Below are positions 1 to 63,673 of a stretch of 63,673 nucleotides of DNA, piece by piece. This DNA is from Elusimicrobia bacterium LH_S2. Its GTDB lineage: Bacteria > CG03 > SLGR01 > JAGXOG01. Location: the NCBI GenBank assembly GCA_023660015.1, contig JAGXOG010000001.1, positions 1 to 63,673 on the forward strand, given 5' to 3'. The notes below the pieces were generated by a model that was not told the DNA's origin, did not search any database, and was given only the letters and a program-made list of their open reading frames with translations. A program made the position numbers and the translations under genes. The first letter of the stretch is position 1. Each line of letters starts with the position of its first letter.

Positions 1-3000
1 AAATCTTATTCAGCTACTACTTCAATTACTATTTGGTCACATGATTTTGAAAGTTATGGCGGATATAGTATAAGTACACCGGCTTTTACTGATGGTGAGT
101 GGGATTACTGGGGGCATATGGATAACAACGGGGGGAATCCTGATATATATGATGTTGACGGTAATTTAGTGGGAGACGTTGATGGGGTGACAAATTTAAC
201 TAATATTTTAGGAAATTATTATTTTGGCGGTAACGACATTGATGCTGAAGGAGCTACTCTTCCACTTACACTAACTTTTGACGATGTTGATATTTCCGGA
301 TATGAAAGTTTGGTTTTTAAAGTTTATCTGGCTGATGATGATCCCGCAAATTGGGAGACTGATGATTATGTTCATTTTGATTATGATATTGATAATACAG
401 GAACTTTTTCAGATATGCTTCATCTTGAAGCGGATGGATCGTCATACGCGGCTATAGATACTGATTTTGACGGTACAGGAGATGGGACTGAAGTTACCTC
501 AACATTTGCTCAATCTTCGGCAACAATAAGTGACACCGGCGGATTGATAGATATTAAAATCACATTTGATTTAGATAATGGTGACGATCAAATATATATT
601 GATAGTGTAACTATTGTAGGGCCTCCTGTAACGGATCTCTATCTTCCCGGTGAACACAGTAGTTGGGACCTTGACAGTGTCAATGAGTTTACTGATGATA
701 ATATGCCTGCCGGCTTTATAAAGCATACCTCAACTCCAACCGACCCTCAGGAGTTTAAGATTGTAAAAACGTCCTGGGCTGATACCAATGAATACTCAGC
801 AGGTTACTGGATTGATAAATACGACGAGGTCTGGGATATCCCGAGGAATGACCAGGGGGATACTGGCAATGCTGTATGGAAGGGGGCGGTGCCTCCGCCA
901 AAGTGTGTTACTGTTGTCGCAAAGTCATCAGAGACGCTGACCGGGACAACAGAGAGTTTCGGTTTTATGGGAACGTCTACGGACCCGATATCTATTGCAG
1001 ATGTTTCTGGTGGAACAACTACTGTTGACCCCGACACTTCAGTTGATATTGATATAACACTTTCAGCAGCAAAATGTGCTGAAGAGTATGTTATTGTAAG
1101 GTATACTGCAGATGGTGGGAATAGCTGGGATTTTGTTACAGCAACAGGCACCGCGCTTGATTATACTGCAACAGTTCCCGGACAGTCCGAAGGAGTAACT
1201 GTTCAATGGTATGCGATGACATCCTCGTCTGAGGTGCCGGTGAGTCCTGATTTAATGACTCTTTCCTGTGAGAATAATAACGGAAGCAATTACAGTTATG
1301 ATGTATACAATTTAGGTGATTCCTGGCATGTTCCCGATAATACTGAGCCGGATTCGGTAACAATGCGTAATCCCAAAATCGAAATCTATAACGGGGAGAC
1401 AGTTTATATTTATAACGGCACAAGATTTCAGAATGGCGATAATGATTCTGACCAATCAGGAGGCACTCTTTATTACAAAAAATCAACAGAAGAGACATGG
1501 ATTACATCTGAAATGGACTATGATTCTACCGATGGAGATGTAAAATACTGGAAGACTTCATTTGTAAATAACTATGTTGGCGGTGATGTGGTAGAGTATT
1601 GTCTACGAATTATTTATAGTGACCACGACACAACTTTTCTTTACGGAGATGATGCGAATTCGTATAGAACTGCCTCCACTTCAACAGCACAGGGTTCGCC
1701 ATATACATTTACTGTTAAGAATTCCACTCCGACAGTTCCTGGGCTGACAGCACCGGATGGCGGGGAAATCTGGTATGTCGATAATACTTATTCAATAACC
1801 TGGTCAAGTTCAACGGATGCTGATGGCGAGGATATATCTTATGATATTGATTATTCTTCAAATAATGGTTCAGCTTGGGATGATATAACCACAGTAAATA
1901 TCAGTACTGCAACTTCATATAGCTGGGTAATTCCAAATACAACATCTACTCTTTGTCTTGTCCGAATAAGGGCGTTTGATGTAAATAATAATTATTCTGC
2001 TTTTGACCAGTCCGCTACAACATTTACAATTACAGAGAATGATGCTCCTTCAGTTACTATAGACAGTATTGATGGGACTGCAGATGCGTCACTTACGGGA
2101 ACTTGGCATTCTTCAAATACCACTGTGGGATATACACTTACGGATACAGAATCTGATGATATTTCAATTACTGTTGAATATTCACAGGATGATGTGAGTT
2201 GGTCTTCTGCAACTGAAGGTGTTGGGAGTGACGGCACAGCAGGACTTACATCATCTTCCGGCGGGACAGCACACACTTATGTATGGGCTTCGACAACTGA
2301 CCTTGCCGGGGTAGCGGACTCTACTGTCTATATAAAAATAACCCCGAGCGACGCACAGACAGGAACGTCGGATACTTCATCTGATTTTGGTATTGATAAT
2401 GAGATTCCACCAACTCCGGCGGTTCCGGATGACGGTGTAGTAGCTGAAAGCGGCAATGACTGGACAAACAACAATAATGTTACAATGTACTGGGACGGTA
2501 CAAACAGCTCTACTAAGGCAGCAGATGGAAGTGGCTCGGGAATTCAAAATTATGATTTCTACTGGGATGACGAAACACCGGTTACAGGAACGCAGACATC
2601 ATCAGGACCTGTTGTGATGCCCGATGGCGTTCATACTTTTTATGTAATCACCAGAGACAGTGTGTCAAATATAACATCTGCTCAGTCCCATACTGTTCAG
2701 GTTGATGTGACTGCGCCTGATGCCATAAGTGATTTAACAGCTGATGATGCATCTGATTCACTTGCCGTGAATCTTGACTGGTCTCAACCATCATATTCTG
2801 ATGCCGGAATTGACCACTATAATATATACAGGGATACCAACCCAATATCAACTAATGCTGATAGGGATGTTTTAACACCTATTGATACAGCTGATTTAAC
2901 TTCATATACAGATTCTTCTGTTACAGCCGGCACAACTTATTATTATGTAGTATGTGCGGCTGATTATGCAACAAATCAAGCAGATGTTTCAAATAATCCT

Positions 3001-6000
3001 TCAGTTGTTCCAACTGCGCCTGAGCCTGTATTTTTAGCTACCGGCTACCATTTTGAGGTTTTATTTACAACAGGAAACGATGTTGGATATGAGTCACAGT
3101 TCAATAACCGTTTAATTGACTTGATAAGAAGTGCTCAAAGTTCAATTGATGTTTGTGCTTATGGTATAAATGATGATGATGGAACTGATTCAGTTGATAC
3201 GGCATTGATAGACCAGCACGATGCAGGAATAACAGTTAGAGTTATTGTTGATGATGATCATTCTGACCCAACTGATGGTACCGGCTCACTTGCAGATGCC
3301 GGAATAACAGTAAAACAGGATGCAGATTCAGATGAGATGCACAATAAGTTTGTAATTGTTGATAACCAGTATCTATGGACCGGTTCTGCAAATTTTAATG
3401 ACCCTAATTTTTCTGATTATGATAATAATGCATTTATAATATCAAATTCTTCTATTGCAGCAAACTATAAGGCAGAGTTTGATGAGATGTGGGATGGAAC
3501 ATTTCATGGAGGGACTTCAACAGAAAGTCAATATACAATAGATGGGTGGACCGTTGAAAATTATTATGGTGTTGAGGATGAGCCGGTTGAAGATACTGAT
3601 TCCTATGGCATGAGATACCAGGTTCAAAATGCTCAAGAAAGTGTTTTGTTCGGTATATATACATTTAGTGGAGATTTGGACGATGCATATACAACGCTTG
3701 CCGATGATATGTCTAATGCATGGAACAATGGAAACGGAAAAGTTGTTCAGGGTGTTTTGGATGATTATATAAATTCCGGTTCTGACCCATATTCTGATTT
3801 TGATTCAGATGGGATGAATGTCCGCTTATGGCAGAAAGATGCTTATGATTACATGCACAATAAATATATGATAATTGACCAGGAGAAATTTATTACGGGC
3901 TCAGCAAATTTTACTCATTCGGCAGATGACTACAATGATGAAAACATTATAATTATTCATTCACCTATATTTGCAAGGCAGTTTGTAAGATACCACAATC
4001 ACCTCCACTCACTTACTACAGATGAAGACACAGCAGAGTCGCCGGCACCTGATACTGAAAAGCCCGAGGCAATAACAGGAGTTTCTGCTGCCGGAGGCGG
4101 GCCGGGTACCCTTACGGTTTCCTGGACAGAAGCATCTGGTAAAGATATTGCCGGTGGTGCTGAAACCTTTTCAAGATATTATCTATTCTGCGCAACTACA
4201 TCTTTTGATACTATAGGGCTTTCCGATGGAATTGATAATGATGGTGACGGATGTGCCGATGAAGAGCGTTTAGACGAGACAGATAATGACGGCGATGGTT
4301 CTACGGATGAGGATATAAACATTCTTGCCGCCGATGTTATAACTTCAAGCAGCACCACTGAAGTAGATATCACAGAGGACTCATATAATCAGTCCTTAAA
4401 TGATGATAAAAATTATTATATAGCAGTTGTTATGTCAGATGAATGGGGCAATGAATCAAACATGCAGAGTTATTCTTATTACGGCCCGGTTTCGCCCGGC
4501 GGTGATGCCCAGGATGTAGATGTTACTTCTGTATCAGATGGGACAAATTCGGCTACAATTTTGGATGGTTCCGAGTATTTAAGAGACCTTGATTCAACAG
4601 TAGATTTTACTCTTAATCAGGACCCGGGAGCAAATACACCGGAACTTTATTACGATGATGACGCTGACCCGACGGACGGAACTTCAGATACTGCATCGGG
4701 AAGCGGAACTTCGTGGGAGGCAACAATTTCTGCTGCCGATGCAAATGTAACCGATACCGCCCATATACGTCTGGTAATAAAAATTGGAACAACCTGGTAT
4801 TATAAAACTGGCACCACCCCATGGTCTTATGTAGTTGATGAAGCATCGCCAACAAATGTCGGTTGTTATACTCCGGCTGATAATGCTACCAATCTGGCAA
4901 CTTCTACTGATACTGTTGCCCTTACTGCTTCAGATGCCGGTGCTGGAGGCATTGAGTATTATATACAAATTGCCACTAACATTGGTTTTACTTCAGATCT
5001 TCAATCTTCCGGATGGCAGACTTCAAAAACTTTTTCACCTTCACTTGATACAAATACAACTTATTATTGGCATGTTAAAGCAAGAGATTCGCTGGGTAAT
5101 GAATCAATTTACTGCGGTGATGCAGATTTTGCCGGGTATCACCAGTTCCTTACAGAATTTAACTATACACCGGAACCCGGCGATGTGGTTATAAATGAAG
5201 TTGCATGGGCAGGAACTAATGGAGGCGGTTACAGTGATGAATGGATAGAACTTTACAATAATACTTCTTACGATATCGATCTTGCCGGGTGGGATATACT
5301 TAATAGCAGTTTAGATGCCGACAACCTTGTGAGTAGTATTCCTGCAGAGGGCTATTATCTAATTGAGAATGACGAAGCTGTTGTCGATGATATAACCGGG
5401 GACCTTTTAGATGCTTCCTTAGACCTTGATGATGCTGGGCTGGATTTACAATTGAGAGATGCTTCTGATACTATTATAGATGAGGTTGACAGTTCTTCAG
5501 AATGGTTTGCAGGAGATACCTCAACTCCAACTGCAAGTATGGAAAGGATAAGTCCTCAGGATGATGGTTCTGTCTCCACAAATTGGGATGATGTAGTAAA
5601 TAGCACCCCATTGTGGAATGGACATGATACTGACGGAGGACTGATCTGTGGTACTCCAAAGAATCAGAACACTCAGTACTCGCCTAATAATCCTCCAAAT
5701 GCTCCGACTTTAACTTCGCCGGCAGATGATAGCTGGATAAATGATTTAACCCCAACTTTTGAGTGGAGTTTTTCCGACCCGGATGGAGGTGATTCCCAAT
5801 CGGCTTATAGGATTCAAATAGATAATGATATAAGTTTTGGCAGTGTAGATGAAGATTCTGGTAAGGTCTCTTTATCTTCAGAATCATATACATCTTCAGG
5901 TTTAGATGAGGATTGCTGGTACTGGAAAGTAAAGACATGGGATTCTTATGATGCCGATTCTGTTTATTCTTCAACCTATTCCATAAAGATTGATACCGTA

Positions 6001-9000
6001 CCACCGACAAATGCTTCCGGATTTTCCGGCTCACCTTCTACTAATACATGGAGTGGCTCTTCAAATTTAAATGTAAAATGGATTGCCGGTTCTGATGAGT
6101 TATCAGGACTTTCAGGATATTCTGTAAAATGGGATACTCAGACAGCAACCACTCCTGACGATGCTGTGGATACCACTGATTCAGATACTTCCGATTCAAC
6201 TAAAGATACTTTTACAAGCGACAACTGGTATTTTCATATTGTAGCGGTAGATAATGCCGGGAATGTAAGTGGTGCGGAACATTACGGTCCTTACTGGCTC
6301 GATTATATTAATCCTTCAACTGCAACTTTGACAGCATCGGACGGAACGGGCAACGATGTTGATTTAAGCTGGACTTTTGCCAGTGATACAGATTCGGGGG
6401 TAAGTAAATACAGGTTATACCGGGCTACAAAGACAATAACGGAAAGCAACAAGGATGCTTCCTATGTTACCGAACTTTCTACATTTTCAATCGCAGAGAG
6501 TTCTCATACGGATACAACTACGGTTTCAGGGACAGATTATTATTACTGTTTGGAAATTATAGACAAAGTTGACAATACAAATCTTTCAAATAATGAAAAT
6601 ATACAAGCGGGCTATAATGTTTTGGATGTTTGGCATAAGCCCACTACGCAAGTTCCGGCAAAATCGGTAGATTACAGAAATCCATCGTCGCCGGAGGATA
6701 CAGATTGGGTAGAAATTTGGATAGGAGCAGCCAGCCGGTATGAATTAAGCTATGCTACATTATATTATACCACAAACGATAAAGAACCTGACGAGGATTC
6801 ATCTTCCCGGAATCTTTCCTGGGACCATGATGACAGCGGAAAGTCATTTTTTGTTACTGATTCCAGTATTCCTGCCCAGTCAGACGGCATAACTGTAAAA
6901 TATATGATAAAGTGCGGTACAACTTCGACCACTATGGATGACACATATATCTATTCGGACGGTTCCGGCGGATATGAAAAATACGGTGATATGTCGGGCA
7001 TCCCGTTTTCCTATATCATAGGATGGGGAGTTTCAATAGTAGGGCAATACGACACGGGTGGGACTGAAATTGCTTACGAATCTTGGACAAATTGTACGCG
7101 GCCTGTACTAAAGATTGACCAGACCCCTCCTTCAGTCGGTGTTAATATGTGCTTCCGACTCCAGATTGATGATACCGACAATACTTTTGCCACTCCCGAG
7201 ATGGATATAAAAACGGGATATATAGAAGCCGGAACCGTAACCTATACCGTCGGCCAGGACGCAGATGTTGCGTATCCGACGGCTACCTATAAATCCGGAC
7301 ACGAGGGTATGACCCTTGGAGAAGACGACAGCTATTACTGGCGGGTAATATCTTCCGAAGCGTCTTCGGGTAATTCTTCGCCATGGGTCAAGGCAAACGG
7401 CGGGGACATAGCATTTAAGATAGATATTAATAATCCTTCTAAGCCCACGAATGTAAGTGCGCTTCAAGCTTCAAATAGCTCAGCAGATGTTGACTTAACC
7501 TGGTCAGCAGCAACCGATTCTCAAAGCGGAGTTGCCGGTTATATCATTTATCGTTCAACTTATAGTTTTTCAAATGAAGCAAATGCAACAGAAATAGCAA
7601 GCGATATAACAGGAACTTCATATACTGATTCATCAACTGATCATGATGCCCATTATTACTATTCTGTTAAAGCATATGATAATGCCGGAAATTATGGGTT
7701 ATTATCTACAAATGCCGAGGTTGATACTTCAAAGAAACTGATTGATGGAGATAAAGGCGACTGGACAGGTACTCCATCTGATAAAGTTAATTCTGCTGTT
7801 ATATCAAACGGAGAGTGGATATGGACAGATAAACGGTGGGAAAGGCGAGAGGATTCCCCTGAGAATGACGATGTGGATATTAAGGAACTTAGAATAGATG
7901 CAGATGCTGATAATTTATATTTTTTAGTTGAGTTTGAAAATATTACTGACACTCTCTATCCTAATCTTGCTATAAGTATAGATACAAGCAGAGATGGAAG
8001 TGGGATGGACTGGCTTGGCGATGATTCAGGAGTAACTCTGGGCGATGATTATTATGGATTTCTTGCTAATGGCGAAAGAAATATAGTAGTTCACCACACA
8101 AACGATACACCTGCATGGCAGATAGAATTATATGCTGATGATGGGTCATCATGGTATGCTCCACCTACACTTGGAGCAGGGCGTATAAATTGCAATATAG
8201 TAAATTTTGTTGAGTTTAAAATTACAAAAAGTGATTTGAATATTCCATCGGGAGAGACAACATTCAGAATTACCGCAACCTCTTTTTATCAGGACCAGGA
8301 TGATACCGACGGCAGTGGAGATGGAGACAACAACTGGTGGGCAAATGATGATGATTTAACAGATGATTTAACAGATGATACCACATACGATGCTCTTGAT
8401 TCTATGTCGGTTATTCCGATTTCTACGGGCTCCGGGGCCGGTCAGTATTACAATGACAAAGACCTTACTATGAGTTCCTGGGATGAGGATATCTCCGACG
8501 GGAATATAGATTTCTGGGCGGATATTTACATATCACCTCTATTTGAAATTGAAAACGAACTTCCGGAAGAGGTCGATACCCCCTATCCTCCGGATAAGGG
8601 AGAGGTTAGTAAACCTGCGCCGACTTTAACTTTTGTCTCTAACGGAGACCTTGACGACGAAGTCGGTGACGCCATTACTTCGTACCTGCTTGAGCTTTCT
8701 ACATTTTCAGATGATTTATCAGGTGATGTAACTTACAGGGTCAATCTTGATACCACAAGCTGGCCGGTTCCCGATGATCTTAAACTGGGGGTAAATAATT
8801 ACTGGAGGGTAAGCGCCCGGGACAAAAGGGGAGCTCTGAGCTCTGCTTCCACATGGACTTTTAAGTGCACCGCTGCAAATGATTCGCCCTATGGGCCCGC
8901 AACGGTAGATTTATACGGCTGGGCAACAAGTGATTTTACCGATTCTACCCCTGAAAGTGCGGATGATCTCCAGGCACAGGTTTCGCTGTCCGACCCTGCG

Positions 9001-12000
9001 GATCCTAACAGTGACGACATAAACCGGTATGAATATAAATGGTTTTATAAACCTTCGGGGACAAGCGACTGGCAGTTATTTAAATCGTTCGTTTCATTTG
9101 TTGATACTAATACAATAGATTCTTCTAATACTTCAGAATATGATGAATGGAAAGTATTTGCCAGGGTTGAGGATTCTAACGGCGCATGGGGCAGTTGGAC
9201 TAAATCGGTTGTGCGTACTATAAGACATGTTAACGAAGCGCCGTATGATGTGGGTAGCCTTAAAAATCAGACCGGCTCTCCGACCCCCAGAGATATGAAT
9301 ATTGTAGTTGCGGCTACAAATTTTGACGAGGATAACGACGGTTCCGGCCCCATTGACCCGGACGATGATGGCAGCGCTTCTGATCCTGACGGCACAGTAA
9401 ATTCAGATAATTACTCGGTTAATTTCTATTGGTATAAGAAATCTGAATACAGCGGCACACTTACTCACTATAAGACAGATACTAAACAAATACCGGATTC
9501 TGACCCCGGGGCGGTAGTAACTTCAACTATAACCGCTTCCGAAACTTCACACGGCCAGTACTGGAAAGTGGCGGTCAGGACGGTGGATGAAGACGGTGCT
9601 CAGAGCTCCAGCCCGAATGACGCCGGCCCTTATTATATAAGAACCAGAAATCCTAAAAAGACAAACCGGTCTGATGTAGTAATAAATGAATTATTGTGGA
9701 TGGGAACAACAGATTATGCCGGTCAGGAATCCGTCGATAACCCAACAGACCAGTTTATTGAATTACGGAACCTGGCTGATTTTGATATAGATATAACTAA
9801 CTGGAAAATTAAAAATGGCGCCGGCGCAAGTTCAAACATAGTTATTTCTTCGGGGACCGAGGAGTTTACAATTTCCGCCAACAGTTATTTTCTTATATCA
9901 ACCTACAAAGAAAACGAGTCGAATATTTCGGTAATTCCGGATTATATTACTCCCGTAGATACTGACCACGACAGTGCAATAAGCCTCAATGAATACTATC
10001 ATACTACTGCCGGTTCTACATCTACTGTAAAAGTAGACGGAGCTACGAAATCCAGCAGTAGTGGTGACGAGGTCAATAAGTATTCTCAGGAGAGAGTGAA
10101 ATATTCTACAACTGCTACGGATATATCTTACGATTATTCCGGAGAAGACCCTGACGCTTGGGATATTGCGGTTAATTCGGTGAATTTTGATGACCAAATT
10201 CATGAGAAGGGCACGCCAAAATTTGAAAATTCAGTTTCATCCACTGCTTTCTGGCACGACCCGAATGCGAAAGAACCCTATAGCGACGAATGGATGAGAA
10301 TAGGTAAATCCACTGAGGGTTACTATGCCAATACCAACGACCCGAGAAAAGACGACCTGGTATATTTTTATGTGGGCGGCGACCCGGCAGGGGTCTCAGG
10401 CGGTAAAGATCTATATTATATGGCAAAAAATGAGACCGCGGGTGTATCCTGGTCTGCGCAGGCCTGGATATGGCAGAATAATGAGTTTACTTTCGGCGGT
10501 CATGACTACTTTACAAGAACATCGCAAGCGGGCCTGAGCCACAGTGCAACAGATATTGGAACGGCTGCCGTAAAAGGCAATACAATAGAATACTTCTTTA
10601 AAATAGAAGGGCCGAGCACGACAACTTATTTAGGGGCTACCGGCAGCGTCGTCCCCTCAACTCCGACGGCTAATCCGTTCTCTTATAAAGTGTATAATTC
10701 ACCGCCTGTCGCACCGAATAATCCGATATTCCCATTAAACGGTCAGGTAAACGTATCGACCGGGCCACGGACTCTTCAGGTATACAGAAGCACCGGCTCG
10801 TTATATGAACATTTCATTGACCCGGATGACGGTGATTCCGTCGAGGAAGTTCAGTACCAGCTCTCGTTAGCGTGGGATTTCTCAACTTTTGTAACAAGCG
10901 GCACAATGAGCAATAACGGCAATATATCCGAAGCGGTAGATGTTCCGCTTGAGGCCGGAAATCAGTATTTCTGGCGGGTAAGAGGGCGGAACTCGGTCAG
11001 CGACCCGAATAGTATAAATGATGACGGTTGGGGGCCGTGGTGTAACGGTAATTCTTACTGGACTTTCTCTACTCCCGGCGGCCCGCGGATAGACAATATT
11101 GTATATGATAAAAGACCTACTACCGGAGGCGGTTGGAGCAATATCTCTACGGGCTCTATTGTACTTAATAATGAGCAGGTGAGAGTAAAGGCCTGGGTAT
11201 ATCTGGGCGAAACCGGCGCCGGCGCCGGTAAAACTGCCCTCAGGGCTTATTATACAATCGACGGCTCAAATCCAAATACAAACTATGAAGCCGGCAAAGA
11301 TAACTATTATTTCACGGGTGAGTGGCAAGAAAACGATAACGATGCCTACGGGGTTAGATACTCGTCGTATGTATTGATAATACCCGAAGATGTGCATCCG
11401 GTAGAGTCAGATATAAATATACAGCTTTCTGCTTTTGATGTAGACGGAGATACGATTCCCTCGGCTGTCGTATTTACCTACACTATAGAAAATAAGGAAG
11501 ATAATATACTCTGGAGACCATTAAAACACGACAACACTTATGCCACTAACTCCACCTCAACTGTTAACGGAGCTTCGCATCTGATAAGAGCAATTTATAA
11601 AGACGAGAGCGGTGACAGCGCTTATCTCTATCTTCTGGATGAAAACGGAAAGAATACAGATAACTGGGGAATAAACCCTGCCAATTATCTTATGAACGAC
11701 TCTGATGAGCGCGTGGATGTCTTTGCCGGGGACAGCCCCATACTTTATGTAAGGACGGGATACAAAGATGTTGATAAGGTAGAACTTTACTATAATGACC
11801 AGGACCCGTCGGGGGTCGTCTGGCGCTCTGAAGTTATGATATCTGTAACGGGTTCTTCTGACCCCAGTGATACCGATCTTACCTCTGCAGGTTTTAATAT
11901 CGGCGGTGTGGATGTTGCCGACCCGTATAATACCGATTTTAGTGCTTCCGGCGAGAACCAGGAATACAGGCGATTTAAATTCTATGTGACACCAACACCA

Positions 12001-13314
12001 CCCCCCGACTGGAATAATGGTAAAGCCGCGGATACCGGCAAGATGCTTTATTATTTTAAGATAACAGACGGAGACGACGAAACATATCTCTGTAACGCTC
12101 CGAACAATGACCCGCCGGATGTCGTTAATTCAGAAAGTCGGGCGAGCAATAACCCGTATTCTTACAGAGTGCTTCAGGATGATTATTCAAGACCTTATTT
12201 TTATTATGACGGGAGTCAATACAGCGAGGCCGGCTGGAAACCTGCAAATGCCTGGGCATCTGTTTTGGATAGAGTAACTTATAACGGTTATAAAGAGCGC
12301 CCGGCTGAACCGGACAAGAAAGGCGGCAGTCATTCCATAAGGTCAAATTACAGCGTTTCAGCGCGTATATATGATGATATTGAGGCGTTAAAGACCCATG
12401 AGCAGGGCCAGGAACCGTGGGAGTTTTTAAATGCCGGCAAGAAAGGAGAAGACAGCGGAATATATAAAAACGTCGATGGCTGGACATCTGGGGATTGGGG
12501 AAATACCAAACAAGACGGAAGAAGTAATTCCGGTGTTCACGACACCAGGATATATTTTATCATCTCTACTAAGGCAGCGTCTAATTATACCAAATATAAT
12601 TCTACTATCGCTTATTTTAATCCTCCTGTGAGCAATGTCTGGGACGATATGGATGACGATAGAAAGGATGTGTATATACCCAACGAAGCGACTTTCGATA
12701 AGACAGATTATTGGTATGACGGCTTTGCGGGCTCCAATCCCAAGATATTCGATAAATATGATAAAAAAAGAGACGGCTGGGGATATGTGCCTGTTGACAG
12801 TGTCCCCGCCGGCAGCGGAGGAAACGCTTCATTTACTATACAAAAAGACGCAGGCAGTCCCATAGACGAGGCATATATGAATGAAATTAATAATCTGGCG
12901 GTTGATGATTCTACAAGTCCGTGGAGTAGAAAATATGTCTATTACCGCATATACAGCTGTAATGACGACAGTGACCCGATAAAATATCCTGCTACTTCTT
13001 TAAATTTCGGACTCTTTGTCGGCGATGCGGACGACGGTAGTGATACTAATATTAAAAACCAGCACGGCTCGCCGACGAATCCGCTTTCTGAACCGTTTTC
13101 TGATACTTCAAGGGATATTGACAGAGACCACGGCTGGATGATGAATACCCGCTACGGCGGACTTCTTATGAGACCGCCTATGGTTAAAATTACCGCAACA
13201 GTTACTATAAGCGGAATAACAAAGTCAGTCATAACTTATCTTAAGGTTGACCCATCAACCGGGGAGATAGGCGATGTTATATCCACACATATCGGTCCGG
13301 AGGTCGCCGAATAA
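1..13314 (+). CDS. Giant extracellular/cell-surface mosaic protein, 5'-partial (FN3/Ig-like repeats, double-HKD PLD module, two LTD modules, Asp-rich Ca-binding repeats)
   Basis: Frame 1 has no stop from nt 1 to the TAA at 13312-13314, so the first ATG at 118 is probably internal and the gene runs off the 5' edge. The translation shows repeated FN3-like signatures (..TTYYYVVCAADYATNQ.., ..HYYYSVKAYDNAGNYG..) and Ig-like modules of the P.F.W....Q.AYRIQI type. It also has two HKD motifs, two VVINE..W.ELYN/ELRN LTD signatures and DNDGDG..DNDGDGSTDED repeats. Composition is Thr/Ser/Asp/Asn-rich. Confidence 0.85.
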   Translation, partial: KSYSATTSITIWSHDFESYGGYSISTPAFTDGEWDYWGHMDNNGGNPDIYDVDGNLVGDVDGVTNLTNILGNYYFGGNDIDAEGATLPLTLTFDDVDISGYESLVFKVYLADDDPANWETDDYVHFDYDIDNTGTFSDMLHLEADGSSYAAIDTDFDGTGDGTEVTSTFAQSSATISDTGGLIDIKITFDLDNGDDQIYIDSVTIVGPPVTDLYLPGEHSSWDLDSVNEFTDDNMPAGFIKHTSTPTDPQEFKIVKTSWADTNEYSAGYWIDKYDEVWDIPRNDQGDTGNAVWKGAVPPPKCVTVVAKSSETLTGTTESFGFMGTSTDPISIADVSGGTTTVDPDTSVDIDITLSAAKCAEEYVIVRYTADGGNSWDFVTATGTALDYTATVPGQSEGVTVQWYAMTSSSEVPVSPDLMTLSCENNNGSNYSYDVYNLGDSWHVPDNTEPDSVTMRNPKIEIYNGETVYIYNGTRFQNGDNDSDQSGGTLYYKKSTEETWITSEMDYDSTDGDVKYWKTSFVNNYVGGDVVEYCLRIIYSDHDTTFLYGDDANSYRTASTSTAQGSPYTFTVKNSTPTVPGLTAPDGGEIWYVDNTYSITWSSSTDADGEDISYDIDYSSNNGSAWDDITTVNISTATSYSWVIPNTTSTLCLVRIRAFDVNNNYSAFDQSATTFTITENDAPSVTIDSIDGTADASLTGTWHSSNTTVGYTLTDTESDDISITVEYSQDDVSWSSATEGVGSDGTAGLTSSSGGTAHTYVWASTTDLAGVADSTVYIKITPSDAQTGTSDTSSDFGIDNEIPPTPAVPDDGVVAESGNDWTNNNNVTMYWDGTNSSTKAADGSGSGIQNYDFYWDDETPVTGTQTSSGPVVMPDGVHTFYVITRDSVSNITSAQSHTVQVDVTAPDAISDLTADDASDSLAVNLDWSQPSYSDAGIDHYNIYRDTNPISTNADRDVLTPIDTADLTSYTDSSVTAGTTYYYVVCAADYATNQADVSNNPSVVPTAPEPVFLATGYHFEVLFTTGNDVGYESQFNNRLIDLIRSAQSSIDVCAYGINDDDGTDSVDTALIDQHDAGITVRVIVDDDHSDPTDGTGSLADAGITVKQDADSDEMHNKFVIVDNQYLWTGSANFNDPNFSDYDNNAFIISNSSIAANYKAEFDEMWDGTFHGGTSTESQYTIDGWTVENYYGVEDEPVEDTDSYGMRYQVQNAQESVLFGIYTFSGDLDDAYTTLADDMSNAWNNGNGKVVQGVLDDYINSGSDPYSDFDSDGMNVRLWQKDAYDYMHNKYMIIDQEKFITGSANFTHSADDYNDENIIIIHSPIFARQFVRYHNHLHSLTTDEDTAESPAPDTEKPEAITGVSAAGGGPGTLTVSWTEASGKDIAGGAETFSRYYLFCATTSFDTIGLSDGIDNDGDGCADEERLDETDNDGDGSTDEDINILAADVITSSSTTEVDITEDSYNQSLNDDKNYYIAVVMSDEWGNESNMQSYSYYGPVSPGGDAQDVDVTSVSDGTNSATILDGSEYLRDLDSTVDFTLNQDPGANTPELYYDDDADPTDGTSDTASGSGTSWEATISAADANVTDTAHIRLVIKIGTTWYYKTGTTPWSYVVDEASPTNVGCYTPADNATNLATSTDTVALTASDAGAGGIEYYIQIATNIGFTSDLQSSGWQTSKTFSPSLDTNTTYYWHVKARDSLGNESIYCGDADFAGYHQFLTEFNYTPEPGDVVINEVAWAGTNGGGYSDEWIELYNNTSYDIDLAGWDILNSSLDADNLVSSIPAEGYYLIENDEAVVDDITGDLLDASLDLDDAGLDLQLRDASDTIIDEVDSSSEWFAGDTSTPTASMERISPQDDGSVSTNWDDVVNSTPLWNGHDTDGGLICGTPKNQNTQYSPNNPPNAPTLTSPADDSWINDLTPTFEWSFSDPDGGDSQSAYRIQIDNDISFGSVDEDSGKVSLSSESYTSSGLDEDCWYWKVKTWDSYDADSVYSSTYSIKIDTVPPTNASGFSGSPSTNTWSGSSNLNVKWIAGSDELSGLSGYSVKWDTQTATTPDDAVDTTDSDTSDSTKDTFTSDNWYFHIVAVDNAGNVSGAEHYGPYWLDYINPSTATLTASDGTGNDVDLSWTFASDTDSGVSKYRLYRATKTITESNKDASYVTELSTFSIAESSHTDTTTVSGTDYYYCLEIIDKVDNTNLSNNENIQAGYNVLDVWHKPTTQVPAKSVDYRNPSSPEDTDWVEIWIGAASRYELSYATLYYTTNDKEPDEDSSSRNLSWDHDDSGKSFFVTDSSIPAQSDGITVKYMIKCGTTSTTMDDTYIYSDGSGGYEKYGDMSGIPFSYIIGWGVSIVGQYDTGGTEIAYESWTNCTRPVLKIDQTPPSVGVNMCFRLQIDDTDNTFATPEMDIKTGYIEAGTVTYTVGQDADVAYPTATYKSGHEGMTLGEDDSYYWRVISSEASSGNSSPWVKANGGDIAFKIDINNPSKPTNVSALQASNSSADVDLTWSAATDSQSGVAGYIIYRSTYSFSNEANATEIASDITGTSYTDSSTDHDAHYYYSVKAYDNAGNYGLLSTNAEVDTSKKLIDGDKGDWTGTPSDKVNSAVISNGEWIWTDKRWERREDSPENDDVDIKELRIDADADNLYFLVEFENITDTLYPNLAISIDTSRDGSGMDWLGDDSGVTLGDDYYGFLANGERNIVVHHTNDTPAWQIELYADDGSSWYAPPTLGAGRINCNIVNFVEFKITKSDLNIPSGETTFRITATSFYQDQDDTDGSGDGDNNWWANDDDLTDDLTDDTTYDALDSMSVIPISTGSGAGQYYNDKDLTMSSWDEDISDGNIDFWADIYISPLFEIENELPEEVDTPYPPDKGEVSKPAPTLTFVSNGDLDDEVGDAITSYLLELSTFSDDLSGDVTYRVNLDTTSWPVPDDLKLGVNNYWRVSARDKRGALSSASTWTFKCTAANDSPYGPATVDLYGWATSDFTDSTPESADDLQAQVSLSDPADPNSDDINRYEYKWFYKPSGTSDWQLFKSFVSFVDTNTIDSSNTSEYDEWKVFARVEDSNGAWGSWTKSVVRTIRHVNEAPYDVGSLKNQTGSPTPRDMNIVVAATNFDEDNDGSGPIDPDDDGSASDPDGTVNSDNYSVNFYWYKKSEYSGTLTHYKTDTKQIPDSDPGAVVTSTITASETSHGQYWKVAVRTVDEDGAQSSSPNDAGPYYIRTRNPKKTNRSDVVINELLWMGTTDYAGQESVDNPTDQFIELRNLADFDIDITNWKIKNGAGASSNIVISSGTEEFTISANSYFLISTYKENESNISVIPDYITPVDTDHDSAISLNEYYHTTAGSTSTVKVDGATKSSSSGDEVNKYSQERVKYSTTATDISYDYSGEDPDAWDIAVNSVNFDDQIHEKGTPKFENSVSSTAFWHDPNAKEPYSDEWMRIGKSTEGYYANTNDPRKDDLVYFYVGGDPAGVSGGKDLYYMAKNETAGVSWSAQAWIWQNNEFTFGGHDYFTRTSQAGLSHSATDIGTAAVKGNTIEYFFKIEGPSTTTYLGATGSVVPSTPTANPFSYKVYNSPPVAPNNPIFPLNGQVNVSTGPRTLQVYRSTGSLYEHFIDPDDGDSVEEVQYQLSLAWDFSTFVTSGTMSNNGNISEAVDVPLEAGNQYFWRVRGRNSVSDPNSINDDGWGPWCNGNSYWTFSTPGGPRIDNIVYDKRPTTGGGWSNISTGSIVLNNEQVRVKAWVYLGETGAGAGKTALRAYYTIDGSNPNTNYEAGKDNYYFTGEWQENDNDAYGVRYSSYVLIIPEDVHPVESDINIQLSAFDVDGDTIPSAVVFTYTIENKEDNILWRPLKHDNTYATNSTSTVNGASHLIRAIYKDESGDSAYLYLLDENGKNTDNWGINPANYLMNDSDERVDVFAGDSPILYVRTGYKDVDKVELYYNDQDPSGVVWRSEVMISVTGSSDPSDTDLTSAGFNIGGVDVADPYNTDFSASGENQEYRRFKFYVTPTPPPDWNNGKAADTGKMLYYFKITDGDDETYLCNAPNNDPPDVVNSESRASNNPYSYRVLQDDYSRPYFYYDGSQYSEAGWKPANAWASVLDRVTYNGYKERPAEPDKKGGSHSIRSNYSVSARIYDDIEALKTHEQGQEPWEFLNAGKKGEDSGIYKNVDGWTSGDWGNTKQDGRSNSGVHDTRIYFIISTKAASNYTKYNSTIAYFNPPVSNVWDDMDDDRKDVYIPNEATFDKTDYWYDGFAGSNPKIFDKYDKKRDGWGYVPVDSVPAGSGGNASFTIQKDAGSPIDEAYMNEINNLAVDDSTSPWSRKYVYYRIYSCNDDSDPIKYPATSLNFGLFVGDADDGSDTNIKNQHGSPTNPLSEPFSDTSRDIDRDHGWMMNTRYGGLLMRPPMVKITATVTISGITKSVITYLKVDPSTGEIGDVISTHIGPEVAE
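3043..4010 (+). other. Embedded PLD-superfamily (double HKD) catalytic-type module within the giant protein
   Basis: There are two HxK(x4)D(x6)G[ST]xN motifs. HNKFVIVDNQYLWTGSANFN has its His codon at 3340-3342 and HNKYMIIDQEKFITGSANFT at 3856-3858. Their spacing is typical of a bilobed PLD fold. Confidence 0.75.
5179..5600 (+). other. Lamin-tail-domain (LTD)-like module 1 within the giant protein
   Basis: GDVVINEVAWAGTNGGGYSDEWIELYNNTSYDIDLAGWDI...ASMERISPQ matches the canonical LTD pattern (INE..., EWIELYN, L.GW, ..ER). Confidence 0.65.
9670..10110 (+). other. Lamin-tail-domain (LTD)-like module 2 within the giant protein
   Basis: SDVVINELLWMGTTDYAG...DQFIELRNLADFDIDITNWKI...YSQERVKY shows the same LTD pattern as module 1, with a longer insert. 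Confidence 0.6.
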
Positions 13315-13435
13315 ATGCCGGCTGAGAGATATTTTTTACATTTGCGTTTTGATTTTATATAATTGCTTATATGAGAAAATATCTTCTTCTTTTAATTACA
13401 GCGGTTATGCTTTCTTGGTTAATATTTGAGCGGGT

Positions 13436-13864
13436 ATGTTTGATATAGACCGGGGGAAAGTTAAATCCGGTATCAGGATTAACGGCAATGAGAGAGTGCT
13501 TATAGCCATGACCGACAGCGCGGACACTTATAGTACAAAATACAATGATATAAGCGTGGTATCTTATGCTAACCGTAAAAAGCAGAATGTTAATATCATA
13601 GGTTATGGATACGTCGATGGTGAGATATTGCAGTATATAGCTGACAATACCTTTAACGCAGACGGCAATATAGGGAAATATGAGTATACTTCCACAGGGG
13701 ACGAGCTTTATGTGGCGTACCAAAAGATGGTTCCGGAACCTGATACGGATTATATCAAGATAAGATTCAGAAGTTTAAATGAGAAAGCATCTAAAGCTAC
13801 TGTATATCTTTCCTACGGCAATCTCACCTCTTCTTTTTCCGCAGAATATCCGGATACGGAATGA
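13436..13864 (+). CDS. Hypothetical beta-rich protein (142 aa), possibly the body of a secreted protein whose signal peptide lies in another frame
   Basis: ORF from the track with no recognisable family. A 25-codon signal-peptide-like mini-ORF at 13371-13448 overlaps its start in a different frame (see findings). Confidence 0.45.
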   Translation: MFDIDRGKVKSGIRINGNERVLIAMTDSADTYSTKYNDISVVSYANRKKQNVNIIGYGYVDGEILQYIADNTFNADGNIGKYEYTSTGDELYVAYQKMVPEPDTDYIKIRFRSLNEKASKATVYLSYGNLTSSFSAEYPDTE

Positions 13865-13894
13865 CCTTATAATAATTAGTTACAGTCCTACAGT

Positions 13895-13923
13895 TTGAAA
13901 TAACGGATTCCAATGGTTATAAT
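13895..13923 (+). promoter_or_regulatory. Candidate sigma70-type promoter (TTGAAA-17 nt-TATAAT) upstream of the sucrose-phosphate-synthase-like gene
   Basis: TTGAAA lies at 13895-13900 and TATAAT at 13918-13923, with an exact 17-nt spacer. An AAGGAAG Shine-Dalgarno precedes the ATG at 13980. Confidence 0.45.
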
Positions 13924-13979
13924 ATCTATGAAATTTATTATCAATTCTGCAAACAAATTATAAAAGGAAGTAAATAGAT

Positions 13980-15494
13980 ATGATTAAGAAAGATAGCATG
14001 CGGGTTGGTCTGCTCAACCCTCAGGGGCATCTCCGGTGGAATAATTTACAGATTGCCGTTCATCCAGATACCGGGGGACAGACCGTATACATAATTGAAC
14101 TTGCCAAAGAGTTGGAAAAATTGGGTTTGAAGATTGATATTTTTACCCGTTACTTTAAAGACCCGAACTGGCCGGGCTATGACAAAGAAATAGAAGAATA
14201 CTCTGATAATTTAAGGATTGTGCGTATAAAATGCGGCCCGGAAGATAAATTTGTAAGAAAAGAAGACCTTTGGCCGTTTATGAAAGAATATACGGCCGGC
14301 ATTAAAAATTATTATGACAGAGAGGGCGTCTCGCCGGATATTTTTACTTCCCATTATGCAGACGGAGGCCTTGCTGGGGCAATCTTAAAAAAGAGTATGG
14401 GTATTCCCTATACCCATACCGGACATTCCCTCGGCGGGGAGAAGATGGATAAACTTAACTTATCCAGATCAAACTTTGAGTTGATAAACAAAAACTTTAA
14501 TTTTCATTTCAGGATATCCGCCGAAAGAGTTGCTTTTAGGAACGCCGCGGCAATAATATCATCTACCGGTGAAGAAATTTCAAAACAGTACGGTCATCAT
14601 GTCTATAAGGATGCCATAAAGGATAAATCCAAATTTAATATCATCCCCCCCGGCATCGGTCCCGATCAGTTTTTCTCTTATCATAAGGATGAAGAAGAAA
14701 AAAAAATTTATGATAAAGCCGTTAAAAAAGTAAAAAGGGAGATTGCAAAATATATAGATAAAGACAGGAGAGAGCTGCCCTCTGTTTTTTCGGCCGCCCG
14801 GTTTGACGCCAAAAAGAACCCCACAGGCCTGCTTAGGGCATACGCCTCAAGCGAAAGTTTGCAGGAAAACGTCAATGTTATGATAGTAGCCGGGAATATC
14901 GAGGACCCTTTAAATCCTGATAAGAGAGATGAGTTCAAAGAACATGAAAAATTTATTATTGAGGACCTCTCCGATATAGTTAGAAACTGGAATTTAAAAG
15001 GAAGAGTATGTTTTTCCCCGGGATTTGATTATATGGACGAAATGCCCTATGTTTACAGATACGCTGCGCGCAATAAATGGATATTTGTTAATCCCGCTCT
15101 CCAGGAGCCCTTTGGGCTTACCATAATTGAGGCCATGGCGTCGGGGCTGCCTGTAGCAGCCACCCAAAACGGTGGCCCTTCCGAAATACTTGAAGGGGGA
15201 AAACACGGAGTCCTGGTAGAACCGACATTGCCTCATTCTGTGCGAAAAGGGCTGGAAAAACTTCTAATAGCCGGACAGTGGAAGAAGTTTTCAAATGCAG
15301 GGATGGATAGGGTAAAAGAAAAGTTTACATGGGAAACGGCATCAAAAGGTTACCGGGATCTCTTTAAAGAGTTGATAAAAGAGGGGGCTGACAAGTCAGG
15401 AGATTTTAAAATCCCTAAATATTTCACAAAACCGGAAGACAGAAACGATTCAAAGTTGAGAAAAGAACTCAGGCATCTTTATTTTAAAGTATAA
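13980..15494 (+). CDS. Sucrose-phosphate synthase-like glycosyltransferase (GT4), no fused phosphatase domain
   Basis: The N-terminus LLNPQGH...HPDTGGQTVYIIELAKEL and the C-terminus NPALQEPFGLTIIEAMASGLPVAATQNGGPSEIL are hallmark SPS/sucrose-synthase-type motifs. The length of about 500 aa matches stand-alone bacterial SPS. Confidence 0.8.
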   Translation: MIKKDSMRVGLLNPQGHLRWNNLQIAVHPDTGGQTVYIIELAKELEKLGLKIDIFTRYFKDPNWPGYDKEIEEYSDNLRIVRIKCGPEDKFVRKEDLWPFMKEYTAGIKNYYDREGVSPDIFTSHYADGGLAGAILKKSMGIPYTHTGHSLGGEKMDKLNLSRSNFELINKNFNFHFRISAERVAFRNAAAIISSTGEEISKQYGHHVYKDAIKDKSKFNIIPPGIGPDQFFSYHKDEEEKKIYDKAVKKVKREIAKYIDKDRRELPSVFSAARFDAKKNPTGLLRAYASSESLQENVNVMIVAGNIEDPLNPDKRDEFKEHEKFIIEDLSDIVRNWNLKGRVCFSPGFDYMDEMPYVYRYAARNKWIFVNPALQEPFGLTIIEAMASGLPVAATQNGGPSEILEGGKHGVLVEPTLPHSVRKGLEKLLIAGQWKKFSNAGMDRVKEKFTWETASKGYRDLFKELIKEGADKSGDFKIPKYFTKPEDRNDSKLRKELRHLYFKV

Positions 15495-15512
15495 ATTAAG
15501 GAGATAAGTCTT

Positions 15513-16157
15513 ATGTTAGGAGATAAAATAGTAGTTAAACCGCATCATACAAAAGCTGCCGAGAGTGTTTTTAAAAAGATAAAAGACAGAATCCTTAATT
15601 CGTCTGATAGAAAGCGTTTTGCAATTACCGTATCCGGAGAATCCGGCTGCGGCAAATCAGAGATAGGGTCTGAGATATTAAGGTTATTTAAGGAAAACGG
15701 AGCCCGCGGACTTATCTTTCACCAGGATGACTATTTTATATACCCACCCCGGACAAATGATAAAAAAAGAGAAGAAGATATAAATAATGTAGGTATGCGG
15801 GAAGTCAGGATAGACCGGTTTGACGCTGATATAAAAAAAGCAAAAGAAGGCAGAGATAATATTGAAAAACCTCTTATTGATTACAATAAAAATATTATCA
15901 TAACCGAAGAGTATGATGCTTCGGATATAAAAGTTATCGTTGCAGAAGGGACATATACAGCGGCGCTTAAAAACGCTGATATAAAAGTATTTATAGACCG
16001 GGATTACCGGGATACATTAGAGCACCGCCGCGAACGCGGGCGTGATCACTTAAATAACTACACAAAAAAAATACTCCGGATAGAGCATAAAATAATTTCC
16101 GGGCATAAAAAAGACGCAAATATTATAATAAATAAAGATTATAGCGTTGGTAAATAA
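15513..16157 (+). CDS. Uridine kinase / phosphoribulokinase-family P-loop kinase
   Basis: Walker A is VSGESGCGKSEIG. The segment ..HQDDYF.., ..VIVAEGTY.., ..KVFIDRDYRDTLEHRRERGRD matches the Udk/PRK family layout. Confidence 0.65.
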   Translation: MLGDKIVVKPHHTKAAESVFKKIKDRILNSSDRKRFAITVSGESGCGKSEIGSEILRLFKENGARGLIFHQDDYFIYPPRTNDKKREEDINNVGMREVRIDRFDADIKKAKEGRDNIEKPLIDYNKNIIITEEYDASDIKVIVAEGTYTAALKNADIKVFIDRDYRDTLEHRRERGRDHLNNYTKKILRIEHKIISGHKKDANIIINKDYSVGK

Positions 16158-16220
16158 ATTTGACAATAAGTAAGGACTGTATTATTACTTATAAATAGTA
16201 TAGGAAAAGAAGGAGCAAAA

Positions 16221-17054
16221 ATGGATAAAAAATTTAAGTATTATTTTTTAGGATTAGCAGCAGCATTATTATATATTGTTTCGGCGCCGGGATTTAGTTA
16301 TGCGCAGGAAACTGCGGCTGAAAATAGCGCAGATGAAATTAGAGCTTCAAAATCCGTAGATGAGCTTCCCCCCGAACCTGAGGAAACTTCTCAGCCGGCT
16401 GCGCCAAAAACCCCTCCTGTGGTTAAACAAAATATCAAAGAATTAAAAGTGCCGGAAGGCAAAGAGGTTATGCTGGATGTCTATACGGTTAAAAAAGGCG
16501 ATTATCTAAGAAAACTTGCCCGGAAGGAATACGGCGACCATGAACTCTGGGAAGTAATATACGGTTACAATAAATATATTAAAGATCCCCACTGGATATT
16601 TCCGGGGGACAAGATTATCTTTCCCAGGATAGTTGATAAACTTCCCGAAGTTCCTGAAGCCGAAGTTTCTGAAGGAAAACCGGAAGAGGAAAAAGAAGAA
16701 CCGGTAGAGGAGGTCGACGGGCGAGATTATGAAGATTTCCTGGCTCCCGAAGATTTTATGTTTGACGCTACTGTGACGGGATTCAAGGATGCAAATCTCT
16801 TGCAGGCTCAGGGTGATTATCTCTTTATAGATATAGGCAAAAATGACGGTTTAAAAGAAAATAAACGGCTCTATATCTACCGCAAGAGAAGAAGAATAAG
16901 CCACCCATATACAGGCGCTCTCCTGGGGCAGGTTGTGGAAAAAATAGGAGTTGTGCAGGTAACTGCAGATATTGAAACTAAGACTGCAACGGCGCGTATA
17001 ATTTATTCCGATTTTGATGTTAAGAAGGGAGATATGCTCCTTCTAGCTAAATAA
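16221..17054 (+). CDS. Secreted LysM domain protein
   Basis: An N-terminal signal peptide (YYFLGLAAALLYIVSAPGFSYA) is followed by the LysM motif YTVKKGDYLRKLARKEYGDHELWEVIYGYN...IFPGDKIIFP. Confidence 0.75.
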   Translation: MDKKFKYYFLGLAAALLYIVSAPGFSYAQETAAENSADEIRASKSVDELPPEPEETSQPAAPKTPPVVKQNIKELKVPEGKEVMLDVYTVKKGDYLRKLARKEYGDHELWEVIYGYNKYIKDPHWIFPGDKIIFPRIVDKLPEVPEAEVSEGKPEEEKEEPVEEVDGRDYEDFLAPEDFMFDATVTGFKDANLLQAQGDYLFIDIGKNDGLKENKRLYIYRKRRRISHPYTGALLGQVVEKIGVVQVTADIETKTATARIIYSDFDVKKGDMLLLAK

Positions 17055-17079
17055 CCTCTATTTTTTACGCTAAGGGCTG

Positions 17080-17466
17080 ATGTTTAAGAAATTCTTTATA
17101 TTTTGTCTTATAATCGGTGCCGCTATATATTTTACATATAATTTTATTGACAGCGGAAAGTGCAGGGACTTTATAACAGAAAATGCCGATAAAAATTGGG
17201 CGCCGGCGGCAATCTATTATCTGGGTAATTATTTTATTATAGTTCAACAGCAAGATAGGGCAGAAAAGATATACAAAGATGTAATTGAAATATTCCCCGG
17301 AGAGAAATACTATGAAAGGTCGCTTTATAAATATTTTTATTTTGGGGCCGAGCGGAGATCCAAAAAAGAAGCAATAAAAAGGGGCGAGACCTACCTGGAG
17401 GAGTTCCCGGATACCGATAATGCTCAACTGGTGCGAAAACGCATAGAAACCATGAAAAAGTTTTGA
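17080..17466 (+). CDS. Membrane-anchored hypothetical protein (TPR-like helical repeat)
   Basis: N-terminal TM helix FFIFCLIIGAAIYFTY, then a helical repeat-like sequence. The stop overlaps the next start. Confidence 0.5.
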   Translation: MFKKFFIFCLIIGAAIYFTYNFIDSGKCRDFITENADKNWAPAAIYYLGNYFIIVQQQDRAEKIYKDVIEIFPGEKYYERSLYKYFYFGAERRSKKEAIKRGETYLEEFPDTDNAQLVRKRIETMKKF

Positions 17467-18011
17467 AAATTCAAGTTAAGAATAAATTAGTTTTTTTAAT
17501 ATCATTTTTTATATTCTTTTCTTTCTGCTTAAAATTAACGGCAGGAACCATAGAGTCCGGTTCCGTTAAAAATGATTATTACGGGGAGCCGTCAAAGCTG
17601 CAAAATAGCGGTGCTTCTCAAAAAAAAATCTTAAAATTAATTGACAACGCCATAGAGTATTTGGGAACTGCTTATATATACGGGGAAGCTACGGCAAAAG
17701 TCGGATTGGACTGCTCTGGGCTGGTGATGGCGGCATTTAGCGCGGCAGATGTTAAATTACCGCGGACCAGCCGGGGTCAGAAAACAATCGGAAAGAAGAT
17801 AAATTTTGAGGATATACGTCCCGGAGACCTTATTTTTTTTTACGGCCGTGGTTTTGATTCCCGGCGTATTAATCATGTTGGAATCTATCTGGGGAAAGGA
17901 GATTTTATTCATGCCTCCCAGTCCGAAGGTAAAGTGGCTATAGATAATTTAGAGCAAAACAGGTATTACGGCCAAAAAGTTGCCGAAATCCGAAGGATAA
18001 TTAATGAGTAA
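17463..18011 (+). CDS. NlpC/P60 family cell-wall peptidase
   Basis: The catalytic Cys motif GLDCSGLVMAAF and the His motif INHVGIYLG are present. It has a signal/anchor segment and a TTG start overlapping the upstream stop. Confidence 0.8.
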   Translation: MKIQVKNKLVFLISFFIFFSFCLKLTAGTIESGSVKNDYYGEPSKLQNSGASQKKILKLIDNAIEYLGTAYIYGEATAKVGLDCSGLVMAAFSAADVKLPRTSRGQKTIGKKINFEDIRPGDLIFFYGRGFDSRRINHVGIYLGKGDFIHASQSEGKVAIDNLEQNRYYGQKVAEIRRIINE

Positions 18012-18396
18012 GCATTTTAACAGTGAAGTAAAAAAAGGTTTAACAGATATCGGGATGAGCATGAGAGAACTTGCCCGTAAATCCGGTTTGGATATTTCTT
18101 TTCTTTCAAAAATTCTAAGCGGTAAAAGAAACCCTCCCAGCAAGGAAAAAGATATCCGCAACATAGCTTCGGCGCTCGGTATAAAAGAGGAAAAATTAAT
18201 CTTTGCCGCAGGTAGGATACCCCGGAAGCTTATCCCGGCATTTAAAGACCCTGAAATTATCGACCTCCTTTTATCGGGAAATTTCAAAGATAAAATAGCA
18301 AAAAAGAAAAAAAAGAAGAAGAAAACAAAAATTCCAAAAAAAGATAATCAAAAACCTTTATTTTCCGGCAGAGAAATAGACGACACAATACTTTAG
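18004..18396 (+). CDS. XRE-type helix-turn-helix protein with poly-lysine tail
   Basis: The HTH-like segment is MSMRELARKSGLDISFLSKILSGKRNP. A C-terminal KKKKKKKKTKIPKK tail is encoded by an A/G-rich tract. Confidence 0.6.
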   Translation: MSKHFNSEVKKGLTDIGMSMRELARKSGLDISFLSKILSGKRNPPSKEKDIRNIASALGIKEEKLIFAAGRIPRKLIPAFKDPEIIDLLLSGNFKDKIAKKKKKKKKTKIPKKDNQKPLFSGREIDDTIL

Positions 18397-18420
18397 TTTT
18401 TCTTATATTAGTTAATTAAA

Positions 18421-19530
18421 ATGCCCGGCGCACTCTATTTAATGAAATTAAAAGATATAGACGGTATTGCAGAAGCTACCGTTAAAAAAGTCGTTGGTAA
18501 AGTCAGTTCATTCGCCAAACTTAAAAAGTTAAGTGCCGTTAATTTAAGCCGCCGCACCGAAATTAATTTAAAGCAAGCCCAAAAGGTCAAAGATGCAAAT
18601 TTGGCTGATATTGAAAAACAAGAGAAAGAATTAAATCACCTAAAATCTATGGGATATAATATTTACTGCCTTGGAAATGATGATTATCCCGAGCTTTTAA
18701 GCGAAATTTATGATCCGCCGCCGGTTATTTTCAGCGCGGGTAAAATCACTGCCGAAGATTATAATGCCGTAACGGTTGTAGGAACCCGGAGGGCAACAGG
18801 GTATGGTCGGGCAGCTGCAAAAAAGATTTCCGGAGGTCTTGCTGAGTTAGGGATAACCGTAATATCCGGTGCGGCTACCGGTATTGACCGTGAAGCTCAT
18901 CTGGGAGCCATTAACTCAAAAGGTAGAACTATCGGGGTATTGGGTGGCGGGCTTGACAGAAGGTATCCCAGAAGCAATTATAAACTTATGGATGATATTT
19001 CTAAAAGGGGTGCTCTTATCAGTGAGTTTCCGTGCAAAAGTTCGCCCAGACCATATAATTTTCCAAAAAGAAACAGGATAATAAGTGGCCTGTCGCTGGG
19101 GGTAGTTGTAGTTGAGGCTCCGGCCCGAAGCGGTGCTTTAATTACCGCTTACCAGGCAATGGAACAGAACCGGAGTGTTTATGCAGTACCAGGCAGCATA
19201 TTTTCTTCAAAAAGTGCCGGCTGCGCTAAACTTATAAAAGAAGGTGCTATTCCCGTTACATCAGTAGAAGATATTATAGAAGATATTAAACCTCAGATAA
19301 GGCCGGAAGAAATAAAGTCCCGTCGGCTTGACCGTCAGAAAAATTGTCTAAGTAAGGACGCAAAAAAAATAATAAAAGTTTTAAAAAATGAGCCGTTAAA
19401 TGTTGACAAGATACACGCACAAACTAAAATAGGAATAAATATTATCATCAGCGAGCTGACAATATTAGAAATGGCAGGAGAAATAGAAGAAATAGAAGGT
19501 AAGAGATATATAAAAACAGATGAGTTATGA
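18421..19530 (+). CDS. dprA: DNA processing protein DprA (Smf)
   Basis: GTRRATGYGR...SGAATGIDREAH...FPKRNRIISGLSLGVVVVEAPARSGALITA is the canonical DprA Rossmann core. A C-terminal winged-helix-like tail follows. Confidence 0.9.
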   Translation: MPGALYLMKLKDIDGIAEATVKKVVGKVSSFAKLKKLSAVNLSRRTEINLKQAQKVKDANLADIEKQEKELNHLKSMGYNIYCLGNDDYPELLSEIYDPPPVIFSAGKITAEDYNAVTVVGTRRATGYGRAAAKKISGGLAELGITVISGAATGIDREAHLGAINSKGRTIGVLGGGLDRRYPRSNYKLMDDISKRGALISEFPCKSSPRPYNFPKRNRIISGLSLGVVVVEAPARSGALITAYQAMEQNRSVYAVPGSIFSSKSAGCAKLIKEGAIPVTSVEDIIEDIKPQIRPEEIKSRRLDRQKNCLSKDAKKIIKVLKNEPLNVDKIHAQTKIGINIIISELTILEMAGEIEEIEGKRYIKTDEL

Positions 19531-21661
19531 ATTAGTAATAGTAGAATCCCCGACCAAGGCGAGAATAATAAATAAATTTCTGGGGGAAGATTATAAGGTT
19601 GAATCCAGTATGGGGCATGTGCGGGATCTGCCCCCGAAAGAACTGGGAATAGATATTAAAAATGATTTTGAGCCTACCTATCAGTTGTCAAAAGATAAGA
19701 AAAAAGTAGTCAGTAAAATAAAGAAACTTGTAAAGGATTCTTCAAAAATATATATAGCCATGGATGAAGACCGGGAAGGTGAAGCCATAGGGTGGCATAT
19801 ACTCCAAGCTCTGGGGATGAATGACCCGGACAAAAAGGTAGACAGGATAGCATTTCATGAGATTACCGAAGAGGCTATCCGGGAAGCTTTACAGTCCCCC
19901 CGCCGAATATCGATGGATCTGGTTAATGCCCAACAAGCCCGTAGAATTTTGGACCGGATTGTAGGGTATAAAGTTTCTCCGCTGCTTCATAGAAAAATAG
20001 CTAAAAAGCTCTCTGCCGGGCGGGTCCAGTCGGTGGGTCTCATGCTTATAGTAGACAGGGAAAAGGAAGTAAAAAAGTTTAAACCTGTTAAATACTATAC
20101 AATAGAAGGAATGTTCAAAGCCGGGAAAAAAGCCGCCGAAAGCAAAGTAGACGCTAAACTCTGGGGAGAGGCCGGCAAAAAGTATAAAAAACTTGAGATT
20201 AGTTCCGCTGATACAGCAAAGAATATAATAAAAGAATGTAGGAACGATTCCGTTAAAATAAGGGATATAAACAGAAAAAAAAATAATGTTTTCCCGAAAC
20301 CGCCGTTTATAACTTCAACTCTGCAAAGATCCGCATATAACCGGCTGCGGTTTACCCCGGCCAAAACCATGCGCGTTGCCCAGCAGCTTTATGAGGGCAT
20401 AGAGCTTTCAGACGGAACTTCAACGGGGCTTATAACATATATGAGAACGGATTCTTTCCAGATAGCTAAATCTGCTCTTTCTGCTTCCCGGAAATATATA
20501 AAAGAAAAATTTGCCAGTAAATACCTGCCCGCGAAAGCAAATTATTATAAATCCAAAAAGAGCGCCCAGGAAGCTCATGAATCTATCCGTCCGACGAATA
20601 TATTTAAATACCCGGACGAATTAAAAGGTGATATAAATAAAGACCAGCGTAAACTCTACACTTTGATATGGGAAAAGTTTATATCGAGTCAGATGACTCC
20701 CCTTAAAGAAGAAAAGGTGAGGGTGAAAATTGACTGTGGGAAATATGAGTTCCGGGCAAAAGGGAGACAGCTGCTTTTTGACGGATTTACTAAAGTATTA
20801 AAGAGGCACTATAAAGAAAATATTATACCTAAATTAGAAAAAGGGGAGGAGTATAAGTGGGAAGAACTTTTAGATGTAGAACATGAGACAAAGCCTCCTC
20901 CGAGATACACTCAGGCTACGCTGGTAAAAGAACTTGAGAGAAACGGAATCGGCCGGCCGTCAACTTATGCTTCTATTATACGTACTCTCTTTAAGAGAAA
21001 GTATGTAAATTCAAAGAAAGGAACTTTAATTCCTTCTGAAATAGCCGAGATTGTAGTAGATGCGCTAAAAGAACATTTTCCTAATATCATGGATAAGAAA
21101 TTTACGGCTTATATGGAGGATAAACTCGACGAAGTAGCTAAGGGCGAAAAGGACTGGAAAGATATGCTTTCTGAATTTTATAAGAAATTCAAACAGAATT
21201 ATGACCGTGCCGTTAAGAATATGGAAAAATTAACCGTAAAAACAGGAAAGAAATGTCCTGAATGCGGTGAAGAACTGATAATAAAGTGGAGCAAATTCGG
21301 AAAATTTATGGCTTGTTCGGGGTTTCCTGACTGCAAAAAAACTTTTGATATAGATAAAGACAATAATATAATTAAGGAAGAAAAAACAAAATATAAATGT
21401 CCGGAGTGTTCGTCCGATATGGTGATTAAAAATGGAAGATACGGTAAATTTCTGGCTTGTTCGGCGTACCCGAACTGTAAGAAGATTATTACTTTAGATA
21501 AAGACGGCGAGATTGTTAAAATTCCTTTGGGATGGGAAAAATGCCCCCAATGTGGAAAGGATACGCTTATAAAGAAAGGTTACAGGGGGCTTTTTCTGGC
21601 ATGTTCAGGGTATCCTAAATGTAAGTTTACCATGAGTTATGAGGAAGCCGAGAAAAGATAA
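19520..21661 (+). CDS. topA: DNA topoisomerase I with three C-terminal C4 zinc fingers
   Basis: The TOPRIM start is LVIVESPTKA and the region around the active-site Tyr is GLITYMRTDS. Three CPECG/CPECS/CPQCG...AC..(Y/F)P.CK zinc-finger repeats follow. Confidence 0.95.
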   Translation: MSYELVIVESPTKARIINKFLGEDYKVESSMGHVRDLPPKELGIDIKNDFEPTYQLSKDKKKVVSKIKKLVKDSSKIYIAMDEDREGEAIGWHILQALGMNDPDKKVDRIAFHEITEEAIREALQSPRRISMDLVNAQQARRILDRIVGYKVSPLLHRKIAKKLSAGRVQSVGLMLIVDREKEVKKFKPVKYYTIEGMFKAGKKAAESKVDAKLWGEAGKKYKKLEISSADTAKNIIKECRNDSVKIRDINRKKNNVFPKPPFITSTLQRSAYNRLRFTPAKTMRVAQQLYEGIELSDGTSTGLITYMRTDSFQIAKSALSASRKYIKEKFASKYLPAKANYYKSKKSAQEAHESIRPTNIFKYPDELKGDINKDQRKLYTLIWEKFISSQMTPLKEEKVRVKIDCGKYEFRAKGRQLLFDGFTKVLKRHYKENIIPKLEKGEEYKWEELLDVEHETKPPPRYTQATLVKELERNGIGRPSTYASIIRTLFKRKYVNSKKGTLIPSEIAEIVVDALKEHFPNIMDKKFTAYMEDKLDEVAKGEKDWKDMLSEFYKKFKQNYDRAVKNMEKLTVKTGKKCPECGEELIIKWSKFGKFMACSGFPDCKKTFDIDKDNNIIKEEKTKYKCPECSSDMVIKNGRYGKFLACSAYPNCKKIITLDKDGEIVKIPLGWEKCPQCGKDTLIKKGYRGLFLACSGYPKCKFTMSYEEAEKR

Positions 21662-22559
21662 AATTTCAAAAATCTTAAGAGAAGATATATTAAGGTATAT
21701 CCAATATCTTGAAAAAGAAAAGATGTATAGTCCCAATACCGTCAGAGCTTACCGGAACGACCTGGAAGATTTCGCCCGTTATTTAACTGAAAATAACTTT
21801 ACGGATTTTGCGGGCACAGGGCACATAAAAATAAGAGAATACCTTACAAATATTAAAAAAACGCTTTCCCGGTCTACTATGAACCGTAAACTTTCTGCTA
21901 TCAGAGGTATATTCAGGTTTTTGAAAAACGCAGGTGTTATTGAAAAAGACCCCACAAAAAAAGTAACTTCAGGGAAAAGAATAAAAAAATATCCCAATCT
22001 ATTGACCGTTAAAGAAGTTGAAGATATTATAAATTCCATAAAAGGAGAGGATAAACTCACTATAAGAAACCGGGTTTTAATTGAATTTTTGTATTCAACG
22101 GGTTGCCGGGTTTCGGAAGTATCTACTTTAAATATAGATCATGTTGACTTTATAAGTGAAACTGCCGGAGTAATCGGGAAGGGGGGTGTGGAGAGGATAG
22201 TGCCCGTAGGGCGTGGTGCCGTCGTCCGGCTGCATAAATATTTAACAGTCAGGGAAAACACCGGCTGGGGTAAAGATAATAATGCGGTCTTTGTAACGGT
22301 TTCGGGTAAAAGGCTTTCGGCAAGAAACATAAGGCGTATTGTAAAACGTGCAGCGCTGGGGTGTAACGTAAACAAAAATATAGCTCCCCACACTTTCAGG
22401 CATAGCTTTGCCACCCATATGCTCGAAGCCGGCTGCAATTTAAGAACGGTCCAGGAGATGCTGGGTCATAAACGGCTTCAGACGACTGAACGCTATACTC
22501 ATTTATCGAGAAACGCTTTAAAGGAAGCTTACTTACAATTTCATCCAAAAAAGATATAA
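21639..22559 (+). CDS. xerC: Tyrosine recombinase XerC/XerD
   Basis: The SAM-like N-domain carries YSPNTVRAYRNDLEDF. The catalytic residues are ..GCRVSEV.., HTFRHSFATHMLEAG.., LGHKRLQTTERYTH. The dprA-topA-xerC synteny is common for the housekeeping enzyme. Confidence 0.9.
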   Translation: MRKPRKDKISKILREDILRYIQYLEKEKMYSPNTVRAYRNDLEDFARYLTENNFTDFAGTGHIKIREYLTNIKKTLSRSTMNRKLSAIRGIFRFLKNAGVIEKDPTKKVTSGKRIKKYPNLLTVKEVEDIINSIKGEDKLTIRNRVLIEFLYSTGCRVSEVSTLNIDHVDFISETAGVIGKGGVERIVPVGRGAVVRLHKYLTVRENTGWGKDNNAVFVTVSGKRLSARNIRRIVKRAALGCNVNKNIAPHTFRHSFATHMLEAGCNLRTVQEMLGHKRLQTTERYTHLSRNALKEAYLQFHPKKI

Positions 22560-22759
22560 CTAATACTGATATAGATATACTTATAGAAGAAACAGGTTGC
22601 AGTAAAGACGAGGCCAAAGAAGGCATTCTTAAGGCCTCGGGCAATATTGCCCTGGCTATAAAAAACATCTCCGGCGAGGTAAAACCTATAAAGGTTATAA
22701 AAGGAAGATTTAAAGCCGACTGGATAAACATATACGGGCTTATATTTATTATATGCAAT

Positions 22760-23569
22760 ATGCGCAACCAAAGAATTCTGAGGTTTGCTTCGGTCGCAGG
22801 TTGTAACCCAACCATTTATGAAACGGAGCCTTCAAAACAGTGGTTTGATTTTGAAAAAGAGCTTTACTCGCAGAGACTCAAAGACGGCAGTTTAAGGGTT
22901 ATAACTCAGAATATAGAGCATTCGGTCCTCTTGGATATACAGGAAGAAGAGCAGGACGAGTTTTATGAAAGCTGTCGGGCGGATAGTATAGATAGAATAA
23001 AAGAGACCATAAAAAAAAGAATAGTAGGGGTTATAAAGTACGATACAGGTAAGGATTATAAAGTATGGTGCGAGACGGAAACCCAGAGAATAAACCTGCG
23101 GCAGTTCAGGTATTTGACCGATACAGATAAGATTAACGGGGAATTTAAATTGCACATGGATGAAGAGAAGAACTACAGTTCCCTTATAGCTCTTGACATG
23201 ATTCTTGAAAAGTCGGGTAAAAGTCCTGTTGTCAGGGCTGATAATATTGAAGTCGGTTATATGGTAAATACAAGGATAAACGATGAAAGAGATATAGGGC
23301 TATATCTGGCAAATCTTCTGGGGGGCAGGAAGGAGGGGAAAGCCATTCCTCTATCGGCTACAGTAGAAGACATAAAAGATACTCCGGAAGGAATAGACAT
23401 AATAGTTCGTTACGGCCCCGGTATAGTAGGACATACAGTAATATCTTCCAGGGCAAAAGTTGATATTATTCAAAGCCCCACAATCTGGTATAATAATATA
23501 AAATTATATATATTTATTCTATTCTTATTTGTCTTAATATTAATTTTTATTAAACTTATTGTAATTTAA
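22760..23569 (+). CDS. Hypothetical protein with C-terminal TM anchor; true start probably upstream (UBA-like N-terminal segment, see findings)
   Basis: ORF from the track. The C-terminus IKLYIFILFLFVLILIFIKLIVI is a TM helix. The same frame is open back to 22490 and encodes a UBA-like helix bundle. Confidence 0.55.
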   Translation: MRNQRILRFASVAGCNPTIYETEPSKQWFDFEKELYSQRLKDGSLRVITQNIEHSVLLDIQEEEQDEFYESCRADSIDRIKETIKKRIVGVIKYDTGKDYKVWCETETQRINLRQFRYLTDTDKINGEFKLHMDEEKNYSSLIALDMILEKSGKSPVVRADNIEVGYMVNTRINDERDIGLYLANLLGGRKEGKAIPLSATVEDIKDTPEGIDIIVRYGPGIVGHTVISSRAKVDIIQSPTIWYNNIKLYIFILFLFVLILIFIKLIVI

Positions 23570-23573
23570 TACT

Positions 23574-23628
23574 ATGTGTTGTCCCAAAAGTAATGAGTAT
23601 ATGAGAAATAGTTTTGCAAAGAGTCCCC
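23574..23628 (+). repeat. Left-arm fragment of the MITE-like repeat family (type A arm)
   Basis: GTCCCAAAAGTAATGAGTATATGAGAAATAGTTTTGCAAAGAG aligns with the left arms at 40957 and 50981. The sequence then diverges. Confidence 0.6.
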
Positions 23629-23696
23629 TTGTTAAAAAAGAAGTGATACAAATCAGAGGAAAAAGGAGAAGTGTAGAGTATTTAACTAAATGAGAA

Positions 23697-23753
23697 TTAC
23701 ACGATTAGTATTAAAATTACACGATTAATTACACGATTTGTCTCTACACGATT
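23697..23753 (+). repeat. Cluster of four direct (T/C)TACACGATT repeats (iteron-like / protein-binding-site-like)
   Basis: TTACACGATT occurs at 23697, 23717 and 23729, and CTACACGATT at 23744. A degenerate TACATGATT and two AATGTCA(T/C)GA(G/A)AAT repeats lie just downstream. Confidence 0.6.
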
Positions 23754-23871
23754 AGCGAGATTTTTACATAATTAGTACATGATTTTCAATGTCATGAGAA
23801 TACTAAAATGTCACGAAATAAAGAATCACCCAAGAGCGTAAGTTTAAAATTGAATTTATTCAGTAGCACTT

Positions 23872-24103
23872 TGATCTTCCCCGCTAAAAGTGGACATAAC
23901 AAAGAGTAAATGGTAGGATAGTCATAAGCTCAAAAGAGGTGTCCGATGGAAAGAGGGAAGATGAAGCGGTTTAACAAGGGATTTAAGGTCTTAACGGTAA
24001 AAATAGTTACCCAAGGGGGCATAGCGCAACTGAGGTAGCAAATAGATTAGGGATAGACCGCAGATTGGTATATAACTGGATATCGACAATATTATCGCTG
24101 TAA
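23872..24103 (+). pseudogene. IS3-family insertion sequence remnant: left inverted repeat plus frameshifted, truncated orfA (HTH) fragment
   Basis: TGATCTTCCCCGCTAAAAGTGGACA at 23872 resembles IS3-type terminal IRs. The ATG at 23946 encodes MERGKMKRFNKGFKVLTVKIVTQGG and stops at 24036. After a shift at the G5 run (24015-24019) the next frame reads HSATEVANRLGIDRRLVYNWI, a typical IS3 OrfA HTH. No transposase catalytic part follows. Confidence 0.6.
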
Positions 24104-24116
24104 GTAATTTAATTTT

Positions 24117-24277
24117 AGGAATTGTCCCGGATTTGTTGGATATGATAAATGATTTTGTAAAGAGCATATTCTTTGTCTGAAGGTTCTTCTTTTGCCCGTA
24201 GGGCTCACAAAAGCCATGCTTAAAACTCAAAATGCTTTCTTTACATTAGTTTATCCATTTCTTTTGGGCCAATGTCG
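24117..24277 (+). mobile_element. MITE-like repeat, type B, internally deleted copy; flanked by AATTTT on both sides
   Basis: The left arm AGGAATTGTCCCGGATTTGTTGGATATGATAAATGATTTTGTAAAGAGCA and the right end CATTTCTTTTGGGCCAATGTCG match the copies at 30731 and 43071. The central hairpin region is missing. AATTTT lies at 24111-24116 and 24278-24283. Confidence 0.7.
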
Positions 24278-24323
24278 AATTTTAATATAGATTAATAGGA
24301 ATAAAAGGGAAAATAAAAATTAA

Positions 24324-25340
24324 GTGAAAAGATTAAATATTAATAAGAAACAAGTTGTAAAATCCGGAGCTATAATTATAATGGCAGTAATTTTGATAGC
24401 TGTAGTTCTTACCGGGACAATAAATATTCTTATGGGGAAAATAGTTCACAGCAATAAAGAGGTTATAGTCCCGGATATAACCGGTACGACATTAAACAAG
24501 GCGCTCGATATACTGGCAAAAAAAAATCTTTCTCTGGTTAAAGTAGCCCAGCAGTATAATACCCAGATACCTGCCGGCAGTATTATATCCCAGACGCCTG
24601 CTCCGGGATTAACAGTGAGAGAGGGAAGGTCTATAGATACAGTTATATCATCCGGGGGAAAAGTTGTTTTTGTCCCGGATATAGAAGGTAAGTCTCTGCG
24701 GCAGGCAGAGCTCATGCTCAGGCAGGCCGGACTGGTTATTGGTGAACAGTCAAGGACTTATTCAGACAGCGTGCAGAGTGATTTTATTGTTTCTCAAAGT
24801 CCCTCGGCGGGAGAAGTGGCTGAGAAAAATTCATATATAAATATCGTTGTAAGCCGGGGCCCGGCCGAACAGAAGAAAATCAAGAAAATGCCGAATTTAC
24901 TGGGCATAGATATTAAAGCTGCCGGAGAGAAAATCCGGGAACTGGGCCTGAAAATTCAAAAAGTAAAATATGAGATCGCCCCCGAGATAAACGAAGGTAT
25001 AGTTATAGATCAGTCGCCAAAGCAAGGGGAAGTTATAACAAAAAATACTTCCGTAGATTTAAAAGTCTCTCGTAATGAGCAAAGTGAAAAAGAAGTTCGC
25101 GACGAGGTAATTTATTATGAAGTTACCCAAAGCGGCGAGAAAAGAGAAATTGAAGTAAAGGTAAACGACAAGCTGGGGACAAGAACGGTATTTAAAGAAA
25201 AAAAAGAAGGAGGCAGTAAAATTAATATTCCGGTTAAAGTTATGGGGACCGCCACCGCTGAAATCTTTATAGACGGAATTCTTACCGAGACAAAAGAAAT
25301 ATCTCTATCCGGAGATTCTAAAGAGGATAATGAGGAATAA
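24324..25340 (+). CDS. Membrane-anchored protein with three PASTA domains (no kinase or PBP domain)
   Basis: GTG start and one N-terminal TM helix. Three PASTA-like repeats begin VPDITGTTLNKALDIL, VPDIEGKSLRQAELML and MPNLLGIDIKAAGEKI. The C-terminal domain is about 90 aa. Confidence 0.75.
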   Translation: MKRLNINKKQVVKSGAIIIMAVILIAVVLTGTINILMGKIVHSNKEVIVPDITGTTLNKALDILAKKNLSLVKVAQQYNTQIPAGSIISQTPAPGLTVREGRSIDTVISSGGKVVFVPDIEGKSLRQAELMLRQAGLVIGEQSRTYSDSVQSDFIVSQSPSAGEVAEKNSYINIVVSRGPAEQKKIKKMPNLLGIDIKAAGEKIRELGLKIQKVKYEIAPEINEGIVIDQSPKQGEVITKNTSVDLKVSRNEQSEKEVRDEVIYYEVTQSGEKREIEVKVNDKLGTRTVFKEKKEGGSKINIPVKVMGTATAEIFIDGILTETKEISLSGDSKEDNEE

Positions 25341-25986
25341 GAAAATGGAGATCTCGGTTTCCGTTCTTGATATGGATTTCGGCCATCTGGAGGACTCAAT
25401 AAAGCTGTTGGAGACGGCGGATATAGATTCGCTTCATATGGATATTATGGATGGTCGGTTTGTAGACAATATATCTTTCGGTCCCGCAATCGTGCGTACT
25501 ATTGCTCAAATAACTAAGCTTCCCATATACAGTCATCTTATGATATCCCGTCCGGAAAAGTATGTAAAGAATTTTTTTGAGTCCGGCTCCCGAGGGGTTA
25601 CCGTGCATCTGGAAACAATAAACGAAGACAATGAATATATATTAGAAACGGATAATATGGGGCTTTCCCTGAATCCGGATATTGAACTTGCCGGGCTTGA
25701 CCCTTATTTAAATAAAGTCAGTGAGGTTCTTATTATGAGCGTTTATGCTGGTTTCGGAGGCCAAAAATTTATTCAGTCCAGTTTAGACCGTATAAGGGAG
25801 CTTAGAAAAAAAAGAGAGAGATTAGGGCTTAATTACAAGATTTCTGTTGACGGCGGAATTAATCCTGAAATTGTTCCCCTCTGCGTTGAATCCGGCGCAG
25901 ATGAAATTATTGCAGGCTCTTATGTATCAGCTTCCCGCGACCCGGTAAAAGCAGTTTCGGCTTTAAGAGAAGCGGCGCAGGTTTGA
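25330..25986 (+). CDS. rpe: Ribulose-phosphate 3-epimerase
   Basis: SVLDMDFGHL....LHMDIMDGRFVDNISFGP, ..YSHLMIS.. and ..ISVDGGI.. are characteristic. The ATG at 25345, preceded by GAGGA, is the more likely start; the track start is 25330. Confidence 0.85.
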   Translation: MRNKKMEISVSVLDMDFGHLEDSIKLLETADIDSLHMDIMDGRFVDNISFGPAIVRTIAQITKLPIYSHLMISRPEKYVKNFFESGSRGVTVHLETINEDNEYILETDNMGLSLNPDIELAGLDPYLNKVSEVLIMSVYAGFGGQKFIQSSLDRIRELRKKRERLGLNYKISVDGGINPEIVPLCVESGADEIIAGSYVSASRDPVKAVSALREAAQV

Positions 25987-26105
25987 CTTAATACTTTAAA
26001 AGATTAGAATAAATAAGCAAGGTATTATATAAGTAGTTTTGGCTGTTTTTTAAGCGGTCGAATAATTTTATAATAACCTGAAACTTTTCAAATCAGATTT
26101 TCCAA

Positions 26106-27020
26106 ATGATAGAATTAAGAAACATAACAAAAAAATTCGGTGATTTAACAGCTGTTGATAATATAAGTTTTAACGGCCGGGGCGGTACAGTTATTGGCTT
26201 TCTGGGCCCCAACGGGGCGGGTAAATCAACAACTATGCGCATGATAACCGGCTACATGCCTCCTACGGCAGGTGAAATATATATAGACGGCGTAAATGTA
26301 AATACAGACCCTATGGGCTGTAAAAGCCGTATAGGTTATCTTCCGGAAGATAATCCTCTTTACGGGAATATGAACTCCCTTGAATATCTTGAATTTTGCG
26401 GCAGGGTAAGAAATATGGAGCGGGAGCAATTAAAGAAAAGAATAAAAGAAGTCGTTGATATATGTGCAATAAAGACAGTAGCGGTAAAACCGATAAACAT
26501 GCTTTCTAAAGGTTTTCGCCAGAGGGTAGGGCTTGCTCAGGCAATTCTTCACGCCCCCCCCATACTTATTCTTGACGAGCCGACTTCGGGCTTGGACCCT
26601 AACCAGATACAGGAAATAAGAAATCTTATATCAAAATTAAAAGAGAAAAAATTAATAATATTATCTACCCATATAATGCAGGAGGCGCAAGCCAATTGCA
26701 GACGGGTTATTATCATAAATAAGGGGTGTATAGTGGCCGACGGTGGGCAACAGGAGTTAACCGCAGTATCCGAAAATAAAATATATGATTTCCAGTTTGA
26801 CGGCCCGCCGGCCGATATAATAAAAAAACTCCAGGAAGTCGAGGGAGTCGCCGGTGCAGACCGTGACGGGGACTTAATCAGAGTGGAATCTTTACCCGAA
26901 ATTGATCCCAGAAAGGAAATTTTTAATATGGCTGCTGAAAAGAACTGGCCCATAATGATGCTAAACAAGCACAGCAGGAATCTGGAAGAAGTATTTAGAA
27001 GCCTGACTAAAGAAGAATGA
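26106..27020 (+). CDS. ABC transporter ATP-binding protein (ABC-2/GldA-like)
   Basis: Walker A is GPNGAGKST, the signature is LSKGFRQRV and Walker B is ILILDEPTSGLD. Confidence 0.9.
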   Translation: MIELRNITKKFGDLTAVDNISFNGRGGTVIGFLGPNGAGKSTTMRMITGYMPPTAGEIYIDGVNVNTDPMGCKSRIGYLPEDNPLYGNMNSLEYLEFCGRVRNMEREQLKKRIKEVVDICAIKTVAVKPINMLSKGFRQRVGLAQAILHAPPILILDEPTSGLDPNQIQEIRNLISKLKEKKLIILSTHIMQEAQANCRRVIIINKGCIVADGGQQELTAVSENKIYDFQFDGPPADIIKKLQEVEGVAGADRDGDLIRVESLPEIDPRKEIFNMAAEKNWPIMMLNKHSRNLEEVFRSLTKEE

Positions 27021-29191
27021 AGAATTTTTATTTAATATTTAAAAAAGAATTAAAAGAATATTTTAATTCACCGCTGGCATATATAATAATGATAGTTTTT
27101 TTAATTATCAGCGGTTGGCTTTTTGCTTCGACGATATTTTTAATTAACCGGGTAACTATAGAAAATTTTACCTATAACGTTCCAATTCTGCTTATGTTTT
27201 TTGCCCCGGCGCTGGCAATGCAACTTATGTCTAAGGAATTTTATTCTGGCACACTGGAAATATTGGGAACCCTACCTTTAAAAGACGAGCAGATAGTATT
27301 GGGGAAAGTATTTGCCGCCTCTACTCTTTTGGCCGCTTCGATATTGCTTACTCTTATATTTCCGGTAAGTATATCTTCTTTCGGAAATGTGGACTGGGGT
27401 CAGCTCATCGGCGCCTACATAGGTATGATATTAATCGGGGGGCTTTTCCTGTCGGCGGGAATATTTGCTTCGTCGCTTACAAATAACCAGGTAGTTTCTT
27501 TTATAATCGGTTTTGCCCTCTCTTTTGTTTTCTTTATTTCCGGTAAACTTACCGGCGTAATTCCGGGTTTTGGCGGAGAGATTTTCAGTTACCTGGGTAT
27601 AGATTCTCACTGGGAAAGTATATCCCGGGGGGTTATAGACCTGCGCGATATATTTTATTTTTTAAGCGTTTCGGGGTTTTTTATATATGCCTCTCTGGTT
27701 ATATTTAAAAAGAGGGTAAGACTGGGGGTCTATTCGCTCAGCTCTGTAATCCTGACGGCCGGTATAATTATTGTAATAAATATATTGTTGTCCGGGTTTG
27801 TAATCAGGATGGATTTAACCGAGAATAATATTTATTCTCTGTCTGCAGCGTCAAAGAATATGGTTAAAGAACTTGACGACCCGGTCCTGATAAAAGCTTT
27901 TTTTTCTGAAAACCTGCCTGACAAGTACGCAAAAAACGAGAAATATTTAAAAGATATTTTACATGAGTACAGGGCGTATTCGGATTCTAAAATAAAATTT
28001 GAGTTTCTCCGTCCTTCTGGGCAGTCAGAGGTAGCCCGCCAGGCCGCGGGATATGGAATCCCTCCCCTGAAGTTTACTGAAACCGGCAGGGAAAAATTTG
28101 AAGTTAAACAGGGTTATATGGGGCTTGCATTAATTTATGCTGACAGCACGGAATCCATACCCATAGTTCAGAAGTTAGACAGTCTTGAATATGATTTAAC
28201 AACAAAAATAAGGAAAATAACTTCGAAAAATTTAAAAAGGATAGGGACTGTAGGAAGCCTTGGAATATCAGATGAGATGAGAAGGAATATTACCGAAAGA
28301 TATGAGCTGGCACCGGCGACTGCTCCGTCCGCGGTTAAAAATTTTAATTCTTTAGTGGCCCGAGCTGATGATAATTTTACATCTATGCACCTTGATATTT
28401 TAAAGAAAGCCGTTGAAGAGAAGATACCTCTGGCGGTATATGCCGATAAGTATAAAGTAGATATGAAAGAATTCTCCGCGACTTCCCTTGATACCAGAAT
28501 AAATGAAATATTATCACCACTGGGAGTTACAATTAAGCCGGGCTTGATTTTGGATAATCAAAACCAGAGAATAAGCGTTACAACCCGGCAGGGGTTTTTT
28601 ACGGTACAGAATTATGTAGATTATCCTTATTTCCCCCGGATTACGAAACTTAATTCCAAACATCCGGCGGTAAAAGATCTGGGGGCAGTATCTGTGCCCT
28701 ATGTTTCACCGTTAAAAGTAAGCAGTAAAGCAGGGTACCTTATAGAAACGTTGGCTTCAACCTCGAAAAATTCCTGGCTGAATACTAAACCTAAATATAT
28801 GTCTCCCATGAGAGAGTACAGCTCTCCCGGAGGGGCCCAGAGCGGCCCGTTTACGGTGGGGGTAAGCATAAGGAAAGAAGATTCTCCTATGCGGGTAGTG
28901 GTATATTCAAACTCTCGTTTCTTTGACGAGGAATACATGGTAACCCCGGCAAACCGCGCGCTTTTTTTAAATACCCTTGATTACATAACCCAGGACGAGG
29001 CGTTAATCAGTATACGGTCTAAATCAATTTCGGCACGACCTTTAAAAGAATCCTCCGCTGCCACCAGAAAGCTGGTGAAAGCAGTAGATATATTTCTGAT
29101 GCCTCTTATTGTCCTTTCTGCGGGAATATACCGTTGGAAAAGAAAAGAATACATGAATTTAAAGAAAAGAAAAGAGTATCTCAGTGAATAA
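27017..29191 (+). CDS. Fused ABC-2 permease (GldF-like) and GldG-like auxiliary domain protein
   Basis: The N-terminal 230 aa or so are multi-TM ABC-2 type. A large periplasmic domain and a C-terminal TM follow. The start overlaps the ATPase stop (ATGA). Confidence 0.75.
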   Translation: MKNFYLIFKKELKEYFNSPLAYIIMIVFLIISGWLFASTIFLINRVTIENFTYNVPILLMFFAPALAMQLMSKEFYSGTLEILGTLPLKDEQIVLGKVFAASTLLAASILLTLIFPVSISSFGNVDWGQLIGAYIGMILIGGLFLSAGIFASSLTNNQVVSFIIGFALSFVFFISGKLTGVIPGFGGEIFSYLGIDSHWESISRGVIDLRDIFYFLSVSGFFIYASLVIFKKRVRLGVYSLSSVILTAGIIIVINILLSGFVIRMDLTENNIYSLSAASKNMVKELDDPVLIKAFFSENLPDKYAKNEKYLKDILHEYRAYSDSKIKFEFLRPSGQSEVARQAAGYGIPPLKFTETGREKFEVKQGYMGLALIYADSTESIPIVQKLDSLEYDLTTKIRKITSKNLKRIGTVGSLGISDEMRRNITERYELAPATAPSAVKNFNSLVARADDNFTSMHLDILKKAVEEKIPLAVYADKYKVDMKEFSATSLDTRINEILSPLGVTIKPGLILDNQNQRISVTTRQGFFTVQNYVDYPYFPRITKLNSKHPAVKDLGAVSVPYVSPLKVSSKAGYLIETLASTSKNSWLNTKPKYMSPMREYSSPGGAQSGPFTVGVSIRKEDSPMRVVVYSNSRFFDEEYMVTPANRALFLNTLDYITQDEALISIRSKSISARPLKESSAATRKLVKAVDIFLMPLIVLSAGIYRWKRKEYMNLKKRKEYLSE

Positions 29192-30023
29192 AAAAACTAC
29201 TTTAATTCTTCTTGCCGTTTTTTTAGCTCTCGTAGTTGTAGTCTTTTTAAAAGAGAGAGTGAATTTTGCCGGCGGCTATCAACCGTTTAAAGGGATGGAT
29301 ATTAAATCTATAACAATAAAAGATGCCCAAAGTAAAACGATAACCCTTCAAAAGAAAGGCACGGGATGGTTTTTAAAGAGCGGATGGCCGGCAAAAGAAG
29401 ATTTATGTAAGAAGATGACAGAAGAGTTAAGGGTACTTAAATTAAAAGATATTATTTCTACGAATCCGGAGAGGTTTAAGGAATTTATGGTTACTCCCCG
29501 GGGAGCCGTAGCTGTTACGGTCAATACCCGGGATGAAAATAATATAACTTTTTATCCGGGCAAACCCGGCCCTTCCCGCACAAGTATTTATTTTCGCTTA
29601 GAAAGAAGCTCGACTGTTTATCTCGTTCGCCGAATAAGCCGTTACCTCTATGTTAAGCCGGATAAGAATTTCTGGCGCGATTCTTATTTCTTTAAGAAAG
29701 GATTAAAGAAAGCAGAGAAAATAGAAATTGAGACTATAAATGATTCTTATTCCGTTAGCCGGTCTTCCGGAATATTTGAAAAATTATCTAAAAAGCTTGC
29801 TTCTTTTAAGATAACCGGGATAGAAAAAGCCCCGGGAATATCTAAAGATAAACCTTATATGGTTATTAAATATATATATCCGGACAGGGATAATGAAATT
29901 TACAGAATTTTTACGAGCGGGGATAAGTATCTGGTAAGTAAAGAAGGTATCGGTGAGTTTTATATTATAGACAGCGCTCCGGTTGCAGCTATAAAGGCCG
30001 AGGCATTTGACTCTTCTAATTAA
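29184..30023 (+). CDS. DUF4340-like periplasmic protein accompanying GldG-type ABC systems
   Basis: Signal anchor TLILLAVFLALVVVVFL. It overlaps the upstream gene, and its position is typical of the DUF4340 partner. Confidence 0.55.
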   Translation: MNKKTTLILLAVFLALVVVVFLKERVNFAGGYQPFKGMDIKSITIKDAQSKTITLQKKGTGWFLKSGWPAKEDLCKKMTEELRVLKLKDIISTNPERFKEFMVTPRGAVAVTVNTRDENNITFYPGKPGPSRTSIYFRLERSSTVYLVRRISRYLYVKPDKNFWRDSYFFKKGLKKAEKIEIETINDSYSVSRSSGIFEKLSKKLASFKITGIEKAPGISKDKPYMVIKYIYPDRDNEIYRIFTSGDKYLVSKEGIGEFYIIDSAPVAAIKAEAFDSSN

Positions 30024-30158
30024 TATAGACGGGAAATTTTTTTATGAATGGCACAACTCTTTTTCTTATGCTGTGCTTTTGGAGCATACTCGCAATAAGC
30101 GGGGCCGGGCGCTCTCTGATGACAGTCGCAAAAGATACCTCGCTGGAGGGGAATTTAT

Positions 30159-30608
30159 TTGAAGATGACTGTATCTAAAAACCGCAAGGCATATTATCAG
30201 TACGATATAATTGAAGAGATAGAGGCCGGAATAAAACTTACCGGCGCAGAGGTTAAATCCATAAGAGACCACAGAGTGGACATAAAACACAGTTACGCTC
30301 GAATTATTGACGGCGAAGCTTATCTTATAAATACTCATATTAATCCGTATAAAGAGTCTTCTGACGAGTATTACAATCCCAAAAGAGACCGCAAGCTTCT
30401 TTTAAAAAAGAAAGAGTTAAAGTCATTAAAGAAAAAAATAGAAAGCAAAGGGGTTACGCTCGTTCCACTTAAGATATATTTTAAAAGGGGTTGGGCAAAA
30501 GTCCGGCTCGGCGTAGCCCGGGGAAAGACAAAAAAAGATAAGAGAGACACCCTTAAAAGAAAAGTAACGGAGAGGGAAATGGACAGGGAACGCAAGAAAT
30601 ATATTTGA
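30159..30608 (+). CDS. smpB: SsrA-binding protein SmpB
   Basis: KNRKAYYQYDIIEEIEAGIKLTGAEVKSIR....LLLKKKELKSL...GVTLVPLKIYFKRGWAKVRLGVARGK is the canonical SmpB sequence. Confidence 0.9.
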   Translation: MKMTVSKNRKAYYQYDIIEEIEAGIKLTGAEVKSIRDHRVDIKHSYARIIDGEAYLINTHINPYKESSDEYYNPKRDRKLLLKKKELKSLKKKIESKGVTLVPLKIYFKRGWAKVRLGVARGKTKKDKRDTLKRKVTEREMDRERKKYI

Positions 30609-30730
30609 CACCGGCATATTTTAATTGTAGAATCATTGTATCATTTCCAAAAGTATAAAAATCTAAAAAACCGTTAATCACTCTTAAACAAATGCTCCGC
30701 AGGAAAAATATTTCGTGATTACTTAATTTT

Positions 30731-31229
30731 AGGAATTATCCCGAAGTTGTTGGATATGATAAATAATTTGGTTTTTTCGTAAATATAGTGCAGTTATCGT
30801 TTGAAAGTTGTTTTAAGTTGCAAAAAGTATTTATTCGTTACAATAGTCCTTTTGCCTTTGGCAGACAAAAGTCAGTCCTAAATCTCAAAAACTCACCTGA
30901 CTTATCGTCAGGTTCAAACAGTTTGAGCTTTTTTTAAAGAACCGAACTGCCTTTTAATAGGAAGACTAAGTCACTAAAATATTTTTGCAACATAAATACG
31001 AAAGAACCAATAATTTTGTAAAGAGCACATTCTTCGTCTATAGGTTCTCCTTTTGCCCGTAGGGCTCACAAAAGTCATGCTTAAAACTCAAAAACTACTC
31101 GTCATAGTGACGAGTTCAGACAAATTGGGGTTTTTCCTCTTAAGGAATCGGCATACCTTTTGATAGAAGGACAAAGTCGCTAAAATGACTTTTTATATCA
31201 GTTTACCCATTACTTTTGGGATAATGTCT
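30731..31229 (+). mobile_element. MITE-like repeat, type B, full-length copy interrupted by a nested related element; flanked by AATTTT
   Basis: The termini are AGGAATTATCCC...GGGATAATGTCT (inverted repeat). AATTTT lies at 30725-30730 and 31230-31235. The left arm is split after 30768 by the element at 30769-31009. Confidence 0.75.
30769..31009 (+). mobile_element. Nested MITE-like element (third subtype: related core, different termini TGGTT...AACCA) with 6-bp target duplication ATAATT
   Basis: The intact copy at 43071 reads GATAAATAATTTTGTAAAG. Here it is GATAA-ATAATT-[TGGTTTTTTCG...CGAAAGAACCA]-ATAATT-TTGTAAAG, with the duplication at 30763-30768 and 31010-31015. Confidence 0.75.
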
Positions 31230-31283
31230 AATTTTATATACCGCAATAAAATAACTAAACAATTATATTGATTAATTTTAAAA

Positions 31284-33929
31284 ATGACTAAGAAAAAAAT
31301 TATATTAGTGGACGGCAATTCCTATATGCATAGAGCCTATCACGCATTACCGCGACTTACCGACGGCGAGGGCAATCTTGTTAATGCGGTATTTGGTTTT
31401 ATGAAAATGCTGCGTAAGGTAATAAATGAGGAGCGTCCGGAATATATCTTTGTAGCTTTTGACCATAAGGGTCCGACTTTTCGGCATAACGAATATAAGG
31501 AATATAAATCTCACAGGAAAAAAACCGACAGCGAACTTATAGAACAGTTCCCAAAAGTAAACAACCTGCTGGACGCTTTAGATATCAGTCATTTGGCTTT
31601 TGAAGGATATGAAGCCGACGATACAATCGCTACGCTGACCGGAGAAGCTTCAAAACGGGACATAAAAACAGTAATAATTACCGGTGATAAGGATGCGCTT
31701 CAGCTGGTGGATGAGAATGTATCTGTTCGTAACGGCATGAAAGATATAAAATATGATGTAAAAACCGTTAAAGAAAAGTATAAGTTAACTCCTGAACAGA
31801 TAGTTGACTATCTTGCCCTTATAGGTGATAAATCTGATAACCTGCCTGGGGTAAGGGGTATCGGGCCGGTAACGGCGAAAAAACTTCTCAAGGAATACGG
31901 GTCAATTGATAGAATCTATAAGAATATCGACAGCATAAAATCAAAGATAAAAGAAAAGCTTGTAGCTCACAAAGAAGAATGTTTACTGACAAAAAGGCTT
32001 GTAAATTTAGTAGAAAACATAGATCTCCCTACTGATATTAATCAATGCCTGTGGAAAGGGCCGGACACGGCAGAGCTTAAAAAAGAACTGAAAAAATTAA
32101 ATTTTATGAGTCTTATCGCTGACTGGATAGAAACAGATAATTTTAAAAACAATTTAAAATATGAAATTATAAAAGAGAGAAGCCGACTGGAAGAATACCT
32201 GGACTTTGCGCTTGAAAAAGGCTCTATGAAAATTGAGATTGTTTTCGAAAATTCCGGTGAGGATTCTCAGAACATTCTTGTGGGGATGGGATTTTACTGC
32301 TCGGGTGAGAAAAGTATATATCTGCCGGTCGGGCACAGATATTTGGGTGCCTCTGGTCAGTTAAGCCGGTCTGAATTGCAGGAAATGTTTAAAGAGCGTA
32401 AATACAGCAAAGATATTAAGTTGGGAGGATATGATTTAAAACGGAGCTATCGTTTTTTAAAGGGGGTGGGGATAAGTTTTAATAAACTTGAGTTTGACAT
32501 TATAACTGCCGATTATATTTTAACTTCAAAAACAGGCATAAAGAGTCTTAAGGATATAAGCTCGCGTCATTTAGGGTGGGCGCCCGGCAGCCTGCCGGAC
32601 GATGCAGGCCAAAAAGAAATAACCGATATTGCAGAAATAATCTCCGCCCGCCTGGCGGCGGCCGAAAGTTTAAAGAAAACAATGATTTCAAAGATGAAAA
32701 ACCGCAGACAGTATGAACTTTTTAAGGAGACAGAGATGCCGCTGGTTAAGATTCTGGCAGAAATGGAACTTGCCGGCATAATGATTGATATAGATGAATT
32801 AAAAGATTCGGAAGCTGTATTTAACCAAAAATTAAGCAATTTGAGCAAAGAGATATTTAAATCAGCTGGCCGGCAGTTTAATATAGATTCACCTAAACAG
32901 CTTTCTGAAATTTTATTTTCTAAACTGGGACTGGAACCGGTTAAAAAAATCAAGACAGGTTATTCAACTTCTGCTGCGGTACTTAAAAAATTGTCAACGG
33001 AGCACCCCCTTCCGGCAAAAGTTATTGAGTACAGAAAGTTAAGAAAACTGGTTTCTACTTATATAGAACCTATAAAAGAGTTAACCGACCCAAAGACATT
33101 GCGGCTGCACACAACTTTTAATATTACCGGAACCCAGACCGGCCGTCTTTCTTCCAGCGATCCTAACTTACAGAATATCCCGGTAAAATCAGAGGAAGGG
33201 ACTTTAATAAGAAAGGCTTTTGTCGCTTCCGGCGGAAAAGTATTTATAAGCGCTGATTACTCGCAGATCGATTTAAGAGCATTAGCACATATATCCGGTG
33301 ATGAAAATTTAATAGCAAGCTTTAAAAACAAAGAAGATATCCATAGACAGACAGCTGCAAAGATATACGGTATAAAAAAGGAGGAGGTTACACCGAACTT
33401 AAGAAAGAATTCCAAAGCAATAAACTTCGGGATAGTTTACGGAATGTCATCATGGGGGTTATCTAAAAGAATAGATATGAGTAAGGAAGATGCCGAGGAG
33501 TTTATAGACAAGTATTTCAAACAGTTCCCGGGGGTAAAAGAATACATGGACAATATAGTTGAGGAAGCAAAAAAAAGCGGCTATGTTAAAACCATATTTA
33601 ACCGTAAGAGGTATTTGCCGGAGATTAATTCCTCAAATTACATGCGCCGTTCAATGTCGGAAAGGATGGCTATAAATACTCCCATACAGGGGAGTTCTGC
33701 TGATATTATAAAGATAGCTATGGTAAAATTAGATGAGATTTACAATTTCAACGAGATAGATATAAAACTGCTTTTGCAGATACATGATGAGCTTATATTT
33801 GAAGTGCCTGAAAATAAATTAGAAGAGGTTAAACTAAAAATTAAAGACCAAATGGAAAATTCAGTAAAGTTAAAAGTGCCGGTTACCGTGGATTTTAAAT
33901 CCGGTAAAAATTTAATGGAGCTGGATTAG
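31284..33929 (+). CDS. polA: DNA polymerase I
   Basis: The 5'-nuclease N-terminus is ILVDGNSYMHRAYHA. Polymerase motifs are DYSQIDLRALAH, ..RKNSKAINFGIVYGMS.. and ..LLQIHDELIFE. Confidence 0.95.
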   Translation: MTKKKIILVDGNSYMHRAYHALPRLTDGEGNLVNAVFGFMKMLRKVINEERPEYIFVAFDHKGPTFRHNEYKEYKSHRKKTDSELIEQFPKVNNLLDALDISHLAFEGYEADDTIATLTGEASKRDIKTVIITGDKDALQLVDENVSVRNGMKDIKYDVKTVKEKYKLTPEQIVDYLALIGDKSDNLPGVRGIGPVTAKKLLKEYGSIDRIYKNIDSIKSKIKEKLVAHKEECLLTKRLVNLVENIDLPTDINQCLWKGPDTAELKKELKKLNFMSLIADWIETDNFKNNLKYEIIKERSRLEEYLDFALEKGSMKIEIVFENSGEDSQNILVGMGFYCSGEKSIYLPVGHRYLGASGQLSRSELQEMFKERKYSKDIKLGGYDLKRSYRFLKGVGISFNKLEFDIITADYILTSKTGIKSLKDISSRHLGWAPGSLPDDAGQKEITDIAEIISARLAAAESLKKTMISKMKNRRQYELFKETEMPLVKILAEMELAGIMIDIDELKDSEAVFNQKLSNLSKEIFKSAGRQFNIDSPKQLSEILFSKLGLEPVKKIKTGYSTSAAVLKKLSTEHPLPAKVIEYRKLRKLVSTYIEPIKELTDPKTLRLHTTFNITGTQTGRLSSSDPNLQNIPVKSEEGTLIRKAFVASGGKVFISADYSQIDLRALAHISGDENLIASFKNKEDIHRQTAAKIYGIKKEEVTPNLRKNSKAINFGIVYGMSSWGLSKRIDMSKEDAEEFIDKYFKQFPGVKEYMDNIVEEAKKSGYVKTIFNRKRYLPEINSSNYMRRSMSERMAINTPIQGSSADIIKIAMVKLDEIYNFNEIDIKLLLQIHDELIFEVPENKLEEVKLKIKDQMENSVKLKVPVTVDFKSGKNLMELD

Positions 33930-33932
33930 ATT

Positions 33933-34547
33933 ATGTTTAAGATAGGTATAACCGGCAGCATAGCTTCGGGGAAAAGCAGAGTTTCTAAAATATTTAAGGA
34001 TAACGGGATACCGGTAGTTTCCAGTGATGATATAGTAAGTAGTCTGCGCGCCCCGGGGAATGTTATATGGCAGGAGATAAGAACCCGGTGGCCCGGTAAA
34101 TACATAGGAAAGGACCGTAAAATAGATACGGACGGTTTAAGAAATAAGATACTTAAAGATTTAGATTTTAAAAAAAAGATAGAAAGTATTATCCATCCTT
34201 TAGTAAGAGCAGAGATAGAAAAAATTTTTTTGGTCTGGCAGAAAGAAAGACTGTCTGTGGCGGCAGCGGAAGTGCCACTTCTTTTTGAAGTTGGATGGGA
34301 GGATATCTTTGACATTATTATTACAACTTATGCTCCCCGGGATTTAATTATAGAGAGAATAATAAAAAAACTTAATAGTGACAGAAAGAAAGCCCGTAAG
34401 TGGCTCTCTATGCAGATGGACCAGGAGGAAAAAAAGGAGAGAGCGGATTATACGGTAGATACGAGCAAAGACATTAAAAAGACAGAAAAGGATATAAAAA
34501 AAATAATAAAAAGAATAAAAGGAGAAAAAAAGCATGAGAATTTCTGA
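33933..34547 (+). CDS. coaE: Dephospho-CoA kinase
   Basis: [13 protein letters not shown]-loop with the ..IIHPLVRAE.. layout. Length is about 200 aa. Confidence 0.85.
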
Positions 34548-35808
34548 ACTTGAAGAAAAAACGGTTAAAAAGTTAAAGTCAATGGCCAAAAAGTACGGTG
34601 TGGAAAATTATAATGAACTTAAAAAAGAAGAACTCGTTGAAGCGGTGCAGAAAGGGTATCACCGTAAGGAGTGCTCTGATAAAAAATATATGGAGGGGGT
34701 GTTGGAAACCCTTCCGGACGGTTTTGGGTTTTTAAGAGCAAGCACTAACAATTATATAACCGGGCCGGATGATATTTATATATCACCGTCTCAGATTACA
34801 AAGTTTCTGCTGCGCAACGGGGATCGGGTTTACGGGGAGGTAAGGACGCCTAAAGAAGGCGAAAGATACCATGCTCTTTTAAAAGTAGAAGCAGTAAACG
34901 GTGACGATCCTTCAACTATAAGGGGAAGAACAAAATTTGACGTTCTAACTCCTCTTTACCCCGAGGAAAGATTAAAAATTGAAACCTCTAAGGATGAAAT
35001 AGAGATGAGGATAATGGACCTGCTTACTCCCATAGGCAAGGGGCAAAGAGGGCTCATAGTTTCTCCTCCCCGCGCCGGGAAGACCATAATACTTCAGAAA
35101 ATAGCTAATGCGATTACTACTTCTCATCCTGAGGTCTCTTTGATGGTTTTGCTTGTGGGGGAAAGGCCCGAAGAGGTTACGGACATGGTAAGATCTGTAA
35201 AGGGGGAGGTAGTAAGCTCTACTTTTGACGAGCCGGCCCGCAGGCATATTAAAGTGGCGGAGATGGTTATTGAAAAAGCTAAAAGACTTGTAGAGCATAA
35301 AAAAGACGTAGTGATACTTATGGATTCGATTACCCGTCTGGCCCGGGCTTATAATTCTGTCGCTCCTTCTTCGGGCAGGGTGTTGACAGGAGGCGTGGAT
35401 TCAAATGCTCTTCAGAAACCTAAACGGTTTTTTGGTACTGCAAGAAATGTTGAGCAGGGAGGCAGCCTTACGATTATGGCTACGGCGCTTATAGAGACCG
35501 GTAGCCGTATGGACGATGTTATATTTGAAGAGTTTAAAGGTACCGGGAATATGGAAGTTAATCTTGACCGGAAGCTTGTTGATAAAAGAGTCTTTCCGGC
35601 AATTGATTTATTCCGTTCGGGCACCCGTAAAGAAGAGCTACTTCTTACAAAAGACGAGATTACCAAGGTATGGATACTCAGGAAGATATTAAACCCCCTG
35701 GGTATGGTTGAGGCAATGGAGCTCATAGTCCAGAAAATGAGAACAACTAAATCCAACGAGGAATTTCTTAAGCTTATGGAAGCAAATGATGTAAGTAAAT
35801 TTCAGTAA
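34534..35808 (+). CDS. rho: Transcription termination factor Rho
   Basis: The N-terminus is [20 protein letters not shown]. The RNA-binding segment is [14 protein letters not shown]. Walker A is PPRAGKT, followed by ...[23 protein letters not shown]. Confidence 0.95.
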
Positions 35809-35826
35809 ATTTTATCCGGTAAATTT

Positions 35827-35855
35827 TTGACAATACTTAAGCAGTAAAATATAAT
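35827..35855 (+). promoter_or_regulatory. Consensus sigma70-type promoter (TTGACA-17 nt-TATAAT) upstream of the 5'-nucleotidase gene
   Basis: TTGACA lies at 35827-35832 and TATAAT at 35850-35855, with an exact 17-nt spacer. It sits 20 nt upstream of the ATG at 35876. Confidence 0.55.
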
Positions 35856-35875
35856 ATAGAACAAAAGTTTGAGAT

Positions 35876-37429
35876 ATGAAATATTTTAAAAGATTACTTT
35901 TATTGCTTGGAATTATAGGGATAGCCGCAGGCTCCTATTTATATTACTTTAATAGGAATGTAAGCAGGGTGGATATAATCTATACTTCCGACGGGAATGG
36001 GAATGTTCTGCCTTCTATTGATTACAATAAAGAGGGACACCCTAAGATAGGTGGTCTGGCGGTTCTGGGTGGGTATCTTTCAGAAATCCAGGTTCCTTAT
36101 ATACTTACCGATTCCGGAGATATTTTTCAGGGAACCCCTGAAGGGATTTTAAGTAAAGGAGAGCTACTAATAGATATTATGAATGTTCTGGGTTATAGTG
36201 CAGCGGTAGCCGGGAATCACGATTTCGACCTCGGACAGGAGACTTTAAAAAATTTAGCCGGAAGCGCTAATTTCCCCATATTAGGGGCAAATATATTAAA
36301 AACGGAAACCGGGCTGGTACCCGGATATCTAAATTCCCATGCAACATATAATTTATATAACCTCACTATCGGGCTCATCGGTGTAACTACTGAAAATATG
36401 AAACAGATTTCTTTAAAAGAAAATATTGACGGCCTTGAATTTCCCCCACCGGCTCAGGTAATAGTAAATAGTGTTGAGCAGCTTAAAAATACGGCCGATA
36501 TCATTGTTCTGCTGTCCCACCGCGGGTTAGAAGAAGATAAAGAACTGGCCTCTCGAATTAATGGGGTCGACCTTATACTGGGCGGGCATTCCCATATTCC
36601 TGTCCGGAAGGCAATAATTAAAAATAATATTTTAATTTCCCAGCCGGGCTGCCATTTTAAATATGCTGGTAGGATAGCCCTCTACTACAGCTGGTCGGAA
36701 GATAAAGTCCTGACTTATCGTGAGAGCATGACTCCGCTTTATGTACAGGATTTTAAATCTGATTCTCGGATTAAGAATATTATTAAAACCGGCATGGAAG
36801 ATATCGGTGAAGAGATGACTAAAGTGATAGGTCGTTCAGAGCGTCGGATTTCAAAGAACCTTTCCGGTGAAGAAAGGAAACACGGCGAACTTCCTCTGGG
36901 GAACTGGCAGACTGACTTGATGAGAAAAGAAACTAAAAGTGATTTTGCCTTTCAGAATTCCGGAGGGATAAGGGCCGATATTCCAAAAGGGGATATTACC
37001 GTGCGGAATATATGGAAACTATCCCCTTTTGGAAATACGCTGGTCACCATGAAACTTACCGGCAGGCAGGTAAAAGAGCTTCTTGAGCAGAGTGCAGCAC
37101 ATGATTATTCACGACTTCAGGTTTCAGGCCTTAAAATGATATATAACGATTCAATGCCGAAAGGAAAAAGAGTTCTGAATATAATTATAAAAGATAAAGA
37201 AGGCGAAAAACAGGAGATAGACCCGGAAGAAGAATATAAAGTAGTTACAAATTCTTTCCTTTCCGCTGCAGGCGACGGATATACTCTATTTAATGAAGGC
37301 AGCGATGTAAAAGACAGCTCTCTTCTTTTAAGGGACCTGGAGATTGAATATATAAAAAAGAACTCTCCGATTTCCGCCAAGGGTGAAGGCAGGTTAATTA
37401 ACGTATCCATGGATAAGGAGAATAATTAA
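35876..37429 (+). CDS. Membrane-anchored bifunctional metallophosphatase / 5'-nucleotidase (UshA-like)
   Basis: N-terminal TM helix. Metallophosphatase motifs are DSGDIFQGTPEG, GNHDFDLG and GGHSH. A C-terminal 5'-nucleotidase substrate-binding domain follows. Confidence 0.85.
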   Translation: MKYFKRLLLLLGIIGIAAGSYLYYFNRNVSRVDIIYTSDGNGNVLPSIDYNKEGHPKIGGLAVLGGYLSEIQVPYILTDSGDIFQGTPEGILSKGELLIDIMNVLGYSAAVAGNHDFDLGQETLKNLAGSANFPILGANILKTETGLVPGYLNSHATYNLYNLTIGLIGVTTENMKQISLKENIDGLEFPPPAQVIVNSVEQLKNTADIIVLLSHRGLEEDKELASRINGVDLILGGHSHIPVRKAIIKNNILISQPGCHFKYAGRIALYYSWSEDKVLTYRESMTPLYVQDFKSDSRIKNIIKTGMEDIGEEMTKVIGRSERRISKNLSGEERKHGELPLGNWQTDLMRKETKSDFAFQNSGGIRADIPKGDITVRNIWKLSPFGNTLVTMKLTGRQVKELLEQSAAHDYSRLQVSGLKMIYNDSMPKGKRVLNIIIKDKEGEKQEIDPEEEYKVVTNSFLSAAGDGYTLFNEGSDVKDSSLLLRDLEIEYIKKNSPISAKGEGRLINVSMDKENN

Positions 37430-37461
37430 TTGTATCGGAATTTTAATAATTACGATACAAT

Positions 37462-37780
37462 GATTAGGGATAAAGCGAGTGTGCTACGCCTGTGAAACAA
37501 CCATTTAGGTTGTTTCTCCGAGCTGCTTCGCAAGGGAAAGAATCTGCTTTCCCTTATGGGGTGACAGTGGAAGAATTGCCTAAATGGCATTTCTGGAACG
37601 CCAGAGGGATGAGGTCGTGAACGCTGGCATAGGCCAGGAGGTGTGAGCGACCGAATAAAAAACAATGTATGCTCGGGCTGAAAAACATCCATTTAGGATA
37701 TTTTTCCGGGCGCCCTCGCCCCTATGGAAGTTACGCACCAAAGGTGCGCTAACTTATATCCGGAATATTTTTTCAGTATG
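37462..37780 (+). promoter_or_regulatory. Candidate structured cis-regulatory leader RNA (riboswitch-like, class not identified) upstream of the nucleoside transporter
   Basis: The 376-nt non-coding gap is conspicuously more GC-rich than its surroundings. It has at least six hairpins: 37494-37516, 37532-37555, 37569-37594, 37613-37652 (enclosing 37624-37637), 37680-37706 and 37729-37754. A long-range helix CCGAGC/GCUCGG pairs 37518-37523 with 37671-37676. A U-run at 37766-37773 lies close to the RBS. Confidence 0.55.
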
Positions 37781-37806
37781 AAGTTTAAAAAAAGGAGTTA
37801 AATAAT

Positions 37807-39645
37807 ATGGGAATTGAATTTTATTGTGGTCTATTGGGACTTTTTGCTATACCTTTTATCGCCTGGCTCATCTCATCTAACCGTTCACGAGTAATGTGGA
37901 AAGTAGTTGTCGGGGGCTTGGTACTCCAGCTTATTTTGGGTGTTTTGGTTCTTCTTACCCGGCCCGGGCAGCTGTTTTTTAAAGGAATGAATGATATAGT
38001 CCTGGGATTACTCAAATTTTCCGATAAAGGAGCACAATTTCTTTTCGGTGATCTAATAAATCATGAATTTGCTGCAGCCAACTTTGCTTTTTCCGTGCTT
38101 CCTACAATAATTTTCTTTTCTGCACTTATGTCTATTTTATATTATACCGGATTTATGCAGAAACTTGTTGAATTTGTCGCCTGGCTAATCATGAAAGTCC
38201 TGGGGACCAGCGGAGCAGAAACACTTTCGGTTAGCGCTAATATATTTGTTGGCCAGACAGAAGCGCCCCTGGTTATAAGGCCTTTTGTAAAAGATATGAC
38301 AATGTCGGAATTAAATACGGTAATGACCGGAGGTTTTGCTACCGTAGCAGGGGGAGTTATGGCTGCTTATGTCGGTATGCTTCATTCTTATTTTCCGGCA
38401 ATAGCTGGTCATCTTATTACCGCCAGTATAATGTCTGCGCCGGCCGCTATTGTAATGTCAAAACTTTCTTTTCCCGAGGAGGATGAGCCTGCTACCCGGG
38501 GAACAGTCGAGGTCAATGTAGAAGAGCGAGATCAGAATTTAATAGGAGCTGCCTCCAGCGGAGCGGCCGCCGGACTTAAACTTGCTCTTAACGTCGGCGC
38601 TATGTTGCTTGCATTCATCGCTATAGTTTATATGGCAAATTTTGCTATAAGCTGGGGCGGTCAACAGTTATACAGCCTTATTACAGAAAGAACGGGCTGG
38701 AGCGCATTTTTAAGCGGTGCCATATTAGGCGCGGCCGTGCTTGCTTTTTATATCGCCCGCTGGGGCTGGAAAGGGAGACGGACAAAGTATTGGATAACAG
38801 CGCTTTTATTGGTAATTTTTCTTCCTGTAGCGGCTTATTATATTCTCCCCGACCTTATGGCTGTACGTTTCGGGCTGGGGAGTCCTTCGGTCTGGGCAGC
38901 CGTAGGAATTGCCGGAGGAATTGTATTGGGAGTAGGCGGTATTTTCCGGTGGTTCAGAAAACTTAAAGCACTCTGGCTTCAGTCCCTCGGAGTTTTACTG
39001 CTTGGAGGAGCGGCTGTAGGAATCTTAACCTTTCTTCTCGGCGGAAGCGGATCAGACAGCGGGGCTGCTTTTTTGCTTTTTGGCGTCTTCGGACTTATAG
39101 TCGCCACAGCGGTATATTGGGTCAATCCTTCCCGGGCTACTGTAATTAAGTCCCTAATAATTGTATTTATAGTTGCCGCCGTCGGTGCGTTAATAACAGC
39201 TCTTTTTAATTTAAATATGCTTGTTGCACTGGAGAACCTCACTCTTCAGAAACTTCTGGGGTTTATATTTTCCGGGCTTGCCCTGCTGATAGGAATACCC
39301 TGGCCGGATTTAATTAATGTAGGGCAGCTTATAGGCGAAAAAGTTGCTGTAAATGAATTTGTGGCATTCTTAACTTTCAAGAATATGGCTTCACAGGGTT
39401 TGCTTAGCGCCCGTAGCCTGGTTATTGTTAGTTATGCTTTATGTGGTTTTTCTAATTTCAGCTCAATTGCAATCCAGATAGGCGGTATAGGTGGAATAGC
39501 TCCCAGCCGTTCCGGAGATTTGGCAAAACTGGGTTTGCGTGCGATGACTGCGGGGGTTCTGGCCTCTGCTCAGACGGCGGCGGTCGCCGGTGTAATGTTC
39601 GCTATAGCCGAGAAAATTGGAATACAACTGGTAACCCTGGGATGA
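37807..39645 (+). CDS. nupC: NupC/CNT-family concentrative nucleoside transporter with a large internal multi-TM insertion
   Basis: N-terminal and Gate regions are present, with GQTEAPL.. and ..LNTVMTGGFATVAGGVMAAYVGML. The C-terminal part has NEFVAF.., YALCGFSNFSSIAIQIGGIGGIAPSR. At 612 aa it is much longer than the roughly 400 aa typical of the family. Confidence 0.85.
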   Translation: MGIEFYCGLLGLFAIPFIAWLISSNRSRVMWKVVVGGLVLQLILGVLVLLTRPGQLFFKGMNDIVLGLLKFSDKGAQFLFGDLINHEFAAANFAFSVLPTIIFFSALMSILYYTGFMQKLVEFVAWLIMKVLGTSGAETLSVSANIFVGQTEAPLVIRPFVKDMTMSELNTVMTGGFATVAGGVMAAYVGMLHSYFPAIAGHLITASIMSAPAAIVMSKLSFPEEDEPATRGTVEVNVEERDQNLIGAASSGAAAGLKLALNVGAMLLAFIAIVYMANFAISWGGQQLYSLITERTGWSAFLSGAILGAAVLAFYIARWGWKGRRTKYWITALLLVIFLPVAAYYILPDLMAVRFGLGSPSVWAAVGIAGGIVLGVGGIFRWFRKLKALWLQSLGVLLLGGAAVGILTFLLGGSGSDSGAAFLLFGVFGLIVATAVYWVNPSRATVIKSLIIVFIVAAVGALITALFNLNMLVALENLTLQKLLGFIFSGLALLIGIPWPDLINVGQLIGEKVAVNEFVAFLTFKNMASQGLLSARSLVIVSYALCGFSNFSSIAIQIGGIGGIAPSRSGDLAKLGLRAMTAGVLASAQTAAVAGVMFAIAEKIGIQLVTLG

Positions 39646-39727
39646 TATTGAATTCAATAGTTGAAAATGGCTGAAAGAGATAAAACAATTAATTCCATTT
39701 TCTGTATAATAAAGGTGTGTTTTTGAT

Positions 39728-40822
39728 ATGATAAGGGAAACAGTTCTTATAATAGCTTTTATAGTACTGGGGGCTGGGTATTTATTTTTTAATCATATAA
39801 AAAGATTGAAAAATCAGAAAAAAAAGCTCCAGTCCGCTATAGATGACTTAAAGCTGCTACAGGGTGTGAGCAAAGAAGTATCTTCAAAGCTGGAGATGTC
39901 TCAGCTTTTGCCTTCTATTATGGAGGCTTTTGTCCGTGCCGGAAATGTTAAAAAAGGTTCTATAATGCTTTATGACAGGGAAAAGGATCTCCTTGAAATA
40001 AAGACCGCTAAAGGGCTTAGCCAGCGGGCTATAGATAATGTGAAACTTCACCTGGGGGAAGGTATAGGTGGGCGGGTAGCTGAAACCGGAGAATCTATTC
40101 TTATAAACGACACTACAAAAAACAGTGTTTATAAGGATTTTTTTTCCGGAGATATGAAAGGCCGTCCCCGGGAGACCCTTCTATGTCTTCCTTTAATGTT
40201 TAAGGGTGAAATCCTGGGGGTGGTTACCCTTGATTCTAAAATATCCGGACAGCAGTTTATAAGAAATGATGAACGCCTGTTGTCTATTCTTGCTTCCCAG
40301 TCCGCGATATCTATCAATAATGCTAGAACGTATGAGTTGGCTATAACCGACGGGCTGACAAAATTATATATAAGGCGTTACTTCTTTAACCGTCTTAATG
40401 AGGAAATTGAAAAATCCAGTAGATACAGACATCCGTTCTCGCTTCTTTTTCTGGATATTGACCATTTTAAAGAGTTTAACGACACCTATGGCCATCAGAT
40501 GGGCGATAAAGCGCTTATACATTTAAGTAAAATTATGATTGATAAAACCAGGACCGTTGATATATGCGCTCGTTACGGAGGAGAAGAATTTATTATCATA
40601 TTGCCGGAAACTCAGAAAGATTCCGGCTTGATTCTTGCCGAAAGATTAAGGAAGAGTATTGAGGTGAGTTCGTTTGTGGGACTGGGGCATGAATATAAAA
40701 TAAGAGTTAGTATAGGCCTGGCAGAATATAGACAAGATATGACTTCAAAAGAACTCATTAAAGAAGCAGACAAAAATCTTTACAAAGCAAAAGAGACCGG
40801 TCGTAACAAGGTCATATCTTGA
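39728..40822 (+). CDS. Membrane-anchored GAF-GGDEF diguanylate cyclase
   Basis: N-terminal TM helix and a GAF-like region. The GGDEF domain carries RYGGEEFIIILP and ..DHFKEFNDTYGHQMGD. Confidence 0.85.
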   Translation: MIRETVLIIAFIVLGAGYLFFNHIKRLKNQKKKLQSAIDDLKLLQGVSKEVSSKLEMSQLLPSIMEAFVRAGNVKKGSIMLYDREKDLLEIKTAKGLSQRAIDNVKLHLGEGIGGRVAETGESILINDTTKNSVYKDFFSGDMKGRPRETLLCLPLMFKGEILGVVTLDSKISGQQFIRNDERLLSILASQSAISINNARTYELAITDGLTKLYIRRYFFNRLNEEIEKSSRYRHPFSLLFLDIDHFKEFNDTYGHQMGDKALIHLSKIMIDKTRTVDICARYGGEEFIIILPETQKDSGLILAERLRKSIEVSSFVGLGHEYKIRVSIGLAEYRQDMTSKELIKEADKNLYKAKETGRNKVIS

Positions 40823-40956
40823 TATAATATTAAACTCTCATTATGATATACGTAAATAGCAGTAAATATTTTCTTTTTCAAAGAAGTAAGCGCATCCTGA
40901 AAAGCAGAAAGAGTTTCTTGCTCAAAAAAATCAGTGGCAAAGGAAGAATAAAATTT

Positions 40957-41210
40957 AGGCATCGTCTCAAAAGTAATGGATATATGAGAAATAGTTTTGC
41001 AAAGAGTTCCTTTTTCTGCTCCGGTTGTTTTTTTGCTTTCAGCACGCAGAAGTCACGCTTGAAACTCAAAAACTCACTCGTCATATTGACGAGTTCAGAG
41101 AGTTTGAGTTCCTTCCTAACGGAACCAGCATGACTTTTGACAGGAGAACAAAGTCGTTCAAAAGAGATTCTTTACATAAAAGCCAATCCATTAACTTTGG
41201 GATAACGTCT
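40957..41210 (+). mobile_element. MITE-like repeat, type A, full-length copy
   Basis: Near-palindromic 254-bp element with termini AGGCATCGTCTC...GGGATAACGTCT and a central hairpin ACTCGTCA-TAT-TGACGAGT. It differs from the copy at 50981-51234 only by scattered substitutions. Confidence 0.8.
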
Positions 41211-41250
41211 AAGAGTTCTTGACTGTAATTATAAATATTGTTATAAATAG

Positions 41251-42153
41251 ATGAGAATAATTAAATATGATGACATAATGTCAGCAAAGAATCAGGGTAG
41301 AAAAAAGGTTGTGGCACATTCCGCAAGTTTAGTATCACCGTATGCGCGGGAAACTGCCCTGAGATTTGGAATAGAGATAGTTGAAAATTTAAGTATTAAA
41401 AGAGAGGAAAATAATATGAGAAAACCTTTTATTGCCGGCAACTGGAAGATGAATAAAACCAACAGAGAGACCGTAAAACTTTTAAATAATTTAAAGCCAT
41501 TGGTTAGTGACGCGGGCGACGTAGATATAATGGTGGCCCCCCCGTATACTTCACTAACCCTGGCCGCTGAGATATTAACAGATAACAATATAATGCTCGG
41601 TGCTCAGAATATGCACCAGGAAGAAAGTAGCGCATATACAGGAGAGATAACAGCTGATATGCTCATTGAGGCCGGCTGTAGTTGGGTCATACTCGGACAT
41701 TCCGAGCGCAGAAAATATTTTGGGTGTAGTGATGAGCTGGTTAATAAAAAATTAAAAAAAGCTCTCAGTAAAGGCCTTAATCCCATAGTCTGCGTCGGCG
41801 AGCAACTGGAGGAGCGTGAGGCCGGAAATACTTTTGAAATCCTCCGCCGGCAGGTTACAGAAGGGCTAAAAGAGATAAATGACCCGGTTACCATAGCTTA
41901 TGAACCTGTATGGGCCATAGGAACAGGGAAGACCGCTTCTCCCGAACAGGCCGATGACGCCCATAAATTTATAAGGGAGATGTTGGCTGATATTTACAAC
42001 CCTGAAATAGCGGAGGATATAAGAATACTCTACGGTGGAAGTGTTAAACCCACAAATATATCCGAGCTTATGGCAAAAAAGAATATTGATGGAGGGCTTA
42101 TAGGCGGGGCAAGCCTAAATGCAGAGAGTTTCTCTCAGATAGTGAAGTTCTAA
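41251..42153 (+). CDS. tpiA: Triosephosphate isomerase with a 55-aa N-terminal extension (alternative internal start at 41416)
   Basis: From residue 56 the sequence is RKPFIAGNWKMN...GHSERR...AYEPVWAIGTG...GGASL, a canonical TPI. An SD-like GAGAGGA lies 7 nt upstream of the internal ATG at 41416. Confidence 0.9.
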   Translation: MRIIKYDDIMSAKNQGRKKVVAHSASLVSPYARETALRFGIEIVENLSIKREENNMRKPFIAGNWKMNKTNRETVKLLNNLKPLVSDAGDVDIMVAPPYTSLTLAAEILTDNNIMLGAQNMHQEESSAYTGEITADMLIEAGCSWVILGHSERRKYFGCSDELVNKKLKKALSKGLNPIVCVGEQLEEREAGNTFEILRRQVTEGLKEINDPVTIAYEPVWAIGTGKTASPEQADDAHKFIREMLADIYNPEIAEDIRILYGGSVKPTNISELMAKKNIDGGLIGGASLNAESFSQIVKF

Positions 42154-42166
42154 GGAAAATACTGAA

Positions 42167-42787
42167 TTGACAGATACCTCACAAATAGCAGGAGAAATAT
42201 TAATAAGGCTCGAGCGTTCATCGAGGCCTATTATATGTAATGTCTCCAACCGGCATATTCATATATCAAAAGATATACTCGAAAAACTTTTTGGTGAAGG
42301 ATATAGTTTAAAAAAAGCCAAGGAGCTTATGCAGCCCGGACAGTATGCATCGACGGCAAAAATTACTCTTAAAGGTCCCAAGGGAACTTTAACCGGAGTA
42401 AGGATTTTAGGCCCGGTAAGAGAAAATACGCAGATTGAGATATCCAGAACTGACTGTTATACACTGGGAATTAATGCTCCGCTGCGAAGTTCCGGAGATT
42501 TGCAGGGAAGTCCCGGAGCAAGGATTATAGGTTCGTCCGGGTCGGCGCAGTTGTCGGAAGGCATAATAGTGGCCCAGAGACATATACATATGACCCCTGC
42601 GGACGCTTCTTTTTTCAAAGTTAAAAATAAGCAGAAAGTAAGGGTAAGAACGAGGCCCCCTCGCTCGGTTGTTTTTGAAGATATGCTGATAAGGGTCAGT
42701 GAAAATTATTGTCTGGAGTGCCATATAGATACCGATGAAGCCAACAGCTGTGATTTTAAAAGTTCAGATGAAGTATTTTTAAGCTGA
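42167..42787 (+). CDS. pduL: Phosphate acyltransferase PduL (BMC-associated phosphotransacylase)
   Basis: It has a duplicated PduL half-domain: NVSNRHIHIS...ILGP.R..TQIEISRTD and AQRHIHMTP...CHIDTDEAN. TTG start. Confidence 0.9.
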   Translation: MTDTSQIAGEILIRLERSSRPIICNVSNRHIHISKDILEKLFGEGYSLKKAKELMQPGQYASTAKITLKGPKGTLTGVRILGPVRENTQIEISRTDCYTLGINAPLRSSGDLQGSPGARIIGSSGSAQLSEGIIVAQRHIHMTPADASFFKVKNKQKVRVRTRPPRSVVFEDMLIRVSENYCLECHIDTDEANSCDFKSSDEVFLS

Positions 42788-42788
42788 T

Positions 42789-43106
42789 ATGTCCTCGATC
42801 GGAATGATAGAAACAAAAGGAATGATTGCGATGGTCGAAGCGGCTGATGCAATGGTGAAATCCGCCGATGTAAAGATTATGGGACAAATAAAAAGATACG
42901 GGGGAGGGTTGGTGACTGTAATTGTGGCCGGAGAGGTTGCCGCCTGCCGGGCCGCCTGTGAAGTAGGCAGTGTCGCTGCCCAAAAAGTCGGAGAGCTTGT
43001 AGCAGTCCATGTTATACCCCGGCCGCATGATGAATTAAGTTCAAAATTATCAGTATTAGAAAAAAATTTTAGGAATTATTCCGGATCTGTCAGATATGAT
43101 AAATAA
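42789..43106 (+). CDS. BMC-H shell protein (Pfam00936 type) with repeat-derived C-terminal tail
   Basis: SIGMIETKGMIAMVEAADAMVKSADVKI...[13 protein letters not shown] is canonical BMC-H. The last 12 or so codons and the stop lie inside the MITE-like element that starts at 43071. Confidence 0.85.
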   Translation: MSSIGMIETKGMIAMVEAADAMVKSADVKIMGQIKRYGGGLVTVIVAGEVAACRAACEVGSVAAQKVGELVAVHVIPRPHDELSSKLSVLEKNFRNYSGSVRYDK

Positions 43107-43303
43107 TTTTGTAAAGAGCAGATTCTTTATCTATAGGTTCTCCTTTTGCCCGCAGGGCTCACAAAAGCTATGCTTAAAACTAAAAATTACTCGTCATAGA
43201 AACGAGTTCAGACAATTTAAATTTTTTCTTCTTAAAGAACCGGCATACTTTTGACAGAAGGACAAAGTTACTCAAAATGCACTCTTTACATGGAACAATG
43301 TTA
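43071..43303 (+). mobile_element. MITE-like repeat, type B copy with partly deleted right arm; flanked by AATTTT
   Basis: It aligns with 30731-31229 minus the nested element. AATTTT lies at 43065-43070 and 43304-43309. It sits between two BMC-H genes. Confidence 0.75.
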
Positions 43304-43329
43304 AATTTTAAGAAAGGAAACAATAACTT

Positions 43330-43596
43330 ATGGAAGCACTCGGACTTATAGAAACCAGAGGCCTTGTCGGGGTAATAGAGGCAGCGGATGTAATGGTAAA
43401 GACCGCGTCTGTAAAGATAGTTGGTTTTGAAAAATCGGGCGATGGTATAGTAACCGTAAAAATCAGGGGCCCGGTGGCAGATTGCCGGGTAGCGGTAGAT
43501 GCGGCTGTATCGGCAGCCGGGAAAGTGTCGGAACTTTTATCAGCGCATCTTATACCATTGCCGTTTCCTGATTTAGAAGAGAACTTAAATATATAA
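43330..43596 (+). CDS. BMC-H shell protein
   Basis: EALGLIETRGLVGVIEAADVMVKTASVKIVG...SAHLIP is a canonical single Pfam00936 domain. Confidence 0.9.
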   Translation: MEALGLIETRGLVGVIEAADVMVKTASVKIVGFEKSGDGIVTVKIRGPVADCRVAVDAAVSAAGKVSELLSAHLIPLPFPDLEENLNI

Positions 43597-43623
43597 AGAG
43601 ACAAAAAAAAGAGGTAATATAAT

Positions 43624-43929
43624 ATGCAATTTGGAATTATAACGGGGAATGTTGTTTGCACCACAAAAGATGAAAAAATAGAAGGAAGAAAATTACTGCT
43701 GGTTCAGCCAGTAAATGATGAGTTTAAACCGGAAGGAACCGGGCTGGTGGGTATAGACTCGGTAGGTGCCGGGGAGGGTGAACTCGTACTTTATGTGACC
43801 GGTTCTTCTTCAAGGATGACCGATATTACCGATAACCGTCCTGTAGACTGCACTATAATGGCTATTGTGGATTATGTCAGCAAGAACGATAAGATAATAT
43901 TTGAAAAGTTTAAAGAAGGTCGGGAGTAA
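43624..43929 (+). CDS. BMC-P pentameric vertex protein (EutN/CcmL family)
   Basis: MQFGIITGNVVCTTKDEKIEGRKLLLVQPV....GIDSVGAGEGELVLYVTGSS is the EutN/CcmL pattern. Confidence 0.9.
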   Translation: MQFGIITGNVVCTTKDEKIEGRKLLLVQPVNDEFKPEGTGLVGIDSVGAGEGELVLYVTGSSSRMTDITDNRPVDCTIMAIVDYVSKNDKIIFEKFKEGRE

Positions 43930-43965
43930 AATAAAAATTTTTAAAACCATAATCGGAGGTATTAA

Positions 43966-45381
43966 ATGGATATAAACAAAGAAGAAGTTTCAAAGATAGT
44001 GCGTGAAGTTGTTTCAAGGCTTGAACAAGACGGGCCTGTCTCTTCGCCGTCCGCCGGTGGGTCGGTATTATATGAAACTATGCCTGAGGCAATTGCGGCG
44101 GCAAAATCTGCTCAGGAAAAATTTAAGGGTATGGGGTTGGAATTACGGCGGAAAGTCATAGAAGCTATGCGGGTAGCAGCAAGGGAGCAGGCCGAGACCC
44201 TGGCTAAATCAGCCGCCGCTGAAACAGGAATGGGCAGGTGGGAAGATAAAATAAAGAAAAATCTTTTGGCTGCCGATAAGACTCCCGGTGTAGAAGACCT
44301 TCAGCCGGTAGCTTATACCGGAGATCGGGGGCTAACACTGATAGAGAATGCTCCTTTCGGAGTTATAGGAGCGGTTGCCCCGTCCACAAATCCAACCTCT
44401 ACTGTTATAAATAATGCAATAAGCATAATTGCGGCGGGAAACGCTGTAGTATTTGCTCCGCATCCGGCGGCGAAAAAATCTTCCCAGGAAGCCATGAAAT
44501 GTCTCTCCGGTGCAATAAAATCAGCCGGCGCTCCAGCAGACCTTATAACCGCTATGAGTGACCCCAGCCTGGAAGGCGCACAGATTTTATTTACAGATGA
44601 AGATATAAAAGTACTTCTGGTTACCGGAGGCCCTGCCGTAGTAGCGGCAGCCATGAAAAGCGATAAAAAGATTATCGCCGCAGGCCCGGGAAATCCTCCT
44701 GTGGTAGTTGATGAAACTGCGAATATTAAAAATACCGTAGATTCAGTTATAGATGGAGCAAGTTTTGATAACGGGGCGCTTTGCACCGCAGAAAAAGAAG
44801 TTCTTCTTACAGACGATGCATATGAAGGGGTGATTACAGAAATGCGGGGAAGAAGCGATGTCTACGAGCTTACTTCCGGACAGATGGATAAACTGGCCGA
44901 TATGGTTATTGCCAAATCGGGCAAGGGGGGGGAAGGTTTGATGAACAAAGACTATGTCGGAAAAGACGCTGTTTTTATTGCCAAAGCAATAGGTTTAAAT
45001 ATCCCCCCGGAGGCACGGCTCTTATGGGGCATTGTAGATAAAGAAAATGATTTTATGTGGACCGAACAGCTTATGCCCGTTCTTCCTTTTGCAAAGACAG
45101 GCACTATAGATGATACGATAGAGCTTGCCGTCCGGATGGAAGGGGGAAACGGCCATACGGCTATTATGCATTCATTAAATGTAGAACATCTTACAACTAT
45201 GGCCAGAAAAGGGGCCTGCTCTATTTTTGTTAAAAACGGGCCGTCTTTTATGGGCCTGGGGATGGGTGAAGGCTACGGCGCTCTCTCTATTGCTACTCCT
45301 ACTGGTGACGGCCTTGTAAAAGCGAGTAATTTTACACGGCCTTTAAGGTGCGTGCTGGTAGATTATTTCAGGATAGCTTAG
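43966..45381 (+). CDS. CoA-acylating aldehyde dehydrogenase (EutE/PduP-like) with N-terminal encapsulation-peptide-like helix
   Basis: The region around the catalytic Cys is FDNGALCTAEKE, on an ALDH fold. The N-terminus EEVSKIVREVVSRLEQ is an amphipathic helix followed by a linker. Confidence 0.9.
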   Translation: MDINKEEVSKIVREVVSRLEQDGPVSSPSAGGSVLYETMPEAIAAAKSAQEKFKGMGLELRRKVIEAMRVAAREQAETLAKSAAAETGMGRWEDKIKKNLLAADKTPGVEDLQPVAYTGDRGLTLIENAPFGVIGAVAPSTNPTSTVINNAISIIAAGNAVVFAPHPAAKKSSQEAMKCLSGAIKSAGAPADLITAMSDPSLEGAQILFTDEDIKVLLVTGGPAVVAAAMKSDKKIIAAGPGNPPVVVDETANIKNTVDSVIDGASFDNGALCTAEKEVLLTDDAYEGVITEMRGRSDVYELTSGQMDKLADMVIAKSGKGGEGLMNKDYVGKDAVFIAKAIGLNIPPEARLLWGIVDKENDFMWTEQLMPVLPFAKTGTIDDTIELAVRMEGGNGHTAIMHSLNVEHLTTMARKGACSIFVKNGPSFMGLGMGEGYGALSIATPTGDGLVKASNFTRPLRCVLVDYFRIA

Positions 45382-46706
45382 TGAACAGGGAAGAGATATT
45401 AAATAAAATAATGGATGCCGGGATAGTCGGTGCCGGCGGAGCGGGTTTTCCGTCACATCTTAAAGTATCGGCTGACGTGGATACAGTAATTGCTAACGGC
45501 GCAGAATGCGAACCTCTGCTTTCTACGGACAAGTACCTTATGGAGACAAAAGCCCGCGAAATAGCCGAAGGGTTAAGGCTGATAAAACAGACTACCGGCG
45601 CGAAAAATCTTTATATTGCATTAAAGAAAAAATATAAAAAAGCTGTAGATGCTTTTAATTCTGTTCTCGGTTCGTCTTCGGATATAGAACTCATACTTCT
45701 TGAAAATTATTATCCGGCCGGCGATGAATTTGAGTTGGTATATGATATTACCGAGAGGCTCATCCCGGAAGGCGGTATTCCCCTTAATGTGGGGGTTGTG
45801 GTCACCAATGTCAATACAATATTAAATATATACTTGGCGGTAACTAAACAGCAACCGGGGACTACCCGCTGGGTTACGGTCGCCGGCAACCTGAAAGAGC
45901 CGTATCTTACCGAAGTCCCGGTTGGAATAAAAATCGGGGAGCTGATAAATAAAGCAAAACCAATTGCCGAAGATTATAAAATAGTAGCCGGGGGCCCGAT
46001 GACCGGAGAGATAGTTGATGAAAATTTCAGGGTGACAAAACTTGACGGCGGGGTGCTTGTCCTTCCTGAAGATAACCCGGTCATAGCTAAAAAGATGAGG
46101 ACTTTGCGGTCCTGGGAAAAGATAGGAAAATCTACCTGTGACCAGTGTTTTGATTGTTCAATTGTCTGCCCCCGGAATCTTTTAGGCCATGACCTGGAGC
46201 CGCACAAGATGATGAGGAATCTTTTTATAGATCCTGAAAATTCGCCGGTAGAGATAACAAATTCATATCTCTGCAGCAACTGCGGCCTCTGTGACATGTT
46301 TGCCTGTCCTTTAGGTCTTTCTCCCCGGGCGCTGCTTCAGCAGGCAGCGGCCGAACTTACACAGGATGGGATAAATTCGCCCCATAACCGGACAGAATTA
46401 GAGCCCCATCCGGAAAGAGATTTCAGAAGGGTAAGCACAGACAGGCTCACTGCCCGGCTGGATATAGAAAAGTATGAGATAAACGGAGATTACAGAATTA
46501 AAAAGATAAAAACTTCCAAAGTTATGATACCTTTAAAACAGCATATAGGAGCGCCGGCCGCCGCTGTAGTTAAAAAAGGAGATAAAGTTAAAAAGGGGGA
46601 TCTTATAGCTTCTGTACCTGAAAAAGAAATAGGGGCAAACATACATGCAAGTATTGACGGAACAGTAGCCGGGATAAGAAATGAAAATATTGAAATTAAA
46701 GGATAG
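45381..46706 (+). CDS. PduS/RnfC-like flavo-iron-sulfur protein (two 4Fe-4S motifs, C-terminal RnfC-type barrel-sandwich domain)
   Basis: It contains GIVGAGGAGFPSHLKV, CDQCFDCSIVCP and CSNCGLCDMFACP. A GTG at 45381 overlaps the upstream TAG (TAGTG) with AGGA 7 nt upstream; the track ORF opens at 45348. Confidence 0.8.
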   Translation: MNREEILNKIMDAGIVGAGGAGFPSHLKVSADVDTVIANGAECEPLLSTDKYLMETKAREIAEGLRLIKQTTGAKNLYIALKKKYKKAVDAFNSVLGSSSDIELILLENYYPAGDEFELVYDITERLIPEGGIPLNVGVVVTNVNTILNIYLAVTKQQPGTTRWVTVAGNLKEPYLTEVPVGIKIGELINKAKPIAEDYKIVAGGPMTGEIVDENFRVTKLDGGVLVLPEDNPVIAKKMRTLRSWEKIGKSTCDQCFDCSIVCPRNLLGHDLEPHKMMRNLFIDPENSPVEITNSYLCSNCGLCDMFACPLGLSPRALLQQAAAELTQDGINSPHNRTELEPHPERDFRRVSTDRLTARLDIEKYEINGDYRIKKIKTSKVMIPLKQHIGAPAAAVVKKGDKVKKGDLIASVPEKEIGANIHASIDGTVAGIRNENIEIKG

Positions 46707-46715
46707 GTGATATAG

Positions 46716-47267
46716 ATGAAAAATGCAATTGGTTTAATTGAGTTAAACAGCATAGCCAAAGGTTTTGAAATCACGGATGCTCTTTTAAAGACAGCCGAAA
46801 GCCGGTTGGTGGAAGCTCATTCGGTCTGCCCGGGTAAATTTATCGTTCTTATTACCGGGACTACGGCCGATGTGCAAAGTTCGCTGCAGTCCGGGTTGGA
46901 TATTGCCGCCGATGCTTTTATTGATAAACTTATGATACCTAATATTCACCAGGATTTGGTATCGGCATTAAGAGGGATTACGGCAGTTTCCGAACTGGAA
47001 GCCCTGGGCATTATAGAAACATTTTCTGCGGCTTCGGCCATAATCGCAGCCGACGCGGCGGCAAAAAAAGCTATGGTTAAACTTATTGATATACGGCTGG
47101 CTAATGCTTTGGGAGGCAAAGCTTATCTTACCTTGACCGGGGAAGTAGGAGCAGTTCGCTCGGCGGTAAATGCAGGCAGCAACGCGGTAAAAGTTGCCGA
47201 AGGTATATTAATACGGCGAATTGTTATACCGCGCCCTCACAAGGATTTAAGAAAGAGCGTACTTTAG
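46716..47267 (+). CDS. BMC-T tandem-domain shell protein, PduT-like (Cys38 conserved)
   Basis: There are two Pfam00936-like halves (AIGLIELNSIAKG... and ALGIIETFSAASA...) in 183 aa. A Cys at residue 38 (HSVCPGKF, codon 46827-46829) occupies the position of the PduT 4Fe-4S ligand. Confidence 0.8.
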   Translation: MKNAIGLIELNSIAKGFEITDALLKTAESRLVEAHSVCPGKFIVLITGTTADVQSSLQSGLDIAADAFIDKLMIPNIHQDLVSALRGITAVSELEALGIIETFSAASAIIAADAAAKKAMVKLIDIRLANALGGKAYLTLTGEVGAVRSAVNAGSNAVKVAEGILIRRIVIPRPHKDLRKSVL

Positions 47268-47278
47268 GGAGAAAGATT

Positions 47279-47728
47279 ATGGATATTGTAATTGGTTCAG
47301 ATCACGGCGGCTTTAAATTAAAAGAAGAGATAAAAATATATCTTCAGGATAGAGGGTATAACATTGTTGATTTCGGCACTTATGAGGAAGAATCCTGCGA
47401 TTATCCCGATTATGCGCTTTTAGTAGCCCAAGCTATATTGGACGGGGAATATAAAAAAGGTATTTTATTTGACGGTACCGGGGGAGGAGTATGTCTTACT
47501 GCTAATAAAGTTAAGGGGGTGCGGGCGGTAACTGCTTACAACCGCTTGACCGGAAGCTATGCCTCCGAGCATGATGACTGTAATGTCTTATGTCTGGGAG
47601 GAAAGATGCTCGGGGAACTTGTCGCCAGGGATATAGTCGATGCCTGGTTGGATACTCCGTTCGGCGAGGGGCGCCACCAGAGAAGATTAAATAAGGTGGA
47701 GGATGTGGAAGAGAAATATTTTAAGTAA
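47279..47728 (+). CDS. RpiB/LacA/LacB-family sugar-phosphate isomerase, variant with Asp at the catalytic Cys position
   Basis: IGSDHGGFKLK...GILFDGTGGGVCLTANKVKGVRAV...GEGRHQRRL. The codon at 47471-47473 is GAC, where RpiB normally has the Cys of the ICGTG motif. Confidence 0.8.
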   Translation: MDIVIGSDHGGFKLKEEIKIYLQDRGYNIVDFGTYEEESCDYPDYALLVAQAILDGEYKKGILFDGTGGGVCLTANKVKGVRAVTAYNRLTGSYASEHDDCNVLCLGGKMLGELVARDIVDAWLDTPFGEGRHQRRLNKVEDVEEKYFK

Positions 47729-47789
47729 ACAACGATGAATAGAACTACAGTACCGGCGACATTATTATCTTAGTCTGCTTGTTATGAGG

Positions 47790-47810
47790 TGCCGGCATTT
47801 CCTGCCGGCA
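47790..47810 (+). other. Perfect 8-bp stem hairpin (TGCCGGCA-TTTCC-TGCCGGCA) in the spacer between the two rpiB paralogs
   Basis: It is read directly from the sequence. The stem is GC-rich, sits in an AT-rich 130-nt spacer and has no following U-run. Confidence 0.5.
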
Positions 47811-47858
47811 AATCTGAGAATAAATATTGTCAGTACTGTTTCTACGGAGAATTTTTAG

Positions 47859-48302
47859 ATGAAAATTGCAATTGGGTCAGATCACAGAGGATTTCAATTA
47901 AAAAGAGGACTTAAAAATTTGCTCAATAAGATAGGGCATGAGACAGAAGATATGGGGCCGGATACGGAGGATTCCGTAGATTATCCCATATATGCTAAAA
48001 AAGTCGCCGACAGCGTCTCGTCGGGAAAAACCGTCAAAGGGATAGTTATATGCGGAAGCGGTATCGGGGCATCTATAGCTTCAAATAAAGTTAAAGGTAT
48101 AAGGGCAACTCTTTCCCGCTCTATAAATGATGCTCAAATGGGAGTAAGGCATAATAATGCAAATATTCTTTGCCTGGGAGCGGATGTAACTTCCGGAAAA
48201 AAAGCCGCAAAGATAGTAAGAGAATTTTTAAAAGCAGAATTTGAAGGCGGTAGGCATCAAAGGAGAGTAGATATTATTACTAAAATAGAGGAAGGAAGAT
48301 GA
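47859..48302 (+). CDS. rpiB: Ribose-5-phosphate isomerase B (canonical Cys-type RpiB)
   Basis: IGSDHRGFQLK...GIVICGSGIGASIASNKVKGIRA...EGGRHQRRV. Confidence 0.85.
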   Translation: MKIAIGSDHRGFQLKRGLKNLLNKIGHETEDMGPDTEDSVDYPIYAKKVADSVSSGKTVKGIVICGSGIGASIASNKVKGIRATLSRSINDAQMGVRHNNANILCLGADVTSGKKAAKIVREFLKAEFEGGRHQRRVDIITKIEEGR

Positions 48303-48604
48303 AAGCGGCAAAAGTAGTCGGACGGGTTACGGCCACAACAAAGTATAAAACAATGGAAGGTAAAAAAATCCTTCTTTTAAGACCTCTATCTTGGAGAGAA
48401 GCCGCTCAGGCCTTCCGTTTAAAAGGTAAAGACCTTGCGCCGGAACCCAAAAAATCAATTATCGCTCTTGACTCGGTAGGGGCGGGAGCTTCGGAATATA
48501 TTTTTTATGTTTCTTCAAAAGAAGCTTGCCAGGCTTTTGACAATGACGCTATATGTAATTATGCTGTAATCGGGATACTTGACGGGGTGGATATAAAAGA
48601 GTGA
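48299..48604 (+). CDS. BMC-P pentameric vertex protein (EutN/CcmL family), paralog 2
   Basis: MKAAKVVGRVTATTKYKTMEGKKILLLRPL...ALDSVGAGASEYIFYVSS. The start overlaps the rpiB stop (ATGA). Confidence 0.85.
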   Translation: MKAAKVVGRVTATTKYKTMEGKKILLLRPLSWREAAQAFRLKGKDLAPEPKKSIIALDSVGAGASEYIFYVSSKEACQAFDNDAICNYAVIGILDGVDIKE

Positions 48605-48748
48605 GATAACCATGAATTATTACCAGCAGAAAAGAATTAAAATTAAATCTGTCGGCAGCATTTGTTTTCTCATTCTCGCTACGCTCCGAGGTCGCAAACA
48701 GCTGAATCCGGAGATGAATACCGTCGGTATATTTGGGAGCATTTGTAG

Positions 48749-49042
48749 ATGAAAGTTGCAAAAGTCATAGGTAATGCCTGGGCTACCAGAAAACATCCGA
48801 TTTTAGAGTCAAAAAAACTTTTAATAGTTGAGCCGGTAGACGAAACTACCGCCGTGCCCAACGGGGAACCCTTATTGGCCATTGATTCGGCCGGTGCAGG
48901 TGTGGGGGATACCGTACTGGTGCTGGACGAAGGGACCTCGTGCAGGCAGATAGTGGGTGTGGACCATGCTCCGACCCGGACTATAATAATCGGGATTGTA
49001 GATGAAACTTATAAAAAAGGCAAAAAGAGAAGTTATCATTAA
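48749..49042 (+). CDS. BMC-P pentameric vertex protein (EutN/CcmL family), paralog 3
   Basis: [30 protein letters not shown]...[19 protein letters not shown]. Confidence 0.85.
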
Positions 49043-49065
49043 TTAATAAAAATAAGGAGGAAAAA

Positions 49066-50472
49066 GTGCAGGAGAGTTATATAAAAAAAATTACTGCAGA
49101 AACAATGAACCGTCTGGAGAGTAAAAGAGGGGGTAAACGGGAACTCCTTTTGATATTTATGGGTGGAGACCGCGAAGTTGACGAATCGCTAAACCAGGTA
49201 AAATGTTTAAACGAAATGGGAATAAAATTTTCTGCTTACCTGACCGGTTCCGCTGACCGTATAATCGGCCGCAGCAGAGTTATGGCTGCCGGGGTAGAGA
49301 GAGTAATTGATGAAAGCGAAATATGGGACCGGGGGATACTTGACAAGTATGAAGCCATTATAATTCCGGTTTTGACCTTAAACGGAACGTCTAAGATAGC
49401 CAATATGGTAGCCGATAATCCTGCAAGTAACATAATCCTGCTTGCTTTAAGGCACGAGAAAAAGGTAATTATAGCCCGGGACTCGGTTATAAGCGGCGGA
49501 GGACCACAGCCGCCGGCTACCTCCGCGTTTATGAGAAATGTCAATGAGATGATAAATAAGATTAAAAATTTAGGAGCGACGGTAACAGTGGCTAAAAATT
49601 TAGCCCGACGGATTACGGAAGTATTAAATATATCTGCCCGGCCGGTTTCCGGAAACGCGGTCTCTGTAAACTCTTCGCCTCCTGCAGAAATGCCATGCGG
49701 GGGGGATGTATCTGCATGTGTTGAATGCGGTTTATGTGTGGTAAACCGCACTGAAGATGTTAAGAATATAGTTAATGCCGGGGCAAGTCGAGTATCTGCA
49801 AAGCAGGTAACGGAGGATATAGGAAATGATTTGGCCAAATATATAGATCATACGGATCTTAAGGCTGAGACTACCACAGAAGCTATAGGAAAACTTTGCG
49901 AAGAGGCAAAAGAATATCACTTTGCAACTGTCTGTGTAAATCCGGTTAACGTAAAGACCGCGGCCCAGCTTTTAAAAGGCAGCGGTGTCAGGGTCACTAC
50001 TGTTATAGGTTTCCCGCTGGGGGCCACTACTCCCACGGTAAAAGCATTGGAGGCAAGAGATGCAATAGCCAACGGTGCTGATGAGATAGATATGGTAATA
50101 AATGTCGGAGCCTTAAAAGGCGGAAATTACCGCCTGGTCGAGGACGATATAAAAGCCGTTCGGGAAGCTACAAGGGGTAAAGTCCTTAAAGTAATTTTAG
50201 AGACCTCTCTTTTAGATAACGACCAGATAGTGAAGGATTGTCAGATTTCAAAATCCGCAGGTGCTGATTTTGTTAAAACTTCTACGGGATTCGGTCCCGG
50301 TGGTGCAACCGAAGAAGATGTAAGCTTAATGAGAAAAACAGTAGGTCCGTCCATGGGGGTTAAAGCGGCGGGAGGCATACATTCGGAAGAAGAGGCCGAA
50401 GGCATGGTTAAGGCCGGGGCTTCCCGCATAGGCGCGTCGGCTTCGGTAGCCATAGTTACCGGCGGCGAATAG
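49066..50472 (+). CDS. deoC: Fusion protein: encapsulation-peptide-like helix + flavoprotein-like domain + CxxCxxC motif + deoxyribose-phosphate aldolase (DERA/DeoC)
   Basis: The C-terminal 230 aa or so read DHTDLK...ATVCVNP...IGFPLG...IDMVINVG...LKVILET...[10 protein letters not shown]...VKAAGGI, which is canonical DeoC. The N-terminus has [21 protein letters not shown] (flavoprotein-family-like) and [16 protein letters not shown]. Confidence 0.85.
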
Positions 50473-50550
50473 GAGAGCAATTATTAATAGGTATTTTTAG
50501 TTTATCGGAAATTTGGTAAAGATTGTAAAGAAGTATAAGGAGGAATAAAA

Positions 50551-50838
50551 ATGGCAGAAGCTAAACAAGCTTTAGGTATGATTGAAACTATAGGTCTTGT
50601 AGGTATGATTGAAGCCTCGGATGCTATGGTTAAGGCAGCAAAGGTTGACCTGGCCGGTTATGAGAAAATAGGCCAGGGTTATGTAACGACGATGGTTAGA
50701 GGTGAAGTAGGGGCAGTTAGGGCCGCGGTCGAGGCGGGTTCTACCGCAGCGCAAAAAGTCGGCGAATTAGTCAGCGTTCACGTGATTCCCAGGCCTCACG
50801 AAGATATAGAAAGTATTCTCCCTCAGGGTAACAAATAA
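50551..50838 (+). CDS. BMC-H shell protein (strong AAGGAGG RBS; likely the major shell hexamer)
   Basis: [28 protein letters not shown]...[14 protein letters not shown]. An AAGGAGG lies 7 nt upstream of the ATG. Confidence 0.9.
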
Positions 50839-50882
50839 AGAGATATATAAAACGGTTAAGATATAAAAATAGCGAGGTTTAA

Positions 50883-50919
50883 GTAATCCTCCGATAAAGA
50901 GGGTTACCCGCGTTTTTTT
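50883..50919 (+). terminator. Candidate Rho-independent terminator closing the BMC locus
   Basis: A 9-bp stem GTAATCCTC/GAGGGTTAC (one G-U pair) has the loop CGATAAA. It is followed by CCGCG and a T7 run at 50913-50919. Confidence 0.5.
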
Positions 50920-50980
50920 ATATCTATGCGTTAATTTATTGATAAGATTCCAATACTGTGTTATTTATTAATTGATAGTT

Positions 50981-51234
50981 TGGTATCGTACCAAAAATAA
51001 TGGATATATGAAAAATAGTTTTGCAAAGAGTCCCTTTTTTTACTCCGGTTGTTCTTTTGCTTTCAGCACGCAGAAGTCACGCTTGAAACTCAAAAACTTA
51101 CTCGTCATATTAACGAGCTCAAAGAATTTGAGTTCCTTCATAGCGGAACCAGCATGACTTTTGACAGGAGAACAAAGTTGTTCAAAAGAAACTCTTTGCA
51201 TAAAAGCCAGCCTATTAACTTTGGGACAACGTCA
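50981..51234 (+). mobile_element. MITE-like repeat, type A, full-length copy flanked by 6-bp direct repeat ATAGTT
   Basis: It aligns end to end with 40957-41210. ATAGTT lies at 50975-50980 and 51235-51240. Confidence 0.8.
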
Positions 51235-51250
51235 ATAGTTAAAAAGGTTT

Positions 51251-51550
51251 ATGTTAAATAAGGGTATTTTAAAGTTAACAGCCGATACTTTTGTGGATAT
51301 TATCAGCGAAAGAAATATTTCGCCGAAAATTTTGGATAATAAAAGTTATAAATCCGGTTTTTTTCTGCAAAAACCGTTTTCAGTAAACCGCACAACATTA
51401 AAAAACCGCAAAAAACTTATAACCGAAAGATATTTGTTAGACCTTATTGCCGAGGGAAGAAAAAGGGTAAGTTTTAATACCGATGTAATAATTACTCCGG
51501 CGGCAAGGTTAATTATTGAGGAAGGAAAAATAAAGATAGATGAACAATAG
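51251..51550 (+). CDS. Small hypothetical protein; C-terminal motif shared with the TPI N-terminal extension
   Basis: ORF from the track. RKRVSFNTDVIITPAARLIIEEGKIKIDE resembles RKKVVAHSASLVSPYARETALRFGIEIVE in the tpiA extension. It overlaps the next gene by 11 nt. Confidence 0.5.
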   Translation: MLNKGILKLTADTFVDIISERNISPKILDNKSYKSGFFLQKPFSVNRTTLKNRKKLITERYLLDLIAEGRKRVSFNTDVIITPAARLIIEEGKIKIDEQ

Positions 51551-52139
51551 CAATGATATAACTTTAAAGGACTATATAGACAAAGTCGCATCCTCGGCCG
51601 GCACACCCGGCGGCGGGAATGTTATATCTACGGTAAATTCCCTTGCTGCTTCCCTGATGCTTATGTCATTAAGAATAGTAATATTAAAAAAAAATAGCGC
51701 TTCCAAATCCGGCCTTGAGCTTGAAAAAGAACTCATAGTTATTAAAGAGGAATCTCTCGAACTTGCCGAAGCCGACAGCCGGGAATTTAAAGAGGTAATG
51801 AAAAACTGGTCGGGAGGCGGTCATCGCCTGGAAGAATCGCTAAAAGGCGCTGCGATGGTTTCGCTGGAAATTGCCCGAAAAGCTGTTGGCCTTATAGAGC
51901 TCATAGAGGCCCAGGATTTAGACGTTTATAAAAATATTATTACAGATGTAACCATATCTTTCCGGCTTGCCGAATCAGCTTTTCACGGAGGTATTGCCAA
52001 TTGTATTATAAACGCCGGGGCCTTAAGTAAAGAAAAAAATAAAGCAGAAATACTTAAATTGCAAAACGATATTGAAAAAAGGTATGCCCGAATAGCGAAT
52101 AGACTTACCGGTAAGCTTGATTTAATAATTAAAAGATGA
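51540..52139 (+). CDS. Cyclodeaminase/cyclohydrolase-family protein (FTCD C-terminal-domain-like)
   Basis: YIDKVASSAGTPGGGNVISTVNSLAASLMLM is the hallmark ..PtPGGGs.aa..gal.aaL..MV motif of the FTCD_C family. The protein is all-helical and about 200 aa. Confidence 0.7.
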   Translation: MNNSNDITLKDYIDKVASSAGTPGGGNVISTVNSLAASLMLMSLRIVILKKNSASKSGLELEKELIVIKEESLELAEADSREFKEVMKNWSGGGHRLEESLKGAAMVSLEIARKAVGLIELIEAQDLDVYKNIITDVTISFRLAESAFHGGIANCIINAGALSKEKNKAEILKLQNDIEKRYARIANRLTGKLDLIIKR

Positions 52140-53191
52140 CTATAAATAAATGGCAGGTTGTTAATGACCCTTCCCCGAAGTGGGCAAAAAGAATCCGGGC
52201 CGATGTAGTTGCCGACTCCAAAGAGGAAATCTTGGAGGCAATGGAGAACTACCAATATCCGTTTGGGACGGTTTTAAAATCTAAAAATAAAGATTATAAT
52301 TACAGTTTCTTTATCTATGAAGGAGATGACGAAGGCGGAAAAGAGTTAAAACAGGTTTTATCCGGCAAAAAACCTGAAGTTTCGCCGGTTTCTGAGGAAA
52401 CAGAAGATGAATCTGAACCCGGCCACGAAGGAATAAAGCCTGTAGAAGAAACAAAATCTGGATCTGAATCGGTATCCGAAGAGCTTGAATCTGAAGAAAA
52501 ATCAAAGCCTGAGGTTTCCCCGGCGCCCGAAGAAATAAAACCTGAAATTGCTTCTCCCACAGAAGAAGAAAAAATTAAAAATGAAAGATTTGAGCAAGAA
52601 GCGGATATAGTAGAAAAGCCCGGCGATAAAGCTTCCGCAAATAAAGAAGAGCTTCCGGATAAGGGGGAGGATGGATCTGTAATCAAAACCCCGGCACCTG
52701 CCGAAGAAAGAAAGACTCATCAAGTTAAAGAAAAGGATGAAAAATCACCTGAAGATAATAAAGAACCCCGACCCGATGAAGTCGGTAAAAAGGTTTCCCG
52801 GGTTATAAAATTGGGAGTTATCTATTCGCTTCTTTATGAAGACGTAAAAATATCTACAAAACAGCAGCCCGAAGGCGAAGAACCCTTAACAGAAAAGGTC
52901 TATGATATATTTATAAATAATTTAAACGAGATGGTTGCTAAACAGAATATTAAAGTTCTTTTTAAACTTTCTTATCAGATAGGTTATGACGGCCTTCCTG
53001 ACAAAGAAAAGGTAATGGAAGAACAAAAAGAAGCTGATGTATTAGTTATAATTGACGAAAAAGAGGGGACTGAAAAGCTTGAAAATGTTTTTACCCCGGC
53101 GAATATTGCAGTTTATAGTATGCCGGTTAAAGATATCAATAAGGATTACGAATACCTGAATCTTGCTGCGGATATGGCTTTAAGGATTTAA
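52136..53191 (+). CDS. Acidic, low-complexity-linker protein sharing N- and C-terminal modules with the downstream DnaA-like protein
   Basis: ATGA overlap with the upstream gene. A central E/K/P/S-rich stretch of about 170 aa separates the ends. The end modules align with those of the 53193 protein (see findings). Confidence 0.65.
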   Translation: MTINKWQVVNDPSPKWAKRIRADVVADSKEEILEAMENYQYPFGTVLKSKNKDYNYSFFIYEGDDEGGKELKQVLSGKKPEVSPVSEETEDESEPGHEGIKPVEETKSGSESVSEELESEEKSKPEVSPAPEEIKPEIASPTEEEKIKNERFEQEADIVEKPGDKASANKEELPDKGEDGSVIKTPAPAEERKTHQVKEKDEKSPEDNKEPRPDEVGKKVSRVIKLGVIYSLLYEDVKISTKQQPEGEEPLTEKVYDIFINNLNEMVAKQNIKVLFKLSYQIGYDGLPDKEKVMEEQKEADVLVIIDEKEGTEKLENVFTPANIAVYSMPVKDINKDYEYLNLAADMALRI

Positions 53192-53192
53192 T

Positions 53193-55199
53193 ATGGCTTT
53201 AAAAAATTATGCTATAGAGCCGGCTCCCAGTCCAAAAGACAAGAACCGGTATAAGTTAAGCATAGCCGGTTCCGAAAAAGATGTAAATAAGCTGGTTAAA
53301 CAGTTAAGCAGTATAAGCAGCCGGCCTTTTCCTTCTCCGGACGATAAATACGGATGGTCTCTTTTTTTGTATAACTTAAAAGAAAGTGCTAAAAATAAAA
53401 TAACCAGCGAACTTGACAAGGTTATAAAAAATAAAAAAAATATCCCAGCCGAAAAACAGAAAAAATCGCGGGATGTTAAAAGTAAATCTACCTCCTCCGG
53501 TAATAATATTTTGTACAGGAGCGAGTTAAAAAAGGATTATACCTTTGATAAATTTATAGTGGGAGCCAATACGCGATTTACTTATGCGGCCTGTAAGGCC
53601 GTCGCAAACAAACCGGGCAAAAACTATAACCCGCTCTTTATATACGGCGGTGTAGGCCTTGGAAAAACCCATCTTATACAGGCGATAGGTCACCATGTAA
53701 AAGAAAATTTTTCGGAGATGAAAATAGAATATATTGCTTGCAGCAAATTTATAAATGAAGTAGTGGCGGCCATTGAAAAAGGAACTATAAATCTATTAAG
53801 AAATAAATTTAAAAATGTAGATTTACTCCTTATAGATGACATAGAGTTTCTTGAACAGTCAGAGTCAACCCAGGAAGAATTTTTTAACATATTTAATGAA
53901 ATGCACGAGGTAGAAAAGCAGATAGTCATTACATCGGATAAACCCCCCAAGAAACTGGTTACCCTTGAGGACCGGTTGAAATCCAGGTTTGAATGGGGGC
54001 TGACGACCGATGTGAAATCCCCCAATTTTGAAACCAGAAAGGCAATACTTAAGAAGAAAGCCGCGGAAGCTAACTTGGAGCTATCGGACCAGATTAATGA
54101 TTTTATTGCCGAAAGGCTGACTTCCAATATCAGAGAGCTAGAAGGAATAATAAACAGGATAGTCGCATACCAGGAACTTTCCGAAGACAATATACAGATA
54201 AATATAAGTATTGTTAAAAATATAATGCGAAATATCCTTCCTGAAGAAGAGAAGGAAGAAGAAAGCCGCCCGGAAAAAGAAAATTCAACAACCGGAGCCC
54301 GCCAGGGGGAAGGCCGAAAGGCGGCCCAATATCCCGGTTACAACCCGCCACCGCCGGTTCCCGGATACCAGCAACAGCAGTACGGAAATAACTGTCCCCG
54401 GTGCAGAAGTCCACTGCGATATATTCCCCAGTTTAAGAGGTGGTATTGCGATAACTGCGGCGTCTATACAGACCCGGCGCCCGGCGCGCCGCTTCCGCCG
54501 GGAAATTATACCGGAGATTATCCGCAGCCGTCTCCATCCCCGCCGCCCCCGCCTCCGTCAAAGTCTCAAACCGCTGCTTCAAGGCCGTGTCCCAACTGTA
54601 GCGCGGAGCTTAAATATATAGATGAATATGACCAGTATTACTGTCCAAACTGTAAAAAATACGAGCAGGAGTTACTCGAAGAAAATGACACTCCGCGAAA
54701 AACTAAGAGTAAAGAAAAGGCGCCGGAGCCGAAGAAGCCTTCTTCAAAGGATTCAAAAGACAAAGAAGAAAATATTGAAGATATTATAATAGGAGAGAAA
54801 AAAGAAGACACCAGGGTTATTAAGGCCGGTTATTTTATCGCCGAAGGAGACCAGAAATTAGCAATAGATATAGCAAACAGGTTAAGTAAGATTGCCCGGC
54901 GCAAAAATATAAAGTTCTATCTGAAAACTCATTTTGCTCATTTTTATCCTAAAAAAGCAAAGTTAAATTATGCGAAGTTTGCCCATATAACTAAAAATAA
55001 CAATGCAGACATTGTTTTATGTCTTGAACCGCCTTCTAATGGTAAGACTGCCCCCGAGGAGTTTAAAGAAGAATTAAGCGCCGCTCTGGATAAAGAAAAC
55101 CTTCCCTATGCCTTTTTGCCCCAGAAGAAGATGAAGGACAGCGATGCGTTAAATTTAATGCTGGATATAGCTATATGCGCAAAGAAAAGAACTAAATAA
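53193..55199 (+). CDS. DnaA-derived AAA+ ATPase lacking DnaA domains I and IV; Pro-rich region with two zinc ribbons and a novel C-terminal module
   Basis: The full DnaA domain III signature is present: YTFDKFIVGANTRFTYAA, NPLFIYGGVGLGKTHL (Walker A), LLLIDDIEFL (Walker B), QIVITSDKPP, RLKSRFEWGL and SNIRELEG. No ..PRQ.AMYL...GGRDHTTV domain IV is present. Instead it has CPRCRSPLRYIPQFKRWYCDNCGVY and CPNCSAELKYIDEYDQYYCPNCKKY. Confidence 0.8.
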   Translation: MALKNYAIEPAPSPKDKNRYKLSIAGSEKDVNKLVKQLSSISSRPFPSPDDKYGWSLFLYNLKESAKNKITSELDKVIKNKKNIPAEKQKKSRDVKSKSTSSGNNILYRSELKKDYTFDKFIVGANTRFTYAACKAVANKPGKNYNPLFIYGGVGLGKTHLIQAIGHHVKENFSEMKIEYIACSKFINEVVAAIEKGTINLLRNKFKNVDLLLIDDIEFLEQSESTQEEFFNIFNEMHEVEKQIVITSDKPPKKLVTLEDRLKSRFEWGLTTDVKSPNFETRKAILKKKAAEANLELSDQINDFIAERLTSNIRELEGIINRIVAYQELSEDNIQINISIVKNIMRNILPEEEKEEESRPEKENSTTGARQGEGRKAAQYPGYNPPPPVPGYQQQQYGNNCPRCRSPLRYIPQFKRWYCDNCGVYTDPAPGAPLPPGNYTGDYPQPSPSPPPPPPSKSQTAASRPCPNCSAELKYIDEYDQYYCPNCKKYEQELLEENDTPRKTKSKEKAPEPKKPSSKDSKDKEENIEDIIIGEKKEDTRVIKAGYFIAEGDQKLAIDIANRLSKIARRKNIKFYLKTHFAHFYPKKAKLNYAKFAHITKNNNADIVLCLEPPSNGKTAPEEFKEELSAALDKENLPYAFLPQKKMKDSDALNLMLDIAICAKKRTK

Positions 55200-55203
55200 A
55201 ATT

Positions 55204-57117
55204 ATGTTTTTAAGTTTTGGATATATCATCATTTTAACAGTTTCTCTGTTGCTGGCGCTAACCTCCAACGGAACTGCGATTTCAGCTGGGCTCTATCTTA
55301 TAGCGCTTATTACAGTAGTTTTGTTTATAAAAAGGCTGGTAATAAAAAGAGAAATTTATTTTACGCATCTGTGGCAGAATATATATAAGTCGGCATCTAC
55401 AAATATTAATTATTCTTCTGATTTCGGACTGAAGAGAAATTTAGGTCATATATTAAATGATTTATGCGAACTTACCTCTATAACCGGGGCCTGGGTTATA
55501 ATGAAAAATATAGATGGAAATTACAGAATTGAAGTTCAGCGGGGAAGAATTAATCTGTCATATAACCTTGGGATTAAGGATCTATCCGAGTATATTGAAG
55601 GTAATATTAAGGAGTTTGAAAAACCGCTTATCAAAGATCATTTGCCTCCGATGATTAACAGCAAAAAAAAAGGACTATGCCTTCATATACCGATAAGCCG
55701 GGGTAAACTTATACGGGGCGCAGTGACAGTAACTACAACTTCAAAGAGATATTTTAAAAAGCACAGAGTTAATAATTTTGTCAATATAGCAAAATTAATA
55801 GAGCAGCTCTACGAAAATGCCGACCGGAATAATCAACTTCAGAAAGTAGTCAGAAAAGTTAATGAGAAAGTCGATGTGGCCACCGATGAACTTACAAAAA
55901 CAAATATTAGGCTTATAGACAGGGTTAAAGAATTTAAATCTTTGTATGATATATCATTAAGGGTTATAAATGCCGAAACTACCGCCGAGGCGGTGAAGGT
56001 TATATTTAAAAAGATAAAAGTTATTCTGGGAGCTGAAAAGAGTATGTTTTTCGAAAATAGAGACGGAGAGTTCATCCTCAGATATGTAAGTGATGAAAAC
56101 TCTGAGAAAACTTTAAAAGAAAAAACTTTGCCTTTCTCGATCTTGCCCAAAAAAAAGGGAATAATATTAAACGACACTACAAAAGATAAAGATTTAAATC
56201 ATATAACCAAGCAGTATAATTTAAACTATATAATGATTGCTCCGGTAAGAGCCGGGGAAACAATAAAGGGGGTAATTATTACAGGTGTTAAAGAGGGAGG
56301 GGAATTTTCCGGGAGGGATGTTGAACTGCTGGAGATCTATTCAAACCAGTTAGGTGAATATATTGACAGGAAAGGTCTCATGGACAAGGTCATCAGGGAT
56401 AATAAAAGATTAAAAGAGCTAAATGAGGTTAAAGATAAATTTATATCCTTGATATCCCATGAGCTTAGAACACCGCTTACCAATATCAAGGGGTTTGGAG
56501 AACTGCTTTTAGGTGGCGATGTCGGTCAAGTTAATTCTGACCAGGAAAATTTTTTAAAGACGATTTTAAGGTCAACTTTCAAATTGGAAACTACAATTAA
56601 TAACATAATAGAAGTTACTGATTTTAAAAAACACGAAGTAAAGTTAGAAAAAGAAAGTGTAAAATGGGAAGAATTTATAAAAAGCAGTGTTGAAGAGTTT
56701 AGAGAAATTTTGGAGAAGAAGGAAATTAATTGTACAATAAAAGTTGATAGTTCAATAGGGATGTTATATGTTGACCGCAAGCGAGTAAAGAAAGTATTTG
56801 ATAACTTAATAAGCAATGCCGTAAAGTTTATGGGGAAGAAGGGGGATATAACCATAACTTCCGAGAAACAAGGGGAAAAAGTAAAGACGGTTATAAAGGA
56901 TACCGGCATAGGAATTAAAGAATCAATGAAAGATAAAGTCTTTGAGGGTTTTACCCGGGCTGATGAAACCCTAACCAGGAATTCCGACGGGCTGGGGCTG
57001 GGATTAACTTTAGTTAAATATATTATTGGAAACCATGGGGGCAATATTGATATAAAATCAACCCAAGGTAAAGGTACTGAGGTGATTTTTAGTTTACCGG
57101 CAGGGAGGTCAGCTTAA
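55204..57117 (+). CDS. Membrane sensor histidine kinase with GAF-like domains
   Basis: Two N-terminal TM helices. The H-box is ISLISHELRTPLTNIKG. N/G boxes are ..DNLISNAVKF.., DTGIGI and GLGLGLTLVKYII..HGG. Confidence 0.85.
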   Translation: MFLSFGYIIILTVSLLLALTSNGTAISAGLYLIALITVVLFIKRLVIKREIYFTHLWQNIYKSASTNINYSSDFGLKRNLGHILNDLCELTSITGAWVIMKNIDGNYRIEVQRGRINLSYNLGIKDLSEYIEGNIKEFEKPLIKDHLPPMINSKKKGLCLHIPISRGKLIRGAVTVTTTSKRYFKKHRVNNFVNIAKLIEQLYENADRNNQLQKVVRKVNEKVDVATDELTKTNIRLIDRVKEFKSLYDISLRVINAETTAEAVKVIFKKIKVILGAEKSMFFENRDGEFILRYVSDENSEKTLKEKTLPFSILPKKKGIILNDTTKDKDLNHITKQYNLNYIMIAPVRAGETIKGVIITGVKEGGEFSGRDVELLEIYSNQLGEYIDRKGLMDKVIRDNKRLKELNEVKDKFISLISHELRTPLTNIKGFGELLLGGDVGQVNSDQENFLKTILRSTFKLETTINNIIEVTDFKKHEVKLEKESVKWEEFIKSSVEEFREILEKKEINCTIKVDSSIGMLYVDRKRVKKVFDNLISNAVKFMGKKGDITITSEKQGEKVKTVIKDTGIGIKESMKDKVFEGFTRADETLTRNSDGLGLGLTLVKYIIGNHGGNIDIKSTQGKGTEVIFSLPAGRSA

Positions 57118-57590
57118 TGGCAGACAAACAGTATCGCCAAGATGCAAAGAAAAAGCGTCCGCCGCTTCTGCTTCTAATAGACCCGGACAGGGAGGAAGTC
57201 AAGCTAATAAAGAATTATTTTAAAAAGGAAAGTTTCCGGTGCGTAATAGCATATGATGGAATAAGGGGGATTGTGCATGCTCTTAACGATAAACCTGATC
57301 TTATAATTACCGAACTCGTAGTTCCCAGGTTAAGCGGATATGATATAATAAAAAGGCTGCAGATGGTTTCAACCCGGACAAAAAACATTCCGATTGTAAT
57401 ATTAACCGGAAAGACTATGGATGCGAAGTCAAAAAAAAGGCTGACTGATTTAGAAGAGAATGTCGTTGAATTTATGCCTAAACCGATAACCCGGGGGTCA
57501 TTTATGGTTAAGATACATAAGATATTGAAGACCGGAAAAACAGAGAGAAAAATACTTGACAGACATGAAAAGGAGAGGCGAAATGAATAA
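57117..57590 (+). CDS. Receiver-domain protein with Glu in place of the phospho-acceptor Asp (pseudo-receiver)
   Basis: It has the CheY-like layout LLLIDPD...PDLIITELVVPRLSGYD...IVILTGK...MPKPI. The acceptor position is E66 (GAA at 57312-57314). The start overlaps the kinase stop. Confidence 0.7.
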   Translation: MADKQYRQDAKKKRPPLLLLIDPDREEVKLIKNYFKKESFRCVIAYDGIRGIVHALNDKPDLIITELVVPRLSGYDIIKRLQMVSTRTKNIPIVILTGKTMDAKSKKRLTDLEENVVEFMPKPITRGSFMVKIHKILKTGKTERKILDRHEKERRNE

Positions 57591-57948
57591 AATAATGATA
57601 GTCGAAGATGACAACACTACCATAAAGCTTTTAAAATATTTACTGGGAAAAAACAACTATGAAGTAGCAGTATGTGAAAACGGAAAAATTGCCGTAGATT
57701 CAATTATGGACGAAGATCCCGATTTAATATTAATGGATATTATGATGCCGGAGATGGACGGACTTGAGGCGACAGAAAAAATAAGGGATATAAATAAATT
57801 TTCAGATACGCCTATAATAATGCTTTCCGCGCTGGGGCAGGAAATAGAAGTTGCTAAAGGATTAAAGGCCGGTGCAGACGGTTATGTAGTTAAACCTTTT
57901 GATACCCAATCCCTTGTAAGACAGATCAAAGAAAAGCTCTCTTCTTGA
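57583..57948 (+). CDS. Single-domain CheY-like response regulator
   Basis: KIMIVEDDNTTIKLL...DLILMDIMMPEMDGLEA...PIIMLSALG...GADGYVVKPF. An AAAGGAGAGG SD lies upstream of the ATG at 57583; the track ORF opens at 57556. Confidence 0.85.
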   Translation: MNKIMIVEDDNTTIKLLKYLLGKNNYEVAVCENGKIAVDSIMDEDPDLILMDIMMPEMDGLEATEKIRDINKFSDTPIIMLSALGQEIEVAKGLKAGADGYVVKPFDTQSLVRQIKEKLSS

Positions 57949-58035
57949 ATAATACTGCTAAATTTGCTATATTATTAAGCTAAAAATAAAAGAGTCAAAG
58001 ATAAAGTTAAGGTTTAAATAGACAGGAGAAAGAAT

Positions 58036-60072
58036 ATGGCTATTTTAAATTCCACAGATAATAGCGTAGTCAAAGACTATTCTACAGATGAGTTAATTCA
58101 AAAAGCAAAAGAGATGAGATCCTATAGCATGATATCGATTCATGCTGCCGGGTCGGGGCACCCGGGCGGCACTCTCTCCATTATGGATATTGCTGCGGCC
58201 CTATATTTGAAAGTTGCCTGCCATGACCCCAAAAACCCGGATTGGGAAGGGAGAGACCGTATATTCTGGTCTGCCGGGCATAAGGCGCCCGCCATTTATG
58301 CTGCGCTTGCCGCTTCCGGGTATTTTCCATTTGAAGAGACGGTAAAATTAAGAAAATTGGGGTCGGGTTTTGAGGGCCATCCGAACAGGCTAAGACTTCA
58401 GGGTATAGAGCTTTCCAGTGGTTCCCTGGGGCAGGGGCTGGGGGTGGCAGTAGGTTCGGCTCTGGACGCTAAACTAGAAAAAAGAAAGAATCGCGTATAT
58501 TGCATTCTGGGGGATGGGGAACATAACGAAGGGTCCGTCTGGGAATCGATAATGAGCGCGGCCAACTATAATCTTAATAATCTTATAGCCATAGTTGATT
58601 TAAACGGGCTCCAGATAGACGGACCTACTGATGATGTTATGTGCCTTGGTTCGCTTAAGGAAAAATATGAATCTTTCGGATGGGAAGTGCTGGAGATAGA
58701 CGGGCATGATATGGAAGCCATAGTAGAGGCCTTCAGTAAAGCTTCTGAAATTAAGGATAAACCGACAGCAATTATCGCCCACACCGTTAAGGGCAAGGGA
58801 GTATCCTATGCAGAGAACGTTGTCGGTTATCACGGCGCGCCGCCTAAAGACGGGCGCAGCGGAGAGGAATCTCTGGATAAAGCATTGGATGATATAGGTG
58901 ACCCTCAGTTTACGAAAGAAAAAGTTGACAGCCTTCTTAAAATTGCCTCGGATTACCAGAAAATCGTTGACAAAAAAATGGTGGAAAAACTTCCCAAATT
59001 TTCGAAATCATACTGGTGGAACGACAGTGAAGATATGAAAGTTGATATGGTTCCCACCCGGAACGGGTTTGGCGATGCTCTGGCGGAAATAGGCTCGGAT
59101 AAAAATATAGTTGCACACGGCGCGGATATAACCAGTTCAATAAGAATGAATAAATTTTATGCGGATTTTCCTGAAAGGAAAAACCGTTTTTTCAGTATCG
59201 GTATCGCAGAAGCTAATATGACTTTAATAGCTTCGGGTTTTGCCCGGGAAGGCAAATCCGCTTTTGTCGGTTCTTACGGGGTATTTGCCACCGGCAGGGC
59301 ATGGGATCAGTTAAGAACCACGGCCTGCTATAATAAGTTCAATATAAATATAGCTGATGCTCACGGGGGTATTTCAGTTGGTCCCGACGGAGCAACCCAT
59401 CAAGCGCTGGAGGAAATCGCGGTAATAAATTATCTGCCCAATATAGTGCTTACCGTCCCCTGTGACAGCAATGAAACATATAAGTCCACAAAAGCGATTA
59501 CTTATGAGGAAGGCCCTTCGGTTGTCCGTTACGCCCGGACAGCGACTCCGATAGTTACGGATAAAGAGACCCCGTATGAATTCGGGATTACTAATATAAT
59601 ACGATTTAGGGGGAGAAAGGCAAAATTTCCCGATGCATTCGAGTGGAAACTGGGGACAGAATACGAGAGTGAAGGCGAAGCTGTTTCTTTAATTGCCTGC
59701 GGCCCGATGCTTCCCGAAGCAATGCGCGCGGCATGGATATTAAAAGAAGAGTACGGTATAGAAAGCCGCATACTGGACGTGCATACGGTCAAGCCTTTAG
59801 ATATGGAAACAATAAATAAGGCCGCTGCTGATACCAATGCGGTAATAACCTGTGAAGAGCACCAGGTAGGCGGTTTTGGCAATATTGTCGCCGGAGCAAT
59901 AAATACTTCTAAAAATATTACTTCTCCTTTGGTCATGGACATGGTGGGAGTACAGGACATATTCGGCGAGAGCGGAGCTCCCTGGGAATTGATGATTGAT
60001 TTTAAGCTGGTTGCTGAAAATATAGTTGAAAAAGCTAAAAAATTGTTCGATAAAAAAAGCCAGATGCTTTAA
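58036..60072 (+). CDS. tkt: Transketolase (fused N- and C-terminal halves)
   Basis: The TPP-binding segments are GSGHPGGTLSIMDI, GSLGQGLGVAVG and GDGEHNEGSVWE. Pyrimidine-binding and C-terminal domains are present. Confidence 0.85.
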   Translation: MAILNSTDNSVVKDYSTDELIQKAKEMRSYSMISIHAAGSGHPGGTLSIMDIAAALYLKVACHDPKNPDWEGRDRIFWSAGHKAPAIYAALAASGYFPFEETVKLRKLGSGFEGHPNRLRLQGIELSSGSLGQGLGVAVGSALDAKLEKRKNRVYCILGDGEHNEGSVWESIMSAANYNLNNLIAIVDLNGLQIDGPTDDVMCLGSLKEKYESFGWEVLEIDGHDMEAIVEAFSKASEIKDKPTAIIAHTVKGKGVSYAENVVGYHGAPPKDGRSGEESLDKALDDIGDPQFTKEKVDSLLKIASDYQKIVDKKMVEKLPKFSKSYWWNDSEDMKVDMVPTRNGFGDALAEIGSDKNIVAHGADITSSIRMNKFYADFPERKNRFFSIGIAEANMTLIASGFAREGKSAFVGSYGVFATGRAWDQLRTTACYNKFNINIADAHGGISVGPDGATHQALEEIAVINYLPNIVLTVPCDSNETYKSTKAITYEEGPSVVRYARTATPIVTDKETPYEFGITNIIRFRGRKAKFPDAFEWKLGTEYESEGEAVSLIACGPMLPEAMRAAWILKEEYGIESRILDVHTVKPLDMETINKAAADTNAVITCEEHQVGGFGNIVAGAINTSKNITSPLVMDMVGVQDIFGESGAPWELMIDFKLVAENIVEKAKKLFDKKSQML

Positions 60073-61775
60073 TGCTTGATGATTTCATAAAAGTTTCTTC
60101 CGGTAAAAAACCGGCCGATCTGTTGTTAAAAGGCGGTAGGATGGTAAATGTCCTGTCCGGAGAAATTATAAAGACCGATGTTGCCGTATATAAAGGGAAG
60201 ATATGCGGCTTCGGAAAATATAAGTCAAAAGAGAGCATCGATATAAAAAACAGGTATATCCTTCCCGGATATATTGACGGGCATATACATATAGAAAGTT
60301 CTCTTCTTACCGTCTCTGAATTTGCCAACGCAGTAGTTCCCCTGGGGACTACATCTGTTGTCGCCGAACCCCACGAGATAGTAAATGTTCTCGGCCTGGC
60401 GGGAATAAAGTATATGTTGGAGTCTGCAAAATACCAGCCGTTGGAAGTCTATTTTATGATGCCTTCCTGCGTTCCGGCAACTAACTTGGAAACTTCGGGG
60501 GCAGTTATAACCGCAGGAGATATCTTGCCGTATCTTTCCGAAAAATGGGTGGTCGGCTTGGGGGAGATGATGAATTTTACCGGTGTTATAAACGGTAACA
60601 AAGAAGTACTCGATAAGATAAAGATGGTATCAACAAAAAAAATAGACGGCCATGCTCCCGGGCTTTCGGGTAAGGCATTGTCGGCTTATATAAGCGCCGG
60701 AATAAGCAGCGATCATGAATCAACTACTTATGAAGAAGCGGCTGAAAAATTAAGGAAAGGCATGCATATTATGATAAGAGAAGGCACGGCGACAAAAAAT
60801 CTCGATGCTATTGTTGATCTTGTTACTCCGGCAAATTCATCTAATTTTTCTTTTGTAAGCGATGACCGATCTCCGGAAGACCTCATAAATCAGGGACATA
60901 TAAATTATATAGTAAAAAGGGCGGTCAAATCCGGGCTTGACCCGGTAATAGCCATTAAGTTAGCTACTTTAAATACCGCTCGTTACTTTAACCTGAAAGG
61001 CAAAGGAGCCATAGCTCCGGGTTATGATGCAGATTTGCAGGTATTGAAGTCATTCCGCTCACCGGCTCCGGTTATGGTCTTTAAAAAAGGAAAAATAGTT
61101 GCCGAAAACGGTAAATTAAAGAAACGTCGGGTAAAACCAAAAGATATATATATCCGGGGGTCGGTAAATGTTAAATGGCTGGTTGAAGATGATTTTAAAA
61201 TTAAGGCTAGGGGGAGCAAAGTTAAGACTATTAAGCTTGTTCCCTCCCAGATAATTACGGAGTATAAAAAGTATAAGACACCGGTATCCGGCGGGATGCT
61301 GGTAAGCGACACTTCCCGGGATATGTTAAAAATATGCGTAGTAGAAAGACATCGGGCCAGCGGCGATATAGGTATTGGAATGCTTAAGGGGATGGGACTT
61401 AAGTCCGGCGCCATAGCAACTTCTGTTGCCCATGATTCCCATAACATAGTATCAACCGGCGTAAATGACAAAGATATAATGGCGGCGGTTATAGAGGTCG
61501 TTAAAATGGGAGGGGGGCTGGCGGTAGTTAAAGATGAAAAAGTTATGGAAAGCCTTGATTTGCCCATAGCCGGGCTTATGAGCGAATTGCCCATAGAGCA
61601 AGTTAAGGAAAAACTTATAAAACTTAAAAAGGCCGCAAAAGATCTCGGGGCAATTCCCGATGACCCTTTCTTTACTCTTTCTTTTCTCTGTTTGCCTGTA
61701 ATTCCACAGTTGAAGATTACCAATAAAGGCCTGGTGGATGTAGATAAATTTAAGATTGTGGGGTTATTTAACTGA
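60072..61775 (+). CDS. ade: Adenine deaminase
   Basis: ILPGYIDGHIHIESS...AEPHEI...IDGHAPG...SDHES are the amidohydrolase motifs of the Ade family. Length is about 570 aa. Confidence 0.85.
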   Translation: MLDDFIKVSSGKKPADLLLKGGRMVNVLSGEIIKTDVAVYKGKICGFGKYKSKESIDIKNRYILPGYIDGHIHIESSLLTVSEFANAVVPLGTTSVVAEPHEIVNVLGLAGIKYMLESAKYQPLEVYFMMPSCVPATNLETSGAVITAGDILPYLSEKWVVGLGEMMNFTGVINGNKEVLDKIKMVSTKKIDGHAPGLSGKALSAYISAGISSDHESTTYEEAAEKLRKGMHIMIREGTATKNLDAIVDLVTPANSSNFSFVSDDRSPEDLINQGHINYIVKRAVKSGLDPVIAIKLATLNTARYFNLKGKGAIAPGYDADLQVLKSFRSPAPVMVFKKGKIVAENGKLKKRRVKPKDIYIRGSVNVKWLVEDDFKIKARGSKVKTIKLVPSQIITEYKKYKTPVSGGMLVSDTSRDMLKICVVERHRASGDIGIGMLKGMGLKSGAIATSVAHDSHNIVSTGVNDKDIMAAVIEVVKMGGGLAVVKDEKVMESLDLPIAGLMSELPIEQVKEKLIKLKKAAKDLGAIPDDPFFTLSFLCLPVIPQLKITNKGLVDVDKFKIVGLFN

Positions 61776-62950
61776 TGGCAAAGAAGGTAATACTTATTGT
61801 TTTAGATAGTGTCGGCGTCGGAGAACTACCCGACGCAGGCGATTTCGGTGACGAAGGGGCAGATACACTTTCACATATCTCTGAAAGAATTGAAAATTTC
61901 CGGCTTCCTAATCTATGTTCAATGGGATTAGGTAAAATATCCGATATAGGCTGTAAGGAAGATAAAATATCCGGTGCTTTCGGAAAGATGGCCGAGGCAT
62001 CCCCCAGTAAGGATACCACTACCGGGCACTGGGAAATCTGCGGCCGGCCCCTCGAGTTTAGTTTTCCCACATATCCTGATGGTTTCCCGGAAAGAATAAT
62101 AAAAAAATTTGAAGAAAAGATAGGAAGGAAAACAATTGGCAATTATCCCATGTCGGGTACGGAAATCCTTAAGCAGCTGGGACAAAAACATCTTGAAACG
62201 GGCAATCCTATAGTATATACTTCTGCGGATTCGGTATTTCAGGTGGCTGCTCACCAGGATATTATATCTCTTGATGAGTTGTACAAAATGTGCCTTAAGG
62301 CCAGGGAGATACTTAGAGGTAAAGATAATGTATCCAGAGTTATTGCCCGTCCGTTTAAGGGAAGTTCCGGAAAATTCAAGAGAAACGAGCCGGGCCGCAA
62401 GGACTTTTCTCTGGAGCCTCCAGGTGAGACTTTGCTGGATAAGCTTAAAGAGACAGGCATGGCGGTAGTGGGAATAGGAAAGATTGGCGATATTTTTGCC
62501 CACCGGGGTCTTACTGAAGAAATAAAGACCGATAATAATTTTGACGGCATCGATAAAATAATTAAAGCAATTAAGGAGTATAACCAAAAAACCGGCCTTA
62601 TATTTGTAAACCTGGTCGAGTTTGACTCTGTTTTCGGACATAGAAGAAATGTAGAAGGTTACGCTTCGGCTCTTGTTGAATTCGACAGTCGTCTCAACGA
62701 GATAAAAGAAGCGATGGAGACCGAAGATATTCTAATAATTACGGCTGACCACGGCTGTGATCCGACATTTGAACGTCACACAGATCACACCCGGGAATAT
62801 GTTTCGCTGTTAGTGGGTGGTAACCAGGTAAAAGAAGAAGTGGATCTCGGCATACGGAAAACTTTTGCGGACTGCGGTCAGACAATCGCGGATATATTAG
62901 GTATAGAAAAACTCCGGGCCGGAGTTAGCTTTATAAAAGAGATACTATAA
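61775..62950 (+). CDS. deoB: Phosphopentomutase
   Basis: VILIVLDSVGVGELPDA..FGDEGADTL..., ..TTGHWE.., ..ITADHGCDPT.. are canonical DeoB metal-site and active-site motifs. Confidence 0.9.
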   Translation: MAKKVILIVLDSVGVGELPDAGDFGDEGADTLSHISERIENFRLPNLCSMGLGKISDIGCKEDKISGAFGKMAEASPSKDTTTGHWEICGRPLEFSFPTYPDGFPERIIKKFEEKIGRKTIGNYPMSGTEILKQLGQKHLETGNPIVYTSADSVFQVAAHQDIISLDELYKMCLKAREILRGKDNVSRVIARPFKGSSGKFKRNEPGRKDFSLEPPGETLLDKLKETGMAVVGIGKIGDIFAHRGLTEEIKTDNNFDGIDKIIKAIKEYNQKTGLIFVNLVEFDSVFGHRRNVEGYASALVEFDSRLNEIKEAMETEDILIITADHGCDPTFERHTDHTREYVSLLVGGNQVKEEVDLGIRKTFADCGQTIADILGIEKLRAGVSFIKEIL

Positions 62951-62977
62951 GTACGTATTTAAAGAGAGAGAAATGAT

Positions 62978-63673
62978 ATGACTACTGACAGCAGATTAAA
63001 AACAGCGTCCGATAAAGTATCAGAAATTATAGAAGAACAACCCGAAATAGGTTTAATATTCGGAAGCGGCCTCGGTTCGCTTGCCGACGAATTTGAAAAT
63101 CTAAAGAAAAAAAGTTTTAAGGATATACCTGATTTCCCCGAATCTACCGTTGAAGGCCACAAAGGGGAATATGTTTTCGGCAAGTTAAACGGAGTCAACG
63201 TTCTGGCTCTTTCGGGGCGGATACATTATTACGAAGGCCATACTATACAGGAGGTCTGTTTTCCTCTAAAAGTTATGGCCGAATGCGGAATTAAAAAACT
63301 CATAGTCAGCAACGCCGGAGGCGGCGTAAATGAAAAATTTACCCCTGGAGATATCGTTATAATAAAAGATCACATAAATTTTATGGGTAACAATCCACTC
63401 ATAGGCGCAGCGGATTTTATAGATATGACCGACGCTTACAACAGCGAGCTCAGAAAGATTGCTGCTGCTGTGGGAAAAAAGCAGAGTATAGATTTAAAAA
63501 GAGGGGTCTATATGGCAAACAGCGGCCCTTCGTATGAGACCCCGGCAGAAATAAGAATGGCCAGAACTATAGGGGCCGATATAGTGGGCATGTCCACTGT
63601 CCCGGAAGTTATTATGGCCAATAAATACGGTATTAAAGTCCTTGGGTTTTCCATGATTACAAATATGGCCGCA
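62978..63673 (+). CDS. punA: Purine nucleoside phosphorylase (PunA/PNP-MTAP family), 3'-truncated by the window edge
   Basis: This ORF is not in the ORF track because no stop is reached. From the ATG at 62978 it reads MTTDSRLKTASDKVSEIIEEQPEIGLIFGSGLGSLAD...EGHKGEYVFGKLNGVNVLALSGRIHYYEGH...SNAGGGVN...GPSYETPAE...GADIVGMSTVPE. Confidence 0.85.
   Translation, partial: MTTDSRLKTASDKVSEIIEEQPEIGLIFGSGLGSLADEFENLKKKSFKDIPDFPESTVEGHKGEYVFGKLNGVNVLALSGRIHYYEGHTIQEVCFPLKVMAECGIKKLIVSNAGGGVNEKFTPGDIVIIKDHINFMGNNPLIGAADFIDMTDAYNSELRKIAAAVGKKQSIDLKRGVYMANSGPSYETPAEIRMARTIGADIVGMSTVPEVIMANKYGIKVLGFSMITNMAA

Follow-up and report, generated by a model that had tools for sequence, protein, structure and literature searches.

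Hda, a protein of about 230-250 aa, has no domain besides its AAA+ domain and attaches to the sliding clamp by an N-terminal motif. McdA, an ATPase of the ParA/MinD type, makes use of the nucleoid, and in KaiC-SasA, PII-NtrB and PhoU/PstB-PhoR an accessory protein that binds nucleotides gates a two-component system. Proteins of the GntR-like kind are transcription factors of the one-component type with a helix-turn-helix. A regulator of this GntR-like type is encoded in the characterised Chloroflexi SPU6 microcompartment operon (PMC11585597). Here we analyse 63,673 nucleotides of DNA from Elusimicrobia bacterium LH_S2, hereafter the window, in which a gene that we call g4 encodes a DnaA-type AAA+ core whose two DNA-binding parts are both replaced by undescribed domains, a new N-terminal domain (NTD) and a new C-terminal domain (CTD). 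Because g4 stands with a kinase and a CheY-like regulator in a catabolic cluster in about 60 species-level Elusimicrobiota genomes, it belongs to a recurrent, hitherto unstudied module and is not a replication gene.

A composite run of seven genes beside a microcompartment locus

Seven plus-strand ORFs follow one another closely: g1 (51251-51550, 99 aa), g2 (51540-52139, 199 aa), g3 (52136-53191, 351 aa), g4 (53193-55199, 668 aa), g5 (55204-57117, 637 aa), g6 (57117-57590, 157 aa) and g7 (57583-57948, 121 aa counted from its ATG). The junctions from g1 to g7 are -11, -4 (ATGA), +1, +4, -1 (TAATG) and -8 nt, in agreement with the tight packing given in a preliminary description of this DNA, and the exact protein sequences of all seven occur as called genes in a public collection. 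Upstream lies an SPU microcompartment locus (41251-50838, plus strand) that encodes TIM with an N-terminal extension, PTAC, BMC-H, BMC-P, AldDH, an RnfC-like/PduS-like protein, BMC-T, two RpiB, a Flavoprotein-DeoC fusion and a last BMC-H (50551-50838); the DeoC aldolase, RpiB, AldDH and BMC-H/T/P shell genes that mark such a locus are all among them. Directly 5' of the microcompartment operon are plus-strand genes for a 5'-nucleotidase, a NupC nucleoside transporter and a GAF-GGDEF cyclase (35876-40822), and genes for transketolase, adenine deaminase and phosphopentomutase (58036-62950, plus strand) lie co-directionally 3' of g7. No plus-strand terminator is predicted in the 87-nt gap between g7 and the transketolase gene at 58036, so a transcript may extend past g7. 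Other genes of the window code for a 4398-aa protein that has PLD-like and lamin-tail domains and, 33 kb from the module, for DprA.

The terminator and the MITE copy that had been placed 5' of g1 were both recovered. A terminator-like hairpin followed by a T-run (50883-50907, plus strand) lies 3' of the last BMC-H gene, and the 97-nt stretch around it is the sole intergenic part conserved in the closest relative, locus L007. The second element is a MITE-like dispersed intergenic repeat of 255 nt (50979-51233, unstranded), 90% identical to 40955-41209 and with further partial copies near 23.6, 24.1, 31.0 and 43.1 kb; it has no Rfam match. A conserved leader sequence at 50979-51233 was considered and rejected, the repeat being absent from all related loci.

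The distribution of the genes does not sustain the view of the run as a single invariant unit: g1 goes with the last BMC-H gene, g2 with one clade and g3 with some loci, and g6 was detected only in the window. The run is a composite of a BMC accessory gene (g1), a clade-specific addition (g2) and a signalling module (g3-g7). The module is lineage-specific, restricted to Elusimicrobiota-type genomes, and set inside a nucleoside and deoxyribose-phosphate catabolic supercluster.

The g1 protein, which has a VIITPAARLIIEEGKIKI motif near its C-terminus, gave no match in a Pfam search and a weak one to the C-terminus of TIGR02536 eut_hyp (6.5e-4). Its homologs were detected only in BMC-H-bearing loci, directly 3' of the last BMC-H gene, the distant loci L064 and L066 included; the SPU microcompartment locus has g1 as its last, accessory gene. 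The g2 protein matches FTCD_C (PF04961) at 3.9e-25, with 89.1 bits against a gathering threshold of 24.5, and scores 47.7 for the FchA equivalog, below the cut-off of 275. By sequence it is a predicted FTCD_C-like helical protein of the cyclodeaminase/cyclohydrolase family, and it is restricted to the window's clade (nine loci), in the slot that PilT fills elsewhere.

At the other end of the run, g5 has GAF, HisKA and HATPase_c domains and a hydrophobic N-terminal segment of ~45 aa that we read as two membrane helices, which would place the GAF region in the cytoplasm; its sensor part is homologous between loci. The g7 product is a canonical single-domain CheY-like REC, with orthologs that have intact Asp and Lys in at least 25 loci. 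That of g6 is a weak REC in which Glu replaces the phospho-acceptor Asp (IITELVV), a lineage-specific pseudo-receiver. Judged by a HisKA plus HATPase_c kinase and a receiver with conserved Asp and Lys, g5 and g7 qualify as two-component proteins and g6, with its acceptor Glu, does not.

A DnaA-type ATPase core with replaced ends

The AAA+ domain III of g4 (53511-54251, plus strand) matches Bac_DnaA (PF00308) at 2.9e-65 and scores 265 bits with B. subtilis DnaA (8BTG) against 53 for Hda. With the DnaA model TIGR00362, g4 reaches 339.5 bits, below the equivalog cut-off of 343.9 and over model positions 57-345 of 437 only. Neither domain IV (PF08299) nor domain I (DnaA_N/PF11638) has a Pfam match in g4. 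PF08299 was found in none of the family members P0001-P0099, whereas canonical DnaA matches do carry it, and tblastn with DnaA domain I and domain IV query segments gave no match in any of 62 loci. The presence of PF00308 without PF08299 bears out the original view of g4 as a DnaA-derived AAA+ protein stripped of its DNA-binding domain.

Walker A/B, the Arg-finger region (DRLKSRFEWGL) and sensor II (NIRELEG) are intact in g4. Of 100 family members, 97 have the Walker A Lys, 99 the Walker B DD and all 100 R260/R264, and NIRELEG is invariant across a 22-sequence alignment. The residues with which B. subtilis DnaA captures nucleobases are mostly kept (E183, I190, I193, R202 and E228). At the position of its Lys222, Ala stands in 53 of the 100 members and Ser in 43; two have Gly, one has Val and one a gap. 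None has Lys, the residue found there in 20 of 20 canonical DnaAs.

The new NTD, of ~77 aa (53193-53423, plus strand), has the predicted order beta-beta-alpha-beta-alpha plus isolated bridge residues and an AF2 pLDDT of 83. It has no Pfam match and no significant match in a fold search (best E 0.1), and comparison by hhalign finds it unrelated to canonical DnaA domain I (probability 0.3%). The same domain is also fused to GAF-GGDEF in loci L036, L043 and L044, and an amphipathic helix follows it in many members. Two CxxC...CxxC zinc ribbons in the Pro-rich linker of g4 (54393-54458 and 54588-54653, plus strand) form a clade-specific insertion: the pair is found in the window's clade only, a single ribbon in a 617-aa clade and none in the rest of the family.

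The new CTD, of ~125 aa (54813-55193, plus strand), is a Rossmann-like (beta-alpha)x4 domain that ends in a YLNLxLDI motif and has an AF2 pLDDT of 85. In fold comparison it comes closest to the Argonaute MID domain, lumazine synthase and PTS IIB, all generic matches with a TM of about 0.6. It has no Pfam match; among 1.84 billion representatives only 102 clusters match it, C-terminal every time, and within the family it diverges down to about 25% identity. We also considered a TIR domain and rejected it. Its single TIR match, to that of TLR2, extends over 72 columns at E=0.006; the fold search puts MID, lumazine synthase and PTS IIB at the top, and the 14 Pfam families hit across all family members include no TIR family. 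The alignment column that we take to be the catalytic Glu (WxxxE region) holds Lys in the profile consensus.

The g3 protein had been described as a disordered acidic paralog of the end modules of g4, which profile comparison confirms. Its NTD (52136-52363, plus strand) and CTD (52868-53185, plus strand) align by hhalign to the g4 end modules with 92% probability (E 5e-7) and 96% probability (E 3.8e-9), respectively, and between them runs an acidic disordered linker (52364-52867, plus strand) that is 27% Asp+Glu and contains ERFE. The long linkers of the paralogs are Glu- or Pro-rich, and the motif [IVLMF]E[RKQTH]F[EGDSA] occurs 19 times against 1 expected. At least 16 loci have a gene like g3 directly 5' of the DnaA-like one. 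At the end of the SPU locus in L066, a lone AAA-less NTD-linker-CTD protein is encoded between REC and a GAF kinase, an arrangement that suggests that the end domains, the kinase and the receiver are the core of the module.

Recurrence and linkage across Elusimicrobiota

The neighbourhood search yielded 62 loci, the window among them, and 57 of the 62 come from species-representative genomes. Upstream counts are based on the 46 loci in which 5' sequence extends for at least 4 kb and downstream counts on the 51 in which 3' sequence does. The gene order does recur and co-localisation is strong, in support of the preliminary description. TIM, RpiB, DeoC or PTAC lies 5' of the g4 homolog in 46 of 46 loci, and TKT, PNP, PPM, adenine deaminase or PHO4/PhoU lies 3' of it in 39 of 51; all marker matches share the strand of the ATPase gene. 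Shell genes are present in only 15 of the 46, two thirds being without them. The module, thought of at first as possibly always adjoining a microcompartment, is therefore linked to the catabolic pathway and not to the shell. In shell-bearing loci it lies directly 3' of the last BMC-H gene and g1, and where the shell is missing, TIM and DeoC are short forms of 249-251 and 214-227 aa, respectively, without extensions.

In 34 loci the first marked gene 3' of the ATPase gene encodes a GAF histidine kinase whose sensor region is homologous; the kinase gene begins 4 nt from the ATPase gene in the window and overlaps it in L002 and L065. Neither kinase nor receiver adjoins the g4 homolog in ~12 loci with adequate downstream flank. 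PilT is found directly 5' of the g4 homolog in 24 loci and is a genuine PilT/PilU by its TIGR01420 score, 438.9 bits with the cut-off at 319.1; the window's own clade is not among these. GAF-GGDEF cyclases recur in about nine loci, and Trans_reg_C, GntR and DeoR had no match among the scanned genes of these clusters. Neighbour linkage persists despite divergence of the CTD and the many genes inserted or swapped around the g4 homolog. Since the family is restricted to one phylum, part of the conserved order may be inherited rather than selected.

Candidate roles and comparison with known systems

We tentatively propose that g4 may be an ATP/ADP-gated assembling adaptor of a kinase-regulator pathway, whose interactions, ligand and output we infer. 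The DnaA domain III ATPase would be re-used as a nucleotide-state switch: in its ATP form, g4 would self-assemble head to tail through the retained Arg-finger interface and bring the NTD and CTD end domains into clusters. One or two AAA-less paralogs such as g3, as well as the NTD-bearing GAF-GGDEF cyclases, could join the assembly because they have the same end domains (both in g3, the NTD in the cyclases). The assembly would modulate g5, a membrane-anchored, cytoplasm-sensing GAF histidine kinase, which would pass phosphate to the single-domain receiver g7, and a phosphorylated pathway metabolite or nucleotide might bind in the Rossmann-like CTD. The output would tune nucleoside and deoxyribose breakdown, the microcompartment included where present, to energy, nucleotide or intermediate status. 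Of the earlier suggestion of a sensing, assembly or positioning system for the microcompartment, sensing is the most plausible part.

Several observations favour such an adaptor: the CTD fold resembles phospho-ligand-binding Rossmann-like domains (e.g. Argonaute MID and PTS IIB), the ATPase and oligomerisation residues are kept, catabolic genes flank g4 homologs on the same strand, a kinase is close by, single-domain receivers recur, the NTD is fused to GAF-GGDEF, an AAA-less protein takes the place of g4 in L066, and the regulator slot of the scanned clusters is without Trans_reg_C, GntR or DeoR. Against it, the module has no DNA-binding output domain, the fold matches of the CTD are generic, and the gene order of a one-phylum family is possibly inherited. 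The ~12 loci without an adjoining kinase or receiver imply that the kinase is dispensable or encoded elsewhere in the genome. Moreover, the most constant neighbours are enzymes, which a direct enzyme role fits equally.

These enzymes (TIM, RpiB and DeoC, 46 of 46 loci) would also be explained if ATP-driven g4 filaments and the disordered-linker paralogs nucleated or organised the pathway enzymes and, in shell-bearing loci, organised or positioned the microcompartment cargo core, as the assembly and positioning part of the preliminary description had it. The long Glu- or Pro-rich linkers with their enriched motif (19 against 1), the amphipathic helix after the NTD and the place of the module directly behind the last BMC-H gene and g1 all point the same way. 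We nevertheless think this rather unlikely: only 15 of 46 loci have shell genes, TIM and DeoC of shell-less loci have no docking extensions, a ParA-type partner is absent, and a purely structural role leaves the tight kinase and receiver linkage unexplained. A place in a foraging system for extracellular DNA with a type IV pilus, where g4 would sense or handle nucleic acid or nucleotides taken up and PilT-driven pilus retraction would be steered by the kinase and CheY-like receiver, is suggested by PilT/PilU next to g4 homologs, by the cyclases, by the window's 4398-aa PLD-like/lamin-tail protein, 5'-nucleotidase and NupC transporter, and by the retained nucleobase-capture residues. It too is unlikely, given that Lys222, essential for contact with ssDNA phosphate, is lost in 100 of 100 members, that the window's clade has g2 instead of PilT, and that no further pilus or competence gene adjoins the module, DprA of the window being far off.

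The high similarity of domain III to DnaA allows g4 to be read as a decoy that co-assembles with genuine DnaA via the Arg-finger interface, joins the DnaA-ATP filament and, without domain IV and Lys222, cannot hold DNA, thereby capping or poisoning the filament. Such a metabolic brake would couple replication initiation to deoxynucleoside catabolism, an Hda-like outcome by a different mechanism; capping would be set by the adjacent kinase and receiver and a metabolite-binding CTD, and initiation would be throttled while deoxynucleosides are burned. Domain III of g4 is far nearer DnaA than Hda, the interface arginines are invariant, and the missing domain IV and ssDNA lysine are the losses expected of a filament-joining subunit unable to engage DNA. 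Even so we regard the brake as quite improbable: no replication gene is linked among the neighbours identified in the loci, all of which are catabolic or signalling, the clamp-binding motif (a QL[SP]LPL-type regular expression) occurs in 1 of 99 members, at an internal position, and an AAA-less paralog can fill the same genomic slot in L066, which points to the end domains as the seat of the core function. That g4 is the genome's real replication initiator at oriC, as the NCBI and JGI records of the family ('chromosomal replication initiator protein DnaA') would have it, is highly improbable, and so is a neighbourhood that reflects nothing but inherited order without a functional link, to which shared ancestry in a single-phylum family does contribute. 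Domains I and IV are absent, the score lies under the TIGR00362 equivalog cut-off, and tblastn with these domains found nothing in the 62 loci. DnaA-box matches in the window number 2, where chance predicts 5.0, and none is near g4; the window's cumulative GC skew rises monotonically without a switch. A position of g4 at oriC, which would have told against the preliminary description, is thus not what the window shows. The inherited-order explanation conflicts with a linkage that survives CTD divergence to about 25% identity together with gene insertions and swaps. A dnaA pseudogene has been reported in Ca. Endomicrobium trichonymphae (PMC5174739).

With the adaptor as our tentative reading, g4 presents an initiator ATPase core re-used outside replication, joined to two undescribed domains, accompanied by AAA-less paralogs and locked into a nucleic-acid-scavenging pathway that is microcompartment-enclosed in about one third of lineages. 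It lends itself to the question of what the nucleotide switch of DnaA is capable of once detached from DNA, and the DnaA label in public records would lead predictions of origins and inferences about replication in Elusimicrobiota genomes astray. Compared with DnaA itself (TIGR00362; B. subtilis, PDB 8BTG), g4 is about 50% identical in domain III and shares Walker A/B, the Arg-finger region, sensor II and most initiator-specific-motif residues, but it is without domain I and the DnaA-box-binding domain IV, has mostly Ala or Ser for Lys222, has gained the NTD and CTD, and is encoded in a catabolic cluster rather than at oriC. Like Hda/HdaA, it is a DnaA-derived AAA+ protein without domain IV; it differs in its 668 aa, its extra domains and its metabolic context, and its TIGR03420 score of 118.3 bits, below the cut-off of 194.8, led us to reject an assignment as Hda/HdaA. 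The likeness to McdA/McdB, that of an ATPase and a partner with a disordered region beside a microcompartment locus in some genomes, breaks down at the defining feature, a ParA-type ATPase, which is absent: the ATPases found are the DnaA-clade AAA+ and, in other loci, PilT. An initiator-clade AAA+ without its DNA-binding domain stands in that position, and shell genes are missing in two thirds of loci. By analogy only, the module resembles KaiC-SasA, PII-NtrB and PhoU/PstB-PhoR in having a kinase and receiver beside a separate nucleotide-binding protein that possibly sets the kinase state; unlike the accessory proteins of those systems, to which it is not homologous, g4 is DnaA-derived with AAA-less paralogs, and the receiver has no output domain. 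Where SPU6 has its GntR-like regulator, the scanned Elusimicrobiota clusters show no classical regulator; the module of g4, kinase and receiver is there in its stead, which makes the module a concrete candidate regulator or organiser of sugar-phosphate microcompartment pathways.

Operon layout and the ATPase core

The seven plus-strand ORFs that the preliminary description had placed in one operon (g1 to g7, 51251-57948) lie where it put them, with junctions of −11, −4, +1, +4, −1 and −8 nt, and a public collection holds called genes identical to all seven products by exact protein match. On the 5′ side of g1 are a terminator-like hairpin (50883-50907) and a dispersed repeat of 255 nt (50979-51233), of which the intergenic regions of the window carry at least six copies or fragments. 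A second copy, 90% identical to the first, lies just 5′ of the microcompartment operon (40955-41209), and fragments occur near 23576, near 24111, at 30850-31228 and at 43065-43291. None of the related loci or genomes compared contains the repeat, which rules it out as a shared regulatory leader and makes it MITE-like. Rfam returned no family match across the whole window. Between g7 and the transketolase gene no terminator was predicted, so the transcript may continue past g7 into that gene.

The fourth gene, g4 (53193-55199), matches PF00308 with an E value of 2.9e-65 and scores 339.5 bits against TIGR00362, for which the cut-off is 343.9; neither domain IV nor DnaA_N was matched in Pfam/NCBIfam. 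It is far more similar to Bacillus subtilis DnaA (8BTG, 265 bits) than to Hda (53 bits). We compared 100 family members with 20 canonical DnaAs in B. subtilis numbering. The Walker A lysine (97/100), the Walker B DD pair (99/100), Arg260 and Arg264 (100/100), Glu228 (99/100) and Arg202 (94/100) are retained in the family, each being present in all 20 canonical proteins, and positions 190 and 193, always isoleucine in the latter, are isoleucine or valine in 97 and 96 of the 100. The position of Lys222, invariant in the canonical set, is by contrast never lysine in the family (Ala 53, Ser 43, Gly 2, Val 1, gap 1); in B. subtilis DnaA this residue is described as essential and as touching the ssDNA backbone phosphate (PMC10721633). 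With the ATPase and interface residues kept, g4 should still be able to bind and hydrolyse ATP and to stack head-to-tail, but neither of the ways in which DnaA engages DNA is left to it.

End domains and the acidic paralogs

Across 22 aligned homologs the layout is constant: a conserved N-terminal domain (NTD) of about 77 residues, a variable linker, DnaA domain III, a second variable linker rich in proline and glutamate, and a conserved C-terminal domain (CTD) of about 125 residues ending in YLNLxLDI. Two zinc ribbons in g4 (54393-54458 and 54588-54653) are both confined to the clade of the window. The family members P0001-P0099 and P0102 all have the CTD and nearly all have the NTD; Pfam matches neither domain. 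The CTD is predicted (pLDDT 85) to adopt a Rossmann-like fold of four β-α units, whose best structural neighbours, at a TM score of about 0.6, are Argonaute MID domains, lumazine synthase and PTS IIB. For the NTD the prediction (pLDDT 83) gives a β-β-α-β-α order with isolated bridge residues, and a fold search with this model found no significant structural neighbour.

Several identities for these domains were rejected. Profile comparison excluded the NTD as DnaA domain I, and hhalign gave probabilities of only 0.1% and 0.2% for the CTD as a degenerate receiver and as a relative of RpiB, respectively. A lone weak match of the CTD to the TLR2 TIR domain (PDB sequence, E = 0.006) has no backing from Pfam or the fold search. 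HMMER, run exhaustively over 1.84 billion representatives, found the CTD in just 102 clusters, always C-terminally; among them are DnaA-like proteins, AAA-less proteins of NTD-linker-CTD form and more divergent AAA+ proteins of up to 1115 residues. The NTD profile returned nothing from an index of 5.8 billion proteins, an outcome probably owed to the word filter, and its distribution is read here from the fetched loci only.

The product of g3 belongs to no Pfam/NCBIfam family. Profile alignment matches it to both the NTD (probability 92%, E = 5e-7) and the CTD (96%, E = 3.8e-9), with a linker of 27% Asp plus Glu between them, and the proposal that g3 is an acidic paralog of the g4 end modules is thereby borne out. 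The acidic linkers of g3-like proteins are enriched in an IERF(G/E)E-type motif (19 observed, about one in shuffles), as in L055:6279-7382, L054:6853-8277 and P0211, with ERFE at residue 150 of g3 itself, and many members carry an amphipathic helix C-terminal to the NTD (DLEEILEKVAG, LSGVLAELNMVLEGL). We regard both elements as candidate docking motifs. Three loci (L036:5365-6798, L043:4214-5659 and L044:5177-6601) encode fusions of the NTD with GAF and GGDEF domains, so that the NTD counts as a portable module, one also carried by c-di-GMP signalling proteins.

Gene neighbourhoods and operon partners

Exact-protein look-up yielded six neighbourhoods, the contig of P0200 being too short for context, and a CTD-motif scan of a collection of species-representative genomes added 57 loci, titled nearly all as Elusimicrobia, Elusimicrobiota or Endomicrobia and in a few cases with other bin labels. 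Marker proteins were placed on all loci by tblastn, and every match runs in the same direction as the ATPase gene. Each of the 46 loci that offer 4 kb or more of upstream sequence has TIM, RpiB, DeoC or PTAC there; transketolase, PNP, phosphopentomutase, adenine deaminase or PHO4/PhoU lies downstream in 39 of the 51 with at least 4 kb on that side. The co-localisation recurs across these loci. Shell genes are present in only 15 of the same 46, so the constant association is with the pathway and not with the shell; adjacency to a microcompartment, which the preliminary description had asked about in suggesting a sensing, assembly or positioning role, is not constant. Enzymes of the shell-less loci (TIM of 249-251 and DeoC of 214-227 residues) are without the extensions or fusion of those in the window.

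The closest marked gene on the downstream side encodes, in 34 loci, a histidine kinase whose sensor region is homologous and, in six, a receiver. Upstream, the nearest marked gene encodes a true PilT/PilU (TIGR01420, 438.9 bits) in 24 loci, g2 in nine and a g3-like protein in six, and at least 16 loci have one or two g3-like paralogs immediately upstream. This pilus-retraction ATPase stands immediately 5′ of the DnaA-like gene at L004:8855-9928 and 23 other loci; in the clade of the window its slot is filled by the FTCD_C-like g2. GAF-GGDEF genes recur in about nine loci, including the copy at 39728-40822. Divergent members keep the pattern: the gene for P0209 follows a sugar-phosphate microcompartment (SPU) locus and a g1-like gene, that for P0206 overlaps a kinase gene, and that for P0175, which has no AAA+ domain, lies where an SPU locus ends, between a REC gene and a GAF kinase gene.

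Among the remaining partners, g5 has GAF, HisKA and HATPase_c domains (Pfam/NCBIfam) after a hydrophobic N-terminal stretch of about 45 residues that we read as two putative membrane helices; g6, a weak receiver with glutamate in place of the phospho-acceptor, was found among the loci in the window alone; and g7 is a canonical receiver. In Pfam/NCBIfam g2 matches FTCD_C (89 bits) and scores far under the FchA equivalog cut-off, and a search found just five other close relatives, two of which bear the name Elusimicrobiota or Elusimicrobia, with no functional lead. No Pfam/NCBIfam family covers g1, which shows weak similarity to the C terminus of TIGR02536 alone, and a search for relatives of solved structure found none; by tblastn over the loci, its homologs occur exclusively directly 3′ of the last BMC-H shell gene. 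The small proteins in this position (L064:8619-8870, L066:9268-9579 and g1) end in (I/V)I(S/T)P(L/A)A...I.I, a motif that may resemble the EutQ N terminus.

Two further features stand apart. A secreted TPR protein and lipoprotein pair lies between RpiB and DeoC (L004:5265-6298, L005:8327-9285 and about 15 other loci), mostly in shell-less loci, and is unrelated to g1 and g2; it is an odd presence inside a cytoplasmic catabolic operon. A block of DprA, TopA and an XerC-like recombinase is common to the window (18421-22559) and L064:15260-19583; in the latter it comes shortly after the DnaA-like gene, in the former 30 kb before it.

Readings of the module

Directly upstream of the microcompartment operon are genes for a 5′-nucleotidase, a NupC nucleoside transporter and a GAF-GGDEF diguanylate cyclase (35876-40822). 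A giant ORF of 4398 residues at the start of the window (118-13314) combines a pair of PLD-like domains with lamin-tail domains and one Ig-like domain. Its product may be an extracellular nuclease or phosphodiesterase of very large size, as would suit an island devoted to DNA scavenging. The region has the look of an island that scavenges nucleic acid and nucleosides from outside the cell, in agreement with the proposed function of the SPU compartment (PMC8217296, PMC11585597). As a defence system it found no footing, PADLOC returning only generic P-loop and REC noise.

Gene order, domain composition, residue conservation and co-localisation are observed directly, and the reading they support best, which we hold tentatively, is a signalling module that tunes nucleoside and deoxyribose catabolism. 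In it, g4 would be an ATP/ADP-gated, self-assembling adaptor derived from DnaA, the AAA-less paralogs with its end domains would act together with it, and both would join the GAF kinase and CheY-like receiver in adjusting that catabolism; all interactions, the ligand and the output are what we infer. It is unlikely that the proteins form an enzyme or cargo scaffold. A pilus-linked part in DNA foraging is improbable; PilT/PilU is the nearest marked upstream gene in 24 loci, and g2 replaces it in the window's clade.

We think slightly less of a DnaA decoy coupling replication to the use of deoxynucleosides; no clamp-binding motif was found in the family. That g4 is a real initiator, or that its setting is mere inherited gene order, is very improbable. 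NCBI and JGI name P0002, P0006, P0012, P0066 and others 'chromosomal replication initiator protein DnaA' despite their having no domains I or IV, and in Ca. Endomicrobium trichonymphae the genuine dnaA has been reported as a pseudogene (PMC5174739). The preliminary description had raised the case of a sole dnaA sitting at oriC; g4 is not at an origin, the window having two DnaA-box matches where five are expected by chance and no switch in GC skew.

Full-text literature searches found no description of the g4 family, and DnaA goes unmentioned in both SPU papers (PMC8217296, PMC11585597), whose text was searched by keyword. We class the family as a DnaA-family AAA+ paralog with a two-component pair, bearing two new domains.

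Follow-up and report, generated by a model that had tools for sequence, protein, structure and literature searches.

Two adjacent genes and their surroundings

The window, the whole 63,673-nucleotide stretch of DNA from Elusimicrobia bacterium LH_S2 that was analysed here (GCA_023660015.1 JAGXOG010000001.1:1-63673), carries two adjacent genes on the same strand, referred to below as A and B, followed by genes for a histidine kinase and two receivers (Table 1). Protein A consists of an N-terminal module (N module), a disordered linker and a C-terminal module (C module); protein B carries modules of the same kind at its two ends, with a DnaA-derived ATPase and two zinc ribbons between them. Direct reading of this window places an AAGGA Shine-Dalgarno sequence for B inside the 3' end of A, with a spacer of 1 nt between the two genes, and the upstream FTCD_C gene overlaps the start of A as ATGA. 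As judged from the sequence, A and B are translationally coupled.

Table 1. Coordinates of genes A and B, their modules and the signalling genes downstream, in positions of the window.
Feature	Coordinates	Strand	Basis and remarks
Gene A, 351-aa ATPase-less paralogue	52136-53191	+	ORF call and translation; N module, disordered linker, C module; pI 4.6
A N module, aa 1-78	52136-52369	+	hhalign against B N module; order strand, strand, helix, strand, helix
A linker, aa 79-216	52370-52783	+	pLDDT and composition: disordered, fast-evolving
A C module, aa 217-351	52784-53188	+	hhalign against B C module; four strand-helix units
A/B junction	53189-53195	+	Sequence read: stop TAA, one base, B start ATG
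Gene B, 668-aa DnaA-derived ATPase	53193-55199	+	N module, DnaA domain III, two Zn ribbons, C module; pI 9.0
B N module, aa 1-81	53193-53435	+	pLDDT 85-90; secondary-structure order as in A
B AAA+ core, aa 112-348	53526-54236	+	Pfam, motif location, PDB comparison
Two CxxC...CxxC zinc ribbons, aa 401-422 and 466-487	54393-54653	+	Motif location; Pro-rich region
B C module, aa 530-668	54780-55196	+	pLDDT 83-92; strand-helix order as in A C module
GAF histidine kinase	55204-57117	+	Pfam
157-aa receiver, Glu at phospho-acceptor site	57117-57590	+	Pfam
CheY-like receiver	57556-57948	+	Pfam

The ends of A and B are homologous

The original prediction described A as a modular paralogue of the termini of B, and hhalign, cross-family HMMs and the order of secondary structure in AlphaFold models agree on this point: A and B carry the same N module of ~78 aa and the same Rossmann-like C module of ~120-135 aa. 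Orthologues were gathered by identity look-up, genome searches and contig scans, and profiles built from 10 A-type and 21-22 B-type sequences were compared with hhalign. Residues 1-76 of A align with residues 1-75 of B (probability 98.6%, E = 7.8e-16), and residues 218-351 of A with residues 540-665 of B (probability 98.4%, E = 7.4e-15); the two alignments written out in the original prediction are those that the programs recover. Crossed controls, in which N modules were set against C modules, were not significant (E = 0.07-0.29). With smaller profiles of 4-5 sequences per family, the N modules matched each other at E = 5e-8 and the C modules at E = 1e-3.

The similarity is also significant on the single A/B pair of this window, where shuffling refutes chance resemblance at both ends (z = 5.1 for N and 7.5 for C). 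The N ends reach a Smith-Waterman score of 52, against 26.1 +/- 5.1 for shuffled sequences, and the C ends 68 against 30.1 +/- 5.0, with 0 of 2000 shuffles scoring as high in either comparison; the crossed controls score 40 (reached by 27 of 2000 shuffles) and 26 (reached by 1356 of 2000). The pair is only 16-24% identical, and BLASTP on it returns the C-terminal match alone (E = 0.003) and misses the N-terminal one, so that the resemblance might be put down to chance or composition; with profile E values of ~1e-15, non-significant crossed controls and no shuffle at the observed scores, the likelihood of this is negligible.

Module HMMs of either family match the module of the other family at the equivalent end in every protein, and joint alignments of A and B modules are nearly gapless. 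In the N module, every A and B sequence has P12, R19 and Y61. An L, an N and a D in the last helix of the C module (L-N-x-x-x-D) are likewise invariant, and one Tyr of this module is nearly so.

AlphaFold models were computed from an alignment of 8 sequences for A and 19 sequences for B. The N module of A (residues 1-78; pLDDT 76-91) is predicted to form strands at 5-10 and 20-25, a helix at 29-38, a strand at 56-60 and a helix at 66-76, and the N module of B (pLDDT 85-90) strands at 3-10 and 20-26, a helix at 28-38, a strand at 55-59 and a helix at 64-82. Four strand-helix units are predicted for the C module of A (residues 218-351; pLDDT ~87-92), where a hairpin insert of 18-20 aa, peculiar to the window's order, follows strand 1, and four for the C module of B, at residues 541-664 (pLDDT 83-92). 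In these models the order of secondary structure elements is thus identical in A and B for each module. The pTM values of 0.44 (A) and 0.33 (B) make the models uninformative on the packing of the modules against each other.

A fast-evolving linker replaces the ATPase in protein A

In place of the AAA+ and zinc-ribbon middle of B, protein A has a low-complexity linker rich in Glu, Lys, Pro and Ser, as predicted, although it is shorter than the ~170 aa first given: it spans ~138 aa (residues 79-216), of which 61% are one of these four residues (26% E, 13% K, 12% P and 10% S), and has a net charge of -23. Its predicted disorder is borne out by pLDDT values below 50 over residues 81-217. No tandem repeats were found in the DNA that encodes it.

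The linker varies in length from 35 to 242 aa among orthologues of A, and within this genus it is 27% identical, against 59-67% for the modules. The acidic character first ascribed to A likewise holds within this genus, where the net charge of the linker lies between -20 and -43, but does not extend across the orthologues, others of which have values of +2, +2 and -1. A charge complementarity between A (pI 4.6) and B (pI 9.0) is limited to this genus, a restriction that counts against a reading in which A modulates B. In the linkers of A proteins from the other lineage, the short motif [VIL][IL]E[KQT]F[ED] occurs 1-4 times, and a related ERFE is present in this genus; it may be a docking motif.

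Protein A has no DnaA-derived domain. The AAA+ HMM of B has no match to A-type proteins, Pfam detects no similarity of A to PF08299, and A belongs to no family in Pfam, NCBIfam or PADLOC.

Protein B is an additional paralogue of DnaA

Pfam assigns residues 112-273 of B to PF00308 (E = 2.9e-65) and finds no domain IV (PF08299); against TIGR00362, B covers profile positions 57-345 of 437 only, and falls below the cut-off. The AAA+ motifs are intact (Walker A at residues 152-161, Walker B at 211-220, sensor 1 at 246-252, the box VII Arg at 261-270 and sensor 2 at 311-318), the initiator-specific two-helix insert is kept (residues 185-206), and the ATPase motif residues are invariant in 19 B sequences. 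The central 240 residues are 52% identical to domain III of Bacillus subtilis DnaA (8bv3), and the ATPase core is 47-48% identical to the canonical DnaA of its own order. A Foldseek-type fold search with the model of B returned only DnaA and other AAA+ proteins, and B matches DnaA (E = 1e-77) far more strongly than it matches Hda structures (E = 2e-13). The zinc ribbons number 2, 1 or 0 among B-type proteins, and are therefore lineage-specific and not a core feature of B; a few complete B-type proteins lack the N module.

In the genome from which the window comes, which is 66.6% complete, B is the sole match to the DnaA ATPase, and PF08299 is found nowhere. A canonical DnaA with domain IV is present in 37 of 41 relatives, including a genome of the same genus, and in a second deep lineage the canonical gene belongs to a classical dnaA-dnaN pair. 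B comes in addition to canonical dnaA-dnaN, as a further paralogue, and is not the sole initiator. A reading as a defence system was considered and rejected: PADLOC yields no match for A and only marginal sub-domain matches for B (best E = 3e-5, to the AAA+ region), and the gene occurs in a single copy, in a syntenic position and across the whole phylum, unlike defence islands.

The shared modules are uncatalogued

Both modules are uncatalogued. Neither has a family in Pfam, NCBIfam or PADLOC, whether searched within whole proteins or in isolation, and none of 25 N modules has a Pfam match, PF11638 included. Identification of the N module as a divergent DnaA domain I was rejected on an hhalign E of 0.28-0.34 against domain I of the canonical DnaA of relatives. 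Against PDB sequences, the N module profile finds nothing below E = 0.5, with an F420 oxidoreductase at E = 0.55, and the C module profile finds only the TIR domain of TLR2 (E = 0.04), a match in the range of weak signal or noise. That the C module is a TIR domain was also rejected, since beyond this weak profile match there is no TIR domain among the top 50 Foldseek matches and no Pfam TIR assignment. The same holds for a response-regulator receiver, for which hhalign against 22 neighbouring receivers gives E = 0.2.

A Foldseek search with the model of A against the PDB gave no match at E <= 0.001 (best E = 7e-3), and neither did a search of a viral structure library. The matches listed include lumazine and riboflavin synthases, PTS EIIB (TM-scores by target of 0.52-0.62) and Argonaute MID domains. 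Judged on the model, the fold of the C module can be described only as a generic three-layer alpha/beta sandwich with four parallel strands. A cellobiose-type PTS EIIB identity was rejected: the fold is similar (1iib, TM-score 0.62), but a Cys after strand 1, where EIIB has its catalytic Cys, is present in some lineages only, and is missing from the C modules of both A and B in the window.

A occurs with B, and B often without A

The C module is rare, with 98 matches among 1.84 billion cluster representatives. These were classified together with five B-type proteins found before; the resulting 103 proteins comprise 47 with the DnaA AAA+ core, 16 with N and C modules but without the core, and 40 that are short fragments or unclassified, and in none of them does the C module stand in an architecture other than A-type or B-type. 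By their labels, all relatives come from metagenome-assembled genomes (MAGs) of Elusimicrobia/Elusimicrobiota, except two that are labelled "Deltaproteobacteria" and "Sumerlaeota". In a sample of the phylum the C module is present in 26 of 26 genomes and full-length B in about 24 of them, and 15 genomes from outside the phylum have no C module; B counts as a core gene of this Elusimicrobia-type phylum. A-type genes are found in 12-13 of the 26 genomes, in at least three deep lineages and with intact ORFs in 12; the orthologues of A, from Elusimicrobia MAGs, are 42-46% identical.

Wherever the arrangement can be judged (12 of 12 genomes), A lies directly upstream of B, which supports a link between the two; in two of these genomes an assembly break cuts B, and the contig with A ends in the N module of B. 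The genes are separated by 1 nt or less, or overlap, in most loci. Metagenome loci, obtained with a C-module alignment of B sequences only, repeat the A-B pair with a spacing of 0-1 nt; a metagenome scan with a C-module alignment of A sequences only gave 600 pattern matches and no true relative.

Co-occurrence of the two genes, a point raised with the original prediction, runs in one direction. A is always accompanied by B, but B is often found without A, as in 11 of the 14 genomes of the window's order. In these 11, which include the sister genus and are 82-100% complete, FTCD_C is followed directly by B. The N and C modules of B are as conserved in genomes without A as elsewhere, with the invariant residues unchanged. 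Since B keeps both modules where A is absent, heteromerization cannot be their only purpose, and they have a job that is independent of A.

In a tree of C modules, one weakly supported branch (54/88) separates the A-type from the B-type sequences, and the modules of A are not nested among the B modules of the same genomes. This fits a single old duplication followed by repeated loss of A.

A conserved signalling neighbourhood

A GAF histidine kinase, receivers, or both directly follow B in 19 of 19 genome loci and 13 of 13 metagenome loci. This constant link to kinase and receiver genes suggests that B acts as a signal-controlled switch of the DnaA type. Upstream of the pair, the loci differ. 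In the window's order, a microcompartment locus of the SPU type, an ORF of 94-99 aa and FTCD_C precede (A)-B, and loci of the other deep lineage have genes for a Crp-like regulator and a P-II protein there; the microcompartment link is therefore lineage-specific. The SPU class of microcompartments has been described, without mention of these genes (PMC11585597).

One of the downstream genes encodes a receiver of ~160 aa in which Glu replaces the phospho-acceptor Asp, a change that is conserved, and the protein is 52-58% identical between two deep lineages. Every genome in which it was detected also carries A: both genes are present in 8 genomes and A alone in 4, and one further genome could not be assigned. 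Related genomes in these counts are not independent observations. We treat the co-occurrence of A with this receiver as a lead and not as a result.

Relation to known DnaA-family proteins

HdaB of Alphaproteobacteria is a short protein that resembles domain IV of DnaA and binds and titrates the DnaA paralogue HdaA (PMC7049699). By analogy, it would be the nearest functional counterpart of A: both are short, accessory, non-ATPase ends of a DnaA-family protein, set amid DnaA paralogues. Unlike HdaB, with its likeness to domain IV, A contains no DnaA-derived part but two uncatalogued modules and a long disordered linker; A is paralogous to the ends of B and not to those of DnaA. Hda and HdaA (TIGR03420), which consist of domain III only, are truncated DnaA-family regulators and not initiators, and B is likewise without domain IV; Hda, however, retains the ATPase and has lost the ends, while A retains the ends and has lost the ATPase. 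With canonical DnaA (TIGR00362; PF11638, PF00308 and PF08299; PDB 8btg and 8bv3), B shares domain III, the ATPase motifs and the initiator-specific insert but neither domain IV nor domain I, and A shares nothing. By these sequence comparisons, A lies outside the HdaB, Hda and DnaA families, and its modules match nothing catalogued. A literature search found no description of the A/B protein pair.

Modular paralogue pairs that co-assemble through shared interaction domains include DnaD and DnaB of B. subtilis, which share DDBH1 and DDBH2 domains, and CheW and the P5 domain of CheA. Their folds and families are unrelated to those of A and B, and the analogy is one of principle only.

A proposed role for protein A

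The conservation described above indicates that A is a functional, selected paralogue of the two ends of B, without the ATPase. We favour a role for A as an accessory modulator, which would join B assemblies or compete for the partners of B through the shared modules, and give this reading a probability of roughly 0.6. Half of the genomes do without A, from which its accessory place in the system is inferred. In the proposed mechanism the N and C modules would be docking domains with a specific site. Both families retain the invariant polar and aromatic residues, so that the modules probably bind the same thing; this common target could be the modules themselves, through homotypic N-N or C-C contacts, or a shared partner. 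A would then occupy the same contacts as the ends of B, and may dock onto B itself or onto its partners, either co-assembling with B oligomers or competing with B for the shared partner. Either way, A would tune the output of the B ATP switch, with input from the two-component proteins. Simple heteromeric assembly through the modules, which the original prediction had proposed, is weakened by the phyletic pattern but could still take place.

A second reading would make A independent of B. The shared modules would bind a ligand or a nucleic acid, for example in a MID-like pocket for nucleotides or 5' ends; as a sensor or scaffold in its own right, A would bind the same small molecule or nucleic acid as B, and the adjacency of the genes would be a relic of tandem duplication, as it could indeed be. 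The invariant polar residues common to A and B suggest a specific site and not merely a fold, which suits this reading, as does the retention of the modules by B in genomes without A. The Argonaute MID domains among the Foldseek matches (2yha, 2xdy, 5ki6 and 4olb; E = 0.012-0.03, probability 0.93-0.99) point the same way, but they are outranked by lumazine synthase and PTS EIIB, none reaches E <= 0.001, and the stand-alone MID domain 2xdy has a TM-score of 0.45. No Pfam MID family is found for 28 C-module members at E <= 1. The 5'-phosphate-binding pocket of Argonaute MID domains is of the Y-K-Q-K type, and in the C-module alignment no conserved Lys or Gln is seen after the nearly invariant Tyr. 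Strict adjacency and tight coupling across deep lineages argue, moreover, for a joint function of A and B. An independent A is accordingly unlikely, though with an appreciable chance of being right.

A may instead act mainly through its linker, neutralizing a basic B as a mimic of DNA or a scaffold for condensates, with the end modules serving only as anchors. The strongly negative linkers of this genus fit such a role, and so does the basic nature of B, in which the N and C modules are positively charged. This acidity is not conserved in other orthologues, however, and one linker is only 35 aa long; conservation resides in the modules and not in the linker, and where A is missing, the linkers of B have not changed systematically to compensate. 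We consider a role carried by the linker improbable. That A is a decaying, functionless remnant of a duplicated B, as its loss from most genomes of the window's order and its low-complexity middle might suggest, is very improbable indeed, given intact ORFs in 12 genomes of deep lineages and in further metagenome loci, modules far better conserved than the linker, retained invariant residues and confident predicted folds.

Returning to A as an accessory modulator of B, the two proteins probably belong to a signalling cassette found only in Elusimicrobia-type bacteria, in which A tunes or competes with B. A bolder version of this idea, to which we give only a small chance, is that a new, phylum-specific signalling system is made up of A and B together with the Glu-type pseudo-receiver and the CheY-like receiver. 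A phosphorylation input would control a DnaA-type ATP filament made of B, possibly co-polymerizing with true DnaA at the origin, and A would cap, bridge or titrate the ends of B. If true, this would be a new coupling of replication initiation, or of another DnaA-filament activity, to environmental signals.

The DnaA-family regulators known so far are either ATPase-only paralogues, such as Hda, or single-domain fragments, such as HdaB. Here, a whole phylum of uncultured bacteria has a second, near-canonical DnaA motor in which the DNA- and partner-binding ends have been swapped for two uncatalogued domains. In half of the genomes there is also a twin that consists of those ends alone, a natural dissection that sets the ends with the motor beside the ends without it. 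With the A/B pair, what the two new domains do can be put directly to the test.

Architecture of B and the linker of A

The ATPase core of B, the protein with DnaA domain III, is closer to domain III of B. subtilis DnaA, at 52% identity, than to canonical DnaA from the order of the window, at 47–48%. In a global search with the C module, five apparently complete B-type proteins (P0045, P0048, P0057, P0058 and P0071) carried this module and had no N module, the AAA+ core lying right at the protein start; the zinc ribbon is missing from most B-type proteins found beyond the lineages of the window. A near-identical copy of the same-genus A-B locus, on JGI contig Ga0534203_011299 (L006), encodes an A protein with a divergent, frameshift-like C-terminal tail and a B protein called without its first ~70 residues, anomalies that are likely due to sequencing or assembly errors.

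The linker of A, the ATPase-less paralogue, contains a near-perfect duplication of ~48 residues in the orthologue from GCA_034723895.1 (L003:6001-7158), in which the unit EEKPVY.IKEEGGPSEEDREEAEPPAKPAESSEEIEADIYEEGPAEEE is present in two copies; this duplication shows the linker to grow by repeat expansion. Disordered A linkers in the other deep lineage (loci L038-L043 and L056-L058) carry one to four copies of a short acidic-aromatic motif with the pattern [VIL][IL]E[KQT]F[ED]; the A linker of the window has a related stretch, IKNERFEQE, at residues 147-155.

Gene neighborhood of the (A)-B locus

Features of the window in and around A and B.
Feature	Position	Description
Upstream genes	51251-52139	ORF of 94-99 aa without family, then FTCD_C (cyclodeaminase-type) protein; 5' of (A)-B
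IKNERFEQE	52574-52600	Residues 147-155 of A
ATPase core of B	53526-54236	
Signaling genes	55204-57948	GAF histidine kinase and receivers; 3' of B
Glu-type receiver	57117-57590	Single domain, ~160 aa; Glu at phospho-acceptor position (DLIITEL)

The two upstream genes accompany (A)-B, the locus with or without A, throughout the order of the window; the other deep lineage lacks both, its upstream genes being those for a Crp-like regulator and a P-II protein. The Glu-type receiver, seen in A-carrying genomes only, also lies 3' of B in L056, L059-L061 and L066-L074, and its identity of 52–58% across the two deep lineages places its conservation far above that of the modules of A or B. Stop and start codons frequently overlap among B and the downstream signaling genes, a GAF histidine kinase and/or CheY-like receivers, which were present at all genome (19/19) and metagenome (13/13) loci examined and constitute the sole neighborhood of B that is constant across all examined lineages.

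Follow-up and report, generated by a model that had tools for sequence, protein, structure and literature searches.

A DnaA-derived AAA+ protein family of Elusimicrobia that lacks DnaA domain IV and carries two family-specific terminal modules

In this work, we analysed a stretch of DNA of 63,673 nucleotides (the window), in which an uninterrupted open reading frame (ORF) of 668 aa plus stop encodes a DnaA-derived AAA+ protein, here named X (Table 1). The peculiarity of this ORF had been noticed in an earlier reading of the letters alone (the sequence-only reading), and the observation is real. In X, DnaA domain III is joined by one linker to an N-domain of ~75 aa and by a second, Pro-rich linker to a Rossmann-like C-domain of ~130 aa. 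The same layout was found in ~100 protein clusters, all of whose taxon-level source names are Elusimicrobia or Elusimicrobiota, and because of this recurrence the architecture is not attributable to chance. Independent assemblies (NCBI, JGI, ENA, Logan) hold an identical X protein as well as the ~100 related clusters, whose domains are ordered alike, and an alignment of 29 diverse family members displayed 68 invariant columns. To gather the loci of the family, we used a degenerate DNA pattern that encodes its specific [A/S]ESTQEEFF loop. Among the family-bearing assemblies are GCA_028718185.1 (P0090, on a 970-kb contig) and GCA_016934855.1, along with the JGI contigs Ga0209310_1000007 (594 kb) and Ga0496346_000002 (407 kb). 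A literature search found no paper describing this family or tying DnaA to sugar-phosphate-utilisation (SPU) loci.

Table 1. Genes and protein features at the X locus, in window coordinates.
Feature	Position (nt)	Strand	Residues of X (aa)	Basis and remarks
Genes of a 99-aa protein (no assignment) and a 199-aa FTCD_C/FchA-like protein	51251..52139	+		Pfam; just upstream
Paralog of 351 aa without ATPase: N- and C-domain joined by an acidic disordered linker	52136..53191	+		hhalign
X, DnaA-derived AAA+ protein	53193..55199	+	1-668	ORF list; identical public protein P0001
N-domain, in place of DnaA domain I	53193..53417	+	1-75	Conservation and AF2
Linker 1, Lys/Ser-rich	53418..53516	+	76-108	Length and composition vary across the family
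DnaA domain III (AAA+ core and lid)	53517..54242	+	~109-350	PF00308, TIGR00362 and motifs
Linker 2	54243..54803	+	351-537	Composition-based; variable across the family
Putative zinc ribbon 1, CPRC-x13-YCDNC	54393..54458	+	401-422	Regex
Putative zinc ribbon 2, CPNC-x13-YCPNC	54588..54653	+	466-487	Regex
C-domain, family-specific, Rossmann/flavodoxin-like	54804..55196	+	538-668	Alignment and AF2
GAF histidine kinase	55204-57117	+		Pfam; begins 4 nt past the X stop
Stand-alone receiver proteins	57117-57590 and 57556-57948	+		Pfam

The central part of X corresponds to DnaA domain III. The Pfam model PF00308 (Bac_DnaA) was covered over its full length at aa 112-273 (E 2.9e-65), and the complete set of diagnostic AAA+ motifs announced by the sequence-only reading was located, namely Walker A (GGVGLGKTHL, aa 152-161), Walker B (LLLIDDIEFL, aa 211-220), sensor I (ITSDKPP, aa 246-252), box VII with the arginine finger (RLKSRFEWGL, aa 261-270) and sensor II (SNIRELEG, aa 311-318). 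Across the family, 96-97 of 97 members retain the Walker A Lys, the Walker B DD, the sensor I Asp, R281/R285 of box VII, L290 and R334 of sensor II (E. coli DnaA numbering). The NCBIfam model TIGR00362 aligned its positions 57-345 (of 437) to aa 64-357 of X, with a whole-protein score of 339.5 bits that falls slightly under the curated cut-off of 343.9. The core had been taken for that of DnaA, and the scores agree with a DnaA-type and not an Hda- or IstB-type ATPase: X reached 118.3 bits against the Hda model TIGR03420 (cut-off 194.8), 68.8 against IstB (NF038214, cut-off 200) and 25.1 against DnaC (NF005931, cut-off 357), and its Walker A/B region weakly matches IstB/DnaC/DnaI, members of the same AAA+ initiator/loader clade (PF01695, E 1e-10). 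Furthermore, domain III of the family shares 43-62% identity (mean 53%) with canonical domain III; this conservation, on a par with that of true DnaAs, is seldom expected of a paralog whose function is unrelated.

The residues that handle single-stranded DNA (ssDNA) display a mixed picture. The base-capture residues I190, I193, R202 and E228 (B. subtilis numbering), whose roles were defined in work on B. subtilis DnaA (PMC10721633), are kept in 82-97 of 97 members. In the same protein, K222 of the alpha5-alpha6 loop contacts the ssDNA backbone phosphate and is essential (PMC10721633); at the equivalent loop position, X has Ser, 95 of 97 members have Ala or Ser, and all 20 canonical proteins compared have Lys. 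The loss of this one Lys was considered as a unique family marker and rejected, as five pattern matches turned out to be domain-IV-bearing DnaAs with Ala or Ser there, each of which carries an Arg or Lys elsewhere in the loop. Since such canonical proteins exist, the marker of the family is the lack of any basic residue in the alpha5-alpha6 loop, where one occurs in 8 of 94 family proteins and 0 of 60 locus ORFs, versus 103 of 103 canonical DnaAs. This loss argues against DnaA-like strand engagement.

The similarity had been said to end where domain IV should start, which is where the TIGR00362 alignment stops (model position 345 of 437). A PF00308 match accompanied by neither PF08299 (Bac_DnaA_C) nor PF11638 (DnaA_N) had been predicted, and exactly this was returned by the Pfam scan, in which X matched neither model even at E<=0.1. 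In addition, our own domain-IV HMM matched every canonical DnaA in the fetched loci and zero family members. A hidden, divergent domain IV was ruled out by the Pfam scan, by this HMM and by the predicted fold of the C-terminal region, which is Rossmann-like and not HTH.

At the other end, the N-terminal 110 aa had been described as unlike DnaA domain I, which stands, with the refinement that the first ~75 aa constitute a conserved, family-specific module of their own. This N-domain is conserved in 41 diverse members, P12 and R19 being invariant, and its AF2 model is an alpha+beta fold of order b-b-a-b-a (pLDDT 82.5). Its assignment to DnaA domain I or any other known fold was discarded, given that PF11638 was not matched and that comparison of the model with solved structures in the PDB, domain I included, gave no significant fold match (best E 0.13). 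A search of a 5.8-billion-protein collection with the N-domain matched a single fragment.

The tail of X had been called alpha/beta-looking, and its AF2 model, built from a 45-sequence alignment, is b-a-b-a-b-a-b-a (pLDDT 84.9, pTM 0.77), with an invariant L-N-x-x-L-D helix at the end. The C-domain was found in 115 representatives only among 1.84 billion proteins, always at the C-terminus, and a Pfam scan of 45 members assigned no Pfam family to any of them. Foldseek returned generic fold matches only (TM<=0.64, E 2e-4 to 5e-3, identity 6-17%), with no DNA-binding fold among the top 50. The MID domains of Argonaute/PIWI (best TM-scores, 0.58-0.64), lumazine synthase and PTS IIB share with it a three-layer alpha/beta Rossmann/flavodoxin-like topology, which, with no sequence-profile link to any of the three, is a likeness of fold class and not family membership. 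A TIR assignment, raised by one marginal PDB-profile match (E 0.019), was supported neither by the Foldseek top 50 nor by the Pfam scan of the 45 members. Neither the N-domain family nor the C-domain family has a Pfam model.

Both linkers are variable. Among full-length members, the start of Walker A ranges from residue 129 to 388. Linker 2 of X has an acidic start, followed by a Pro/Gln/Tyr-rich region with both putative ribbons and by a Lys/Glu-rich stretch, with a composition of P31, E21, K19 and Y14 in 187 residues. The ribbons gave weak matches, to DZR_2 for the first (14.6 bits) and to DZR for the second (13.6 bits), both below the ~27-bit Pfam cut-offs (27 and 27.3 bits). The Pro-rich spacer with two CPxC ribbons is present as previously described. 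The ribbons do not mark the family as a whole and are a clade-specific insertion, with 2, 1 or 0 copies depending on the clade, two only in the clade closest to X and none in most members.

The terminal modules also occur apart from the ATPase. The 351-aa paralog, whose stop lies 1 nt ahead of the X start, matched the N-domain profile (hhalign probability 95, E 3e-8) and the C-domain profile (probability 96, E 5e-9), and no Pfam family. Short proteins of this kind, with both domains and no ATPase, adjoin X here and in ~10 other loci. In one locus (L009), the N-domain forms a fusion with a GGDEF cyclase, and a protein made of the C-domain alone is encoded beside pilT; the two domains are therefore separable, each being found there without the other. 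Furthermore, in a derived clade that retains the N- and C-domains, arginine finger and sensor II have both been lost, and this clade cannot for this reason be an initiator; its one examined locus (L088) occupies the same tpiA-deoC position.

The genes surrounding X are tightly arranged, with start and stop codons that abut or overlap. Upstream, the 199-aa protein (Pfam FTCD_C, E 4e-25) is joined to the next gene by an ATGA overlap; in other loci with pilT, it is pilT that directly follows the 99-aa-type gene, and none of the genes there is labelled FTCD_C. Among 52 distinct loci, all labelled neighbours are co-directional in the order tpiA-(pduL)-rpiB-(deoC)-(pilT)-X-(HK/RR)-tkt, with HK genes following X in 14 loci and RR genes in 19, and the identity of pilT was supported by TIGR01420 (438.9 bits, cut-off 319). 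The co-directional cluster also holds deoB and PNP together with deoC and tkt, and in the window it sits inside a DNA/nucleoside-scavenging island with a microcompartment. Within a single phylum, part of this conserved order may be due to common descent and not to function.

The gene of X is not at an origin, as no skew switch, DnaA box or dnaN accompanies it: GC skew is positive throughout the window with no inflection, DnaA boxes (TTATNCACA) number 0 in the window versus 2.08 expected, and dnaN was not found in the window by Pfam scans. The scanned genes of the window, i.e., most ORFs of at least 150 aa, included no transposase and no replicative helicase.

The evidence for a canonical DnaA in the same genomes, to which X would be paralogous, is indirect. 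A profile search of genome contigs gave, among the matches listed, canonical DnaAs of other phyla and two family loci (L008 and L009), and the cluster names for nine canonical DnaA matches include no Elusimicrobia. One canonical protein (P0101) lies in a locus of gidA-rnpA and dnaA-dnaN-S4-recF-gyrB, a context that we take to be typical of Firmicutes, and shares no assembly with the fetched family loci. The DciA gene of Elusimicrobium minutum is Emin_0004, implying a dnaA-dnaN-recF operon at the genome start of this species, which may or may not carry the X family. In the Elusimicrobia endosymbiont 'Ca. Endomicrobium trichonymphae', dnaA has been reported as a pseudogene.

DnaA is the universal bacterial initiator, and the X family shares with it the motifs for catalysis and oligomerisation, the base-capture residues of the ISM and the lid, whereas it differs by having no domain I, no domain IV HTH and no ssDNA-contact Lys, by a gene with no origin or dnaN adjacency, and by the extra N- and C-modules, the putative zinc ribbons and the ATPase-less paralogs. 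We consider it somewhat probable, on the whole, that X represents a conserved DnaA-derived AAA+ family of Elusimicrobia whose members are not initiators and act as ATP-dependent, self-assembling paralogs that engage partners through their N- and C-domains. The family would descend from the replication initiator, with the domain III engine for ATP binding and self-assembly kept nearly intact, and with domains I and IV swapped for two globular modules of its own, tethered by long flexible linkers. From the conserved motifs we infer that the arginine finger and sensor II would mediate a head-to-tail oligomer of DnaA type upon ATP binding, which may form on ssDNA because the base-capture pocket is retained, and that partner proteins would bind to the N- and C-domains. 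The likeliest partners would be the co-encoded ATPase-less paralogs with the same modules, the PilT ATPase and the signalling proteins of the cluster.

A bolder form of this proposal, which we put forward tentatively and rate as doubtful, is that the DnaA filament engine has been reused outside origin firing, building nucleotide-controlled assemblies on ssDNA or on DnaA whose modules would link them with PilT and with two-component and c-di-GMP signalling, and which would let DNA uptake or nucleoside scavenging bear on decisions about replication or the cell cycle throughout the phylum. Its extreme variant, which is counted within it and is very improbable, would make X the sole initiator in lineages without a canonical DnaA. 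To our knowledge, Hda/HdaA is the single well-studied class of DnaA paralogs without domain IV; if the interpretation is correct, a second, phylum-wide and unusually well conserved family of this kind would be evidence that the engine of DnaA can be put to other uses, and would offer a route to study the links of replication, DNA or nucleoside scavenging, and signalling in a poorly known phylum. Instead of being the initiator, X probably constitutes a DnaA-like switch of a new type.

The comparison with Hda leads to the strongest of the alternatives, namely that X regulates the canonical initiator by co-assembling with DnaA filaments, capping them or stimulating ATP hydrolysis in them, as an Hda-like factor or filament poison, and would thereby tie initiation to the supply of nucleosides and deoxyribose and to the adjacent two-component signalling. 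X shares with Hda/HdaA its descent from the DnaA AAA+ ATPase, the absence of domain IV and a retained arginine finger; finger, sensor II and oligomer-interface L290 are invariant, the high identity of domain III suggests that a DnaA-shaped partner is still met, the lost ssDNA-contact Lys fits a non-melting subunit, and the cluster with deoC, deoB, PNP and tkt is consistent with the metabolic link. Hda proteins are, however, of ~230-250 aa, much more diverged from DnaA than X, and defined as a family by an N-terminal clamp-binding motif that they need, whereas X has 668 aa with two extra globular domains, scores well under the Hda cut-off, and belongs to a family in which a beta-clamp-binding motif (QL[SDE]LF or QLxLPL type, regex) was found in 0 of 100 proteins. 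Moreover, the ATPase-less paralogs and the finger-less clade keep the N- and C-domains, which points to a function centred on the end modules and not on DnaA, and we regard a role as DnaA regulator as unlikely.

Much less probable is that X acts as the sole replication initiator, with the C-domain, the zinc ribbons or both replacing the DnaA-box HTH at the origin. The very conserved domain III, base-capture residues included, would suit this role, as would the name DnaA given to X in public records, the dnaA pseudogene of the endosymbiont and the fact that, among the matches listed, no canonical DnaA was found for family-bearing genomes. Yet the gene lies among tpiA, rpiB, deoC and pilT with no origin signal nearby, most members have no zinc ribbons, the C-domain matches no DNA-binding fold, and the ssDNA-contact Lys is lost. 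The end modules are, in addition, shared with ATPase-less and finger-less relatives, short paralogs (in the window and L009) and a finger-less protein (L088) occur in the same cluster, and the position of DciA implies a standard replication operon in E. minutum.

We give hardly any credence to X being a part of the SPU microcompartment, as cargo scaffold or positioning ATPase. The gene ends the BMC locus here, follows BMC shell genes, DeoC and aldehyde dehydrogenase in the window and in four other loci (L006, L007, L008 and L149), and encodes long disordered linkers that recall those of carboxysome scaffold proteins. The window locus does adjoin an SPU-type locus, but a BMC shell gene was found upstream in only 8 of the 52 family loci, most of which read tpiA-rpiB-X or deoC-pilT-X with shells out of reach, and term searches of the SPU literature found no mention of DnaA, which also counts against this role. 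Finally, a chimera of the assembly, an erroneous gene fusion or a dnaA pseudogene in decay, suggested by nothing but the unusual architecture, can be dismissed as an explanation, being refuted by the recurrence of that architecture in independent assemblies, the intact ORF and the invariant columns among diverse members.

In public records, proteins of the family are labelled 'chromosomal replication initiator protein DnaA' despite having no DNA-binding domain, a label that can mislead the origin-prediction, genome-rotation and marker-gene steps relying on it.

The family represented by X was shown to be a DnaA-derived ATPase in which the engine is intact, the DnaA-box reader is absent, and two private end modules are present. 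The reading frame of X is real, and every AAA+ motif quoted by the sequence-only reading was recovered in its product (see the table). The Pfam searches likewise agreed with that reading: Bac_DnaA (PF00308) was covered over the full model (E 2.9e-65), no match to DnaA_N (PF11638) or Bac_DnaA_C (PF08299) was obtained even at E<=0.1, and the remaining signals were limited to a weak Hda_lid match and sub-threshold double-zinc-ribbon matches. The NCBIfam DnaA model TIGR00362 aligned residues 64-357 with model positions 57-345 of 437 (339.5 bits, slightly under the 343.9 cut-off), so the match stops at the border of domains III and IV, exactly where similarity had been claimed to end. Competing NCBIfam scores were 118.3 bits for Hda and 68.8 bits for IstB, placing the AAA+ core with DnaA rather than IstB.

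Coordinates of the features discussed, in the window, in X and in relative loci
Feature	Location	Strand	Length	Remarks
X	window 53193-55199	+	668 aa	
Walker A	X aa 152-161
Walker B	X aa 211-220
Sensor I	X aa 246-252
Box VII	X aa 261-270
Sensor II	X aa 311-318
Ribbon 1	X aa 401-422			CPRC-x13-YCDNC
Ribbon 2	X aa 466-487			CPNC-x13-YCPNC
Short paralog	window 52136-53191		351 aa	
Giant ORF	window 118-13314	+	4398 aa	two PLD-like (Nuc-type), lamin-tail and Ig-like domains
dprA-topA-xerC/D cluster	window 18421-22559	+		about 30 kb upstream of X
Nucleoside genes and SPU-type locus	window 35876-50838	+		5'-nucleotidase, NupC-type nucleoside transporter, GAF-GGDEF cyclase, then complete SPU-type locus
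DeoC fusion	window 49066-50472	+	468 aa	aldolase with N-terminal flavoprotein-like domain, joined via Cys-rich stretch
Stand-alone receivers	window 57117-57590 and 57556-57948	+		35-nt overlap, different frames
N-domain-GGDEF diguanylate cyclase	L009 6739-8172		477 aa	upstream of pilT
Apparent linker + C-domain-like protein	L009 9279-9986		235 aa	between pilT and X
Distant-group proteins	L088 10001-13564 (P0225)			also P0212, P0217, P0227, P0230, P0224, P0232, P0216, P0223

A search of 5.8 billion proteins retrieved an identical protein, along with about 100 clusters (550-850 aa) that all contain PF00308 and lack PF08299; canonical DnaAs first appeared at about rank 100. Public records label the family DnaA, and no description of it was found in a literature search. 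Source names of the relatives included Elusimicrobia or Elusimicrobiota (16), only 'bacterium' (3) and 'subsurface metagenome' (1), and the two GTDB genomes carrying the family are one Elusimicrobia and one Endomicrobia MAG. The alignment revealed a fixed order consisting of a conserved N-domain of ~75 aa, a variable low-complexity linker, DnaA domain III, a Pro/Gln-rich linker, and a conserved C-domain of ~130 aa terminating in an invariant L-N-x-x-L-D. Neighbour joining on domain III placed the family, with the degenerate group nested inside it, in a single clade separate from 30 canonical DnaAs (46/50 bootstraps); identity to canonical sequences was 43-62% (mean 53%), versus 49-98% (mean 64%) among the latter. 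The family is best read as a class of DnaA paralogs separate from Hda, and adds two domain families for which Pfam has no model.

Residue conservation was assessed by comparing 97 family domain III cores with 20 canonical DnaAs. The ATPase and interface residues have all been preserved (K178, D235/D236, D269, R281, R285, L290 and R334, E. coli numbering), and X would probably assemble head-to-tail in the ATP-dependent manner of DnaA. According to the cryo-EM model for B. subtilis, the DnaA-trio bases are captured by I190, I193, R202 and E228, and K222 is an essential, phosphate-contacting residue (PMC10721633). The four base-capture residues are kept in 82-97 of the 97 members, N187 (B. subtilis numbering) is only partly kept, and the K222 position is Ala or Ser in 95/97. 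A basic residue in the K222 loop was present in 8/94 family proteins and 0/60 family locus ORFs, versus 103/103 canonical DnaAs from many phyla. X may still contact ssDNA, as the base pocket is kept despite the loss of the backbone lysine. Some domain-IV-bearing DnaAs from metagenome loci (L111, L146, L166 and L185) also have Ala at this position, but with Arg residues on its flanks (loop ..RAERTQEEFF); the basic contact is evidently able to shift within the loop. No clamp-binding motif was found among 100 family members.

Outside domain III, the earlier description of X was also upheld, both for the pair of putative zinc ribbons in a Pro-rich spacer (31 Pro in 187 residues) and for the unusual ends. 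Ribbon number varies by clade: two copies are present in the clade of the window, a single copy in a second clade and none elsewhere. The ribbons are an add-on to the family rather than its hallmark. The expected alpha/beta tail was modelled with AlphaFold2 from a 45-sequence alignment as a b-a-b-a-b-a-b-a, Rossmann/flavodoxin-like C-domain (pLDDT 84.9, pTM 0.77). Foldseek against PDB returned only fold-class neighbours (E 2e-4 to 5e-3, TM <=0.64), and the likeness to lumazine synthase, Argonaute/PIWI MID domains and PTS IIB is one of fold class only; a profile search of PDB sequences gave a single marginal TIR match (E 0.019), and no Pfam family recurred among the 45 members scanned. A cryptic domain IV in the C-terminus was excluded, since the model contains no helix-turn-helix. 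The N-domain, predicted as b-b-a-b-a (pLDDT 82.5), matched no PDB fold (best E 0.13); with DnaA domain I structures absent from the matches and no PF11638 hit, the N-terminus is indeed unlike DnaA domain I.

Among 1.84 billion representative proteins, the C-domain profile had only 115 hits, C-terminal in every one, which fell into the DnaA-fused family, short proteins of 310-360 aa carrying no Pfam domain, and a distant group of 450-1190 aa. Four retrieved short proteins (P0179, P0197, P0213 and P0214; 321-357 aa) have an N-domain-type start, a disordered linker and the C-domain. The ORF immediately upstream, with its stop 1 nt ahead of the X start codon, also has no Pfam match and, judged by hhalign against the N-domain (prob 95, E 3e-8) and C-domain (prob 96, E 5e-9) profiles, is a paralog of X in which an acidic linker replaces the ATPase; short paralogs adjoin X in about ten other loci. 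In L009, a locus of an Endomicrobia MAG, the order is deoC, an N-domain-GGDEF protein, pilT, a 235-aa protein and X, where a C-domain-like end was assigned to the 235-aa product by visual inspection of its C-terminal motif and was not reported by the C-domain HMM. This arrangement indicates that the modules are separable, and that one can sit on a c-di-GMP synthase. Both end modules probably dock partners, with same-module paralogs, PilT and signalling proteins as obvious candidates.

The distant group combines a very long acidic low-complexity linker (up to ~700 residues), a degenerate DnaA-like ATPase and the C-domain, with an N-domain-like N-terminus in the six full sequences read. Walker A and B are retained, but the arginines of box VII and the one of sensor II have been lost. 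In L088, the single locus of this group examined, tpiA-deoC lies directly upstream, with an overlapping start codon. ComM and DprA are encoded downstream of P0225, and the window has its own dprA cluster.

The gene of X was shown not to lie at an origin: GC skew is positive in each 2-kb bin of the window, the TTATNCACA site is absent (2.08 expected), and the window genes that were scanned with Pfam included no dnaN. Instead, X lies in a conserved co-directional gene cluster. Six family loci and L088 were annotated by look-up; after metagenomes had been scanned for a DNA pattern specific to the family, the total stood at 52 distinct loci, and in every one (52/52) the labelled neighbours share the strand of X. 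The upstream order is tpiA-(pduL)-rpiB-(TPR-unknown)-(deoC)-(pilT)-(short paralogs)-X, with counts of 33 for rpiB, 26 for tpiA, 19 for deoC, 18 for pilT-type and 8 for BMC genes; the downstream order is X-(HK)/(RR RR)-tkt-(adenine deaminase-deoB or pho4-phoU)-PNP, with 19 for RR, 19 for tkt and 14 for HK, and in many loci X is followed by a pair of receiver genes. Profile scoring makes the pilT assignment firm, as the product of L001 8855-9931 reached 438.9 bits with TIGR01420 (PilT/PilU family; cut-off 319); BLAST-labelled relatives, including a 360-aa copy in L009, lie directly upstream of X or its short paralogs in 18/52 loci, and no other pilus genes occurred among the labelled neighbours.

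The main rival reading is that X regulates DnaA directly, as opposed to having a DnaA-independent role. That X is the sole initiator is unlikely: dnaA is reportedly a pseudogene in one Elusimicrobia endosymbiont, but ATPase-less and finger-less relatives share the end modules and, where examined, occupy the same gene cluster, the locus of X lacks an origin signature, and DciA of E. minutum is Emin_0004, implying that this genome begins with a normal replication operon.

Every large ORF of the window lies on the + strand, and X closes an SPU-type microcompartment locus comprising tpiA, pduL, BMC-H/T/P shell genes, an aldehyde dehydrogenase, an RnfC-like gene, two rpiB and the flavoprotein-DeoC fusion. 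This fusion also occurs in the relative loci L006 and L007; in family loci without shell genes DeoC is plain (211-227 aa). Downstream come genes for a GAF histidine kinase, two receiver proteins, transketolase, adenine deaminase and phosphopentomutase. Taken as a whole, the region resembles a DNA/nucleoside-scavenging island, in agreement with the role that has been proposed for SPU compartments (PMC8217296). The product of the giant ORF resembles a secreted or surface-located nuclease, and this would suit the scavenging theme. Finally, given their overlap, the start of the second receiver ORF (TTG at 57556) may be miscalled.
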